Assembly (NCBI RefSeq): GCF_018350175.1
Contig: NC_058368.1
Span: 41,046,001 to 41,110,000 of the forward strand
Source: Felis catus
Taxonomy: Eukaryota
Reading direction: 5' to 3'
Length of the DNA: 64,000 nt
Part shown: positions 1 through 64,000 of the stretch, in pieces
How the letters are laid out: the number at the start of each line of letters is the position of its first letter
Position numbering within the stretch: position 1 is the first letter of the stretch
Notes under the pieces: model-generated
What the model saw: the letters and a program-made list of their open reading frames with translations, nothing else
Database searches by the model: none
What the model was told of the DNA's origin: nothing
Program-made: the position numbers and the translations under genes

Positions 1-140
1 CTCAGTTGGTTAAGCGTCCAACTCCTGATTTTTGCTCAGGTCATGATCTCGAGGTTGGTGAGATCCGACCCTGTATTGTCAGCATGGAGCCTTCTTGGGA
101 TTCTCTCTCTCCCTCTCTCTCTGCCCCTCCCCCACTCTTA

Positions 141-183
<43 letters not shown>

Positions 184-254
184 CTTTTCTCTGTCACTCT
201 CTTTCTCTGTCTCTCTCTGTCTCTCCCTCAAAATGAATAAACATTTTTAAAAAA
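1..254 (+). mobile_element. Can-SINE (cut by window edge)
   Basis: tRNA-like head ctcagttggttaagcgtcc, (CT)n, AATAAA tail. Confidence 0.92.
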
Positions 255-660
255 TTATAATTATGTTAAGTGCATTGTTTCTTTATGTACAGATATAAGG
301 GAAGGGGAGAACAGGTGAAGAGAAAAATATATAAAATTTGCTAAATTCATATTGTTATAAAAACCTGATGCTTCGTTGTGCCCATTGTGTTAAAAATGAT
401 AGGAAAATGAGAAAAAAAATAGATTAGCTACAGAGGAAGGCTAGATGTTACTTAGAATTTTGCTTGATGATAGTAATAATGAAAGGAATGATATGGCAAA
501 GAGGTAGATTCAAATCTGAAGAATTTACATAAAAATAAGGAAAATATAAATTAATAATTGATCTGGACAGGAGAAAGTTCAAATATTGAAAACACTAAGT
601 AGATCAATCCAAGCAAGGGCTCAGTTTCAGGAAATCCAAGTAAAGGCCAGGAAAGGATAC

Positions 661-1132
661 ATAGATCAACTCAATCCACAGATCAACTCAATCCAGATCA
701 GAGATAATTAATCATTTGAGATAAGGAGCTCCACCTAAATGTTGGGGTGTAGACAGTTTGGATAAGAAAATGGAAGCATAAATAACAAAAGCTTGATAAT
801 GAGCTAAACTTTTAAGAAATCTTGACATATACCTTCTTCCCAATGTTAAAATTGGTTTCAAAATCAGATAGCACTGAGCATATAAGTGAATGTTCACAGT
901 GAAATCCATAGGAAGAATGGAGGAAGACAATTTTTAAGAGAAGCAAGGGATTACCATTTATATGTCAAGGCTTTAATACATAATCTGTGATTGGAATTTG
1001 GAAATTATAGTTGAGCAGAATATGGACACATAGACTGGAGGCAGGAAAATTAGATTTTGTGTTCTTTGGCAATGTACAAAACACCTCCTGAGTGATGACA
1101 TAGAGAATGGACTTATGTTTTCCTTATACAAT
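661..1132 (-). pseudogene. Three exon remnants of the CFAP54-like pseudogene left of L1 #1 (1030-1132, 833-~930, ~661-734)
   Basis: Donor AAG|GTATAT (AC at 831-832) and acceptor catttag (CT at 735-736) define a 98-nt intron. Peptides LYKENISPFSMSSLRRCFVHC and NIHLYAQCYLILKPILTLG. Confidence 0.45.
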
Positions 1133-1134
1133 CT

Positions 1135-4100
1135 TTGTTTTTGTTTTTTTTTCAATATATGAAATTTATTGTCAAATTGGTTTCCATAAAACACTCAGTG
1201 CTCATCCCAAAATGTGCCCTCCTCAATACCATCACCCACCCTCCCCTCCCTCCCACCCCCCATCAACCCTCAGTTTGTTCTCAGTTTTTAAAAGTCTCTT
1301 ATGCTTTGGCTCTCTCTCGCTCTAATCTCTTTTTTTTTTTCCTTCCCCTCCCCCATGAGTTTCTGTTAAGTTTCTCAGGATCCACTTAAGAGTGAAACCA
1401 TATGGTATCTGTCTTTCTCTGTATGGCTTATTTCACTTAGCATCACACTCTCCAGTTCCATCCACGTTGCTACAAAGGGCCATATTTCATTCTTTCTCAT
1501 TGCCACGTAGTACTTCGTTGTGTATATAAACCACAATTTCTTTATCCATTCATCAGTTGATGGACATTTAGGCTCTTTCTATAATTTGGTTTTGTTGAGA
1601 GTGCTGCTATAAACACTGGGGTACAAGTGCCCCTATGCATCAGTACTCCTGTATCCCTTGGATAAGTTCCTAGTAGTGCTACTGCTGGGTCATAGGGTAG
1701 GTCTATTTTTAATTTTTTGAGGAACCTCCACACTGCTTTCCAGAGTGGCTGCACCACTTTGCATTCCCACCAACAGTGGAAGAGGGTTCCCGTTTCTCCA
1801 CATCCTCCCCAGCATCTATAGTCTCCTGATTTGTTCATTTTGGCCACTCTGACTGGCATGAGGTGATATCTGAGTGTGGTTTTGATTTCTATTTCCCTGA
1901 TGAGGAGTGACGTTGAGCATCTTTTCATGTGCCTGTTGGCCTTCTGGATGTCTACTTTAGAGAAGTGTCTATTCATGTTTTCTGCCCATTTCTTCACTGG
2001 GTTATTTGTTTTTCCGGTGTGGAGTTTGGTGAGCTCTTTATAGATTTTGAATACTAGCCCTTTGTCCAATATGTCATTTGCAAATATCTTTTCCCATTCT
2101 GTTGGTTGCCTTTTAGTTTTGTTGGTTGTTTCCTTCGCTGTGCAGAACTTTTTTATCTTCATGAGGTCCCAAGAGTACATTTTTGCTTTTAATTCCCTTG
2201 CCTTTGGGGATGTGTCGAGTAAGAGATTGCTACGGCTGAGGTCAGAGAGGTCTTTTCCTGCTTTTTCCTCTAGGGTTTGGATGGTTTCCTGTCTCACATT
2301 CAGGTCCTTTATCCATTTTGAGGTTATTTTTGTGAATGGTGTGAGAAAGTGGTCTAGTTTCAACCTTCTGCATGTTGCTGTCTAGTTCTCCCAGCACCAT
2401 TTGTTAAAGAGACTGTCTTTTTTCCATTGGATGTTCTTTCCTGCTTTGTCAAAGATGAGTTGGCTATACTTTTGTGGGTCTAGTTCTGGGGTTTCTATTC
2501 TATTCCATTGGTCTATGTGTCTGTTTTTGTGCCAATACCATGCTGTCTTGATGATGACAGCTTTGTAGTAGAGGCTAAAGTCTGGGATTGTGATGCCTCC
2601 TGCTTTGGTCTTCTTCTTCAAAATTACTTTGGCTATTTGGGGCCTTTTGTGGTTCCATATGAATTTTAGGATTGCTTGTTGTAGCTTCGAGAAGAATGCT
2701 GGTGCAATTTTGACTGGGATTGCATTGAATGTGTAGATAGCTTTGGGTAGTATTGACATTTTAACAATATTTATTCTTCCAATCCATGAGCACTGAATGT
2801 TTTTCCATTTCTTTATATCTTGTTCAATTTCCTTCATAAGGTTTCTATAGTTTTCAGCATAAAGATCTTGTATATCTTTGGTTACTTTTATTCCTAGGTA
2901 TTTTATGCTTCTTGGTGCAATTGTGAATGGGATCAGTTTCTTTATTTGTCTTTCTGTTGCTTCATTCTTAGTGTATAAGAATGCAACTGATTTCTGTACA
3001 TTGATTTTGTATCCTGCAACTTTGCTGAATTCATGTATCAGTTCTAGCAGACTTTTGGTGCAGTCTGTCAGATTTTCCATGTATAATATCATGTCATCTG
3101 CAAAAAGCAAAAGCTTGACTTCATCTTTGCCAATTTTGATGCCTTCGATTTCCTTTTGCTGTCTGATTGCTGATGCTCGGACTTCCAACACTATGTTAAA
3201 CAACAGCGGTGAGAGTGGACATCCCTGTCGTGTTCCTGATCTCAGGGAAAAAGCTCTCAGTTTTTCCCCATTGAGGATGATGTTAGCTGTGGGCTTTTCA
3301 TAAATGGCTTTTATGATCTTTAAGTATGTTCCTTCTGTCCCGACTTTCTCGAGGGTTTTTATTAAGAAACGTTGCTGAATTTTGTCAAAGGCCTTTTCTG
3401 CATCTATTGACAGGATCATATGGTTCTTATCTTTTCTTGTATTAATGTGATGTATCACGTTGATTGATTTGCGAATGTTGAACCAGCCCTGCATCCCAGG
3501 AATGAATCTCACTTGATCATGGTGAATAATTCTTTTTATATGCTGTTGAATTCGATTTGCTAGTATCTTATTGAGAATTTTGCATCCATATTCATCAGGG
3601 ATATTGGCCTGTAGTTCTCTTTTTTTACTGGGTCTCTGTCTGGTTTAGGAATCAAAGTAATACTGGCTTCATAGAATGAGTCTGGAAGTTTTCCTTCCCT
3701 TTCTATTTTTTGGGAATAGCTTGAGAAGGATAGATATTATCTCTGCTTTAAACATCTGTTAGAACTCCCCAGGGAAGCCATCTGGTCCTGGACTCTTATT
3801 TGTTGGGAGATTTTTGATGACTGATCAATTTCTTTGCTGGTTATGAGTCTCTTCAAGTTTTCTATTTCCTCCTGATTGAATTTTGAAAGCATGTGGGTGT
3901 TTAGGAATTTGTCCATTTCTTCAGGTTGTCCAGTTTGTTGGCATATAATTTTTCATAGTATTCCCTGATAATTGCTTGTATCTCTGAGGGATTGGTTGTA
4001 ATAATTCCATTTTCATTCATGATTTTATCTATTTGGGTCATCTCCCTTTTCTTTTTGAGAAGACTGGCTAGAAGTTTATCAATTTTGTTCATTTTTTCAA

Positions 4101-6986
4101 AAAACCAACTCTTGGTTTCATTGATCTGCTCTACAATTTTTTTTAGATTCTATATTGTTTATTTCTGCTCTGATCTTTATTATTTCTCTTCTTCTGCAGG
4201 GTTTAGGCTGTCTTTGCTGTTCTGCTTCTATTTCCTTTAGGTGTGCTGTTAGATTTTGTGTTTGGGAGTTTTCTTGTTCTTGAGATAGGCCTGGATTGCA
4301 ATGTATTTTCCTCTCAGGACTGCCTTTGCTGCATCCCAAAGCATTTGGATTGTTGTATTTTCATTTTTGTTTGTTTCCATATATTTTTAAATTTCTTCTC
4401 TAATTGCCTGGTTGACCCACTCATTCTTTAGTAGGGTGTTCTTTAACCTCCATGCTTTTGGAGGTTTTCTAGACTTTTTCCTGTGGTTGATTTCAAGCTT
4501 CATAGCATTGTGGTCTGAAAGTATGCATGGTATGATTTCAATTCTTGTATACTTATGAAGGGCTGTTTTGTGACCCAGTATGTGATCTGTCTTGGAGAAT
4601 GTTCCATGTGCACCCGAGAAGAAAGTATATTCTGTTCCTTTGGGATTCAGAGTTCTAAATATATCTGTCAAGTCCACTTGATCCAATGTATCATTCAAGG
4701 CCCTTGTTTCTTTATTGACCGTGTGTCTAGATGATCTATCCATTTCTGTAAGTGGAGTGTTAAAGTCCCCTGCAATTACCACATTCTTATCAATAAGGTT
4801 GCTTATGTTTGTGAGTAATTGTTTTATATATTTTGGGGCTCCGTATTCGGCGCATAGACATTTATAATTGTTAACTCTTCCTGATGGATAGACCCTGTAA
4901 TTATTATATAATGTCCTTCTTCATCTCTTGTTACAGCCTTTAATTTAAAGTCTAGTTTGTCTGATGTAAGTATAGCTACTCCAGCTTTCTTTTGACTTCT
5001 AGTAGCGTGATGAATAGTTCTCCATCCCCTCACTTTCAATCTAAAGGTGTCCTCAGGTCTAAAATGAGTCTCTTGTAGACAGCAAATAGAGGGGTCTTGT
5101 TTTTTTATCCATTCTCATACCTTATGTCTTTTGGTTGGCGCATTTAGTCCATTACGTTCAGTGTTATTATAGAAAGATATGGGTTTAGAGTCATTTTGAT
5201 GTCTGTGGGTTTCATGCTTGTAGCAATGTCTCTGGTACTTTGTCTCACAGGATCCCCCTTAGGATCTCTTGTAGGGCTGGTTTAGTGGTGATGAATTCCT
5301 TCAGGTTTTGTTTGTTTGGGAAGACCTTTATCTCTCCTTCTATTCTAAATGAGAGACTTGCTGGATAAAGGATTCTCGGCTGCATATTTTTTCTGTTCAT
5401 CACATTGAAGATCTCCTGCCATTCCTTTCTGGCCTGCCAAGTTTCATTAGAGAGATTGGTCACGAGTTATAGGTCTCCCTTTATATGTTAGAGCACGTTT
5501 ATCCCTAGCTGCTTTCACAATTTTCTCTTTATCCTTATATTTTGCCAGTTTCAGTGATATGTCATGCAGAAGATTGATTCAAGTTACATCTGAAGGGATT
5601 TCTCTGTGCCTCTGGATTTCAATGCCTTTTTCCTTCCCCAGATCAGGGAAGTTCTCAGCTATTATTTTTCAAGTACCCCTTCAGCACCTTTCCCTCTCTC
5701 TTCCTCCTCTGGAATACCAATTATGCGTATTTTATTTCTTTTTAGTACATCACTTAGTTCTCTAATTTTCCCCTCATACTCCTGGATATTTTTATCTCTC
5801 TTTTTCTCAGCTTCTTCTTTTTCCATAATTTTATCTTCTAGTTCACCTATTCTCTCCTCTGCCTCTTCAGTTTGAGCCGTGGTTGTCTCCATTTATTTTG
5901 CAGCTCATTAAAAGCATATTTTAGCTCTTCCTGGTTGTTCCTTTGTACTGTTTTCAAGCCCAGCGATTAATTTTATGACTATTATTCTAAATTCACTTTC
6001 TGTTACATTGTTTAAATCATTTTTGATCAGTTCGTTAGTTGTTATTTCCTGGACGTTTTTCTGAGGGGAATTCTTCCGTTTCGTCATTTTGGATAGTCCC
6101 TGGAGTGGTGCGGGACTGCGGGGCATTTCCCCTGAGCTGTCTTGAATAACTCGAGTTGGTCTGCAGGGCTGCAGTCAGACCTGATGTCTGCCCCCAGCCC
6201 ACTGCTGTGGCCACAGTCAGACTGGTGTGTGCCTTCTCTTCCCCTCTCCTAGGGGCAGGATTCACTGTGGGGTGGCGTGGCCAGTTTGGGCTACTTGCAC
6301 ATTACTAGGCTTGTGGTGCTGGGGATCTGGTGTATTAGCCGGGATGGATCGGCAAGGTGCACAGGGGCGGGAGGGGCAGGCTCAGCTTGCTTTTCCTTCA
6401 GAGATCTGCTTGGGGAGGGGCCCTGTGGCACCAGGAGGGAGTGAGACCAGCCTGAGGGATGGATCCCCAGAAGCACAGCATTGGGTGTTCCTGAGGTGCA
6501 AGCAAGTTCCCTGGCAGGAACTGGTTCCCTTTGGGATTTTGGCTGGGGAATGGGCGAGGGAGATGGCGCTGGCCAGCGCCTTTGTTCCCTGCCAAGCTGA
6601 GCTCTGTCATCCAGGGCTCAACAACTCTCCCTCCCGTTGTCCTCCAGCCCTCCCGTTCTCTGAGCAGAACTGTTAGCTTATAACCTTCCAGATGTCAAGT
6701 CCCGCTTGCTGTCAGAACACACTCTGTCCGGCACCTCCGCTTTTGCAAGCCAGACTCTGGGCTCTGCTTGGCTGGCGGGCTGCCCCTCCCCCCCCCGCCA
6801 GTCCTTGGAGCTCGCAGGCCTCTCCGCCCTTCCTACCCTCTTTCGTGGGCCTCTCGTCTGCGCTTGGCTCCAGAGACTCGTTCTGCTAGTCTTCTGGTGA
6901 TTTTCTGGGTTATTTAGGCAGGTGTGGGTGGAATCTAAGTGACCTGCAGGACGCAGTGAGCTCAGCGTCCTCCTACCCCGCCATCT
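1135..6986 (-). mobile_element. Near full-length LINE-1 (carnivore/felid type), ORF1 and ORF2 disrupted
   Basis: Poly(A) tail seen as a T-run at 1135-1152. ORF2 pieces with EN (GDFN, SDH) and RT (LFADD) motifs, ORF1 pieces, and a GC-rich 5'UTR ending ccgccatct. Several frameshifts, and a ~40-bp ORF1 deletion near 5940 relative to copy 2. No TSD visible. Confidence 0.97.
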
Positions 6987-7712
6987 GATTTGTCCTTGGG
7001 TGAAACATTTTTCCTCCTAGATTGCAGAGTAGAGAGGAAACTGGCTCTCACTTCATAGTTCACCTCTATTTCTTCTGCTCAAAAGACATTTTGGTATGGG
7101 ATATTATGCCAATTACAGCCACATTAAAACTGGGTATATCCACGCCACGATGCCAGCGTGCTGCGTTCAGGCCCTGGTGGCTGCCCAGCCTCCACCCCCT
7201 GCCTGTCTGCAGCTGCCAGCCGGAAGCACCAAGACTGCTGTTTCCTCCTTATAGAATCTGTGCAATATGTAAGTCAAGTAATGTATCCAGGTACCTATCA
7301 CAGTGGCGACAACATAGTAAACATTTAAAATGCAAGTTTCCTTTAGTTAACATTACTTTTACCTGTGTTTTTACATGCTATGTAAAATATTAAACAAATA
7401 TACACATATAAAGAATGATGGTACCAGATAAAATTTTCATAAAATAATGAGGTATCTGAAATATTAAAAAAAGTCTTTTAAAAATATTTACAGTATTATC
7501 CTAAAGATATAAAATACAAATTAATATACTGAAGATATAAATATATATATTTACTTATCTTGTACTTCATATATATAAATATATATGTACTTATATTGTG
7601 TATATATATGTATATATACATATATCTCATATGTAGATAATCTTACAAAAATTCAAAAAAATAAATTTGAAGTATGTCCATGGACATTAATATGAATGTT
7701 GTATAATCCTAC

Positions 7713-7918
7713 CGGAACATGAGATGGTAGCATTATTTCATAGTGTAATATTGGTGTCTAAAATCTTGTTCTTCAGACCCGATGCTGGATTCAGACGCAG
7801 GTCTTTCATCCTTGAATGTGGAGGATTCTTTTGAGAATTTTGGTAGAATGTTACCAGGTGGCAAAAGTATCAGCTAATATAAGATTCTTCATAATTTCTT
7901 TAACAATCAAAGAAGTCC
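7713..7918 (-). pseudogene. 206-bp exon of the CFAP54-like pseudogene
   Basis: Acceptor ctatttcag, donor CG|GTAGGA. All three frames have stops. Fragments LILADTFATW*HSTKILKRI and SGLKNKILDTNI. Confidence 0.55.
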
Positions 7919-8299
7919 CTGAAATAGCGTCAATTTGTTCTACAATTTATTTTATATCAGTAATAGCATGGCCTCTCTCCCTCTCTTTCGCTCTATTTCC
8001 CCTTATTCTCTGTCACTTCTCTCTCTTTCAGCGAGATAAAAACAAGATGATCTTCCTTGAAGTGTTGTATTGTCTTATCTTGTCATATTTTAAGGACTCT
8101 TAGAATTTTTCTTTTAATTCATGTGGATACCATATGAATAAGCATCGTGTAGACAGAACTACCTATCTATCAGTTGGGAATGATGAGATGGAACTCTCAA
8201 TAGAGCTGGAGCTAAAATTTTAAAGCTTCATATTATTTACAGAATGAAAAATTCCCTGATTACATTTTCACCTTTTCAACTAGTTCATTTTACCATTCT

Positions 8300-8318
8300 T
8301 TTAAAAAAATGTTTATTT

Positions 8319-8372
<54 letters not shown>

Positions 8373-8537
8373 AAGTCGGGGAGGGGCATAAAGAGAGAGG
8401 GAGAAGGAGACACGATCCGAAGCAGGCTCTGTACTGACAGGAGAGAGCCCCATTCGGGGCTCTAATGCACACGCCATGAGATCATGACCTTGAGCCAAAT
8501 TTAGACATTTAACCAAATGAGCCACCCAAGCGACCCT
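8300..8537 (-). mobile_element. Can-SINE
   Basis: (GA)n, reverse head; TSD tttaccattct. Confidence 0.92.
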
Positions 8538-8781
8538 CTCTTTACCATTCTGATTATCAGTATGAATACATACAGGGATAGCAAAATAAGAGTTAATATT
8601 AAAGAGTCATAAAAAAAAAAGAGTCATGATTGTGTAGAAAAATCTCAAATGCTTTCCATCTTACAAAGTGGTAATTTCCTCTTTGGAATTAAATATGCAT
8701 TTGAACCCTCTTTCAGTCAGCTACTCTGTCGTGTATTTAAAGTTTCTTATACTGAATTGGTATATGTAAATCTTACACTTT

Positions 8782-9000
8782 AATTTTTTTTAATTTATTT
8801 TGTAATGTTTATTTATTTTTGAGAGAGAGAGAGAGAAATGGCATGAGCAGGGGAAGGGCAGAGAGAGAGAGGGAGACACAGACCGAAGCAGGTTCCAGGC
8901 TCTGGGCTATCAACAGACACAGGGCTTGAACTCACAGACTGTGAGATCATGACCTGAGCCGCAGTCAGAAGCTCAACCCACTGAGCCCCCCAGGCACTCC
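8782..9000 (-). mobile_element. Can-SINE
   Basis: TSD tgtaaatcttacacttt. Confidence 0.92.
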
Positions 9001-9774
9001 TGTAAATCTTACACTTTTAAAAAACTTTATTTTAAAAGAGAAAAGACCTAAATTTAATTTTATTGTAATACACAAGTTGATCTATGAAAAATCAAGATTT
9101 TTGGCATTTCTCTCTACAATAGGTACTCTGAAAGAGACAAAAGAAATTACATAAGCATATAAAAACAGAGCCCACCATTGAAAATCTAGTGAATATCCAG
9201 GTGATTTCAGTTTCTTCAAACTCTTACCATTTAAGTATGTCTAATTTACAATATGTGATATATATCATGAAGGATAGTAATCCAAGTAAATGTTAAAGAC
9301 ATCAAGAAATCTTAAAAGACAATCTGAAATAAAAGGATGTTAACACTTAAAAAGCAAAGGTACTGACATTTAACACTGTAATTATTTCCTGTCTATACTT
9401 CAGTGGTAAGTGGATACTTGGAGCTTACAAAAGATAGACACATGCAGTATTGTATATCGCATGTTCTCACTTTTAAAAGAAAACTTTGGAACTACTGAGT
9501 AGAAATGAAAATAAGGTGAACATTAACTTCACTAGTCATCAGGTATCCTTCTTGAGAGGTCAGGATGCTCATATGTCACTGCTGCCTAAATTAAAGTCAA
9601 GTTGAATACACTTACTAAATAGGTTGGTTATACCATTTTAGCAATTTAAAACTCATGTGTCTTCCCAGCTTTCAATATTGGAAGCACTTAATATATTTTA
9701 GAATGCTTACTGTCAGCTCTTTATTGATCTAAAAGAAAGCTTCCATTAAATTATTTATTCTAGTTTATTAAGAT

Positions 9775-10135
9775 AAAATTGAAAATAAAATGGGGATAAA
9801 TTTAAGGTGTAAGCATGATGATCTGATATACATACACATTGTAAAAGGTTTCCCATCTTTGAGTTAATGACGACATTCATCACTTCACTGCACATATTTA
9901 CCTTTTTGTTTGTTTTTTACTAAAACCACAAGTTCTCCTCTCCTAGCAAATTTCAATTATACAATACAGGATTATCAACTTTAGTTCCCATTTTATACAT
10001 TATATCCTCACACTTTATTCATTTTATAACAAAGATTGTACTCTTATGTCATCTTTTCCCTAATTCCCCCACTTTCCAGACCCTGACAACCACAACCAAG
10101 TTTCTACCATTTTGCTCTCTGTTTCTACAAATGTG
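9775..10135 (-). mobile_element. L1MA-type 3' UTR fragment
   Basis: aaatttcaattatacaatacagg and ccctgacaaccacaacc...ctctgtttctac motifs. Confidence 0.7.
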
Positions 10136-10137
10136 GC

Positions 10138-10465
<328 letters not shown>

Positions 10466-10742
10466 CAAAAATAAATAAATAAACTTTAAAATGTGAGTTA
10501 GTGTAGTAATGTCCCTTTTAAAACATTTCAGGTTTGTACTATGACATTTTTACCTTAAATGTTTATGGGTTTTTTTTTTTTTTTACTTCCTATTTTTTAT
10601 CAGAGAAACCACAGTAATTCTTATAACACCTTAGCATGAGTTTTGAATAAGGCTGAAGTACTACTTTCTAAAGACACAAAATGTCAAAGACAAACTCATT
10701 TATGCTTATTCTTCCATTTCTTTTAAAGAAGTGACTATGTAT

Positions 10743-10954
10743 GGGGCGCCTGGCTGGCTCGGTCGGTTAAGCGTCCGACTTCAGCTCCGGTCACAATCTC
10801 CTGGTCAGTGAGTTTGAGCCCCGCGTCAGGCTCTGGGCTGATGGCTCAGAGCCTGGAGCCCGTTTCTGATTCTGTGTCTCCCTCTCTCTCTGCCCCTCCC
10901 CCGTTCATGCTCTGTCTCTCTCTGTCCCCAAAATAAATAAACGTTAAAAAAAAA
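10743..10954 (+). mobile_element. Can-SINE (young felid type)
   Basis: ggggcgcctgg head; TSD aagt(g/a)act(a/g)tgtat. Confidence 0.95.
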
Positions 10955-11109
10955 GTAACTGTGTATATTACTTGTGATTTTATCCCTAATTTATTGTACT
11001 TTATACATTTTATCCTATGCTTCTGAGGAGTGTGGCATCTGCTTAAAATCATCTATTATGTTAAGTACAACATATAATGTTAGAACTGACATGATTTTTT
11101 TAAGGGCTC

Positions 11110-11470
11110 GATAACTTGACATGTCATGGCATGTTGTTCAGATTGATACATGAGAGTTACATGGTTGAACTAATATTTTCCCCTGAAATCTTGTTTTTCC
11201 TGTACTATCCAAGCATGATTCCTTCAAAATTTTTTTCATATGGCCACATCATCTTGATCACTCTATCCGTGACTTGCTTTTATTCACTAGCTGCGTATAA
11301 ATGTTGAACTCAGAATTGAAAATAATATTTCAAATCAAGTTTACAGGGACAGAGTGCAGTGGGGCACCAGTCTACATGGCCACTTGAATTCTATCAACAA
11401 TATCTCATATTAGTTTTTAGCAGCCATATCTCACTGCTAATATATTAACCTTGAAATATATTAAAATGTT
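11110..11470. mobile_element. L3/CR1 fragment
   Basis: gaattgaaaataatatttc...acagagtgcagtgggg...ttttagcagccatatctcactg resembles the L3 3' region as recalled. Confidence 0.5.
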
Positions 11471-12850
11471 TTGATATTTTTTTGTAAGCTCGTGGTAAGT
11501 CAAATCTCCACTCTTACTCGCATTGCCAATTATTTCTGACACAGATTTTTCAAATACTTCTTTAAAAAATTCCATTTTTCTTCAAGGTTCAGATGGTCAT
11601 TTTAGCAGGTCCATAATTAATTAATTTTTAATCAATGTCAGGCACTTTCCAACTACACTGGCAATTTCCAAAATATAAAGCATACCAGAATTGTCAAAAC
11701 AAACAAAAAAAAGTATCATTGATCCTTGATATAGGTTGAGAAGTTTTGTACACAATCTTTTCCCCATGTTTTAGGCAACACATCTCTCTGCTTTTGGATT
11801 ATTTTCTACGTTTTTCTTCTGAGTCATCATCATGACTAAGGTGAATATTCCCCAGTCAATAAAATCCTGAAACATCTGCCTTTTACTTATTTCTGCCTTA
11901 TTTAACAATATTTTGCCTAGGTCATTCTTTTGCACCTCATACATTAATTATCTACAAATGTTTCTATATTTTCAAATTTTTATTTAAGCAAACTTTATTA
12001 TTTCAGCTAAAAGTGAAATACCTCTTTTATCTGAAATCTTGATATTTTTGCTCTACCTGCAATTTTCTGGTATCACTAAGCCAAAAATAGGGGCATTTTC
12101 TCATTCTCAAGTGCTACTTTCTCACTTTTCTAACACCTAATTCAACAATCTGTCCTCACTCTAAATTTATACCATTTCTTATCATTTATAAACTTCTAAG
12201 AGACACATCTCCCAACATTCTTCAAGGATTTCCATTTTCAATAAAAATTGCTCATGACCCTGACTTCTCTCTACACAGTACTCTGTCACTATTTCATAAA
12301 AATTGAATACACAGATGGGAGTCTGAAAGCAACCTTGGACATGGTAACCACTCAACTCTTAAGTTTACTACTGAAGAGGAGTGCACCTAATCCCTGATTG
12401 GCCTCCGTTCTTTAATCTTTTGCTGCACCCACATTTTTTAGTCATGACTTTGCTCTCCAGTCTGATAACTAGTTTCTCTATCAGTTATCTCTTTTCTAAA
12501 CATTCTTCCAACTAATATGTACTCCGGATATATTAAATAAACTTTTCATCGATTAAATTTACTAATATCAGCACTTTAATAATTACACTTATTTTGCCAA
12601 TTCAAAATTTCATATAAATTTAAGAATCCATTTTTTCTTCTACTTTTTTTAAGGTTACTAAGCATTGAAATAAAAGGTCACCTTGCAATTATGGATTATA
12701 TTAAAAACAAACACAAAAAAATCCCTATAATTCATTCTCACTGCTTCTCCTAGGATCTGATTAATCACTTTATTCAAATCAAGTTAATTTTATTCTTCTA
12801 ATCAGAGAAAGAATTCCAAACATTTACTATCTTTCCAGAAAGGAGTGAGA

Positions 12851-13281
12851 TGAGGTTTCCAGGTAAAATAAAAGACTTCCAGCTAATTCTGAACCCAGAT
12901 AAACAACAAATAATTTTTCTTAATATAAGTACATCCCATATATTGCCCAGGAGATATATATATTATTTATATTATATATATGCCCAGGAGATATATATAT
13001 TATTTATATTATATATATTATATATATAATATATATATAATATATATATTATCTATATGTGTGTGTATAATTTTATATATAAAAACATAAAAATTATATA
13101 TAGATATAAAATTATGTGTAACATATACATGTATATAAATATAATTTCTATATAAAATATAGAAATATATAATTATATATAACATATTGCACAGACATAT
13201 ATATATATATATATTTGTTATTCATATGAACTTCAATTTAACTATGGGTCTTCTATTTTATTTCCTATATTGTCAACCTTA
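12851..13281. mobile_element. MER53-type hAT MITE with internal AT-rich expansion
   Basis: Palindromic arms cagataaacaacaaataatttt / ttgttattcatatgaacttcaatttaact. Degenerate 8-bp TSD gagtgaga/gggtggga. Confidence 0.75.
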
Positions 13282-13571
13282 GGGTGGGATAACTTAACTC
13301 TTGTCTTATCATCTCAGAAAATGAGCTCATTTTCTATTCTCTTATGAAGAACAAAATATCCCATTTTAGTATTTACCATCCTTGGTTTTTCCTTGAAATA
13401 TACTTTAGAAGGCATAGCTTTCTGTTTCTGCTAGGAATAACTACACCCTCTTCATATTTACATATTTTTAGATCTTTGCATGGCATTTGCTACTTAGCCT
13501 ATTTTGAATTTCATTCACTGTCTGTATATATACATATTTATTCTGCTTATATATGTACATGTAATATGTTT

Positions 13572-13602
13572 ATATATATATGTGTATGTATATATATATG
13601 TG

Positions 13603-13648
<46 letters not shown>

Positions 13649-13670
13649 CACATAGAGAGAGAGAGAGAGA
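13572..13670. repeat. (TA)n/(GA)n microsatellite
   Basis: Directly visible. Confidence 0.9.
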
Positions 13671-13750
13671 ATAATATTAAACAGAATAATGTTAAACTTT
13701 CTCACTAACTCACACTGAAAGTTTGTACCTCTCTGTTAATCTTAACCATC

Positions 13751-13955
13751 TTTTATTTATTTTTTATTTTTATCCTTATTTTAGAGAGAAAGATAATGCA
13801 CAAACAGGGGAGAGGGTCAGAGGGATAGAGAGAGAATCTTAAGCAGGCTCCACACTCAGCAGGGAGCACAACATGGGGTTCCATGACTCTGGGATCATGA
13901 CCTGAGTAGAAATCAAGAGTCAGATGCTCAACCAACTCAGCCACCCATTTGCCCC
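13751..13955 (-). mobile_element. Can-SINE
   Basis: Reverse head and tail; TSD-like tctta(a)ccat. Confidence 0.9.
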
Positions 13956-14166
13956 ACTCTTACCATAGTTTAAAAAGAACACTTTTCCCTCACAGGTTTC
14001 ACTACCTAACTATACATTCATCCCTTGTCATATTGGATTTTTCTTCTTCTTAATTATGTGTCAAGTTTTTCTTTCACATTTCATCTTTGGATGTTGAAAT
14101 TGAGTGGTCTCCTTCAAATTGTATTTAACTCCTCCTTCCATCAAGTATTATGTTGGTTACTCTTAC

Positions 14167-14434
14167 CTTTCAAATGTTTCTCTTTGGTTTCTTCATTTCC
14201 TCTTTTTTTCCCTATTAGCCCGTAATCCTACATTTTCTATATTTCTTGGTGATATATTGCCACAATTTAGAAAAATATTTTACTTTTAAAGAAAAATATT
14301 TTAAATTTTTCAGTTTTCTGTCTTTGGGCTTCTCTTTTTTGTCCTCTCTAGTCTTTCCCATTGTAATCCATTCACTTCTGGGGTTTCATATTTTACTTCT
14401 TTGTGTATTGTTTACACAGTTCTGTGAGTGGTTG
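14167..14434 (-). pseudogene. Candidate first coding exon of the minus-strand pseudogene
   Basis: Acceptor ...gtcttaag, donor AAG|GTAAGA. ATG at 14361-14359 in good Kozak context (acaATGG). Reads MGKTREDKKEKPKDRKLKNLKYFSLKVKYFSKLWQYITKKYRKCRITG** then further stops. Confidence 0.45.
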
Positions 14435-14658
14435 CTTAAGACAGTAAATATATGGAAACCAATACAAGGTAGAATTGCTAGTGGCATTTGTGTTGAATAA
14501 ATGTTGTCTGATCCATTTTGCACTATGAGCTGCGTAAAGTTGAACTGCACCATGGGTCCCCTTTTTCACAATGATTTTACTTAGCTACGCTTGATAAGCA
14601 ACCAGGACCTTGGCATGCTGATAGAATATAGTGCTAATCCTCTAGAAAGCGTATATAC

Positions 14659-14800
14659 CTCAGTACGTTACAGCAGCCACAAGAATCACCACAAAGTCCC
14701 CTCTTCTCACCCTCTCTCCCACCATAACTGCAGTTATGCCACTGTTTTTTTGCCCCAGAAGCACAATTCGGTGCAGAACTGTACCCAGGAAAACAACATA
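14659..14800. promoter_or_regulatory. Putative bidirectional promoter between the two decayed genes
   Basis: Locally GC-richer interval between a minus-strand donor (GAG|GTATAT, AC at 14657-14658) and the first plus-strand coding-like segment. It contains the perfect palindrome CATAACTGCAGTTATG (14723-14738; TAACTG MYB core on both strands) and a degenerate RFX X-box-like GTACCCAGGAAAAC (14781-14794). Confidence 0.5.
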
Positions 14801-15279
14801 GGTAGTGGTCATTTGTAAAATTAATGAAGTATGGTTCCATTACATTATTCTTGAAAAATACTATGCTGATACACCAACTAGCCCCTGGTTAAAAAAGTCA
14901 CAGGAAAGCTGAAAGACTTTTGTGAATGCCTCAGCTTTAGAAATATTTTAGAAAGACTAATATGAATAAAGTTTTGAATGGTGAAGTTGTATGAATGGGT
15001 AAAGTTTTAAAGTTTAAAAATAAAGATATATCAAAGGAGTTTAATAATTTAGTAAAAGAATAAAAGATAATTTCTAGGTGTGATAGAAATTGGGTCAGGA
15101 TTTTGAAGACAGAGGGACATCAATTCAATTGTTCGGGCATTGAACAGAATTTTTTTTTTTAAATTTAGTTTTGCCTGATAGAGTTTTAAGAATAAAAATA
15201 TTTTTAAATTTAGTTAAATAAATACAGGAACAATAAAACTGTGATGATTTTCTTTTAAAACAGAGCAAAAAGGGCAGGG

Positions 15280-15445
15280 GGGGGGCTTGAGTGTTTCAGT
15301 CAGTTAAGTGTCCAACTCTTGATGTCAGATCATGTCTTGATCTCAGGGTTGTGAGTTCAAGCCCTGAACTGGGCTCCATGCTGGGTGTGGAGCCTACTTA
15401 AAATAAGTAAATGAATAAATAAATACATAAATAAATAAGAACAAA
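15280..15445 (+). mobile_element. Short Can-SINE lacking the (CT)n linker
   Basis: cagtcagttaagtgtccaactcttgat...ggagcctacttaaaataa. Confidence 0.85.
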
Positions 15446-15646
15446 AATAGTTTAAGTATACATCAGTTTGTTTTTGTTGGTAAAAATATTTGGTCTATTA
15501 AAATTCAGAAACAGTCATAATAAAATGTGAAGTCATGTGTTAGTAATCAATATAAATAAACAATAAAGTAAAATAATGCATTTGTAAAATATGTGTAAGA
15601 AGAATAAATATAGATAACCATTTCAGTAAATGCCTTTTATACCCAG

Positions 15647-17151
15647 ATATGATAAATAAGATAAGCAGTCTATCATATGATGAATTAGGTAACATGAAAT
15701 CTTTCAATATATGGTTCAAAGGAATAAAATTGTTCTTTTGACAATGAGAATATAATTTTCATAGGAAGTTAAACATTTTCTTCCCAAAACAACGAATAAA
15801 TACATTGAAATTTATGCCATTCCATTTATTGAAGATGTCACCAGAAATGTACATAAACTTTCAAGATGAGAAAATGCAAACTAAAATGAATACTGTGATA
15901 GAACAAGTGACCATGACACATGTTTAAGTGTTTTGTTTGTCAAAGTACAGTGTTTCAGTAGAAGCATAGAGGTTACTTGCAAAATTAGCTGCTTATTAAG
16001 TTACAAAAATGAATGTGATATTCTGTTGGTTAATGGTATATTTTAGGACTGTGAAGATCTTGAAATGATATCTAGCCTCCCCCCCACCCCAACTCTGAGG
16101 GCCTGGTGTTTTGGGTGGTGGTCTAGTTGTTGAGAGAGAAAATAGATGTCTTAATATAGATATAATAAACAAAGTTTATAACTATTGTAGGATATTAGTT
16201 GTATCAATAATTGTGTGTTTTCTATACATGATAAGAGGGAGAGATAATTAAAGGGGTAGATTTAAAGACAGAATCTCATTAGCTTTCTTAATTTTAATAG
16301 GGTAAATTGCAGTGAAAACACAACAATCAAATGTAAATTTTTCAACCAGTCTCCTATAATTTATTGTGTTGTTTTGTTTTTCTCTTGTGTTTACTTGAAC
16401 AATAATGTTTTCTTTTATTTTGTTTTGTATTTGCTCTCTTTTGTATTCAGGAGAAAAAAACAATTTTTTGAACCAGTTTTACTTTTAATTCCAAAGAATT
16501 TCTGAAGTCTGGTCAAAGCATCAATATCCACATGATCTGCAATCATATTAATACAAATGCTAAATTTTAGAAAATTGTGACATTCTCCAAGTTTACAAAC
16601 ATGGTGAGCTTTCCTTCCTTCTATCTTGCTTTCTTGCTTTCTTTCTTCTTTCCTTATATTTGTTTTTAGAGAGGGACAGTGCAAGTGGCAAGTGTTGGTG
16701 GGGAGGGGCAGAGGGAGAGAGAGAGAATCTTAATCAGGCTCCACCCTGAGCATGGTGTACCATGTCCCTGGGATCATGACCTGAGAGGAAATCAAGAGTC
16801 AGATGCTCAACTAACTGAGCCACCCTGGAGACCCTCCCTTAATTATTTAAAAATGTTATTTTTCTTTTAAAGTAGTCAATTATAAATATGAAGTCACTAC
16901 TTTTCAAATTATTGTTTAGAATCAAATATATCCAACATGTAAATTAAATCATTTTAGTGGAAATACTTGTTATTAGCTTTAGATCAACTCAGAGTTTCAA
17001 AGATAAGATATTCTACACATGCTTATAAATTATTTTATGAAAACAGAAAAAGTAAATTTCAGCAGCTTACAAGAGAATGGAAAAGTTAAAAATAAATTTA
17101 GGATATATGTTTAGTGTTATGAGGAAAATATTTCTTGAGGAACATAACCAA
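15647..17151 (+). pseudogene. Exons 15647-15688, 15765-16035, 16451-16603 and 16983-17151 of the CFAP46-like pseudogene
   Basis: For example, the acceptor ttttgtatttgctctcttttgtattcag and donor ATG|GTGAGC flank a 153-bp exon. 76-nt intron at 15689-15764. Open stretches KLNIFFPKQRINTLKFMPFHLLKMSPEMY... and DQLRVSKIRYSTHAYKLFYENRK. Confidence 0.6.
16655..16836 (-). mobile_element. Can-SINE
   Basis: gagagaatcttaatcaggctcc...ctgagccaccc. Confidence 0.88.
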
Positions 17152-17429
17152 GTAAAGAAATTCCAACTAATTTGATTACTGTTTACTTTCCTGGATTACA
17201 TAGTTTGCTACATGATAGGAAGTTGAGTTGGAATAATTAGTGGATTTGGAGATATACATGCTATATAACATACAGTTTTATTTTCTTTCATGCCTTCTCA
17301 GCTCATTAGACCTTTTTTTGCTTCACCCCTATATAGTTTGGTAACTTACAACTCAAGTTTTATTAAAACTGTGGCCCATAGTAAGAAATGCATCGTATAT
17401 CAAAATCCAGGAAATGTAAACACAAAATG

Positions 17430-17610
17430 AGTGAGTGGGGCACAAGGCATTTTTAGGGCAGTGAAACTATTCTGTATGGTACTGTAATGGTGGATATATG
17501 ACAGTTTACACTTTGTCAACATCCTCAGAATTGTGTGACATGAAGAATGAAACTTTGGACTTTAGTTAATAATAATGTATCAATATTGGCTTATTAATTT
17601 TAACAAGTGT
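17430..17610 (+). mobile_element. L1MC-type 3' fragment
   Basis: ttttagggcagtgaaactattctgtatggtactgtaatggtggata...ggactttagttaataataatgtatcaatattgg. Confidence 0.7.
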
Positions 17611-17902
17611 AGTCGAGAAAGCCTGTCCCACTCAGGACCTTGGGCTGCAGGTCTGAGAGGAAAGACCACAGGAAATGACAGAACTAGGAAGTGGTTCTCA
17701 AAGTGCAGTCTTTTAAGTCTGTGTAGAGGAAGGCATCGCAGGGAGACGCCACATCAGGAGTATAGGCAGAGGCAGACAGACAGGCAGCAGACAGGAGGCA
17801 AGGTGGTGCAATGTGAGAAGAAAGGAAGCCTGAAAGGAATACCCGAGTAGTCCAAAAGATATGGCAAAACAGAAAGAGCTGAAGAAAAACTTTCCTCTGG
17901 AG

Positions 17903-18142
17903 TAGAGTTGCCATACTTAATATACAAAATGCCTAGTTCAATTTGAATTTCGGATTAACAGCTATACACACAAACACACACACACATGCCCTGGGTGTAT
18001 ATACTATACATATATACTATATGTGTATATAGGTATAAATGCATCACATACAATATTTGGGACATACTTATACTACAATTTAGTCATTATTTATCTGAAA
18101 TTCAAATTTAACTGAACATCCGAAATTTATCTGACATCCCTA
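17903..18142. mobile_element. MER53-type hAT MITE
   Basis: TIR tagagttgcca...tgacatcccta. Perfect 8-bp TSD ctctggag (17895-17902, 18143-18150). Confidence 0.88.
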
Positions 18143-18530
18143 CTCTGGAGGGATACCCATAATTTTTCTACTCACCTCTTTTTTTATTTTTTCCCTTGGG
18201 AAATGTCTAAGTTCCCCGAGGAAGCTCAGAGAGTATAATCATGTTTCCATGTTCTGGACACTGGAGGATGTAGAAAACTCCAACTACAAGGCCAGACTGC
18301 ATCTACATTGTAGAAATTAGTGTCTGGCCAAGGTGTGGGGGCATCCAGCTTGCTTCACTGGCCTACCTCATTCTGATTTATGACTTATATTTTGCTTAAG
18401 TGTAGATCAAGAGGAGAGGGTAGAAGACTTATTCTTACTTCCTCCCTTTTTAAAAAAGAACCACATGTATTTCTGTCTGTGTCAAGAGCAGGAGCCACTT
18501 TAAAAATGTTTTCCTATGTGTGTATTTTTA

Positions 18531-18770
18531 TTTTTATTTTTTATTTTTTATTTTTTTAAATTTTTTTTTAACGTTTATTTATTTTTGAGACAGAGAGAGA
18601 CAGAGCATGAACAGGGGAGGGGCAGAGAGAGAGGGAGACACAGAATCCGAAGCAGGCTCCAGCCTCTGAGCCATCAGCCCAGAGCCTGACGCGGGGCTCG
18701 AACTCACGGACCGCGAGATCGTGACCTGGCTGAAGTCGGACGCTTAACCGACTGCGCCACCCAGGCGCCC
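18531..18770 (-). mobile_element. Can-SINE (young, CpG-rich)
   Basis: TSD cctatgtgtgtattttta. Confidence 0.95.
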
Positions 18771-19344
18771 CCTATGTGTGTATTTTTATATTGCTGTTTG
18801 TTCCGTTTGCGTTTAATTAGCCCTCCACATGAGACCTGGTATAGGATGTACATTTCTAAAGCCTTAGCCTGGCAGTGTCTGTATCCAGGGATGGGAGTCT
18901 GAGACTGAGAAACATTAAGACAAGGGACATTTGGGTAGAATATGTCTAGGATAAAATTATTCTCAGGTGAATATAGTTTTGATAAAATGAAACTGCAATA
19001 ACACAAAAGGAGTTATTTTTTCTGAAAAACCATGCTGATCAGTCATATTGAATGTTAAGAATTACAGTGCTGAAAGTAATATCGGAGGGTATGGTATAAC
19101 TCTCACCCAAGTAAAAAGAAATAAAACCAGAAATCCATGTGTGTTAATATATTTTATATGACTGAGAAGAAAGGGACAAGATCGTTAGATGCACTCCAGG
19201 AAAATTGGCTATTTAAGAGAAAGAATGATGACAGGGGAAGGAGTTTAACTTTCTTTTTACATATTTTTGCAGTTTTATTTTTGATAATGCTCACATATCT
19301 TTTTTTAAGAAAAAATAAATTCATTTTGAAAACTTGAAATACAG

Positions 19345-20462
19345 ATTTGTATCTATTGTATGATATGTCACTGTGTATATATGAAATACAAAAGAATGGT
19401 TTATAACTTTGTGCTTTTCATGCATTATTATAATGTGAGAGAATTTTCAACTCCAATAGACTGTCTCAGTTTTCAAAGCTTTACTTTTACTTGTTTAAAA
19501 TTTTTATTTAAATGCTAGTTAGCTAACATATGGTGCAATATTGGTTTCATGAGTAGAATTCAGTGATTAATCACCTACATACAACATCCAGTACTCATCA
19601 CAAGTGCTCTCCTTAATACTCATCACCCGCTTAGCCAATCCCCTGCCGGCCTCCCCTCCAGTAACCCTCAGTTTGTTTTCTATCATTAAGAGTCTCTTAA
19701 GGTTTGTTTCCCCTCTCTTTTCCCCCCCTTTCCCATATGTTCATCTGTTTTGTTTCTTAAATTCCACGAGTGAAGTCATATGGTATTTGTCTTTCTCTGA
19801 CTGACTCATTTCGCTTAGCATAGTACACTCTAGCTTCATTCACATCGTTGCAAATGGCGAGATTTCACTTTTTAATGGCTTAGTAATATTCCATTGTATA
19901 TATTTATACCACTTCTTTTTTGATTCCTCAATCAATGGACATTTGAACTCTTTCCATAGTTAGGCTATTATTGAAAATGCTGTTATAAACATCAGTGTTA
20001 TGCAACCCTTCAAATCTGTATTTTTGTATCCTTTAGGTAAATATCTAGTAGTGCAATTGCTGGGTCTAGAATAGTTCTATTTTTAACTTTTTGAGAAACC
20101 TCCATACTGTTTTCCATAGTGGCTACACCTAGTTTGCATTCTGACCAACAGCGTAAGAGGGTTCCGCTTTCTCTACATCCTCGCCATCATCTGCTGTTTC
20201 CTGTGTTGTTAATTTTAGTCATTCTGAGAGGCGTGACGTGGTATCTTATCATGGTTCCAAAATTTACTTTTGAAGAAAATGAAGAATCCAAAATTACATG
20301 ATGCCCAGGAATAGTGTTACTATGAGAAAAGGAAGCCATGAAATAGCATATTCTGTTTTTGAATGGGGAGCACTGAAGACTTCCATCAGAACCAATGCCA
20401 AGGTCCAGGAGGAGATTAAAACTTAGGCATGCAAGAAAATCAGAGAATCTTGTAACTATCAA
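19345..20462 (+). pseudogene. Exon of the CFAP46-like pseudogene split by an L1 insertion (19345-19488 + 20272-20462)
   Basis: Acceptor aaatacag, donor CAA|GTAAGA. Removing the L1 and one TSD copy joins ...DCLSFQSFTF to EENEESKIT... in frame. Confidence 0.6.
19489..20254 (-). mobile_element. 5'-truncated older carnivore L1 (3' end)
   Basis: L1 3'UTR/ORF2-end sequence. Imperfect 17-bp TSD ttcaaagctttactttt (19472-19488) / ttccaaaatttactttt (20255-20271). Confidence 0.9.
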
Positions 20463-20761
20463 GTAAGATGTCAGTGAATAAAGTTTAAAAGAAAAGATTA
20501 CAGAACAGAATCTTAAAATGCTGCCACACTGAAGCTATTCTTGATTTTAGCTTTCATTTCATGTGTATCATTCTGTGATAATTCAATCATATAATTCTAC
20601 CAGTTAAAAATAATACTAGATATACTGTCCATTTGCTTATATACTATATGTACATCTGTGCTTTATAAATGGAAAAAGTAAGGTATTTTCACCCACGTTC
20701 AGCAATACTTGTCTCTCCCTTGGAAAATATATTGCTCTCATTGAAAAGGCGAATGCATGCC

Positions 20762-21110
20762 CTTATGATTCTCAAGCTTTTTGATCTTGGAAACATTTTG
20801 CACACTTAAGAATTATTAAGGACTCCAAAGAGATTTTGTGTTTATGGCTTGTATGTATCAATACTTACTATATTTATAATGAAAACTAAGAATGTAAAGC
20901 TCTATGTATACATTTATTTTAATGTAACAATAATAAACTTATTACATATTAATGTAAATTGCATACTTTATGTGGAAATAACTATATAATTCAAGACAAA
21001 ACAATAGATGTTATAAAAAGAGTGGCATTGATTACATTTTTGCAATTTTTTTACAAAATGGGAATTACCTGGATTCTTCTATATCTCCTTCTGATTCCAT
21101 GATTTGGGAT
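20762..21110. mobile_element. hAT-Charlie-type non-autonomous DNA transposon fragment
   Basis: ttctcaagctttttg...aattattaaggactccaaagag...agagtggcattg...acatttttgcaa. Confidence 0.6.
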
Positions 21111-21715
21111 TCCATATTATTTTCCCTTTCAATTAAAAAAAAAGTTGCAAAACTTATAAAAACCTAGGGGTTATATAAAATATAAATACAATGGTGAAAT
21201 GACTATGTATAATGTGTTTTTATATAGTATATATTTTTATATTTTTTGAATAGTCATCTTTTAAGGGTTTAGTAATAGTTCTAATAAAATTGTATATTTG
21301 GGGGCAAGACATTCCCTTATATAACATTGTTGCACAAAATTCTATGAGAATGCTCATAGAAGGGTAAATATTTTTATAATATAATATTCTTAGAAATTTA
21401 ACAATAAGCACTTTACTTATTAATAAATATTTCTATGGTCTATAACTTATTTATTGGTTCTAATATGCTGGATTCTATGATACTGTAAAAAGAACTAAGA
21501 TTCTGAAGAAATTAATGTATTTTCAAGAAAAGTTTTGAAAGGTATTTTAATGAAAAATTAGATTTTTTAATATAACCCATAATATATTTAATATTAAATA
21601 AAAGTAATTTTAAATATCACAAATTCTATATATTAAATTTCACAAACATATATATTTAAAGAAAAACATAAAAGTGTCTGTTAAATCAACTCATTCATCC
21701 ACCTATCTCCCTAAG

Positions 21716-24407
21716 GCTCATTTGTGGACATCAAGATTTAACAATGGGATTGACATCACTTGCTCCAGATGGACTTCTTGGGGATAAGCCCAAACTTCAC
21801 ATATGGTCTTAATTCAGACAGAGGAGGCTTAGTAGTTACAGCATGTAAGAGGGTCATGAGTTAGAATAAGATAGAAATGTTCTTAAATGGTTCAAAGAAT
21901 TGTAACCAGATGCATATTCAGCATATTAATGATTTTGCTTCCAAGTTTAATTTTACCTGCAATTGTAATTGATTCTACAAGTTTTCCCAATATCCCACTG
22001 ATGTACTTGCCATCTGGAGATGCCACATATAGTGACAGTGTTAGCTTTGTGCATAATAAGCAATTGGAAAATGTGCAGAACTTAGTTTTCTCATTTACTA
22101 TATACATGTTATTTTTAAACCTAAGGAATGACCTTTCAAGTATTCAAGTCATGTATTAAATTAGAGAAAAATATGTCCAAATATCTAGTGTTAATAGTAC
22201 ATAAGGTGACTTAATAGTAGTTTTTATAAACTATTGCCAATAGTGAATTATTTATAAAGCTTAATTGCAATAAATATTTTTCCTTAAAATTAATATTTTA
22301 TAATAAATTTTGAGAATATGATACAAAGTACATATTTTTGAATGTTTTTTTTATTTTTTTCAACAAGATTTTTTTAATAAACATTCTTGTGTTGTGCATT
22401 CTTGATATAAACCACAAGGTTAGTATAGGCAACACATTTCAACTTTAAGGATTTTGAATGGAAACAAATTTGCTAGATAAAACTACAACATATTCACTAA
22501 TAAACTGTGCCTGTTTTTATTGATTTTATCTGTATGTTTGACAAGTTACTACAAATATTAAATTTGAATAGGGAGAATACTTATATTTTCAAAGGCCTCC
22601 CTTTTAAAAGATTTGTACATATTAAGATGTCACTTGAGACTTGTGTTTGAATTCTTTGTGAATACTCAATGATCCATGAGGCTGAATTAAATTTCATGTA
22701 AGAAACTATCATATTCAAAGCAACTATGTACTGTAGGTTAGAGCTCAGTTTAGATAATTTCATATGAAAATCACTTCCAGGGTAAACTTAAAAGCATTTT
22801 AAAAATGCTTTGCATGAATTGTCACTATTATATGTATAAATTGAAGAGCATATAATGTATATTAATGATAGAGTCAAACCTTTTTTGACCTTTCCAGTTT
22901 GAGTTTGTTTGTAGTGACTAAATTCATTTTAGTCCATTCTGCATCATTTCATAGAACAACTGTTAGCTAGAAGATGCAGTGCAGTCACTTGAATTTCAAG
23001 GGAGATGCTGAATCAAAATAGCTACGTCAGTATAATGAATGGTATGTTTCTTGAGTTTCTAGTAATATTGATGCCATAAAGATACTATATTCTGTTGTGG
23101 AAAATATATGGAGAAAAATTTTAAACTTTTTGTCAGTAATAATCTCTGGTCTTATGATTTCTGATATCACTCGTTAAATGTGAAGGTGGTGGGAGAGTGA
23201 ATTAATCATATATACCGGACTGAAATGAAAGAAGATTTTTTGTTTATTTATTTGTTTGCATATTTTGGAGCTTTTATAGGATGAGAATAATTGCTTTTCC
23301 AGAAACCTCTCCAATACTACTTCATACAAACACCCAAGAAGAGGGAGAGCTCTGAAGCCAGGGTACTGGATTTTGTGTCCTGTGCCATTTTTAGTAAGTG
23401 TGATCTTAGGCAAAGATTTGACATTTCTGTGCCACATAATCCTTTTTTGTAACATGAAGATGTTGGTAATGCCTTTTAAGATTTTTATAAAGGTTAAAGG
23501 TGCTTAAAGTGCATAAATACTTTGAGATTTACTGGTACATAGTAAACAATCAAGGAACATGTTATTTAACATATTCACTGGAAAGCAATCCTTCAAAACA
23601 AGTACATTTTACACCATGAGTAATCTTGAAATGTATAATTTCTTCAAATGCATTCAGACACACAAATTTGTGCAGTTCTGAAGACTTTTGTGTTTGTATT
23701 TTTTTACCTTAACTTTGATTTAAAGAAAACTGAGAAAAATATGAAGTGAATATAACTGTATTTTATATCAGTCTGTGCATGGTAGTACTTTTCCTACAAA
23801 AGTGATTATTTAAAGTGGGTTACTCTTGCTACTTTATTCTTGTGTGACAAATTACTACACCGGACAACCCATAATCAAAGAAAGTTCGTACGAGTAGAAA
23901 TAATAGCTGGATAAGATTATACTGACTGTTTGTTTGTTTGTTTACTTACTTAATTACTTACTTAATATGGGAACCACAGGAAAGCAAGTTACTAAGCTTT
24001 TTAACTTGATTAGGGAAAAAGCATTAAATGTGAAAAAATCTTAATCTGTTTACCATTGCTACTCTGCATGTAAATGAAAGATTAAACAAAAGTTTCATGA
24101 GTAGATATTTTATAATCTATAGGTCTAATTACAATAAATTTAGAAAAGTCAGAAGTGTAATTTGAAAAAAGAATTTTGATAGTTACTAGGATATGTAGAT
24201 CGGCTGGGCTTCTTAAAATATCAGATGCAGTGGGTAGTGTTGTTATATGGATGGGGTTTTAGACAGCATAATGGCACTTTGTGACTATGTCTGATATTTT
24301 TACATCACAAAAATTGGAAGTGAATGGATTTTGATTAATTGAAAAATTATAAAAAGGGCATACAGAAGATAAAGGATTAAATGATGTCTGGAAAGTTTAG
24401 AATAATG
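21716..24407 (+). pseudogene. Exons 21716-21844, 22955-23041 and weaker candidates (22595-22736, 24183-24407) of the CFAP46-like pseudogene
   Basis: Donors CAT|GTAAGA (21845) and ATG|GTATGT (23042). Peptides LICGHQDLTMGLTSLAPDGLL and QLLARRCSAVT*ISREMLNQ. Confidence 0.5.
23345..23570 (+). mobile_element. MIR SINE
   Basis: gtgtgatcttaggcaaagatttgacatttctgtgcc core and ctggtacatagtaaacaatcaa tail. Confidence 0.7.
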
Positions 24408-25019
24408 TAGTATATGTGTATTTTTTAAATTTTTATTTAAATATAATTCACATACCATAACGTTTACCATTTTAAAATGTTCAACTCACAGATTTTTGAT
24501 ATATTTGCAAACTTGTACAACCATCACTGCTACCTAATTTTGAAATATTTTCATCACCCAAAAGTGAAACTCAGCATTGTTAGTCATGCTCCACTCTCTT
24601 TCCCCCAGGCCTCTGCAAATGCTAATCTGATTTCTGTCTCTATGGATCTGCCTACTCTGGACACTTCATAGAAACACTATCATACAATACATGGCTTTTT
24701 GAGTCTGATTTCTTTTAATTAGCATACTATTTTCAACAGTCACCCATGCTGTACCATGCAACAAAATATAGTCCTTTTTATGGGTATATAATACTCTGTT
24801 GTGTAGATATACCACCTTGCTTATCCATTCATCAATTGATGGACATTTGGGTTGTTTCCACTTTTTGGCAACTACATACAATTTTTTCTGTGTATATTCA
24901 TGTACAAGATACTGTGTGGACATATGTTTTCCTGTTCCTATGAGTGGATTGATGGAGCATGTATATAGTCCCTCTGCTTTACTGTTTAAAAAATCTGCCA
25001 AATTGTTCTCCAAAGTGGC

Positions 25020-25597
25020 TGTACTAGGATTGCCATAGCAGAATACCTCCAACACGATGACTTAGAATAACAGAAATGTATTACCTCACAGTTCTGGAAG
25101 GTAGAAGTCTAAGAAGATAGAAGGCCTTACCCTTTGAAGGCTGTAAGGAAGTACCTGTCCTTGCCTCTTTCCACTTCTGGTAGCTCTTAGCAACCTTGGC
25201 TACAGGAAACTCAGTCTCTGCCTCCATCTTCTCAATGCTTTCTTTCCCCTCTGTGTTTCCTCTTTCCTCTTTGCTTTTTATAAGGGTATGTTATAAAAGA
25301 TTTAAGGTCTACTTTAATTTTTTTAAGTTTATTTATTTATGTTGAGAGACAGTGTGAATTGGGTGGAGGCAGAGAGAGAGAATCCAAATCGGGCTCCATA
25401 GTGTCAGTGCAGAGCCTGACGTATGGCTTGAACCCACAAACCATGAGGTCATGACCTGAGCCGAAACCAAGAGTCAGACGCTTTCCCGACTGAGCTACCC
25501 AGGGCGCCCCTTGAAGACTCCATTTCAAATAAGGTCATATTATGATGCTCTGGATGGACATGAATTTTTGAGGGGCACAGTTTAACTCCCTGCTCTA
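25020..25597. mobile_element. MLT1-type (MaLR) solo LTR nested in L1M
   Basis: acagaaatgtattacctcacagttctggaaggtagaagtctaag and tttcaaataaggtcatatt are characteristic MLT1A-D segments. Confidence 0.75.
25318..25510 (-). mobile_element. Can-SINE nested in MLT1
   Basis: Reverse head ...agggcgcccc. Confidence 0.9.
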
Positions 25598-28500
25598 GCT
25601 GAATCATTTACATTCCCACAAGCAAAGTATGAGGGTTCTTCTTTCTTAATATCTGTTACTCTCTGAATCTTCTTATAGCCATCTTAGTGAGTGTGAAGTG
25701 AAATCTCACTGTGGTTTTTATTTACATTTTCCTGATTACTAATGTTAAAAATTTTTTTTCATGTGCCTATTGTGTATTCTGCTTTTGCTTTGTGTAGTGT
25801 TCTATAGGTTCTGTTAGGTCTAGTTGGCTAAAAGTTTTGTTCAAGTGTTTAATTTCCTTTTTCATTGTCTGTGTAGTTTTTCTATCCAAGTTGAAAGTGT
25901 AATATTGAGTGTCTAAATATTTTTATTGAATTGACTAAATCTTACTTTAATTCTGTTTTTCTTTATATCCCAATTCTCTGTTTTTAGGTTGATATATGTC
26001 TACAATTGTTATTTCTTCTAATAGATGTTTTATGTTTATAAAGTGTCCCTCTTAATCTTTAGTAACAATTTTTGCCTTAATTGTCTGATATTAGTATAGC
26101 CATCTAGCTCTTTTTGTTTACTGCTTCAGTGATATATACTATTCCATATGTGTACTTTAAACCAATATTTAAAAATCCTGTTTGGATTAACATCAATTTA
26201 ATTTCAGTAGTGTACAAATACAGTGCTCCTCCATGGCTCCCTTAACTCCACACTCCTTTGTGCTGTCATTGTCATAAAAATGATATCTTTACACATTATA
26301 AGCCATCAAACAGTTTTATAATTTTAAGGCAGCTTTGTGCAATTGTCTTTTACATCATACAGGAAATAAAAAAAAAAAAACTACAGAAATCATGTTTAAA
26401 CTGTCTTTATATTTTTCTAAGTAGTTACATGTGCTTTTTATTACATTTGCTCTTTATTTCTTCATGTGAATTTGATTAACTTTCTGGGGTCCTTTCATTT
26501 ATAACTGAAGAAATTCTTTTAATTTTGTGAATGTCTTTATCTGTCCTTCATTTTTGAAGGATAGTTATGCTGGATATAGAATTATTGGTTAAGAGTGTTT
26601 TCTTGCTTTTTGCTTTTTGGTTCCTCTCCCACCCCCCAGCGCTAGCCCCCAGGAATCTGAATATGTCATCCCATATTGGCCTCCATAGTTCCTGGTGAAA
26701 AATTTGTTGTTACACTTACTGAGGATTTCTTTACCACATGACGAATCGCTTCTCTCGTTATTTTTTAGATCCTCTGTTTGCATTTGGCTTTCGACAGTTT
26801 GCTTATGATATGTCTATGTCTGAACCTTTTAAATTATCCAACTTGAAATTCATTTATTAGAGGCAGAGATTAATTTTATCATGAAATTTGAAAAGTGTGG
26901 GGCATTTTTTTCAAATATCTTCTCTGCCTCTTGCTCCCACCCCACTCTCCTGGGACTCGCGTCTTATCCGTGTTGGTATGCTTGACGCTGTCACAGAAGT
27001 CTAGGAGACTCTACTCCTTTTTTTCGTTTTCTCTTTGTCTCTCACACCAGATAATATAAATTGACCTGTCTTTAAGTTTGCTGACTTTTTATTATGCCAG
27101 CTCAAATATAACATTGACACCTCTGGTAATCTTTTTAAAGATTTTAGTCATTATACTTTTCAATTCCAGAATTTGTTCTGTTCTTTTCATTTCACTTCAT
27201 TTGTTATGTTCTTTTCATACTGTCTGTTTCTTTGTTGTTATTTGCTATTTAGTGAGGCATTATTCTCACACTTTCCTTTAATTATTTAGATAGGGTTTCC
27301 TTATGTTGTTATATTAGAAATAAATATTTTAATGTTTTTGTCTAGAAAATTAACCTCTGAATTTCCTCTTGTTTTTTCTATTGATTTCTTTTTTCTCTTG
27401 TGTATGAACATTCTAGATGTAGATTCTTAGCATGAAACCCAGACATTTTAAATAATATAACATACAAACTCTTGAAATCAGTTTCCTCCCTTCTTCAGGA
27501 ATGGTTAAATGTTTTGGAGTTCTTATTCTGTAAACTGTGTATTCTTTGTCATGTATAATCTGTGAGTGTCTGCTCATTTAGCTTAATGATCAGCTAATGA
27601 TTGAAAGGAGATTTTCTGCAATGCCTAAAACCACTAAGTCTCTTGGCTTTTCTTGACGGGTTCTCTTTCTGTGTTGAGGCATGCTGTCATTTTTCAGATA
27701 GGAATTTAGTTACAACTCTGTCTTAGCATTCACTTCCAGTTGGTGCAGATCCTCAAGATGAGCCAGAGATGAGAGTTTGGGGCCTTCCTAGGTCTTTTCC
27801 TGAAAATCATATAGCTTTATACATGTGCATTGAGTTCTTGAATAAATATGTCCTTTTTTTTTAAATCTCCTTGGGACGTCAGACATCTTATTTACCGACT
27901 TTACCTTTGAAGTTTTGGGTTTGTTGCTTTCCCTAACTGTTATTGCCACCTCAGGCAGCTGCTGTGTTAAACAATTCTTACTGATTGTTTTTGACAAGCA
28001 CCACCGAGAACAGGCTGTTCACACTGGAGGGGCTCTAAGGCAAATGAAATAAAGGCAACCCTTGTGAAGGGGGCGGGGTGTTTCTCGGAAATTACCAGAC
28101 AGGTTAGGTAATGATATTTCTCAGGGTGTGAGGATTTGGCGGGGGGTGTCCAATTCATTTCTTCCCCTTTCTTTGTCTGCTAAGCTTTTGGTTTTCACCA
28201 TGAGTGCTGGTCTGTATATTTTCAAGGTTACTGGGGAACTGAAGAAAGGAAGACAGGAACAGAGCTGGTTAAATGCCACACAGCTTACTTTTCTCAAAGT
28301 GATTTTTCTTCAGTAAATGTTCCCTGGAGTTTTGCAAACCATGTGTTAGCTTTCAGAGTTCTGAAAAAGTTACTTTTGGTAATTTTTGTCATTGTTCTTA
28401 CGGTTTCATAAGAGGGATTATTTTTGGAGTCCATACTCCATTATTCCCTCAGACATTACCCTATACTACCCCGTATTCCTCCATGTGTTTCATGTAAATA

Positions 28501-29319
28501 TTGTCAAGTAATTTTGTTTAGCTTAACCACCTTTATAATTTAGCTTTGTCAATAATAGACTGAGAGATTGTTAAGTGTTTCCCCAAACACCTGATGTAAC
28601 AAAATATAGATTGTGATAAGTTATTCATCACTCTGATATTCAAACAATTTGAGGGAGTTGAGAAAATTATTTTATAGAATCATCATTTTGATCACTAGAA
28701 GTTTATAAAGTTGCAGTATCATGAAATAATTATAGAAGCATTTAATTATAATTATTGAGATAATGATTGGTAAAAACTTACACACAATGTTACAAGTTAA
28801 AAACCAACCAAATAAGCCAAAGTAAACTAAAACTGGGATATGCCATATCAAAACCTCAATAACAATGAGTGTGTATATATTCCAAGACGTAGTGTTACGG
28901 CAGAAAGGTTGAGAATCAGGAGCCCTTTGGAAAAAGTAGCAAACTAAGAAGAAGAATAGGCAAAGCTAGAGTAATCTATCACCCAGACCATATTTAGTGA
29001 CGACTAAGGATAAGAGTTGAAGTGATTGGAGACAGAGTTTTGTCAACAGATAATTGTAAAAACAGTTCACTCTACTTCTGCCATCCCGTATACCTTTGCT
29101 TTGGACTGATTTTAACTAAAATTATGTATAGATAGATTCTTGAGATTCTTAGATTCTTTAAAAAAAGGCTTTGTTCAGCAGCTGAAATTAATAAGTGTAT
29201 ATGTTTTGTTTTGGTCACTTTTTATTTAGGCTACCTTTGTGCACATGAATGAAAACAGGTTAATTCATAGTGACTCTTCAGTCTAGCACAGAGATAACAA
29301 CATATACTATAATGATAAA

Positions 29320-29740
29320 ACTAAGAGTGGATTGTATTTATTAAACATTTGCTCTATGGCTGGCTATGCTTTAAATGCTTACCTAACTCTTCATAGGAAG
29401 TTCATGAGGTGGTAGGCGGTATGATTGTCATTATTTTACGGATATGGAAAATGGGGCTTACAAAGATAGAATAACTTATAAAACCAGCATTCAAATCCAT
29501 ATCTGCCTATTCCAGACCCTAAACTGTTATTCTCTATTATTTATGAACTTTCAAATCAAGTATTACAAAGGTATATGTTTAAATTTGAATTCATATAATT
29601 CATAAGGGGAAATTAATTAAACCCTTATTTCCACATCTGTAATTGTGGGAATATTCAACTTCACTGTTTCATTTTGGAGGATTAGATAAGGTCATGCATA
29701 TGAATTTTCAGACACAGTAAGGAGTTTATAAATATTTTTA
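29320..29740. mobile_element. Two MIR fragments in opposite orientation
   Basis: attttacggatatggaaaatggggctta (reverse core) and tttccacatctgtaattgtggga...ggaggattagataag. Confidence 0.6.
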
Positions 29741-32330
29741 ATTTACTCGAAGCAATTTGGACATATGGGGGAAAAGAGAAATAGAAAAATTCAAAAAATT
29801 CTTAGAAAAATTTATTGGGAACCAGTGAATAACTTTAATATTTTCCTCAAGTACTTCTCCAAAACTTATTTAACTTAAAAAGAACTTATTTATCAACCAG
29901 GCCCCTTGTCAGGAAAATAGATTGCTCAATGGATTAGTCAGTTGCTTTCTAATAATAATATTTTGCCTAACTCCTCAATTATAACTTTATTTTCATTGCT
30001 TTATTATATGGAACATGAAAGTAGATATATATTTATTCTTAGATAATCAATAAAACCATTAAATTCTAAATTTATAATTAGTATCCATATATACTATAGA
30101 ACCTCAAATGTTTGTGATTTACACTGATTTTTATATTTATTTGTTTAGTACAATGATTAAATAAACATCAGGAGGTTATATAACTTTAAAATGCGCTCGA
30201 GTTCATACAGGTAAAAGTTTAAAATTACATGTGTGTTATATATATATATGTTTATAAGTATATGTATGCATATATGTATCTATATACATGAATGTAAATA
30301 TGTGTATGTGTATACATATGCACACATACATATTATGCATACATATGCGTTTTTATTTACAAACTATTTTTTCCTGTTTAAATAGGGAAAATTTAAAAGA
30401 TTTTATAGGGCTTATGCCTGAGAATGTGGATCTACAATAAAATTTCCACTAGCACCTTCCATTGTATGTCCTTGAAAATACTGTTTGAGCTTTTTCACAT
30501 TTAAAAAATAAAAGGGTAAAATTCAAGGGAATGTTTTTTATTCCAAAATTGCTGGAATATGCTGCTTGTTTTTGTTTTTGTTTTTGTTTTTTTTTGTACT
30601 TCTGTTTACTTGACATCAAAATGAGATGTCTTATTTTTCTATTAAATATGATAAATATTATTTGAGTTCAGCTAGACCAATGTCTAATCCTTCAACTTAA
30701 GAGTATAGACATCCTTACTTTGTCTTTTAAAGAGTGGATCTGTATATAGCCATTACAGACTTCTAGGAAAACTAAAAGAGGTTCCTAGTTTTAAGTTTGG
30801 AATCTACACTTGACAGTGGTAAGAAAAGAAAACACTTTTCTTGTGTACTCTTGCTTTTCCTCCTTATTGCATTTGGATTTTTTCTGTAACAGATATTGGA
30901 AAATATGGGCATTGTGTGTGTGTGTGTGTGTCTGTGTGTGTATATATAGTATATATGTATATGATAAACATGTTTATATATATTTGTGTATGTATACAAA
31001 TAATTCAAACAATATTTTGCCTCCTTATGAGGAATTATATGTGTTCAGTTAACTAAAATAGATATGAAAATATGGACAGACTCCATAGGCACTATCTTTT
31101 TTAGTAAATTCATGGATGGATGGATGGACCGATGTGCATATAAATTAATATAGCCATTGTAATAATATGTATAGGAAAATCCTGAGCAAAGATAAAACAT
31201 GATTTCTTCTAGTAATTCTGGGAAGCTGTTTATACTGAGAAAAAATTAGGCATTTTTCTCATCTCCTGGGCCACTTAAATGAAGATTGTTCTGTTATTCT
31301 TTGTATCACTTATATTCTTTATTTTTCATATTGTATGAATTATTAATATGTTGAAAACATAATGAAAATTTCATGGATACATTGAAAAAATGTTTCTAGA
31401 CTAACCATACAGAAACATATTATTCAGAATAGTGAGTTGCAAAATACACTTTTTCATTGTAAGCACTTTTAACAGCAGGCAGAAAACTATGTTAAAAATT
31501 TCCCCAATTTTACTTTATTGTTTTTAGTGTCCAAGAGAGTTATATGGTTATTGCTATTTAACATAGGATTACTAAAGCTGTGACTAAGTCTTATCCAGTC
31601 GTTTACACATTATTATATTCTCTGGTTGATTGGATAGAAATAAAGGCAAAGTTAGTGAGTTATATTAGACAATATTATCGGTTTTATTATTGTTTTGATA
31701 CATTTATGTCACTATCTTAAAAATTATCAGACTAAAAACAATCATAAACTTGTTCCAAAATGCATTAACAGTGGAATAGGAAAATGTTAAGTGCATATTT
31801 ATTAAATTACACTGGTTAAAAATAGCACTTCACTGATTAATTTGCTACATAATCATATTTCTATATTTATAAGTACTTTTATATCCATTTTTCAATCTAT
31901 CCATTTGCATCATTGTAAACAAAACAAGGAATAAAATCAGTAAGCCTGAATACTCTGAGTGAAACATAGGAAGTATTTACAAGAAAGAAAATATACAAGA
32001 ATTGACATATAGTGCAAAACATAAAAAATTAATGGAGGATTATTGGCAAATGGATGATTTATTTATTTCTTTTATCCTATATTTTCATCCATAAAAACTC
32101 GATTTTAACGATGCCTATGAAGTGTCAGCTCACCTCCGTATTTCCTCTCCCCCCAAAAAGTTCCTTGTTAAGTTAAAAAATTATAATGTTTTAGGTTTAA
32201 TTTTGTGAGGGAAATATCATTACACATGGATAATTATCCATGTTAGGTTTATATCATATTAAAAGTCTTTTCATAACATGAAAGCATTCCTGGATTAAAG
32301 TGGGATCTATAACATAAAATATAGTGTGCT

Positions 32331-32760
32331 TGTGGCAGAAAGAATTGCCCAAAACAGAGTTTTTATTTGAAAATTTATGCCCAGTCAGAGACTACTTCCC
32401 ACTCTTAAAATTGGATGTAGAAGGAATCATGTGACTAAGTCTTAATAATTGGATTGCAGATAGAAGCTACATATACTGATTCTAAGTCTGTTTGATAAAA
32501 ATCTTTGACACTATTCTTTATACTCTCTCTTTCCCTTTTCCAGCTGGCTGTAGGCATCCAAAATGACTTTAAAAATCACCTGTTGCTAATGATAGAGAAT
32601 TCATCCGTGTGAATTCCTAAGTGACCAGAGTAGAGAACCCAGTGTCTTCAACTGCCTGCTTTGAGTTGGACTTCTGGTGAGTGGAAACCAAACGTTCTAT
32701 TGCAATATTGATGTTTCAGGCTTACTCAAATACAACAGCTAATGTCACTGAATTAATACA
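32331..32760 (+). mobile_element. MLT1J-like solo LTR
   Basis: TGTGG...TAATACA termini and the catgtgactaagt motif. Confidence 0.65.
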
Positions 32761-32794
32761 GACTTAATGCATATTTGATATCTTAATAGTGTTA

Positions 32795-32950
32795 AGAAGA
32801 AACAGTATAACAGAGTTAGACAAGATAGCCATATTAGCTGGGTTTAGTGCCTAACTCTGCCAGTTACTAGTTATGCAATGCTAAAGGAATTAATTTCCCT
32901 GAGTTTCAGCTTCTTACTTGTAAAATGGCAATCATAATAGTAATAATAGT
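32795..32950 (+). mobile_element. MIR fragment
   Basis: ctctgccagttactagttatg...gtttcagcttcttacttgtaaaatgg. Confidence 0.65.
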
Positions 32951-33601
32951 AATTGCACATACCTGAAAGTGAAATTTTTACAGAAACTTGGTACTAGCAA
33001 AGGTAAAGTGTGTTGTTCATTACTTCTCTTCTGAATTCCAAACCCACATTTCAAACTCTCTGTAGGACATATCTACTGAATATCATTTTGTTTGGCATGT
33101 CTACCTCTCGCTCCTTTTGTTTGGTGGGCTTTATTATAAATTCAGCTCTATTTTACTCTTCTTTGTGTCTTTTCTCTCCCTCCTATACCTAGAGGGTAGA
33201 GGTAGAGGTAGAGGGAGTTCCGGGTTGTAAGGAACATGGAATTACTCAAGCTATCTCAGTAAATAGTTATTATTGTGGAGTTATTGTGTAAATCCCTGTT
33301 TCCTTCTTTTGCAAGCATCCAGTAATAAAGGTAAATATTTCATTTATCTTTATAGCTCCCCTTAATGGAATATTATCTGGCATTAAAAAAGGTTCTCAAT
33401 AAATGATTAATCAATCAATTGATACATTATTTAAGGGCAAGTTTTCCTTATGGCATGCTGGTTTAATATGGTAAGGAGTTATTATCCCATAGAGACTCTT
33501 CTCAATTCTCAAAAAAAAAAAAAAAAAAAGGAAACAATCTCTGGAATTGTTAAGCCTGGCACAAATTTTTGAATTTGGTCATATACACATTTTATTGTTT
33601 C

Positions 33602-33809
33602 TTTTTTTTATGTTTCTTTTTGAGAGAGAGAGAAAGAGAGCGAGCGAGCAGGGGAGGGGCAGAGAGAGAGGGAGACACAGAATCCAAAGCAGGCTCCAAG
33701 CTCTGAGCTGTCAGCAGAGAGACAGACACGGGGCTCAAACCCACGACTGTGAGATCATGACCTGAGCTGAAGCTGGACGTTCAACGGACTGAGCCACCCA
33801 GGTGTCCCC
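33602..33809 (-). mobile_element. Can-SINE
   Basis: TSD cattttattgtttctt. Confidence 0.93.
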
Positions 33810-36479
33810 GCATTTTATTGTTTCTTAACTTTTTTCTTTTTTTTAAGTTTTGAGTTCCTAGTTAAATTTTTAATTCTTAAAGGCAGGGAATGTGTTATGT
33901 AGTACTTCTTGCCGTAGGTCCATGGACCCTCAGAAACCAAACAGAATTGTGAGTTCAGAGGTCTACAACTCTATCCAGTTTGAAAACTTTAAAATTAATT
34001 TATTTTATATGAATAAAGCATTATTTATTATTTTCCAGATTCTTGAATTGCTTTTAGAATATCACTTTAAAAGATATTAGAATTATTAAAAAAACAAAGG
34101 CTCATTTAAGTAAATCAGTTATCATTGTGCATGGCCTATAATTAGCACTCAGTTAATGCAAAGTATTATTATGGTGGTTTTCACTTTTTATCATTTTCTT
34201 TATTGCAGTTGTAGTGAGTATTATTACTTATATTTAGATTTACCATTCAGTGGTTTAACAAACAAACAAACAAATCCCAAACACAAATAATGGTTTATTT
34301 ATTTTTCTTTTTGACACACCACAAGATAAACATTAAGAAACTTTCCCAGATCTCCTTTACAGAATGTAGATCATACTATATTTGACCCACTTGCATTTTA
34401 ATTTTTTCCAACCACTTAATAATGAATAAGGTTAAACATTAAATATTAAATGTGTAGTTTTAAACATTTATTTTCCTGATAAATAAGATTGTTTTAAATT
34501 TGAGTTTAACATTATTTTGCTGTAACTCAGATTTTGAAACTATTTTTAAAGCAAAAAAGCATTGGAGTTAATATGATTTGCTCATAAGAAGTTTTGATTC
34601 AGGAGGCAGGAACATGAAAAATTTTTTAATGTAAATTCTGTATTAAATTTAGTGGGTGCTTTTATTTGTGATTTCATATGGTTCCACTAAAAAATAAAAA
34701 TGAATACTAGTCCATCATTTTGGCAGACGCTTTAATGCCAGCCATTTAACTATCTTCCTGAGATGGAATGCTTCCTGACCTTTACTCTTTCCACCAAAAA
34801 GAAATTGTAAAAGCCCAACAAAAATGTAATTTTCTGGCTTTATAATAGGTGAGGAGAGAGAAGAGTTAAGAGTAGCATCTGAAAATATAGTAGAAAAAAG
34901 TAGTATGAAGTGGAGGGTGTTTTTAGATTATCTGAAAGAAGGCTATTTTTGACTGATAACATATCTTGTGGTGGTCCATATTCAAAGTTTCATAATTTAT
35001 ATAGCAAGTCAGCTCTTAAAGAAAACTAGAACTGAACACTGAAAATCCTCATTTTATCAAAGGTACCATATAAGTCGGGCAATTAGCCAATTATCCCAGA
35101 TCATTTTGATGTCATATCTTATTGACTGGTTTGGTATTGAGAAAATCTTTTGAGGTCAAATGTCGAGTTATAATAGGTTATTTGTGATACTTAATTTATT
35201 GAAACAATGATTGAGTGTTGCTATTTCCAAATGCCACTAAGAATCCTATGTAATCAATCCATGGTAGTTTCAAACTGTGGGTAAACCAAGATATATTATA
35301 GACAGTTTGAGTTAGTATTAAAATAATATCACTAATTTTTCTTCATGTGACTTTCTTTACCCACCATACTCTGCTCTTTAAATTTAAACCATGGCATTTG
35401 GGGGAAACTCTCATTGTGTTTGAGAAAAATATGCTACCATTTAAGTCCTTACATTTTTATTAGGTGAAAGTTATTTAACTGCCAATAAGTTAATACTTCT
35501 CTAAAAGTAGATCAGTACTGTTGTGAAATAAGAATAAAACTAAGACTAGTGTGTTTATTTCCAAATAGCCAAATGATGAAATCTGGTAGTTTTTAGATTG
35601 GGCAAACAATTGCTTTGTATGTATTCTGCACTTATTTTTGAAATCCGTACTATGGTTGCAACAGCTTTAAAAATGGACTCTTAGTAATTCCTAATAGATC
35701 TTCCAATATGTATATATGGCCACATATATATAACTGCACTTTTTCACATTCTTAGAGGAAGGTATGCAATTATTCTAGAAAACTGAAGAGCTGGGGAGGA
35801 GATTTGGCAAAAGAATAACAATGAGGCTTTGATGCATGCGCGAAATTTCTTCTAAATATCTTTAATTCCTTAGGTTATCTAAGTTACCTTATAATAGTCC
35901 TAGTTAAAAAAATAGGCAGGAATTAGCAAATTCTCACAGTTTGGAAGTCTGAAATAGAGTTCCATCATTTGTTCAGTCTTAAAAAATAAATTACACTTCC
36001 TGTAATGGTAGAGTTGCTTTTATTGGACTAACGCTCCTACTGATAGCAATAATAAACTCTGGAAAAATATTGAAAACAATTTTTGAAGGCTTTTAAAAAG
36101 CAGGTCAAAAGCAGGCAGAAACTTTAGTAAGTATGACCAACTCTTTTAAGAAGGGAACACATTGGATGAAGTCCACATTTATATGGCTCTTTCTAGGAGA
36201 GCTCTGCTCAGTCCACATTGTGGAACACTGAATAGAGTTCAAGTAGAGACCCAGGGTTTTATTGGTCTAAGTTAGAGGATACAGTGTGGAGTCACCAAGT
36301 GTAGTCAAACTTATAACTATACATTTAAATTCTGTACATTTTATTATATGAAAATCATTCCACGCCTGAATTTAAAAATGAATTATACAAGTAGTAATAC
36401 TCAATTCTAAAACTCCTTGCTTTTCAATGTATTTTTAATTGATAATTATTTTTCCATTTTTTGCATGTTAAAAATTTTA

Positions 36480-37588
36480 TTTTTATTTATTTGTTTTTTA
36501 ATTTTATTTAAATCCAAGTTAGTTAACATATAGTGTAATAAGTTTCAGGAGTAGAATTTAGTGAGTCATCACTTACATATGACACACCCCATGCTCATCC
36601 CAACAAGTGCCCTCCTTAATGCCCATCACTCATTTAGCCCATCCCCCCACCTCCCCTCCAGAACCCTGTTTGTTCTCTGTATTTAAGTCTCTTATGATTT
36701 GCCACCCTCTCTGTTTTTGTCTTATTTTCCCTTCCTTTCCCCTTTGTTCATTTGTTATGTTTCTTAAATTCCACATATGAGTGAAATAACATATTTATCT
36801 TTCTCTGACTGACTTGTTTTGCTTGGCACGATACACTCTAGTTCCATCCACATTATTGCAAATGGCAAGACTTCATTCTTTTTCACCTCTGAGTAGTATT
36901 TCATTGTGTATATATACCACATCTTTATCCATTCATCAGTTGATGGACATTTGGGCTCTTTCCATTATTTGGCTATTATTGATAGTGCTGCTATAAATAT
37001 TGGAGTACATTTGAATCATCATTTTTATATCCTTTGGATAAATACCTAGTAGTACAATTGCTGAGTCATAGGGTAGTTCTATTTTTAATTTTTTGAGGAA
37101 CCTCCATAATGTGTCCCACAGTGGCTGCACCAGTTTGCATTCCCACCAACAGTGCAAAAGAGTTCCCCTTTCTCCACATCCTCACCAAAATCTCTTGTCA
37201 CCTGAGTTGTTAATTTTAGCCATTCTCACAGGTGTGAAGTGGTATCTCAGTGTGGTTTTGATTTGTATTTCCCTGATGATGAACTATGTTGAGCATCTTT
37301 TCATGTGTCTGTTAGCCATCTCGATGTCTTCTTTGGATAAGTGTCTATTCATGTTTTTTGCCCCTTTCTTCACTGGATTGTTTGGTTTTTTTTGGATGTT
37401 GAGTTTGATAAGTTCTTTACAGATTTTGGATACCAACCCTTTATCCTATATGTCATTTCCAAATATCTTCTCCCATTCCATAGGTTGTCTTTTGTTGATT
37501 GTTTCCTTTGTTGTGCAGAAGCTTTTTATCTTGATGAGGTCCCAATAGTTCAGTTTTGTTTTTGTTTCCCTTGCATCTGGAGACATGT
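36480..37588 (-). mobile_element. 5'-truncated carnivore L1 (3' ~1.1 kb)
   Basis: Encodes [13 protein letters not shown]; the 3'UTR resembles 19489-20254. Confidence 0.92.
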
Positions 37589-38229
37589 TAACATATAGTA
37601 AACTGCTTTCTGGAAAATAATTGTATGGTGAAGTAGCATGCGGTGATATTGAACTACTAATATGGAAGATAGGGAAAATGCCTTAAGTTTCAATCTCTAC
37701 CACTGACCTACCTTAGATGAAACACCTACTACTTCTTTACTTCAGCCTCCTAATCTATAAAGGATTGGTGTATTTTTGTTGTAAACTCTGTGTGTATTCT
37801 ATGTATTTTATAAGTATCTGATGTGTTGCACTTCTAATACCTTATCATTAATTTTTACCATTTGACTAACTATATACATAGGACAAGCTGAAAAGATGAA
37901 ATGTTGGCCCCCAAATTAACCTGGTGTACTTCATGCTACTGGTGGATAATTTCCAAGTCATTGTCACTAAACTCTTATTAGTCAATGTAGGAGAGAGATG
38001 GGTTTTCAGATAATCATCCAATTACCAAAGACTTCATTATTCTGCAGTACTCTGGCATAAGGTACATACAGACTTGATGTGCCTTTAGAAAGTGAATCAA
38101 ATATTTATGGAAGTTAGAATGAATAACATCCTTTGTAAAAGATAATTATTTTATAAATATGGAAAAAATTTCCCAGAGTGAGCTGCCTAGAAATACTAAT
38201 GATGTCAGAATCAGATTCATAAAAATATA

Positions 38230-38844
38230 CAGTCAATCTCCATTATTCCTGCATTCTGTATTTGAAAATTCACCTGCTCGCTGAAATTTATTTGTGACCC
38301 CCAAATCAATAAGTCATCTGAGGTCATTGAGGGGATATGCACAGAGGGATGAAAAATTTGAGTTGAGCTATGGGCACGTTCCCAGCTGAGGTTCAACAAA
38401 GTGTCCCTAGGCCTTCCGCTTTCATGCAGAGATGGTCAGAGCATGGAGATGACGGGTGGAGGAAGTGCGGTGTTTGAAAGAAGCTCTGGTGGATGGGGTT
38501 TGAATCCTAAATCCGGCCCCTCTTAGAGGGGTGGCCCCAGACAAGTCACTTAAGACTTCTCTACCTGGTTTTCTCTTTTGCAAAATAAAGGCAATAGAAT
38601 CTACCAGGATGAGTTGATTTTGAATTTGAGATTATAATCTATGTGAAATATATATATATATGTGATATGTAAATAATACATTTATATAATATATAATATT
38701 TATATAACACAATAAATTTATATAACATATATAATATATAAAATATATTTCCCTCACCTCAGGAAGAATGGCTTAGCATTTGCTGATTCAGTATTAGTAG
38801 TGACTTTATAGAACGTAACTACCACGAATAACAAGAATCCACTG
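38230..38844. mobile_element. MER2/Tigger-type (TcMar) non-autonomous DNA transposon containing a MIR-like segment
   Basis: TA-flanked TIRs cagtcaatctccattattc / gaataacaagaatccactg. Internal cacgttcccagctgaggt motif. Confidence 0.8.
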
Positions 38845-40366
38845 TATTTTTAAAAACTTAGTCCATTAATGTCACTCTATTTTTTGATGTGTAGATTTTA
38901 AAGCTCAATATGTATAAATCTTCACAAGCATATCTCCTTTAGATCCCCAATTTACTGAAAATAAAATATTCATGCTATTTCATTTATTTTACATAAAATA
39001 AAACACAGCATGACACAGTGGATATTTAGTGACTATAATTTGTAGGTTATAACAAATGTAAAGAGGAGTGAGAATCACCAAGAAAGCACCAAAAGAAGTA
39101 AAAATGTAACTCTATGAGAAAAAGAGACTTCACTTGTGATGATGCATCAGGTGTATAAACTGGCCTACAAACGTTTGTGTAATTGTTCCCAAAGCTACCC
39201 AGTATTTGAGTGGGCACTTTTCCACTTCCTGTAAGACAGGGTTATTTTCAGCTACAAGACTAATGTCTATAATCACACCACAAAAAATAAAATCACTCAT
39301 TCTATTTAGCTCTCCTTAGGGAACTCTTAATATTGCTTTTACAGGTAGCAGGGTTTCATCCTCTACCAAAAATATAGACAGCCATACTTTATCCCAAGCA
39401 ACTTATAAGAAGGTTTCCATGGATACAAAAATTTATTTTTCTGGAATTTTTATCACTCATTCAAAACCACCACTAGAGAATTAGAAGGTTGGAGCTAGTA
39501 GAAAACTTAGAAGACCATTCCAGATTTCAGTTACATCTCTTTTCTTACCATGGATAAGTAACTCTCTCCATGGATAGATAAGCAACGTAAGACTTAATTT
39601 ATACAGTCCTTGTGTTCACTGCTTCCTCTTGCATCTGAGACCTTGCTATGGAGTATAGTCTAGAAACTTTCTTTCATAGTGCCATGTGTTTAGTTACTGT
39701 CCAATTTTCAGATATTTACAACTCTAAATTGTGTCATACACAAAGTCACTGAGAAAATGGGAGAATAAAAATGCCTCTCTTCAGTGATTCTAAATGGTGA
39801 TATTTCATTGTGCAAAATGTATAATGCTGTTAATCCATATCCTTTATGTATCAGTTCATATAACTACATTGTCAACTAATTATCTGTTTGCTTCCACTTT
39901 GCTCTTCTTTTACTTAAGCCTGTATTCACTCGTCACCTGATCCATGTCTCTCTATTCTGATACATTCCAAATCTTTCTAACATGGCTATCTCTATGCTAA
40001 TATATGATCAGAAGGGTAAGCAATGCAAGTTGTTGGCCCAGATTTGTGGTGTGATTCCTTGTATCAGTAGATCTAGTGATAGTCATTGAAATTTTTCTAT
40101 TGCCAAATCTATGGTAGTTGCTGAAGTTATGGTGATGAGAAAAAAATAACTTGTTCTTTGATTTTATAATTTAATGGATACCTTCGTTAATCAATTTGTG
40201 GTGAGAACATATTCTATGAGAAGTTGACTTAGGAGGGAAAGTTGGAGATATTTCCTGAGGAAGCAAAGGTTGATGTGAGATCTGAAAACAGTAGGAATTA
40301 ACTAGATGAGAAGGGTTTTCAAAATCTTCCTCATAGAATTAGCATGTATAAAAAAGCCCAAGGATT

Positions 40367-40580
40367 GGGGATCCTGGGTGGCTCAGTCGGTTAAGCTTCT
40401 GACTTCGGCTCAGGTCATGATCTCACGGTCTGTGAGTTTGAGCCCCGCGTTGGGCTCTGTGCTGACAGCTCAGAGCCTGGAGCCTGCTTCAGATTCTGTG
40501 TCTCCCTCTCTCTCTGACCCTCCCCCATTCATGCTCTGTCTCTCTCTGTCTCAAAAACAAATAAACATTAAAAAAAAAAA
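40367..40580 (+). mobile_element. Can-SINE
   Basis: TSD aaaaagcccaag(g)att. Confidence 0.94.
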
Positions 40581-41909
40581 AAGCCCAAGATTGAGGAGAT
40601 AATTTGAGGAGGTTAAGTTAGGCTGGAGAGTTAAGCATAAATCAGATTATTCAGAGAATTGTTCTCTATGTTAAGAATTTACTGTGTTTCCCCTAAGTAA
40701 AATAGAATATTAATAAAAGATTTGTTAGTAGTTTGTTCACCTCTGATTGATTGAAACTACTTTAAAACGTTTTCACATCTGAGAAAACAAAGCAAAACAT
40801 GCTTTAAAAATTGGTGTATCCATAATGTAAATGTATGTTTTTACTTCATTTTAAAAATCTGCCATATCAAATATGTTTCATGTCCTTTACGCTTTCTTTG
40901 CGTGAGGGTTAGAGATGGTTAAGAGGAATAGGGCATTGCTAGCATTTTTCAGGCCCTTTTTATGAAGAAATACGACAGTCCACAGCAACTGGAATTTCTG
41001 GTGGCTTACTGCCCAGGTGTTTGCTTAGCCTGATCTGAGGAAAGGAATAAATTATTGGATCTGAGTAGCTAATAGGTTTAGAAATTTTTAGGAAAGTGAA
41101 AATAGTGCTTCTTAAATATGAAAGGATCTTGTTGTATGCCTTAGTGAGAAAAACAAAGAATACTTTTCCTTAAAATGTTTGTTTTATTTGCAAAAAATCT
41201 AATGGATTGAAGGGAGCTATGTGCATTTTATCAATTTTATTTCAGTTATTATTTGTGCCTAAATAAATTCTCCTTCACAACTGAGATTGACTACCAGCAT
41301 TGAGAATGTTGCCAATGAAATGATAATTTTGACTCAAGCACTGTAGGTAAGAGCAGGGCATGTGCTAAATTGGGGTTGGGAGGGGGGTTGAAGCATGGGA
41401 CTAGAGGAGGTGGACTTGAGCTAAATGAAATAATTGAAAGAAAGACAAAGGTCGTTTAAAACAGGCTTAACCATAGATGATGGAAAAAATCTAAGCAAAA
41501 GAAAAATAATCAAGAAAAGGTTGAAAAGAAAACAGCATGTATGTGCTTCTTGGAAGAACTACAGTAACTACAATTTGAGGATCTATCTGCATAATATACA
41601 TAAATATGAGCACATATATACATACCTAAAATTAATTAAGTCAAGTATTTTAGCAGATATGGAAGAAAAAAGACAAATGTTGCAATCAGAGGAAAAGTTT
41701 GGGTTTAAACTTTATGATTCATTGAATTAATCATTTATTCACTTCTTCATTATTACATTGCTTATAATGTCTTGGGTTGTATACTAAAAAACGTAAGCAA
41801 AAATTACATTTCATGTATCTGAAAATTAAACCACAATATACCTATTAACATCAAAGGTCAGAAACTTGCTAGATGAAAATTTAAGAAGCTAAGTCATATT
41901 AAAGAGATA

Positions 41910-43290
41910 TGCATAGCCTCCCCTATTATGAAACCCCCAGCCAGAGTGATACATTTGTTAAAACTGATAAACATACATGGACACATCATTATCACCTAAA
42001 ATCCATAGTTTACATTAGGATTTACTCTTGGCGTTATACATTCTATAGATTAGGACAAATGTATAATGACAGGTATTCACAATTATTGTATCTTAGGGAG
42101 TATTTTCACTCCCTAAAAATGCTTTGTGTTCTGCTTAGTTATCCCTCCACAACCCCTCTCCCCTAACTCCTGGTAGCCATTGAGCTTTTTACTGTCTTCA
42201 TAGTTCTATGTTTTTTAGAATGGATATAGTTTAGTTGTATATATATATATATACGTATATATATATATATATATACGTATATATATATATAGTTGGAAAC
42301 ATGCAGTATGTAGCCTTTTCAGATTACCTTCTCTCATTTAGTAATATGCATTTAAATTCCCTCTGTATCGTATCATGGCTTAGTAACTCATTTCTTTTTA
42401 GTGCTGAATAATATCCCATTGTCTGGATGTACCATGGTTTATTTCTCCCTTCACTTACTGACAGACATCTTGGTTGATTCCAAGTTTGGCAAATATGAAT
42501 AGGGCTACTACAAACATCTGCGTGCAGGTTTTGGTATGAATATATGTTTACAACTTCTATGAGTAAATGCCAAGGAACATGATTGCTGGATCACATGTAA
42601 GGGTATATTTAGTGGTGTAAAAAAACACCAAACTGGCTTCTAAAGTGGATATATAATTTTTTCATTCCCATTACCACTAAACAAGAGTTTCTGTTGTTAT
42701 ATCCTATGAGGATTTTTAAGAAATTCCCAACACTATTCATTTTCTTGATCTTTCACATTAAAAGGAACCAAAAAAACAAAATAAAAAACAAACTCTACTT
42801 CAATGAGATATAATCTATCTACAAAGAAATGCTTATTTTTTAAGTTTGATGAATTTTGACAAACTTTTACACCTATGTAACCACCACCATAATCCAGTTA
42901 GAGAATATTTTAATCAACCAAGATCTATTCATACATTTCTGCAGTGAACTCTACTCCAGTCCCAGGCAACATCTGACTTGCTTCTGTTACTATAAATTAG
43001 ACTTCATATATTGACACTTTTGTAAAATTGAATCATATAGTATGAACTCTGTTAAATCAGATTCCTTGCATTATGTTTCTGAGATTCAGACATTTTGTGT
43101 GTGTATCAATAGTTCACAACTTTTTTTTTTAAATTGTTGATTATATGAATACAACACAATTTGTCTATCCATCTACATCCTGATATATATATATATATAT
43201 TTTTCAGTCCAGGGCTATTATGAATAAAACTGCTATAAATATTTGCATACAAATATTTTTATGGACATAAATTTTCATTTTGGGAGGAAG
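41910..43290 (-). mobile_element. Old L1M 3' fragments (two adjacent copies)
   Basis: catcattatcacctaaaatccatagtttacattagg and cacctatgtaaccaccaccataatc 3'UTR motifs. Confidence 0.75.
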
Positions 43291-43449
43291 CTAATATGTC
43301 AATGTGTGAATGACTAAACCCTTTTAATTACATTATCTTTTGTAAAACTCTAATCTTGGTTGTTTTAAAAATAGAGTTGGACTCGTAATTCAACCTTGAT
43401 AATTCACAAAATGACTTCATTTTTCACTTCAAGTAAAATGGAGCCTCTT

Positions 43450-43905
43450 CATTTACTTTTTAAAGCTTTGCAGGTTTTGTCTCCAACTGCATGTAAAGTT
43501 TTAGTTTCATCCTTCTTCCCTCTGCCCACTGTGCTTTAACTGTCATAGCTCCTTTATTATAAGTTATTTCTCACACGGGTCTTTGTGTCAAATGGCCCAC
43601 TTCTGAGAATGCTCTGCCATCCTATGTTTCCCTGACTGGCCTCTTTTTTCCTTCACATCTTACCTTAAATAGCATCTTAGCAAGGGGAGTTTCCTCCTTT
43701 CAATCACATCAGCTTAATGTCTTCATTGTGCTTTTTATCTTCTGATATATTTGTTGTTTGTTTGATTGTCTATTAGTTTACTGTAATGTTTTACCTACTA
43801 GAACTAATGCTCCATGAAACAAAAGATTGTATGAATTGTTTACTGTACTGTCTTTAGTGTTTATGACGTTCCCTGGACCATAGTTGTTCTTCAGTAAATT
43901 ATTTA
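43450..43905. mobile_element. L2 3' fragment
   Basis: ctactagaactaatgctccatgaa...ccctggaccatagttgttcttcagtaaatt. Confidence 0.55.
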
Positions 43906-44377
43906 GAGAGCAACTGAAGAACATAACATAAGCTGACTCTTAATTTATGACCATAATTCTCGTAAGGACCGACAAAATGGCTGTAAATTCTTAACAAAAT
44001 ATTATCCCACATTCTTTGTGGCATAGACAACTAACTCTCCCTGTACGAATTCTTGTCATTATCCCTTTAGTATTAGAATCCCCCTCCCTAAATTTTAAAT
44101 AGGGACATAGTTGCTTAGCCTCATTGTATTTCTCAGGCTAGTGGTAGAGGGAATCACATGAGCTAGAGGTAATCACATGAGCAATTTTTGGATAGTGAAA
44201 TGCAAACATATCCCCAAAGACAAGTTACTCTGGACTTTCACTTTACCCATTCTGGCATGATAGACAGTGATAATGACTGAAATAATAGAGAAAGCTATGT
44301 ATTGAGGATGGTAGAGTTGTACTTTTAGCTGATGTCTCTAAAAGACTGTAGTCAGGAGAGTCCACCCACCTGCCCAA

Positions 44378-44585
44378 TTTTTTTTTTTTTAATTTTAGAA
44401 AGGGAGAGAGAAAGGGAGAGAGAGCACGAGCAGGGAAGAAGGGCAGAGGGAGAAAGAGAGAATCTCAAACAGGCTTCAAGTTCAGCATGGAGCCCAATGC
44501 AGGGCTCGATCCCATGGCCTAGGGATCATGACCTGAGCTGAAATCGAGAGTTGGACATTCAACCAATTGAGTTATTGGGCACCTC
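44378..44585 (-). mobile_element. Can-SINE
   Basis: T-run, (GA)n, reverse head. Confidence 0.88.
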
Positions 44586-45987
44586 TGCTCAGATTTTTAT
44601 ATTGGAAAAAATACCCCACACTAAGTGTGGTAGTTGTCATATAGTAAAACATGTACCAGAGATTTGGAAAAACCTATGTAATAAGGAGTGGGCAGGGACT
44701 AGTGGGCTGCAGTGAGAACAGTTCTTTAAGGAGATGAAGGATCTAGGAGGCTAGAAATTTGAAAGTAATCAAAGTACATTTTGAAATCACCCCTAGCAAA
44801 TTGAGTGCATGGATTATGGATAAGGGCTCTGAGCAAGTTGTTAGATTCTTTAGAAATATAGTCTTAACCAAAAGTCAGTTGATGTTAATAAGTAAATAAA
44901 ATGAAGGGTTAAGAGTAGTATAGCCAAATGTTTAGACATCAGTGGAACCATGGAACAGGATTTCTTAAAGGAAAGTAGAAGCAGGAATCAAAAGTGTGTG
45001 AGAGGAACTTCGAAGGAGGTAGCATCATCAAGAGTGAGCTAGAGTTCAGTTAAGACCAAAAGGTGAGGGAAACTTGTTAAGAAGGACTTAGGGACTTAGG
45101 AAATGTAGTTAATTATAGGATGATAGTCCCAGAAGACAGAGTTGATGGATTTGAGTTTGGGTGAGAAAGGAAGGTCATGTCAAGGGTAAGGAAGCACATA
45201 TCAATCAGCATTGACTGATACAGGTTTAAAAGGCATGAAAGATTTAGTCTCAGCAGCCTTTCTTGACTGTGGGTACTAAGTATTGTGGTCAGAACATTGT
45301 CTGAATTGGCTGGGCAATGGTATATCTTGAAACCACTAAGTACACTGATAATGGGCCCAGAAGCTGGAGATGCTGCTTGCTGTGTGGGCTGGATGATGGC
45401 TGAGAAACTTCTCACTCACGGGATGTATTTAAGTGAGTGATGTATATTTGCCAGTAGTGACTTTATATTTGAATATATGAATTATGAATGGATAAGTGCC
45501 TCTGTGTATGATCTCAGTGTAAAGATGTCTGTAGATTATATTCATGAATTTGTCTGGAGCAGCCCAGCTAATTAAAGCAATACACTGAGGAAACCGAGTC
45601 TACAGGTTCATTTCCTGTGGGTGCTTTTTACATCTGCAGAGTACACAACACATAATAGGGCCTTAATAAATGTGTGTTCATTAAATGAATAAGCGACTAA
45701 AGCATCTATGGGATGAAAGGGAGCATGGCTTTAAAAGTACCACTGTCTATGCCTTTATGCACAACATGTTCAGAAATCCATGTTTGATCCAGTAAGGGAA
45801 ATTTTGTAAGAAAGTGGGACAGATCAGCAGAAATTACCAATACTCTCAGACAAGCAACCAAAGGACACATTCTTATAAAAGAGTGTGAGTGATAACGTCT
45901 AGTGTAATGAAAAGAGGAAATGCTTATGTTTTAAATTCCCCATCATCGTGTCAAAAATATAAATGTGGTTATAAAATTATAAAATAA

Positions 45988-46200
45988 GGTGCGCCTGGGT
46001 GGCTCAGTTGATTAAGCATCCGACTTTGGCTCAGGTCATGATCTCATGGATTGTGGGTTCAAGCCCCGTGTTAGGCTGTGTGTTGACAGCGTGGAGCCTG
46101 GAACCTGCTTCAGATTCTGTAGCTCCCTCTCTCTTTCGGTCCCTCCCCCACTCACGCTCTGTCTCTCACTCTCTCTCAAAAAAGTAAATAAACATTAAAA
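45988..46200 (+). mobile_element. Can-SINE
   Basis: ggtgcgcctgggtggctcag head; TSD tataaaataa. Confidence 0.92.
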
Positions 46201-46947
46201 TTTTTTTAAATATATAAAATAAATATAATGATGAAGTTTAATATAAAAATAAAACTAAACAAAAGCCTTACCCTTTCAAATATTTGATAGAAGGATATTC
46301 TTTTTAAATTTGAATTAAATTTGAATAATGTTCAATTAAATTAATTGATAGTTATTTTGCTACTTTTTTTCTTATCTCCTTTGTATTATGTACCTTGTGA
46401 AAATACTTAATACATTTACATATTTTTCTGTAGGATGTAGATTTTATGTAAACCACAGAAAATAAGATTAAAGTCTTTGCTTAAGAAGTGGATAATATTT
46501 TTATGTGAATTCTAAAATATTTTTCTCCTGGTGAGTTTCATGTATAAACTCTAAATATCTCCCTGGGTTGAACAATACACATATGTAATTTAACATGTTC
46601 TTCATAGAAATGCAAAATTCAAGAAAAAAATGCAGAAGAAAACAAAACTTTTTTTTTTTAATTTTTTAACGTTTATTTATTTATTTTTTGTTTTGTTTTG
46701 TTTATTTGTTTCTTTATTTTTTTATATATAAAATTTATTGACAAATTGGTTTCCATACAACACCCAGTGCTCATCCCAAAAGGTGCCCTCCTCAATACCC
46801 ATCACCCACCCTCTCCTCCCTCCCACCCCCCATCAACCCTCAGTTTGTTCTCAGTTTTTAACAGTCTCTTATGCTTTGGCTCTTTCCCGCTCTAACCTGT
46901 TTTTTTTTTTTTTCCTTCCCCTCCCCCATGGGTTCCTGTTAAGTTTC

Positions 46948-49900
46948 TCAGGATCCACATAAGAGTGAAACCATATGGTGTCTGTCTTTCTCTGTATGGC
47001 TTATTTCACTTAGCATCACACTCTCCAGTTCCATCCACGTTGCTACAAAAGGCCATATTTCATTTTTTCTCATTGCCACGTAATATTCCATTGTGTATAT
47101 AAACCACAATTTCTTTATCCATTCATCAGTTGATGGACATTTAGGCTCTTTCCATAATTTGGCTATTGTTGAGAGTGCTGCTATGAACATTGGGGTACAA
47201 GTGGCCCTATGCATCCGTACTCCTGTATCCCTTGGATAAATTCCTAGCAGTGCTATTGCTGGGTCATAGGGTAGGTCTATTTTTAATTTTCTGAGGAACC
47301 TTCACACTGCTTTCCAGAGCGGCTGCACCAATTTGCATTCCCACCAACAGTGCAAGAGGGTTCCCGTTTCTCCACATCCTCTCCAGCATCTATAGTCTCC
47401 TGATTTGTTCATTTTGGCCACTCTGACTGGCGTGAGGTGATACCTGAGTGTGGTTTTGGTTTGTATTTCCCTGATAAGGAGCGACGCTGAACATCTTTTC
47501 ATGTGCCTGTTGGCCATCCGGATGTCTTCTTTAGAGAAGTGTCTATTCATGGTTTCTGCCCATTTCTTCACTGGGTTATTTGTTTTTGGGTGTGGAGTTT
47601 GGTGAGCTCTTTATAGATTTTGGATACTAGCCCTTTGTCCGATATGTCATTTGCGAATATCTTTTCCCATTCCGTTGGTTGCCTTTTAGTTTTGTTGGTT
47701 GTTTCCTTTGCTGTGCAGAAGCTTTTTATCTTCATAAGGTCCCAGTAATTCACTTTTGCTTTTAATTCCCTTGCCTTTGGGGATGTGTCGAGTAAGAGAT
47801 TGCTACGGCTGAGGTCAGAGAGGTCTTTTCCTGCTTTCTCCTCTAAGGTTTTGATGGTTTCCTGTCTCACATTCAGGTCCTTTATCCATTTTGAGTTTAT
47901 TTTTGTGAAATGGTGTGAGAAAGTGGTCTAGTTTCAACCTTCTGCATGTTGTTGTCCAGTTCTCCCAGCACCATTTGTTAAAGAGGCTGTCTTTTTTCCA
48001 TTGGATGTTCTTTCCTGCTTTGTCAAAGATGAGTTGGCCATACGTTTGTGGGTCTAGTTCTGGGGTTTCTATTCTGTTCCATTGGTCTATGTGTCTGTTT
48101 TTGTGCCAATACCATGCTGTCTTGATGATGACAGCTTTGTAGTAGAGGCTAAAGTCTGGGATTGTGATGCCTCCTGCCTTGGTCTTCTTCTTCAAAATTC
48201 CTTTGGCTATTCGGGGCCTTTTGTGGTTCCATATGAATTTCAGGATTGCTTGTTCTAGTTTTGAGAAGAATGCTGGTGCAATTTTGATTGGGATTGCATT
48301 GAATGTGTAGATAGCTTTGGGTAGTATTGACATTTTGACAATATTTATTTTTCCAATCCATGAGCAGGGAATGTCTTTCCAATTATTTAAATCTTCTTCA
48401 ATTTCCTTCATAAGCTTTCTATAGTTTTCAGCATACAGATCCTTTACATCTTTGGTTAGATTTATTCCTAGGTATCTTATGCTTCTTGGTGCAATTGTGA
48501 ATGGGATCAGTTTCTTTATTTGTCTTTCTGTTGCTTCATTGTTAGTGTGTAAGAATGCAACTGATTTCTGTACATTGATTTTGTATCCTGCAACTTTGCT
48601 GAATTCCTGTATCAGTTCTAGCCGACTTTTGGTGGAGTCTATCGGATTTTCCATGTATAATATCATGTCATCTGCAAAAAGCGAAAGTTTGACTTCATCT
48701 TTGCCAATTTTGATGCCTTTGATTTCCTTTTGTTGTCTGATTGCTGATGCTAGAACTTCCAGCACTATGTTAAACGGCAGCGGTGAGAGTGGGCATCCTT
48801 GTCGTGTTCCTGATCTCAGGGAGAAAGCTCTCAGTTTTTCCCCGTTGAGGATGATGTTAGCTGTGGGCTTTTCATAAATGGCTTTTATGATCTTTAAGTA
48901 TGTTCCTTCTATCCCGACTTTCTCAAGGGTTTTTATTAAGAAACCGTGCTGGATTTTGTCAAAGGCCTTTTCTGCATCGATTGACAGGATCATATGGTTC
49001 TTATCTTTTCTTTTGTTAATGTGATGTATCACGTTGATTGATTTGCGAATGTTGAACCAGCCCTGCATCCCAGGAATGAATCCCACTTGATCATGGTGAG
49101 TAATTCTTTTTATATGCCGTTGAATTCGATTTGCTAGTATCTTATTGAGAATTTTTGCATCCATATTCATCAGGGATATTGGCCTGTAGTTCTCTTTTTT
49201 GACTGGGTCTCTGTCTGGTTTAGGAATCAAAGTAATACTGGCTTCATAGAATGAGTCTGGAAGTTTTCCTTCCCTTTCTATTTCTTGGAATAGCTTGAGA
49301 AGGATAGGTATTATCTCTGCTTTAAACGTCTGGTAGAACTCCCCTGGGAAGCCATCTGGTCCTGGACTCTTATTTGTTGGGAGATTTTGGATAACCGATT
49401 CAATTTCTTCGCTGGTTATGGGTCTGTTCAAGCTTTCTATTTCCTCCTGATTGAGTTTTGGAAGAGTGTGGGTGTTCAGGAATTTGTCCATTTCTTCCAG
49501 GTTGTCCAATTTGTTGGCATATAATTTTTCATAGTATTCCCTGATAATTGTTTGTATCTCTGAGGGATTGGTTGTAATAATTCCATTTTCATTCATGATT
49601 TTATCTATTTGGGTCATTTCCCTTTTCTTTTTGAGAAGCCTGGCTAGAGGTTTGTCAATTTTGTTTATTTTTTCAAAAAACCAACTCTTGGTTTCGTTGA
49701 TCTGCTCTACAGTCTTTTTAGATTCTATATTGTTTATTTCTGCTCTGATCTTTATTATTTCTCTTCTTCTGCTGGGTTTAGGCTGCCTTTGCTGTTCTGC
49801 TTCTAGTTCCTTTAGGTGTGCTGTTAGATTTTCTATTTGGGATTTTTCTTGTTTCTTGAGATAGGCCTGGATTGCAATGTATTTTCCTCTCAGGACTGCC

Positions 49901-50772
49901 TTCGCTGTGTCCCAAAGCGTTTGGGTTGTTGTATTTTCATTTTCGTTTGTTTCCATATATTTTTTAATTTCTTCTCTAATTGCCTGGTTGACCCACTCAT
50001 TCTTTAGTAGGGTGTTCTTTAACCTCCATGCCTTTGGAAGTTTTCCAGACTTTTTTCTGTGGTTGATTTCAAGCTTCATAGCATTGTGGTCTGAAAGTAT
50101 GCATGGTATAATTTCAATTCTTGTAAACTTATGAAGGGCTGTTTTGTGACCCAGTATATGATCTATCTTGGAGAATGTTCCATGTGCACTCGAGAAGAAA
50201 GTATATTCTGTTGCTTTGGGATGCAGAGTTCTAAATATATCTGTCAAGTCCATCCGATCCAATGTCTCATTCAGGGCCCTTGTTTCTTTATTGACCGTGT
50301 GTCTAGATGATCTATCCATTTCTGTAAGTGGGGTGTTAAAGTCCCCTGCAATTACCACATTCTTATCAATAAGGTTGCTTATGTTTATGAGTAATTGTTT
50401 TATATATTTGGGGGCTCCAGTATTCGGCGCATAGACATTTATAATTGTTAGCTCTTCCTGATGGATAGACCCTGTAACTATTATATAATGTCCTTCTTCA
50501 TCTCTTGTTACAGCCTTTAATTTAAAGTGTAGTTTGTCTGATATAAGTATGGCTACTCCAGCTTTCTTTTGGCTTCCAGTCGCATGATAAATAGTTCTCC
50601 ATCCCCTCACTCTCAATCTAAAGGTGTCCTCAGGTCTAAAATGAGTCTCTTGTAGACAGCAAATAGATGGGTCTTGTTTTTTTATCCATTCTGATACCCT
50701 ATGTCTTTTGGTTGGCGCATTTAATCCATTTACATTCAGTGTTATTATAGAAAGATATGGGTTTAGAGTCAT
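46948..50772 (-). pseudogene. LINE-1 ORF2p (endonuclease/reverse transcriptase), C-terminally disrupted
   Basis: Starts [11 protein letters not shown] at 50772. QETH, GDFN, SDH, LFADD and CWRGC..HCWWEC motifs present. +1 indel near 47909, -1 indel near 47588, and TGG>TGA at 47302-47304. Confidence 0.93.
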
Positions 50773-50822
50773 TGTGATGTCTGTATGTTTTATGCTTGTA
50801 GTGATGTCTCTGGGACTTTGTC

Positions 50823-51716
50823 TCACAGGGTCCCCCTTAGGATCTCTTGTAGGGCTGGTTTAGTGGTGACAAATTCCTTCAGTTTTTGTTTGTTTGGGAA
50901 GACCTTTATCTCTCCTTCTATTCTAAATGAGAGACTTGCTGGATAAAGGATTCTCGGCTGCATATTTTTTCTGTCTAGCACCCTGAAAATCTCGTGCCAA
51001 TTCTTTCTGGCCTGCCAAGTTTCAAAAGAGGGATCAGTCACGAGTCTTATAGGTCTCCCTTTATATGTGAGGGCACGTTTACCCCTTGCTGCTTTCACAA
51101 TTTTCTCTTTATCCTTGTATTTTGCCAGTTTCACTATGATATGTCGTGCAGAAGATCGATTCAAGTTACGTCTGAAGGGAGTTCTCTGTGCCTCTTGGAT
51201 TTCAATGCCTTTTTCCTTCCCCAGTTCAGGGAAGTTCTCAGCTATGATTTCTTCAAGTACCCCTTCAGCACCTTTCCCTCTCTCTTCCTCCTCTGGGATA
51301 CCAATTATGCGTATATTATTTCTTTTTAGTGTATCACTTAGTTCTCTAATTTTCCCCTCATACTCCTGGATTTTTTTATCTCTCTTTTTCTCAGCTTCCT
51401 CTTTTTCCATAACTTTACCTTCTAGTTCACCTATTCTCTCCTCTGCCTCTTCAAGCCGAGCTGTGGTGGTTTCCATTTTGTTATGCATTTCGTTTAAAGC
51501 GGTTTTCAGCTCCTCGTGACTGTTCCTTAGTCCCTTGATCTCTGTAGGAAGAGATTCTCTGCTGTCCTGTATACTGTTTTCAAGCCCAGCGATTAATTTT
51601 ATGACTATTATTCTAAATTCACTTTCTGTTATATTATTTAAATCCTTTTTGATCAGCTCATTAGCTGTTGTTATTTCCTGGAGATTTTTCTGAGGGGAAT
51701 TCTTCAGTTTGGTCAT
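50823..51716 (-). CDS. LINE-1 ORF1p (RNA-binding chaperone), intact, 297 aa
   Basis: Open from ATG at 51716 ([10 protein letters not shown]...) to LQEILRGTL*. Coiled coil, [16 protein letters not shown] RRM entry and YPASLSF CTD motif. Confidence 0.9.
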
Positions 51717-52736
51717 TTTGGATAGTCCCTGGTGTGGTGAGGACCTGCAAGGCACTTCCCCTGTGCTGTGGTGTATAACTGGAGTTGGTGGGCGGGGCCG
51801 CAGTCAGACCTGATGTCTGCCCCCAGCCCACCGCTGGGGCCACAGTCAGACTGGTGTGTGCCTTCTCTTCCCCTCTCCTAGGGGTGGGATTCACTGTGGG
51901 GTGGCGTGGCCCATCTGGGCTACTTGCACACTGCCAGGCTTGTGATGCTGGGGATCTGGCGTATTAGCTGGGGTGGGTAGGCAAGGTGCATGGGGGCAGG
52001 AGGGGCAGGCTTAGATCGCTTCTCCTTAGGTGATCCTCTTCAGGAGGGGCCCTGTGGCAGCGGGAGGGAGTCAGATCCGCTGCCGGAGGTTTGGCTCCGC
52101 AGAAGCACAGAGTTGGGTGTTTGCGCAGAGGGAGCAAGTTCCCTGGCAGGAACTGGTTCTCTTTGGGATTTTGGCTGGGGGATGGGCGGGGGAGATGGCG
52201 CTGGCGAGCGCCTTTGTTCCCCACCAAACTGAGCTCTGTCGTCCGGGGGCTCAGCAGCTCTCCCTCCCTTTGTCCTCCAGCCTTCCCGCTTTCCGAGCAG
52301 AGCTGTTAACTTATGACCTCCCAGACGCTAAGTCGCGCTTGCTGTCGGAACACAGTCCGTCAGGCCCCTCCGCTTTTGCCAGCCAGACTTGGGGGCTCTG
52401 CTTGGCCGGTGAGCCGCCCCTCCACCCGGCTCCCTCCTGCCAGTCCGTGGAGCGCGCACCGCCTCGCCGCCCTTCCTACCCTCTTCCGTGGGCCTCTCGT
52501 CTGCTTTTGGCTCCGGCGACTCCGTTCTGCTAATCCTCTGGAGGTTTTCTGGATTATTTAGGCAGGTGTAGGTGGAATCTAAGTGATCAGCAGGACGCGC
52601 GGTGAGCCCAGCGTCCTCCTAAGCCGCCATCTTGCCGCTTCTCGCCCTATTCTTAATTATCTCAAAGAGAAAATAGTTTTAACTTTTAGGTTTTTTTTCT
52701 CTTACTTTTCTCTGGCATAGTATGTTTTACTAGGGA

Positions 52737-52782
<46 letters not shown>

Positions 52783-53157
52783 CATACACATATATACTTT
52801 TGTATCCCACTTTAAATTACAACATAAACAGATTTTTATTAATACCATTTGAAATGGTCACATATATTCCATTATTCATTTAAACAAAATGCTTAGATAC
52901 TAATCTAAGTGTAGCAATTAAAAAGGTAAATAAAACAGATCAAGTCTCCATGTCATTTTCATAAACCAGTGTCTTCATTTTGGAAAATACTTTAAATGAC
53001 AATTAATCAAAAGGAACATAAACTTACCAAAGCAATATGTTTATATTTGAAAGCCTAGAGACAAAAAAAATTTCATATCAAAGCTTTTACATATTAAAGC
53101 TTTTCATATAACTTCAATGTAAATATTAGTTTACTTTTACTTCATTTTATTTGAAAG

Positions 53158-53643
53158 ACAAAGTTTTATTTCTTAAATCTAAAATTAAACAAATAAAACC
53201 CCAACCACAAACAAAGACAAGCAGAGACTTAATTCTTAAGAATCACTAACTTGATTGTAGATTCCAAATTTTTTTTTGAATAAATAATGAGAAACAGTAG
53301 TGCCCTGTGGCTTCCTGTCTAAAACATTTTTATGTTCATATATCAGCCAGACTGTCATTGTCTTACATCTGTTATATTGCAGCAACATTATTCATTATAA
53401 TTCTTTGTTTGTTCAACCAAAGGCTCTTTGGGTTTGGTTTTACCCCATATTTTAACAGATGAACTGTGTTATCTATGCACAGAAGTTATTTTTACGCTTT
53501 ACTTGTGAAACTTAACTGCTTGCATGTGCAAAAGCAAACAAACTGTTGCATTCTGCCTCAGTGCCATAAAAAACCTGGACCATCTGTAGCTCATCACTTT
53601 CTTGGTCAATTATAGATGAACAAAGTCCTGAAATACTGAATAG
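53158..53643 (+). pseudogene. Distal exons (53158-~53257, 53423-53643) of the CFAP46-like pseudogene, beyond L1 #2
   Basis: The phase-1 join from 46530 gives DKVLFLKSKIKQIKPQPQ. The next exon reads GSLGLVLPHILTDELCYLCTEVIFTLYL*NLTACMCKSKQTVAFCLSAIKNLDHL*, with donor TAG|GTAATC. Confidence 0.5.
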
Positions 53644-56297
53644 GTAATCCATCAAATACAACCAAGGGCATGAGGCTTTCTTAGAGCCATTTCCCAATCA
53701 AGGTGGGAGCTGCTATTGTTTGACCATGCTCCCTGTTTTATTTCCTTGGGCATGAAAATACACGTGCAAAAGGCATTAGCCTCCTGAGGGACTCAGTATG
53801 GTCATTTCAGTTTCTTAATTAGAAGAAGCTGAGAGTTAACATTAAAAAAAAAGTGCCATGTTACACAGCAAAGATTTTATGATTTCTCATGGAGGGTCCC
53901 TTCAGTAACTTTGTGATTTCACTTAAAAGAACCTGAATGTTGGAAAATTAGGAACATTAAATGTTTATTGACCACTATGAAAAGCTAAGTAGAACAAACC
54001 AGCTTTTAAATGCAATTGGTTTTATGTTATTAATAATATCTAGCTTTATCATATTTTCACCATATTTTTATATTCATCATACCATAATAATTTGCCATAT
54101 TATACTATTATTATTACAGAAAATATTGCAGTTGTGCAGTTTTGAAGTTATAAAATTTATTTTGGTGTGAGAATAGGTGTTGGAAATTTCTTTAGAAAGG
54201 GATTTTACATAAATCAAATATGAAAAAGGAAGATGATTGCATAAAGGATGAAAGGGATTTATATGTTTCCAAAAGTTGCTTTATGGAAAATAGTTCCTGA
54301 ATGGTGTGAGCCAGTTCTGACTCCCTTCACACTATGTTCACCAAACAACCTAGCTTTCTCATCCTCAAGTTCCTTTTATTTATGCTTCTTTGCATTTGGC
54401 AAAAATTTTTTTGCCCTGGGCATTGTCATTGCTGGCCACTTACTGACATTTAAGACCAAACTTGAAAGTATATCCTCCCATGACCCCAAATCAAAAATCA
54501 GACTTTTAATCTCCTCTGGCCACCTGTTATAAATCACATCAATCTGGGTGGCTTTTCTCCTTCCCTTCCTCTCTGCCTCCATCCTTTCCTTCCTTCCACC
54601 CTTCCCTCTATTCTTTATTTTCAGCTTGTATCACTATTAGCCTATATTGTATATTTACTTCTATTTGCAGACCAGTCCCTCCACCCCATGTACCTGCTCT
54701 GTATTTCTTGTTTACCACTTTATTCTTAATATATAAAGTGCCACTTGGTATATAAATATTTGTTGAATAAATAAAATATAAAAAAGAACAAATAAATTCA
54801 AACACAAATTCTTACACATCTTAAAGAGACAATAAAAGAAAAGATTGTCCCTGAATCTCCTATATTTCAACCATTCTGTATATACATATATATGATATTC
54901 TGGTTGGAATGCAGTGTTGTCTTTTACTCAGCTTTGAGTTTTCTCTCTCATCTTAAAGTTATTTAAAATATAACTGCTATCAATATATTTTTTTAATTTT
55001 CAGATCATTTTCATGTTTATCGATTTGTAACTGACTTTAATGCTCTTTTCTCATTGTATTTACTATGTTCAGAAAGTGTTTATTGTATAGATTTACGGTT
55101 TGAGATGCATGGAAATTTTATTTTTGGTGTAACATGTGGTCATGTTTGGTAAATCTTCTTTATGTCCCTAGAAAGGATTATTCCAATATAAAATAAAGTT
55201 CAAAATTTACTTATTGGATCAATACTAATAATTATTTTATTCATATCCTTTGTATCTTATTAACTTCTTTTCTACTAAAACAATGTTTGAGAGGGGTAAA
55301 CAAAAATATGTATTAATACTAAATTTCCTTTGATTTCTTTGTATACTTTCTGTAGTTTTTGCATGGTGCATTTTCATATTATGATATTTGGCTTTCAAAC
55401 TTTCATGAAATCAAATCATCCTGATGCCCTAGACTTTTTGTGCCTGCCTGTGTTTCATTTAACACTTGTTGTCCTGAATTTAAACTTGCCCAATATTTAT
55501 ATGAAAGAAAACCCTAACCTCTTTTTTTTCAGTATTATCCTGTTCTTTTCATCTATTCTTGTAATTTCAAACCTTCAAATCACTGTTTTATATCAATATC
55601 TTGCATAAAATGCAAAGATGCTTCTCTTTTCTCGATGCTGTAGGTGAGTTTATCCCATCTGCATTTATATGTAAATTTCTTCATTTAAATTCTGCTTCTT
55701 TATTTTGTTTTTATGTGAATTCTTCCTTTCAGTGCTTTAGCATTTCCGGCATTCTAATATGTGGTCTGGTTTTTATTGTTTCCCTTTTATTTTTGCTTTA
55801 TTTTCCTGTGTTTTATCTTTCAACCTTCTTTAGCAGGTACCTATCTGCCTTTATAAAATATACTTATAAAGCATACTTATTCACTCATTAATTTTTAATA
55901 TTATTAAAACCTCTTTATGAATTACATGTGAATTAATTTTTTTCCTTTTTGCACTTTACCTTCTTTATACTTCCATGTTATTATTTTTCTAATTCTAAAT
56001 TTAGAGGTATACTTTTCATTCTGTTCTATAATCATTATTCCCATAACTAAATCTATATGCATTAAATTATTTAAATCTATCAATATTTACTGCCAGTACA
56101 TTTCCTATAGCATTAAATGAACCCCTCAGAGGAAACCCCAAATTTAGCATCAGACCCCAGTAAGCAGGGTGTAATGATTTCTACTTATTAATTAAATAAA
56201 TAACTCTAATTGACTAAAGTGATAGTTCCTAAACATAGTTCCTAAGTGAGCCATGCCAAGGTCATTGTTCATGGAGAAGACATTGAAAAACCATTTC

Positions 56298-56420
56298 TGG
56301 AGTGATCATGCCATCCAATTTTCCTGAGACTATTCTAGTTTTAGCACATTTAGACTTAGCGTAGTCTCATATCTGAGGAACCTTTTCAGTCCTAGGAACA
56401 CTGACACGATTAATTACATT
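56298..56420. mobile_element. MER81-like hAT MITE inside an old MLT1-like LTR (~56170-56708)
   Basis: gtgatcatgccatccaattttcctgagactattctagttttagcac...tcagtcctagg. Flank catacagggagggagattctaggaaatg. Confidence 0.5.
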
Positions 56421-57439
56421 ACTGTTGCCCCTGAGTAGTTACTGCACTTTGGTTATGAGCCTGGAGCCACTGTTTCAAGACCACCAGTCAAACTGATGAA
56501 ACAGCAAATAAAACCAAGGTCTTGATCTGTCCATCAACAAATCTGATGGTAATGATCTTCTGAGAGTAAGGTCTACAGCTCTACATCTATCTTCTACATT
56601 CCACTTAAGTTTCTTCTCATGTCCATTCCAACTCAGAGCCATACAGGGAGGGAGATTCTAGGAAATGTTCCCAGGCCAGTCACATTGACACTGCATAATC
56701 CAGCACACCTAAGAAGAAGGACATGAATAAATTGGAGTAAGTGACTGTTAAGGATGTAAGGAAAGGGATTTATAATATCAGAGTCTACTAACATAGAGTT
56801 TAATATAATATTTATAATATTAGAGCTTATAATTATTAGCGTTCATAATTTCGAGGTACAATGATTTGGGATAACAAAAAATGTCAGCAAATGACAGGGA
56901 ATTAGGAAGCTAAGGTGTAGTTGAGCTAAAGTGTTGAGGATTGACAAAGTCAAGGAAATTGCAGGTAGAATTCACTCACGTGATTGCTGATTTTATCTTG
57001 AGCAAAACAATTACAAACAATTAAGTTTAAATATATAGTGGCTAGAGAGCAGTGATTAGGAAGGGTAAAGAGTGGCACAATGTGATGGAGAGACAATGAG
57101 GATTCAGGAGACCAAAGATTCCTCTTCTCTAACTCTATAAGAAAGGACAGCTCTCCCTTCAGAGGGGTGGTGTTCTCAGCATGGGCCTACTTTCTTGGCA
57201 AAAAAGTTGAGGGAAATTTTTAGTGAGAGTTTACAACTGTAAGCACAAGTCTTAGTCATGAAACAGATGTTCTTATGTATATAAAAGGAAAACTTGGATG
57301 AAAGCCTGCCATTGAGATATTGGGTTGGGGCAGAAGTGATTAAATACTTAGGACATTTAGGCAAGTGAGAATAGATACAAAATAGGCCTTTTGACTTGAT
57401 CAGGAAATCAAGAATAACCAAAATGTGAGACACACTTTC

Positions 57440-57651
57440 TTAAAAATTTTTTAATATATATTTATTTTTGAGAGAGAGAGACAGCATGAGCAGGGGAGGG
57501 GCAGAGAGAGAGGGAGACACAAAATCTGAAGCAAGCTCCAGGCCCTGAGCTGTCAGCACAGAGCTCCCCATGGGGCTTGAACCCACAAACCAGGAGATCA
57601 TGACTTGAGCCAAAGTTGGACACTCAATCGACAGAGCAATCCAGGCACCCC
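57440..57651 (-). mobile_element. Can-SINE
   Basis: TSD tgagaca(c/t)actttctt. Confidence 0.92.
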
Positions 57652-58699
57652 TGAGACATACTTTCTTTATGTAAGCTTAAGTTTTAGAGATAATAATAAT
57701 AAGTTAAAGGGGAATAATATTTTTCCTTATAGATGAGGAGGCACTCAAAATGATATAAACCCTGTGTGGTCTCTCAGGATTCCACACTGTAGGTTCTTGT
57801 GTCTACTGGTAGAACATTTTTCACGCCTCTGAAATGAGTCAACGTTGGTCCAAATTAATTATGTGGGCTCCAGGAAGGGGCATATAACTTATAGGAATTG
57901 TCTGTGCTCAAGTCAAGAGGCAGACACAGTGTCCTTCTGGCTGGCTAAGTTGGTGGTTGTAGAGGTTTGCCCACAAGCCATAGTCACAAAGCCTGGACAG
58001 AAGAATATCCACTATGATTTTATAAACACTAAATAACCTGTTAAGAAAAGATTTTCTAGATATGTAAGACATTGGAAGTTCTGTCTAAGTTAAGGAAATT
58101 TTCATGGAAATACAAGTCTGAGGCCTAGAAGCTTTCAATCTGACATGGCACAAAAAATCTTTGTCCTATGTAGAGTGGCTTTTAGGTAGAAAAATACCCT
58201 GGTTAAAAAAAAAAAAAAGTTACACCTGAGGTGGATGACTTAGCTTCATATTTCCAAAATATTTATTTCTACATTCTACATAACATAGGTAAAGTATGCA
58301 GATTATAACATCAGAGTTTGATGAAGCAAACACAGCAATGCATCTACTACCAAGACCAAAATATAAAACAATATCATCACCTCAAAAGCCTTCTTTTGTG
58401 TTTTCTCCCAATCATTAATATTCAAAGGTACTCAATCTCATGTTATTGTTATAGGTTAGTCTAAATAATAAGAGGATGAAAAACTTTCCAAATCATTTTA
58501 TGAAACCAATAGTACCATGTTTTCAAAGTCAGACAAAGACTGTATAAGTAAAGTAAGCTGCAAAACATTATGCCTCATAAACATCGAGATGTGAACACCT
58601 GTGGCTTGAGGTTGCTCAAGCTCTATGATCAATGGAAACATATTAGTGGTACTTGTAGATGGCAAATTTATGGCTGGGAAAATGGCTAAACGCATTAGA

Positions 58700-60720
58700 A
58701 AGTAAATCAAAGAGAAGGTAAACAAAGAACTCTGTACATTGGTTTCTTTTGTCTGTTTTGGTGAAATGGAAAATAAAAGAAAAATAGCTCCAGGCTTCCA
58801 GGGCTATCTGGTTATGGTTGGTGATTCAGTCTAAAAATGGGAGAGATGTGTCCTTAAAGGGGCAGATGCTTCTCATGATAGTAAGTGATCCTGTCTGGGT
58901 GGTCATTAATAAAATGATTGTATAGTTTACAAGTGCAGCTAATTAATCAAGAGACTGTTGAAATATGGGAATATTCAGTCAATAGTTAAGTCACTTTGTT
59001 GACCTCTATAAACAACCTTTTACTGAGATATTTTTACTGAGCTTCTGTTGAAATGGATTTTATACATCAGTGATAAGCAAGCTATTTACCTCACCTTAGA
59101 TACTGTCAAAAATAAAGGACTTGTTCAGTCTTTCTCGGAATCCACAGTTAGATGCAGTTTTTATAGAAATATGGATACATGGAAAAAATGCCAATTGAGT
59201 GGGATAAAAATGTAGGGTTCAAACATGTGCCTTGATGTGTCTCCTTTTCTACCTTTTGATGTTGGTAGATTTTTCTTTCTAAGGCTGGTAAAATATTGAA
59301 AATGAAGTCAACTCTGGAGTTTTTATATAATGTGAGTAAAGTTTCCCCTAATTCTATGTCTTTGACCCAAATGATATTTGATGCTGTGATAAAAGAGGTT
59401 CCAACACAGCTCTTCATGAGATTCTGGTTTTTTTTTTTTTTTTTTGCGGGGGAGGGAGGTGGAATAGAGAGAATAATGTGAAACAGTTGTTGCCAATCTC
59501 TTTGTTCACCTTCAACCAATGGGGATGAATGATGAGAAAGTATTTAATATGATTCATTTATCTTCTCTTTTTTTTCATTCCATTGCTAATTAGCCATCTG
59601 AACACTGGTAAACTTATTGAAATTTTAATGGATTACTATAAGACATCAGGTAATCTTGCTGTCCTTACAACTCCTCAAAATGTTAAAGAATTTTAACGTA
59701 TAAACTTGAGGATATGTCATGATCTGAGGCTGTCATAAAAGGAGAAACTTCCTTTTTAGAACCCATGCTTATGAGAATGGGTGCAAGGCAAAGGAGAGGA
59801 TTATGATCCCAGTGACAGGATGCAAGACCTCTTGGTGTAACTCCCAGCAGAGAATCTAAGGCCATTTGCATGAGTGTGAATAAAAATGGCTGAGGATTGT
59901 GAAGAAACTTCATAGGGACTGTGAATGCTGGTGCTGATTAATCTGACCAAAGTACAGGTTCCAGCAGAAGTGGAAAATTCTCATATAACTTTGATTGGAG
60001 TTAATAGAAACATTCTTTCAACAACAAAAAACATATTGTCTCTGACAGTTCCAAAGTTATTGATTGAGATGCTGGTTTCTGGAGAAATCACATAACACAT
60101 TTGGGAATTTCATTAACTGCTGTTCACAAAGTTACCAGGAAAAGAACTGAATTTAAGAAGGCTCCGAACAAGAGTAGGCTTTGTTAAAGTTTTAAAGAGA
60201 CATCACACAATCAATCCCTTTGGTACCTTTGGCCGCCAGTGCTCAAATAATATTGGAAGTGTCTGTTGTGCTCAATCATGCTGATTTGAGCCTTTGACAG
60301 AAACATGTTTGACTCTGAATGGTGACCATTGGGACTTTAGACTAAAAACTAACCTGATGTTTCTTCAAGTTATACTCTCCTTTGAATGGCCTACTATTGG
60401 GCTTTAGTTGAATTTGATTATATTATGGAAGAACATACAATTATTTTGACACCTGAAATTATTTTTAGGTCCTAGGCTATGTCAAAGCATTAGTCCAACA
60501 GAAAAAGAAATTTTACAGTAGTGTTTCTACATATTACATGGAAATAATTAATTTAATCAATAGATAATTAATAATAATTAATAAATCATTTCCATATTAC
60601 ATGGAAATTTATGTTGAAGAACATGTGATGGGTTTACCTTTGAGTGTACTCCTTCTTATGACTGGTTATCAAATGAAGTAAAACAAACATCATGGTTTAG
60701 AGATGCTAAACCCTGGGAAT
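58700..60720 (+). mobile_element. Decayed ERVL/MaLR-class internal (pol) region
   Basis: AYYWALVE (60378-60412 region) matches the ERVL RNase H motif as recalled. Weaker degenerate RT-like pieces lie upstream. Confidence 0.5.
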
Positions 60721-61050
60721 CTTATGAGTTGTTCTTCATCCAACATTGAATTGGAATGAATTCAAATTCATTCCAACTATTTCCTAAGTTTTCTAGTCAT
60801 TTTTTCTTTGTGCCAAATATATGTAAAAATGTATTGCTTAAGTTCTAAATATTTGGGATGAGGATCTAGTTATCTTCTTCTTATTAGTTTCCAACTTAAT
60901 TCCCACTACGGTCAGAGAGTATACTCTGTATATTTAAAAAATGTTGAGACTTTCTCTGTGGCTCAGCAACTGGTGATTTTTAAATGAATACATAATTAAC
61001 AAATTTTGGGGGTCATTTTAGTTAGCTGTAGTTACAAGTTTGCTAGTTAT

Positions 61051-61165
61051 GGGATGCCTGGGTGGCACAGTCAGCCAAGTGTCTGGCTCTTGATTTTGGC
61101 TCAGGTCTCAGTGTTGTGGGATCAAGCCCGCATCAGGCTCTGTGCTGAGCATGGAGCCTACTTAA

Positions 61166-61207
<42 letters not shown>

Positions 61208-61500
61208 CCCCTCTCCCCCTCTCCCTCTCCCCCACTCGTGCTCTCTCTCTCTCAAAAAAAACAAAAACAAAAACAACCAAACAAAAAAACTAGGGGCGTC
61301 TGTATAGCTCAGTTAAGTGTCCAAGTCTTGGTTTTGGCTCAGTTCATGATCTCAGGGTTCGTGAGATTGAGGCCTGCACTGGGCTCTGCACTGCAGAGCC
61401 ACTTGGGATTCTCTCTCTCCCTCTCTCTCCGCCCCTCCCTGCTCACATCTACCCTCTCTCACTCTCAAAATAAATAAGCCTAAATAAATAAATAAAACAA
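61051..61500 (+). mobile_element. Two tandem Can-SINEs (61051-61290, 61293-61500)
   Basis: Two heads, two (CT)n tracts and tails; outer TSD ttt(g)ctagttat. Confidence 0.9.
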
Positions 61501-62520
61501 AATTTCTAGTTATGTTTTTCAAATTTGCTACACCTCTACTGTTCTTTTCCAGATTGATGTTAATGAGAAAGGTGTATTAAAATCACCAACAGTGAATGAG
61601 TATATATTTTCTAATTCTTTTTATCAGTGTCAGTTTCCCTTTGTAAAGTTATATTATTGAGAATATATAGATTAAGAACTATTTTCTCTTACGCAATGAG
61701 CTTTTGTAATGTGATGGGGCCGCTTCACAATGGTGTGCTTCTTGTCATTAGGTCTTCTTCCTCTGCTATGAGATAGGCGCATCAGCTTTTTCTTGACGTA
61801 TTTGCATGCTACTGGAGTTTCCATACTCTGACTTATGTCATCTCTTGCTAAGAAACAGAGGTGTAGACTTGACTTGACTTTCTTTCTAACAATTCCTTCT
61901 CTTCAATGGATACAATACTTGGAATCACTCAGAATATTTACATTTCATGAAATGATCGCTGCAATTAGTTTAAATCTGTCAGCTTTCTTCTAGTTTCTGT
62001 TTGCTGCAGCTGTTCTTTGTTTTTTCTGTTCTTTTTCTTTATTTTGGGATAATCAAGATTTTATTTTAAAGAATTTCATTTTTCTCATTAACTTCTTAGT
62101 TACATATTAACTTATGATAGTCTATAATTGACAAGAGACATGTTAGTATCTGTTTGAAAGTTTTATTCTAAGCATTTTCTGAAAAATGGAAAGTCATTAA
62201 ATATCTTAGCTTGTTTTTTACTCTGAATATTGTGTTATTAGTAATAGGTATTTTAATTTTACATATAGTTACAAATACATATTGGACTATTGTTATTAAT
62301 ATTTCTATTAATATTATAGTTTTTGAACAGTGAATATGTTTTTATAGTCATTCACATTATTATTTTTTTCAGCCACCTTCATTCCTTTCAAAGTCTATCT
62401 GGAATCATTTTTCCTTCACCTTGAAGAATTCTCCTTCATGTTTCTTTTAGTGCAAGTTAACTGACAATAAGTCCTATCAACTTTTGTTCTAAAAAATAAT
62501 AGTTTGGGGATTATTTTGGG

Positions 62521-62756
62521 TTTTTTTTTAATTTTTTTTTTAATTTTTTTTTTCAACGTTTATTTATTTTTGGGACAGAGAGAGACAGAGCATGAACGGG
62601 GGAGGGGCAGAGAGAGAGGGAGACACAGAATCGGAAACAGGCTCCAGGCTCCGAGCCATCAGCCCAGAGCCTGACGCGGGCTCGAACTCACGGACCGCGA
62701 GATCGTAGACCTGGCTGAAGTCAGACGCCCAACCGACTGCGCCACCCAGGCGCCCC
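62521..62756 (-). mobile_element. Can-SINE (young)
   Basis: TSD agtttggggattattttg. Confidence 0.95.
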
Positions 62757-63125
62757 AGTTTGGGGATTATTTTGAAAAAACTTAAAGGATTCTTGTTGGC
62801 AAAATTTTCTTTTCTACTCTCACTTTACACATTTTAAAACATTTTTCTAAATGCTTTCATTTCAAAGTCTTGTCTTTGAACATGATTTCCTTCTTTATAT
62901 CATCATACATCTAATTTAATTATAACCTAATAATTAAGAATTTGATTATAATCTATATTTGATTATATTTTTTCTTGCCTGAACTTTGCTGAGTGTCTTA
63001 TCACTTCAATTCAATCATGAATTGATTTAGGTGGGACTTAGTTGATGCTGTAATTTGCACATCTGGCTCAGTTTTGTTTCTCATGTAGTACCTTCAGCTT
63101 TTTGAATTAAAATATAATGGATTAA

Positions 63126-63332
63126 AGGGGTGCTTGGGTGACTCAGTAGGTTAAGCGTCCTACTTCAGCTCAGGTCATGATCTCACAGTCAGTGGGCCCG
63201 ACATTGGGCTCTGTTTTGTCAGCTCAGAGCCTGGAGCCTGCTTCAAATTCTCTGTCTCCCTCTCTCTCTGCCCCTACCCCGCTCATGCTCTGTCTCTCTC
63301 TCTCTAAAAAATACATAAACATTTAAAAAAAT
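63126..63332 (+). mobile_element. Can-SINE
   Basis: TSD aattaaaatataatg(g/a)atta. Confidence 0.93.
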
Positions 63333-64000
63333 TAAAATATAATGAATTACAATCTTTAATTTTTAGAGGTATTGTAGTTTCTTTGGAATACTAATTAAAT
63401 GTTTTACACTCTTTGCTTCCATAGATCTCTGGAGTGTTTAATCATAAATAAAAATATACAAACATATATTTATAAATATACATATATAAATCTCTGTACA
63501 TATTGATTTTATATTTTTAAATGTATATAACATTTTATTTATAAAATATATAATTTTATAAATTTAATTATTAATATATTTATATATATATTATACATAC
63601 ATGTAATTTTATCTACTTCTTTCTAGTTTTTGCAGTAGCATTAATCTACTATGCTCAACTACATCCTTCCTATAAGCAGAAGACCCCAGTATTCTGGGCT
63701 AATATTTTGAAAACAACAGTATCAACAAACCCATCCCACTGACCCAAATTTCATGTGTAAATACTCATACAGTGGAATTTCCCATATTAAAGCAACAAGT
63801 AATTATTTGTGGAAGTTTTATAAATATTAATTATTTTTTAATTGCTGGTCTTTATGTACTAGTCCTGTTCCACCCTTCTTTATAACCTTAATTCCACAAC
63901 ACTTTTTTCCCATTCTACTAGAGTCATACTGCTACTAGACAAACTAGATACAGTGCTAGGACACCACAATTCTCTTGAAAATAACATCTACTTGGAGGTA

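What the first reader, a model, noticed from the sequence alone, without database searches (positions are those of the whole stretch)
14659..14800. Bidirectional promoter with a perfect 16-bp palindromic double MYB site and a degenerate X-box
Seen: CATAACTGCAGTTATG at 14723-14738 is a perfect palindrome with TAACTG on each strand, located between the two divergent genes. GTACCCAGGAAAAC at 14781-14794 is an imperfect RFX X-box. Established: A-MYB (MYBL1) binds YAACKG and drives bidirectional spermatocyte promoters, including pachytene piRNA clusters, and RFX2/3 drive ciliary genes. Inference: spermatocyte co-expression of both genes. The palindrome is intact while the ORFs are decayed, which hints the promoter may still be active.
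Basis: partly seen in the sequence, partly recalled or inferred. Interest (0 to 1): 0.7.

Follow-up and report, generated by a model that had tools for sequence, protein, structure and literature searches.

The report
Probably chance MYB palindrome, gene desert
A short mirror-image DNA word that fits a sperm-cell gene switch really is present in this cat-family genome, but words like it arise by chance, the two genes it was said to control could not be found, and at most it may mark the start of an ordinary non-coding testis transcript.

Summary
The 16-bp palindrome (14723-14738) is real and carries YAACKG on each strand. One arm implies the other, so this is one observation. Any 16-bp palindrome is expected about twice per 64 kb; one carrying a MYB core 0.005 times, one carrying any of 20 common cores 0.44 times. 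The X-box is weak (16 window sites match a loose consensus as well). The two divergent decayed genes were not confirmed: protein searches found nothing named, and 0 of 14 segments had fewer stops than shuffles. Earlier notes place the window in the desert between TDRD3 and PCDH9. For a promoter: the window's largest GC-skew switch lies here, and splice-donor/poly(A)-signal layout points leftward (one-way, not two-way). Against: TA skew moves the wrong way, and RNA-labelled runs hold the stretch only in proportion to their genome coverage. Conservation, start sites and binding were not testable. Verdict: chance word 0.50; one-way testis non-coding promoter 0.28; shared promoter of two dead genes 0.10. 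The scan's index showed no such finding on other DNA.

The parts
14723..14738 (.). Perfect 16-bp palindrome; single copy in the window
14725..14730 (+). YAACKG (MYB core) match, TAACTG
   Evidence: consensus from PMC10754281
14731..14736 (-). Mirror YAACKG match, abutting the first; follows automatically from the palindrome
14781..14794 (+). X-box-like 14-mer; weak (5 mismatches to strict, 1 to loose consensus)
14601..14800 (.). Local GC rise to 46% (7% of 259 tiles outside the two young L1s are as high); not a CpG island (o/e 0.26 for 14501-15000)
14652..14657 (.). TATATA word, reads both ways; not a full TATAWAW match; 376 such words in the window
14416..14916 (.). Largest negative-to-positive GC-skew switch of the repeat-masked window; TA skew shifts the opposite way
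14705..14713 (-). Splice-donor-like site (GT at 14710, 4.3 bits on a rough matrix), 13 bp left of the palindrome
14167..14282 (-). Exon-like piece: weak acceptor, strong donor-like site (GT at 14166, 7.2 bits); no protein match found
14965..15237 (+). Six AATAAA/ATTAAA signals within about 500 bp right of the palindrome, with no donor-like site before them
16451..16603 (+). Exon-like piece (pyrimidine tract, AG ... GT, 153 nt); 2-3 stops in every + frame; no protein match found
11003..12502 (-). Purine-rich stretch that reads protein-like by eye; matches only two unnamed short ORF calls; stop count not below shuffles

Best explanation
The palindrome is a chance word in single-copy, AT-rich gene-desert DNA of a cat-family genome and does nothing. 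It was noticed because it sits where base composition flips: the left arm is purine-rich on the minus strand and the right arm on the plus strand, so both read like decayed coding sequence pointing outward. The flip most likely comes from very old, unrecognised insertions or other sequence of opposite orientation (inferred; not shown). Shown: chance rates, absence of protein matches, normal stop density, weak X-box. Inferred: absence of function and the cause of the flip.
For: About 2 such palindromes are expected per window and 4 are seen outside TA repeats. Look-elsewhere rate 0.44. The exact 16-mer occurs in at least 114 unrelated metagenome loci, none with homologous flanks (best 32 of 80 flank matches, mean 19.8). 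0 of 14 segments had fewer stops than dinucleotide shuffles (p 0.057-1.0). No named protein was found in Pfam (one short RELT hit 9 kb away), in 10 PDB searches (best E 0.081), in 3 word-based searches or among 1.84 billion representatives (two unnamed ORFs). In 14 RNA-labelled or RNA-guessed rows the share of the stretch held tracks each run's size relative to the genome (Pearson 0.83), as DNA carry-over would give. TA skew shifts by -0.13 to -0.17, whereas mammalian transcribed strands gain both T and G (PMC2927911, passages). A second skew jump of 0.20-0.36 lies at 56.6 kb.
Against: The palindrome lies within about 300 bp of the window's largest GC-skew switch (top 1% of points; block-shuffle p for a jump this large anywhere 0.004-0.105 over 9 settings). 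The donor/poly(A) pattern is matched by 0 of 479 other grid points on all four counts and by 13 of 479 on a looser rule (thresholds set after seeing the site, points overlap). A MYB-carrying palindrome as such is rare (0.005 per window). 4 of 14 runs hold more of the stretch than their size predicts. The flanks did not match the window's own L1 proteins, so the old-insertion cause is unshown. All protein searches lose power on frameshifted relics and the word-based ones stop at 2000 residues.
Confidence: 0.5

Rival explanations
1. A low-CpG testis promoter for a spliced non-coding RNA that runs leftward (minus strand). A-MYB binds one of the two abutting cores in pachytene spermatocytes and polymerase starts both ways. 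The leftward transcript is protected by donor sites at 14710 and 14166, while the rightward one is cut at the poly(A) signals at 14965-15237 and degraded. Binding, start site and tissue are all inferred.
For: Within 600 bp: minus direction 0 poly(A) signals and 2 donors, plus direction 6 signals and 0 donors. This is the layout described for one-way promoters (PMC4085477, passages). GC-skew switch in the expected direction. Local GC rise. MYB core present. Low-CG promoters are common among A-MYB-driven piRNA loci (49 of 100; PMC7782496).
Against: TA skew is in the wrong direction. No run of modest size holds the stretch at a high share. No CRE, GC-box, TCFL5 or full TATA word lies in 14450-15000. 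Donor scores come from a rough recalled matrix. If 14710 ends exon 1, the palindrome would be inside the transcript or at its start.
Confidence: 0.28
2. One reading: the shared promoter of two head-to-head protein genes (one ciliary), both now pseudogenes, co-activated by A-MYB and RFX and possibly still firing.
For: Outward-pointing purine-rich arms and the skew switch. Exon-like pieces on each side (14167-14282 minus; 16451-16603 plus). An unnamed ORF call from other DNA is 55% identical to 11774-11947 minus (P0002), so that stretch has a diverged counterpart elsewhere.
Against: No named homologue on either side in any search. Normal stop density. About 50% identity is what neutral divergence gives in any frame (inference). 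The rightward arm meets six poly(A) signals before any donor of 3 bits or more. The X-box is weak. The interval is recalled as having no protein genes in human or mouse.
Confidence: 0.1
3. A replication origin or a distal enhancer (for example of PCDH9) that produces the skew switch, with the palindrome incidental or used by a somatic MYB factor.
For: The skew switch and GC rise. Position in a large regulatory desert (earlier notes). Upward skew jumps at origins are recalled, not tested.
Against: TA skew does not jump with GC skew. No factor cluster. No chromatin data.
Confidence: 0.08
4. Central promoter of an unannotated, divergently transcribed pachytene piRNA cluster.
For: Intergenic, low-CG, MYB core, outward asymmetry; 41 of 100 mouse and 46 of 89 human clusters are divergent (PMC7782496).
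Against: Productive clusters tend to have first exons of 10 kb or more or to be unspliced. Here donors lie 13 and 560 bp to the left and poly(A) signals 230 bp to the right. Such clusters are few per genome and would be abundant in testis RNA; the run search gave no sign of that.
Confidence: 0.04

Closest known systems
A-MYB (MYBL1)-bound spermatocyte promoters, including lncRNA genes (PMC10754281, PMC10060231, PMC7782496; passages read)
   Same: YAAC(G/T)G core present; low CpG; intergenic; weak X-box-like word nearby (RFX2 motifs are enriched in pachytene open chromatin).
   Different: Those are defined by ChIP signal near a mapped start site and loss in the mutant; none of that is available here. 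A search for A-MYB + bidirectional promoter + palindrom + spermatocyte returned 1 review (listing only), and no listed paper held the AACTGCAGTT word, so no special role for this abutting double site was found in those searches.
Divergently transcribed pachytene piRNA clusters (PMC7782496, PMC11615739; passages read)
   Same: Central low-CG region with a MYB core and outward-facing strand asymmetry.
   Different: Early donors on the left and early poly(A) signals on the right argue against long first exons; no small-RNA evidence.
One-way promoters with upstream antisense RNA, U1/poly(A)-signal axis (PMC4085477; passages read)
   Same: Donor-rich, signal-poor on one side; signal-rich, donor-poor on the other.
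   Different: Inferred from sequence only, after the fact, in AT-rich DNA where the signals are common (384 in the window).
RFX X-box promoters of ciliary genes (PMC5024701, PMC7498320; passages read)
   Same: 14-bp word starting GT and ending AAC.
   Different: Poor match to the strict consensus; functional X-boxes in PMC5024701 were picked by cross-species conservation, which is not shown here; no ciliary gene identified.

Membership tests
A-MYB-bound spermatocyte promoter | YAAC(G/T)G core | tested here: met
   Two abutting matches; 57 such cores in the window
A-MYB-bound spermatocyte promoter | A-MYB ChIP peak within 500 bp of a start site and over 2-fold loss in the mutant (definition in PMC7782496) | not testable with these tools
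   No ChIP or mutant data held
A-MYB-bound spermatocyte promoter | Transcription start in spermatocytes | tested here: inconclusive
   Run shares track genome coverage; tissue unknown; no read-level data examined
Bidirectional promoter of a head-to-head gene pair | A gene or pseudogene on each side, pointing outward | tested here: not met
   No named homologue and normal stop density; searches are weak for heavily frameshifted relics
Bidirectional promoter of a head-to-head gene pair | Both directions productive (donors early, poly(A) signals scarce) | tested here: not met
   Rightward arm has 6 signals and 0 donors in 600 bp
Bidirectional promoter of a head-to-head gene pair | Two divergent start sites within about 1 kb (recalled definition) | not testable with these tools
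   No 5'-end data examined
Bidirectional promoter of a head-to-head gene pair | CpG island (usual, recalled; not required for testis promoters) | tested here: not met
   GC 0.40, CpG o/e 0.26 for 14501-15000
RFX X-box | Match to the 13-15-bp inverted consensus | tested here: not met
   5 mismatches to strict form, 3 to the N-spacer form, 1 to a loose form shared by 16 window sites (consensus forms recalled)
RFX X-box | Cross-species conservation | tested here: inconclusive
   No orthologue reachable
RFX X-box | RFX binding | not testable with these tools
   No binding data
Pachytene piRNA cluster | Low-CG promoter (about half of clusters) | tested here: met
   uninformative, since most of the window is CpG-poor
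Pachytene piRNA cluster | Long first exon (10 kb or more) or long unspliced precursor | tested here: inconclusive
   Early donors left, early poly(A) signals right argue against; use of these sites not shown
Pachytene piRNA cluster | Abundant piRNA reads from one or both arms | not testable with these tools
   No small-RNA data examined

The most novel reading that the evidence does not exclude
An orphaned A-MYB promoter with an abutting double site has outlived two unrecognised, head-to-head testis genes in the PCDH9 desert and still fires in felid spermatocytes, now making non-coding or piRNA-precursor RNA from the dead arms.
Probability: 0.05. Interest if true: 0.55.

Novelty: not a real feature. 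Interest (0 to 1): 0.15.

Why it matters
As most likely read, it does not matter: it is one of some 170-210 MYB-carrying 16-bp palindromes that chance puts in a genome of this size. If the one-way promoter reading holds, it adds one more unannotated testis non-coding transcript of a known kind. Only the least likely reading would interest a specialist: a promoter kept after both its genes died, or a new piRNA locus born from one, would be a clean test case for how pachytene piRNA loci arise and for whether A-MYB uses abutting inverted sites.

Tried and rejected
Identifying flanking genes. Pfam on 146 of 178 stop-to-stop ORFs of 38 aa or more in 7.0-24.5 kb (repeat-derived and a few other ORFs left out) and on 45 stop-read-through frames: only a short RELT hit at 23.8-23.9 kb. 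PDB sequence search, 10 of 10 with best E 0.081. Word-based searches, 3 of 3 empty. HMMER on 1.84 billion representatives: two unnamed singleton ORFs. ESM Atlas: low scores or no usable hit. By-eye resemblances to FSIP2, a P2Y-type receptor (9.3 kb) and WD40 repeats (21.7-22.1 kb) were recalled leads and got no Pfam support; the PDB query for the receptor idea was in another frame. L1 origin of the flanks: no tblastn hit between 7.0 and 25.7 kb with the window's own L1 proteins; other repeat classes could not be tested. Structured RNA: Rfam 0 matches; folding of 14690-14800 z = -1.09. No long terminal or inverted repeats in 14000-15250 that would mark a transposon. Rough exon-pair scans gave nothing convincing near the site. 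Four RNA-labelled or RNA-guessed rows with shares under 0.2 are no evidence alone and enter only the size comparison. No whole genome is held. Paper searches: PCDH9 + PCDH20 + gene desert + testis, 0 papers; 13q21 + LINC01052, 1 unrelated; PMC3671569 not held. Supplements of PMC5024701 (its X-box consensus list) were not read and bear on the X-box test.

Full report
Setting. The window is AT-rich (about 33-35% GC) mammalian DNA with carnivore-type SINEs (recognised from recall) and two minus-strand L1 elements at about 1.1-7.0 kb and 46.7-52.6 kb. No whole genome is held. Earlier notes of this scan, which I did not check, call the genome a felid and place the window 5.10 Mb after a DIAPH3 note, 4.50 Mb after a TDRD3 note and 1.56 Mb before a note 42 kb upstream of PCDH9. 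That is the desert on the 3' side of PCDH9, which I recall as free of protein genes in human and mouse.

The observation. The two MYB cores abut, and the second follows from the first by symmetry, so 'palindrome' and 'double site' are one fact. Markov simulations give 1.6-2.05 four-letter palindromes of 16 bp or more per 64 kb; the window has four outside TA microsatellites, two of them 20 bp. One carrying YAACKG is expected 0.005 times per window, about 170-210 times per 2.4-Gb genome. One carrying any of 20 recalled factor cores is expected 0.44 times, which is the fairer figure for a word picked after the fact. The X-box-like word has 5 mismatches to the strict consensus (424 window sites as good), 3 to the N-spacer form (321 sites) and 1 to a loose form (16 sites) (forms recalled). 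The region is not a CpG island.

The two genes. The finding rests on two divergent, decayed genes. I could not identify either. Pfam on 146 of 178 candidate ORFs and on 45 read-through frames gave one hit above a cut-off, a 21-residue RELT-like stretch 9 kb away. Ten PDB searches gave a best E of 0.081. Three word-based searches were empty. The most protein-like frame (11003-12502, minus) matched only two unnamed singleton ORF calls of 57 and 75 residues among 1.84 billion representatives; these show related DNA elsewhere, not a gene. In 14 segments chosen as the best candidates, the most open frame never had significantly fewer stops than shuffles (p 0.057-1.0). These tests lose power on heavily frameshifted relics and on very long proteins, so old pseudogenes are not excluded, but nothing supports them.

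Signs for a promoter. After masking repeats found within the window (40,196 bases left), GC skew is -0.16 left of the site and +0.13 right of it, and the largest jump of the window falls at 14416-14916. Shuffling and flipping blocks of 1-3 kb gave p = 0.004-0.105 for a jump this large anywhere (9 settings). Within 600 bp the minus direction has 0 poly(A) signals and 2 donor-like sites, the plus direction 6 and 0; 0 of 479 other grid points were as extreme on all four counts, 13 of 479 on a looser rule. That layout marks one-way promoters (PMC4085477, passages) and would point leftward. GC rises to 46% over 200 bp, top 7% of tiles. These tests were chosen after seeing the site and are partly linked through composition.

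Signs against. Mammalian transcribed strands gain both T and G (PMC2927911, passages); here TA skew shifts the wrong way by 0.13-0.17, and a second GC jump of 0.20-0.36 lies at 56.6 kb. The run search listed 24 runs: 6 of genome size hold the whole stretch, 14 RNA-labelled or RNA-guessed rows hold 0.13-0.67 of it, and 4 raw-read runs are not indexed. Taking 'million letters' as contig total (inference), the share tracks the fraction of a genome each run covers (Pearson 0.83, n = 14; 4 of 14 above it), as DNA carry-over would give. No read-level data were examined, so start site, strand and tissue remain open. No orthologue was reachable: 114 metagenome loci with the exact 16-mer had unrelated flanks, and 0 of 10 window ORFs were in the protein collection. 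Rfam had no match and the region does not fold better than shuffles (z = -1.09).

How it would work if real. A-MYB recognises YAAC(G/T)G (PMC10754281, passages) and acts on already open chromatin, with RFX2 named as a candidate pioneer (PMC10060231, passages). It could bind either core and release polymerase both ways; donors at 14710 and 14166 would protect a leftward spliced non-coding RNA while the rightward RNA ends at 14965-15237. Whether two proteins fit on abutting cores is unknown; two searches found no paper on this arrangement (listings only). Only 28% overlap was reported between A-MYB peaks and MYB-motif elements in active testis chromatin, so the motif alone predicts little. A piRNA cluster is unlikely: productive ones favour first exons of 10 kb or more or unspliced precursors (PMC7782496, passages; PMC11615739, passages).

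Verdict. Chance word at a compositional switch 0.50; one-way low-CpG testis promoter of a non-coding RNA 0.28; shared promoter of two dead genes 0.10; origin or enhancer 0.08; piRNA cluster 0.04. These odds are my judgement. The sequence is real; the system as described is not supported. Interest 0.15.

Noticed in passing
window 23832-23945, minus: A 21-residue stretch passes Pfam's RELT cut-off (26.9 vs 25 bits, E 2.5e-6, 1 of 146 ORFs; 24.7 bits in a longer read), then meets a stop. RELL1, RELL2 and RELT lie near protocadherin/ARAP/DIAPH paralogues (recalled), so a relic between DIAPH3 and PCDH9 would be curious, but a chance transmembrane-like match is more likely; Atlas gave no usable hit.
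   Followed up: partly
window 13316-13335 and 32224-32243: Two perfect 20-bp palindromes outside repeats, longer than the one flagged; a 16-bp one at 6565-6580 lies in the L1 5' region.
   Followed up: partly
window 46700-52650, minus: Near full-length young L1 with a 1014-residue open ORF2 stretch (47818-50859) and a 326-residue ORF1 stretch (50826-51803).
   Followed up: partly
window 1130-7005, minus: Second, more decayed near full-length L1 whose 5' end lies about 7.7 kb from the palindrome.
   Followed up: no
window 11774-11947, minus: Matches unnamed ORF calls P0001 (96%) and P0002 (55%); P0002 continues into the window's neighbouring frame, suggesting a 1-base indel between the two DNAs.
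   Followed up: partly
window about 56600-56700: Second GC-skew jump (0.20-0.36) between T/C-rich and purine-rich stretches, probably old repeats of opposite orientation.
   Followed up: no
window 14550-14555: CCATGG gives an ATG on both strands: a 10-codon ORF with a strong start context on plus, a 55-codon ORF on minus; the minus ORF is not in the protein collection.
   Followed up: partly
window 25771-26815, minus and 58481-58810, plus: Old L1 fragments detected by tblastn with the window's own L1 proteins.
   Followed up: no
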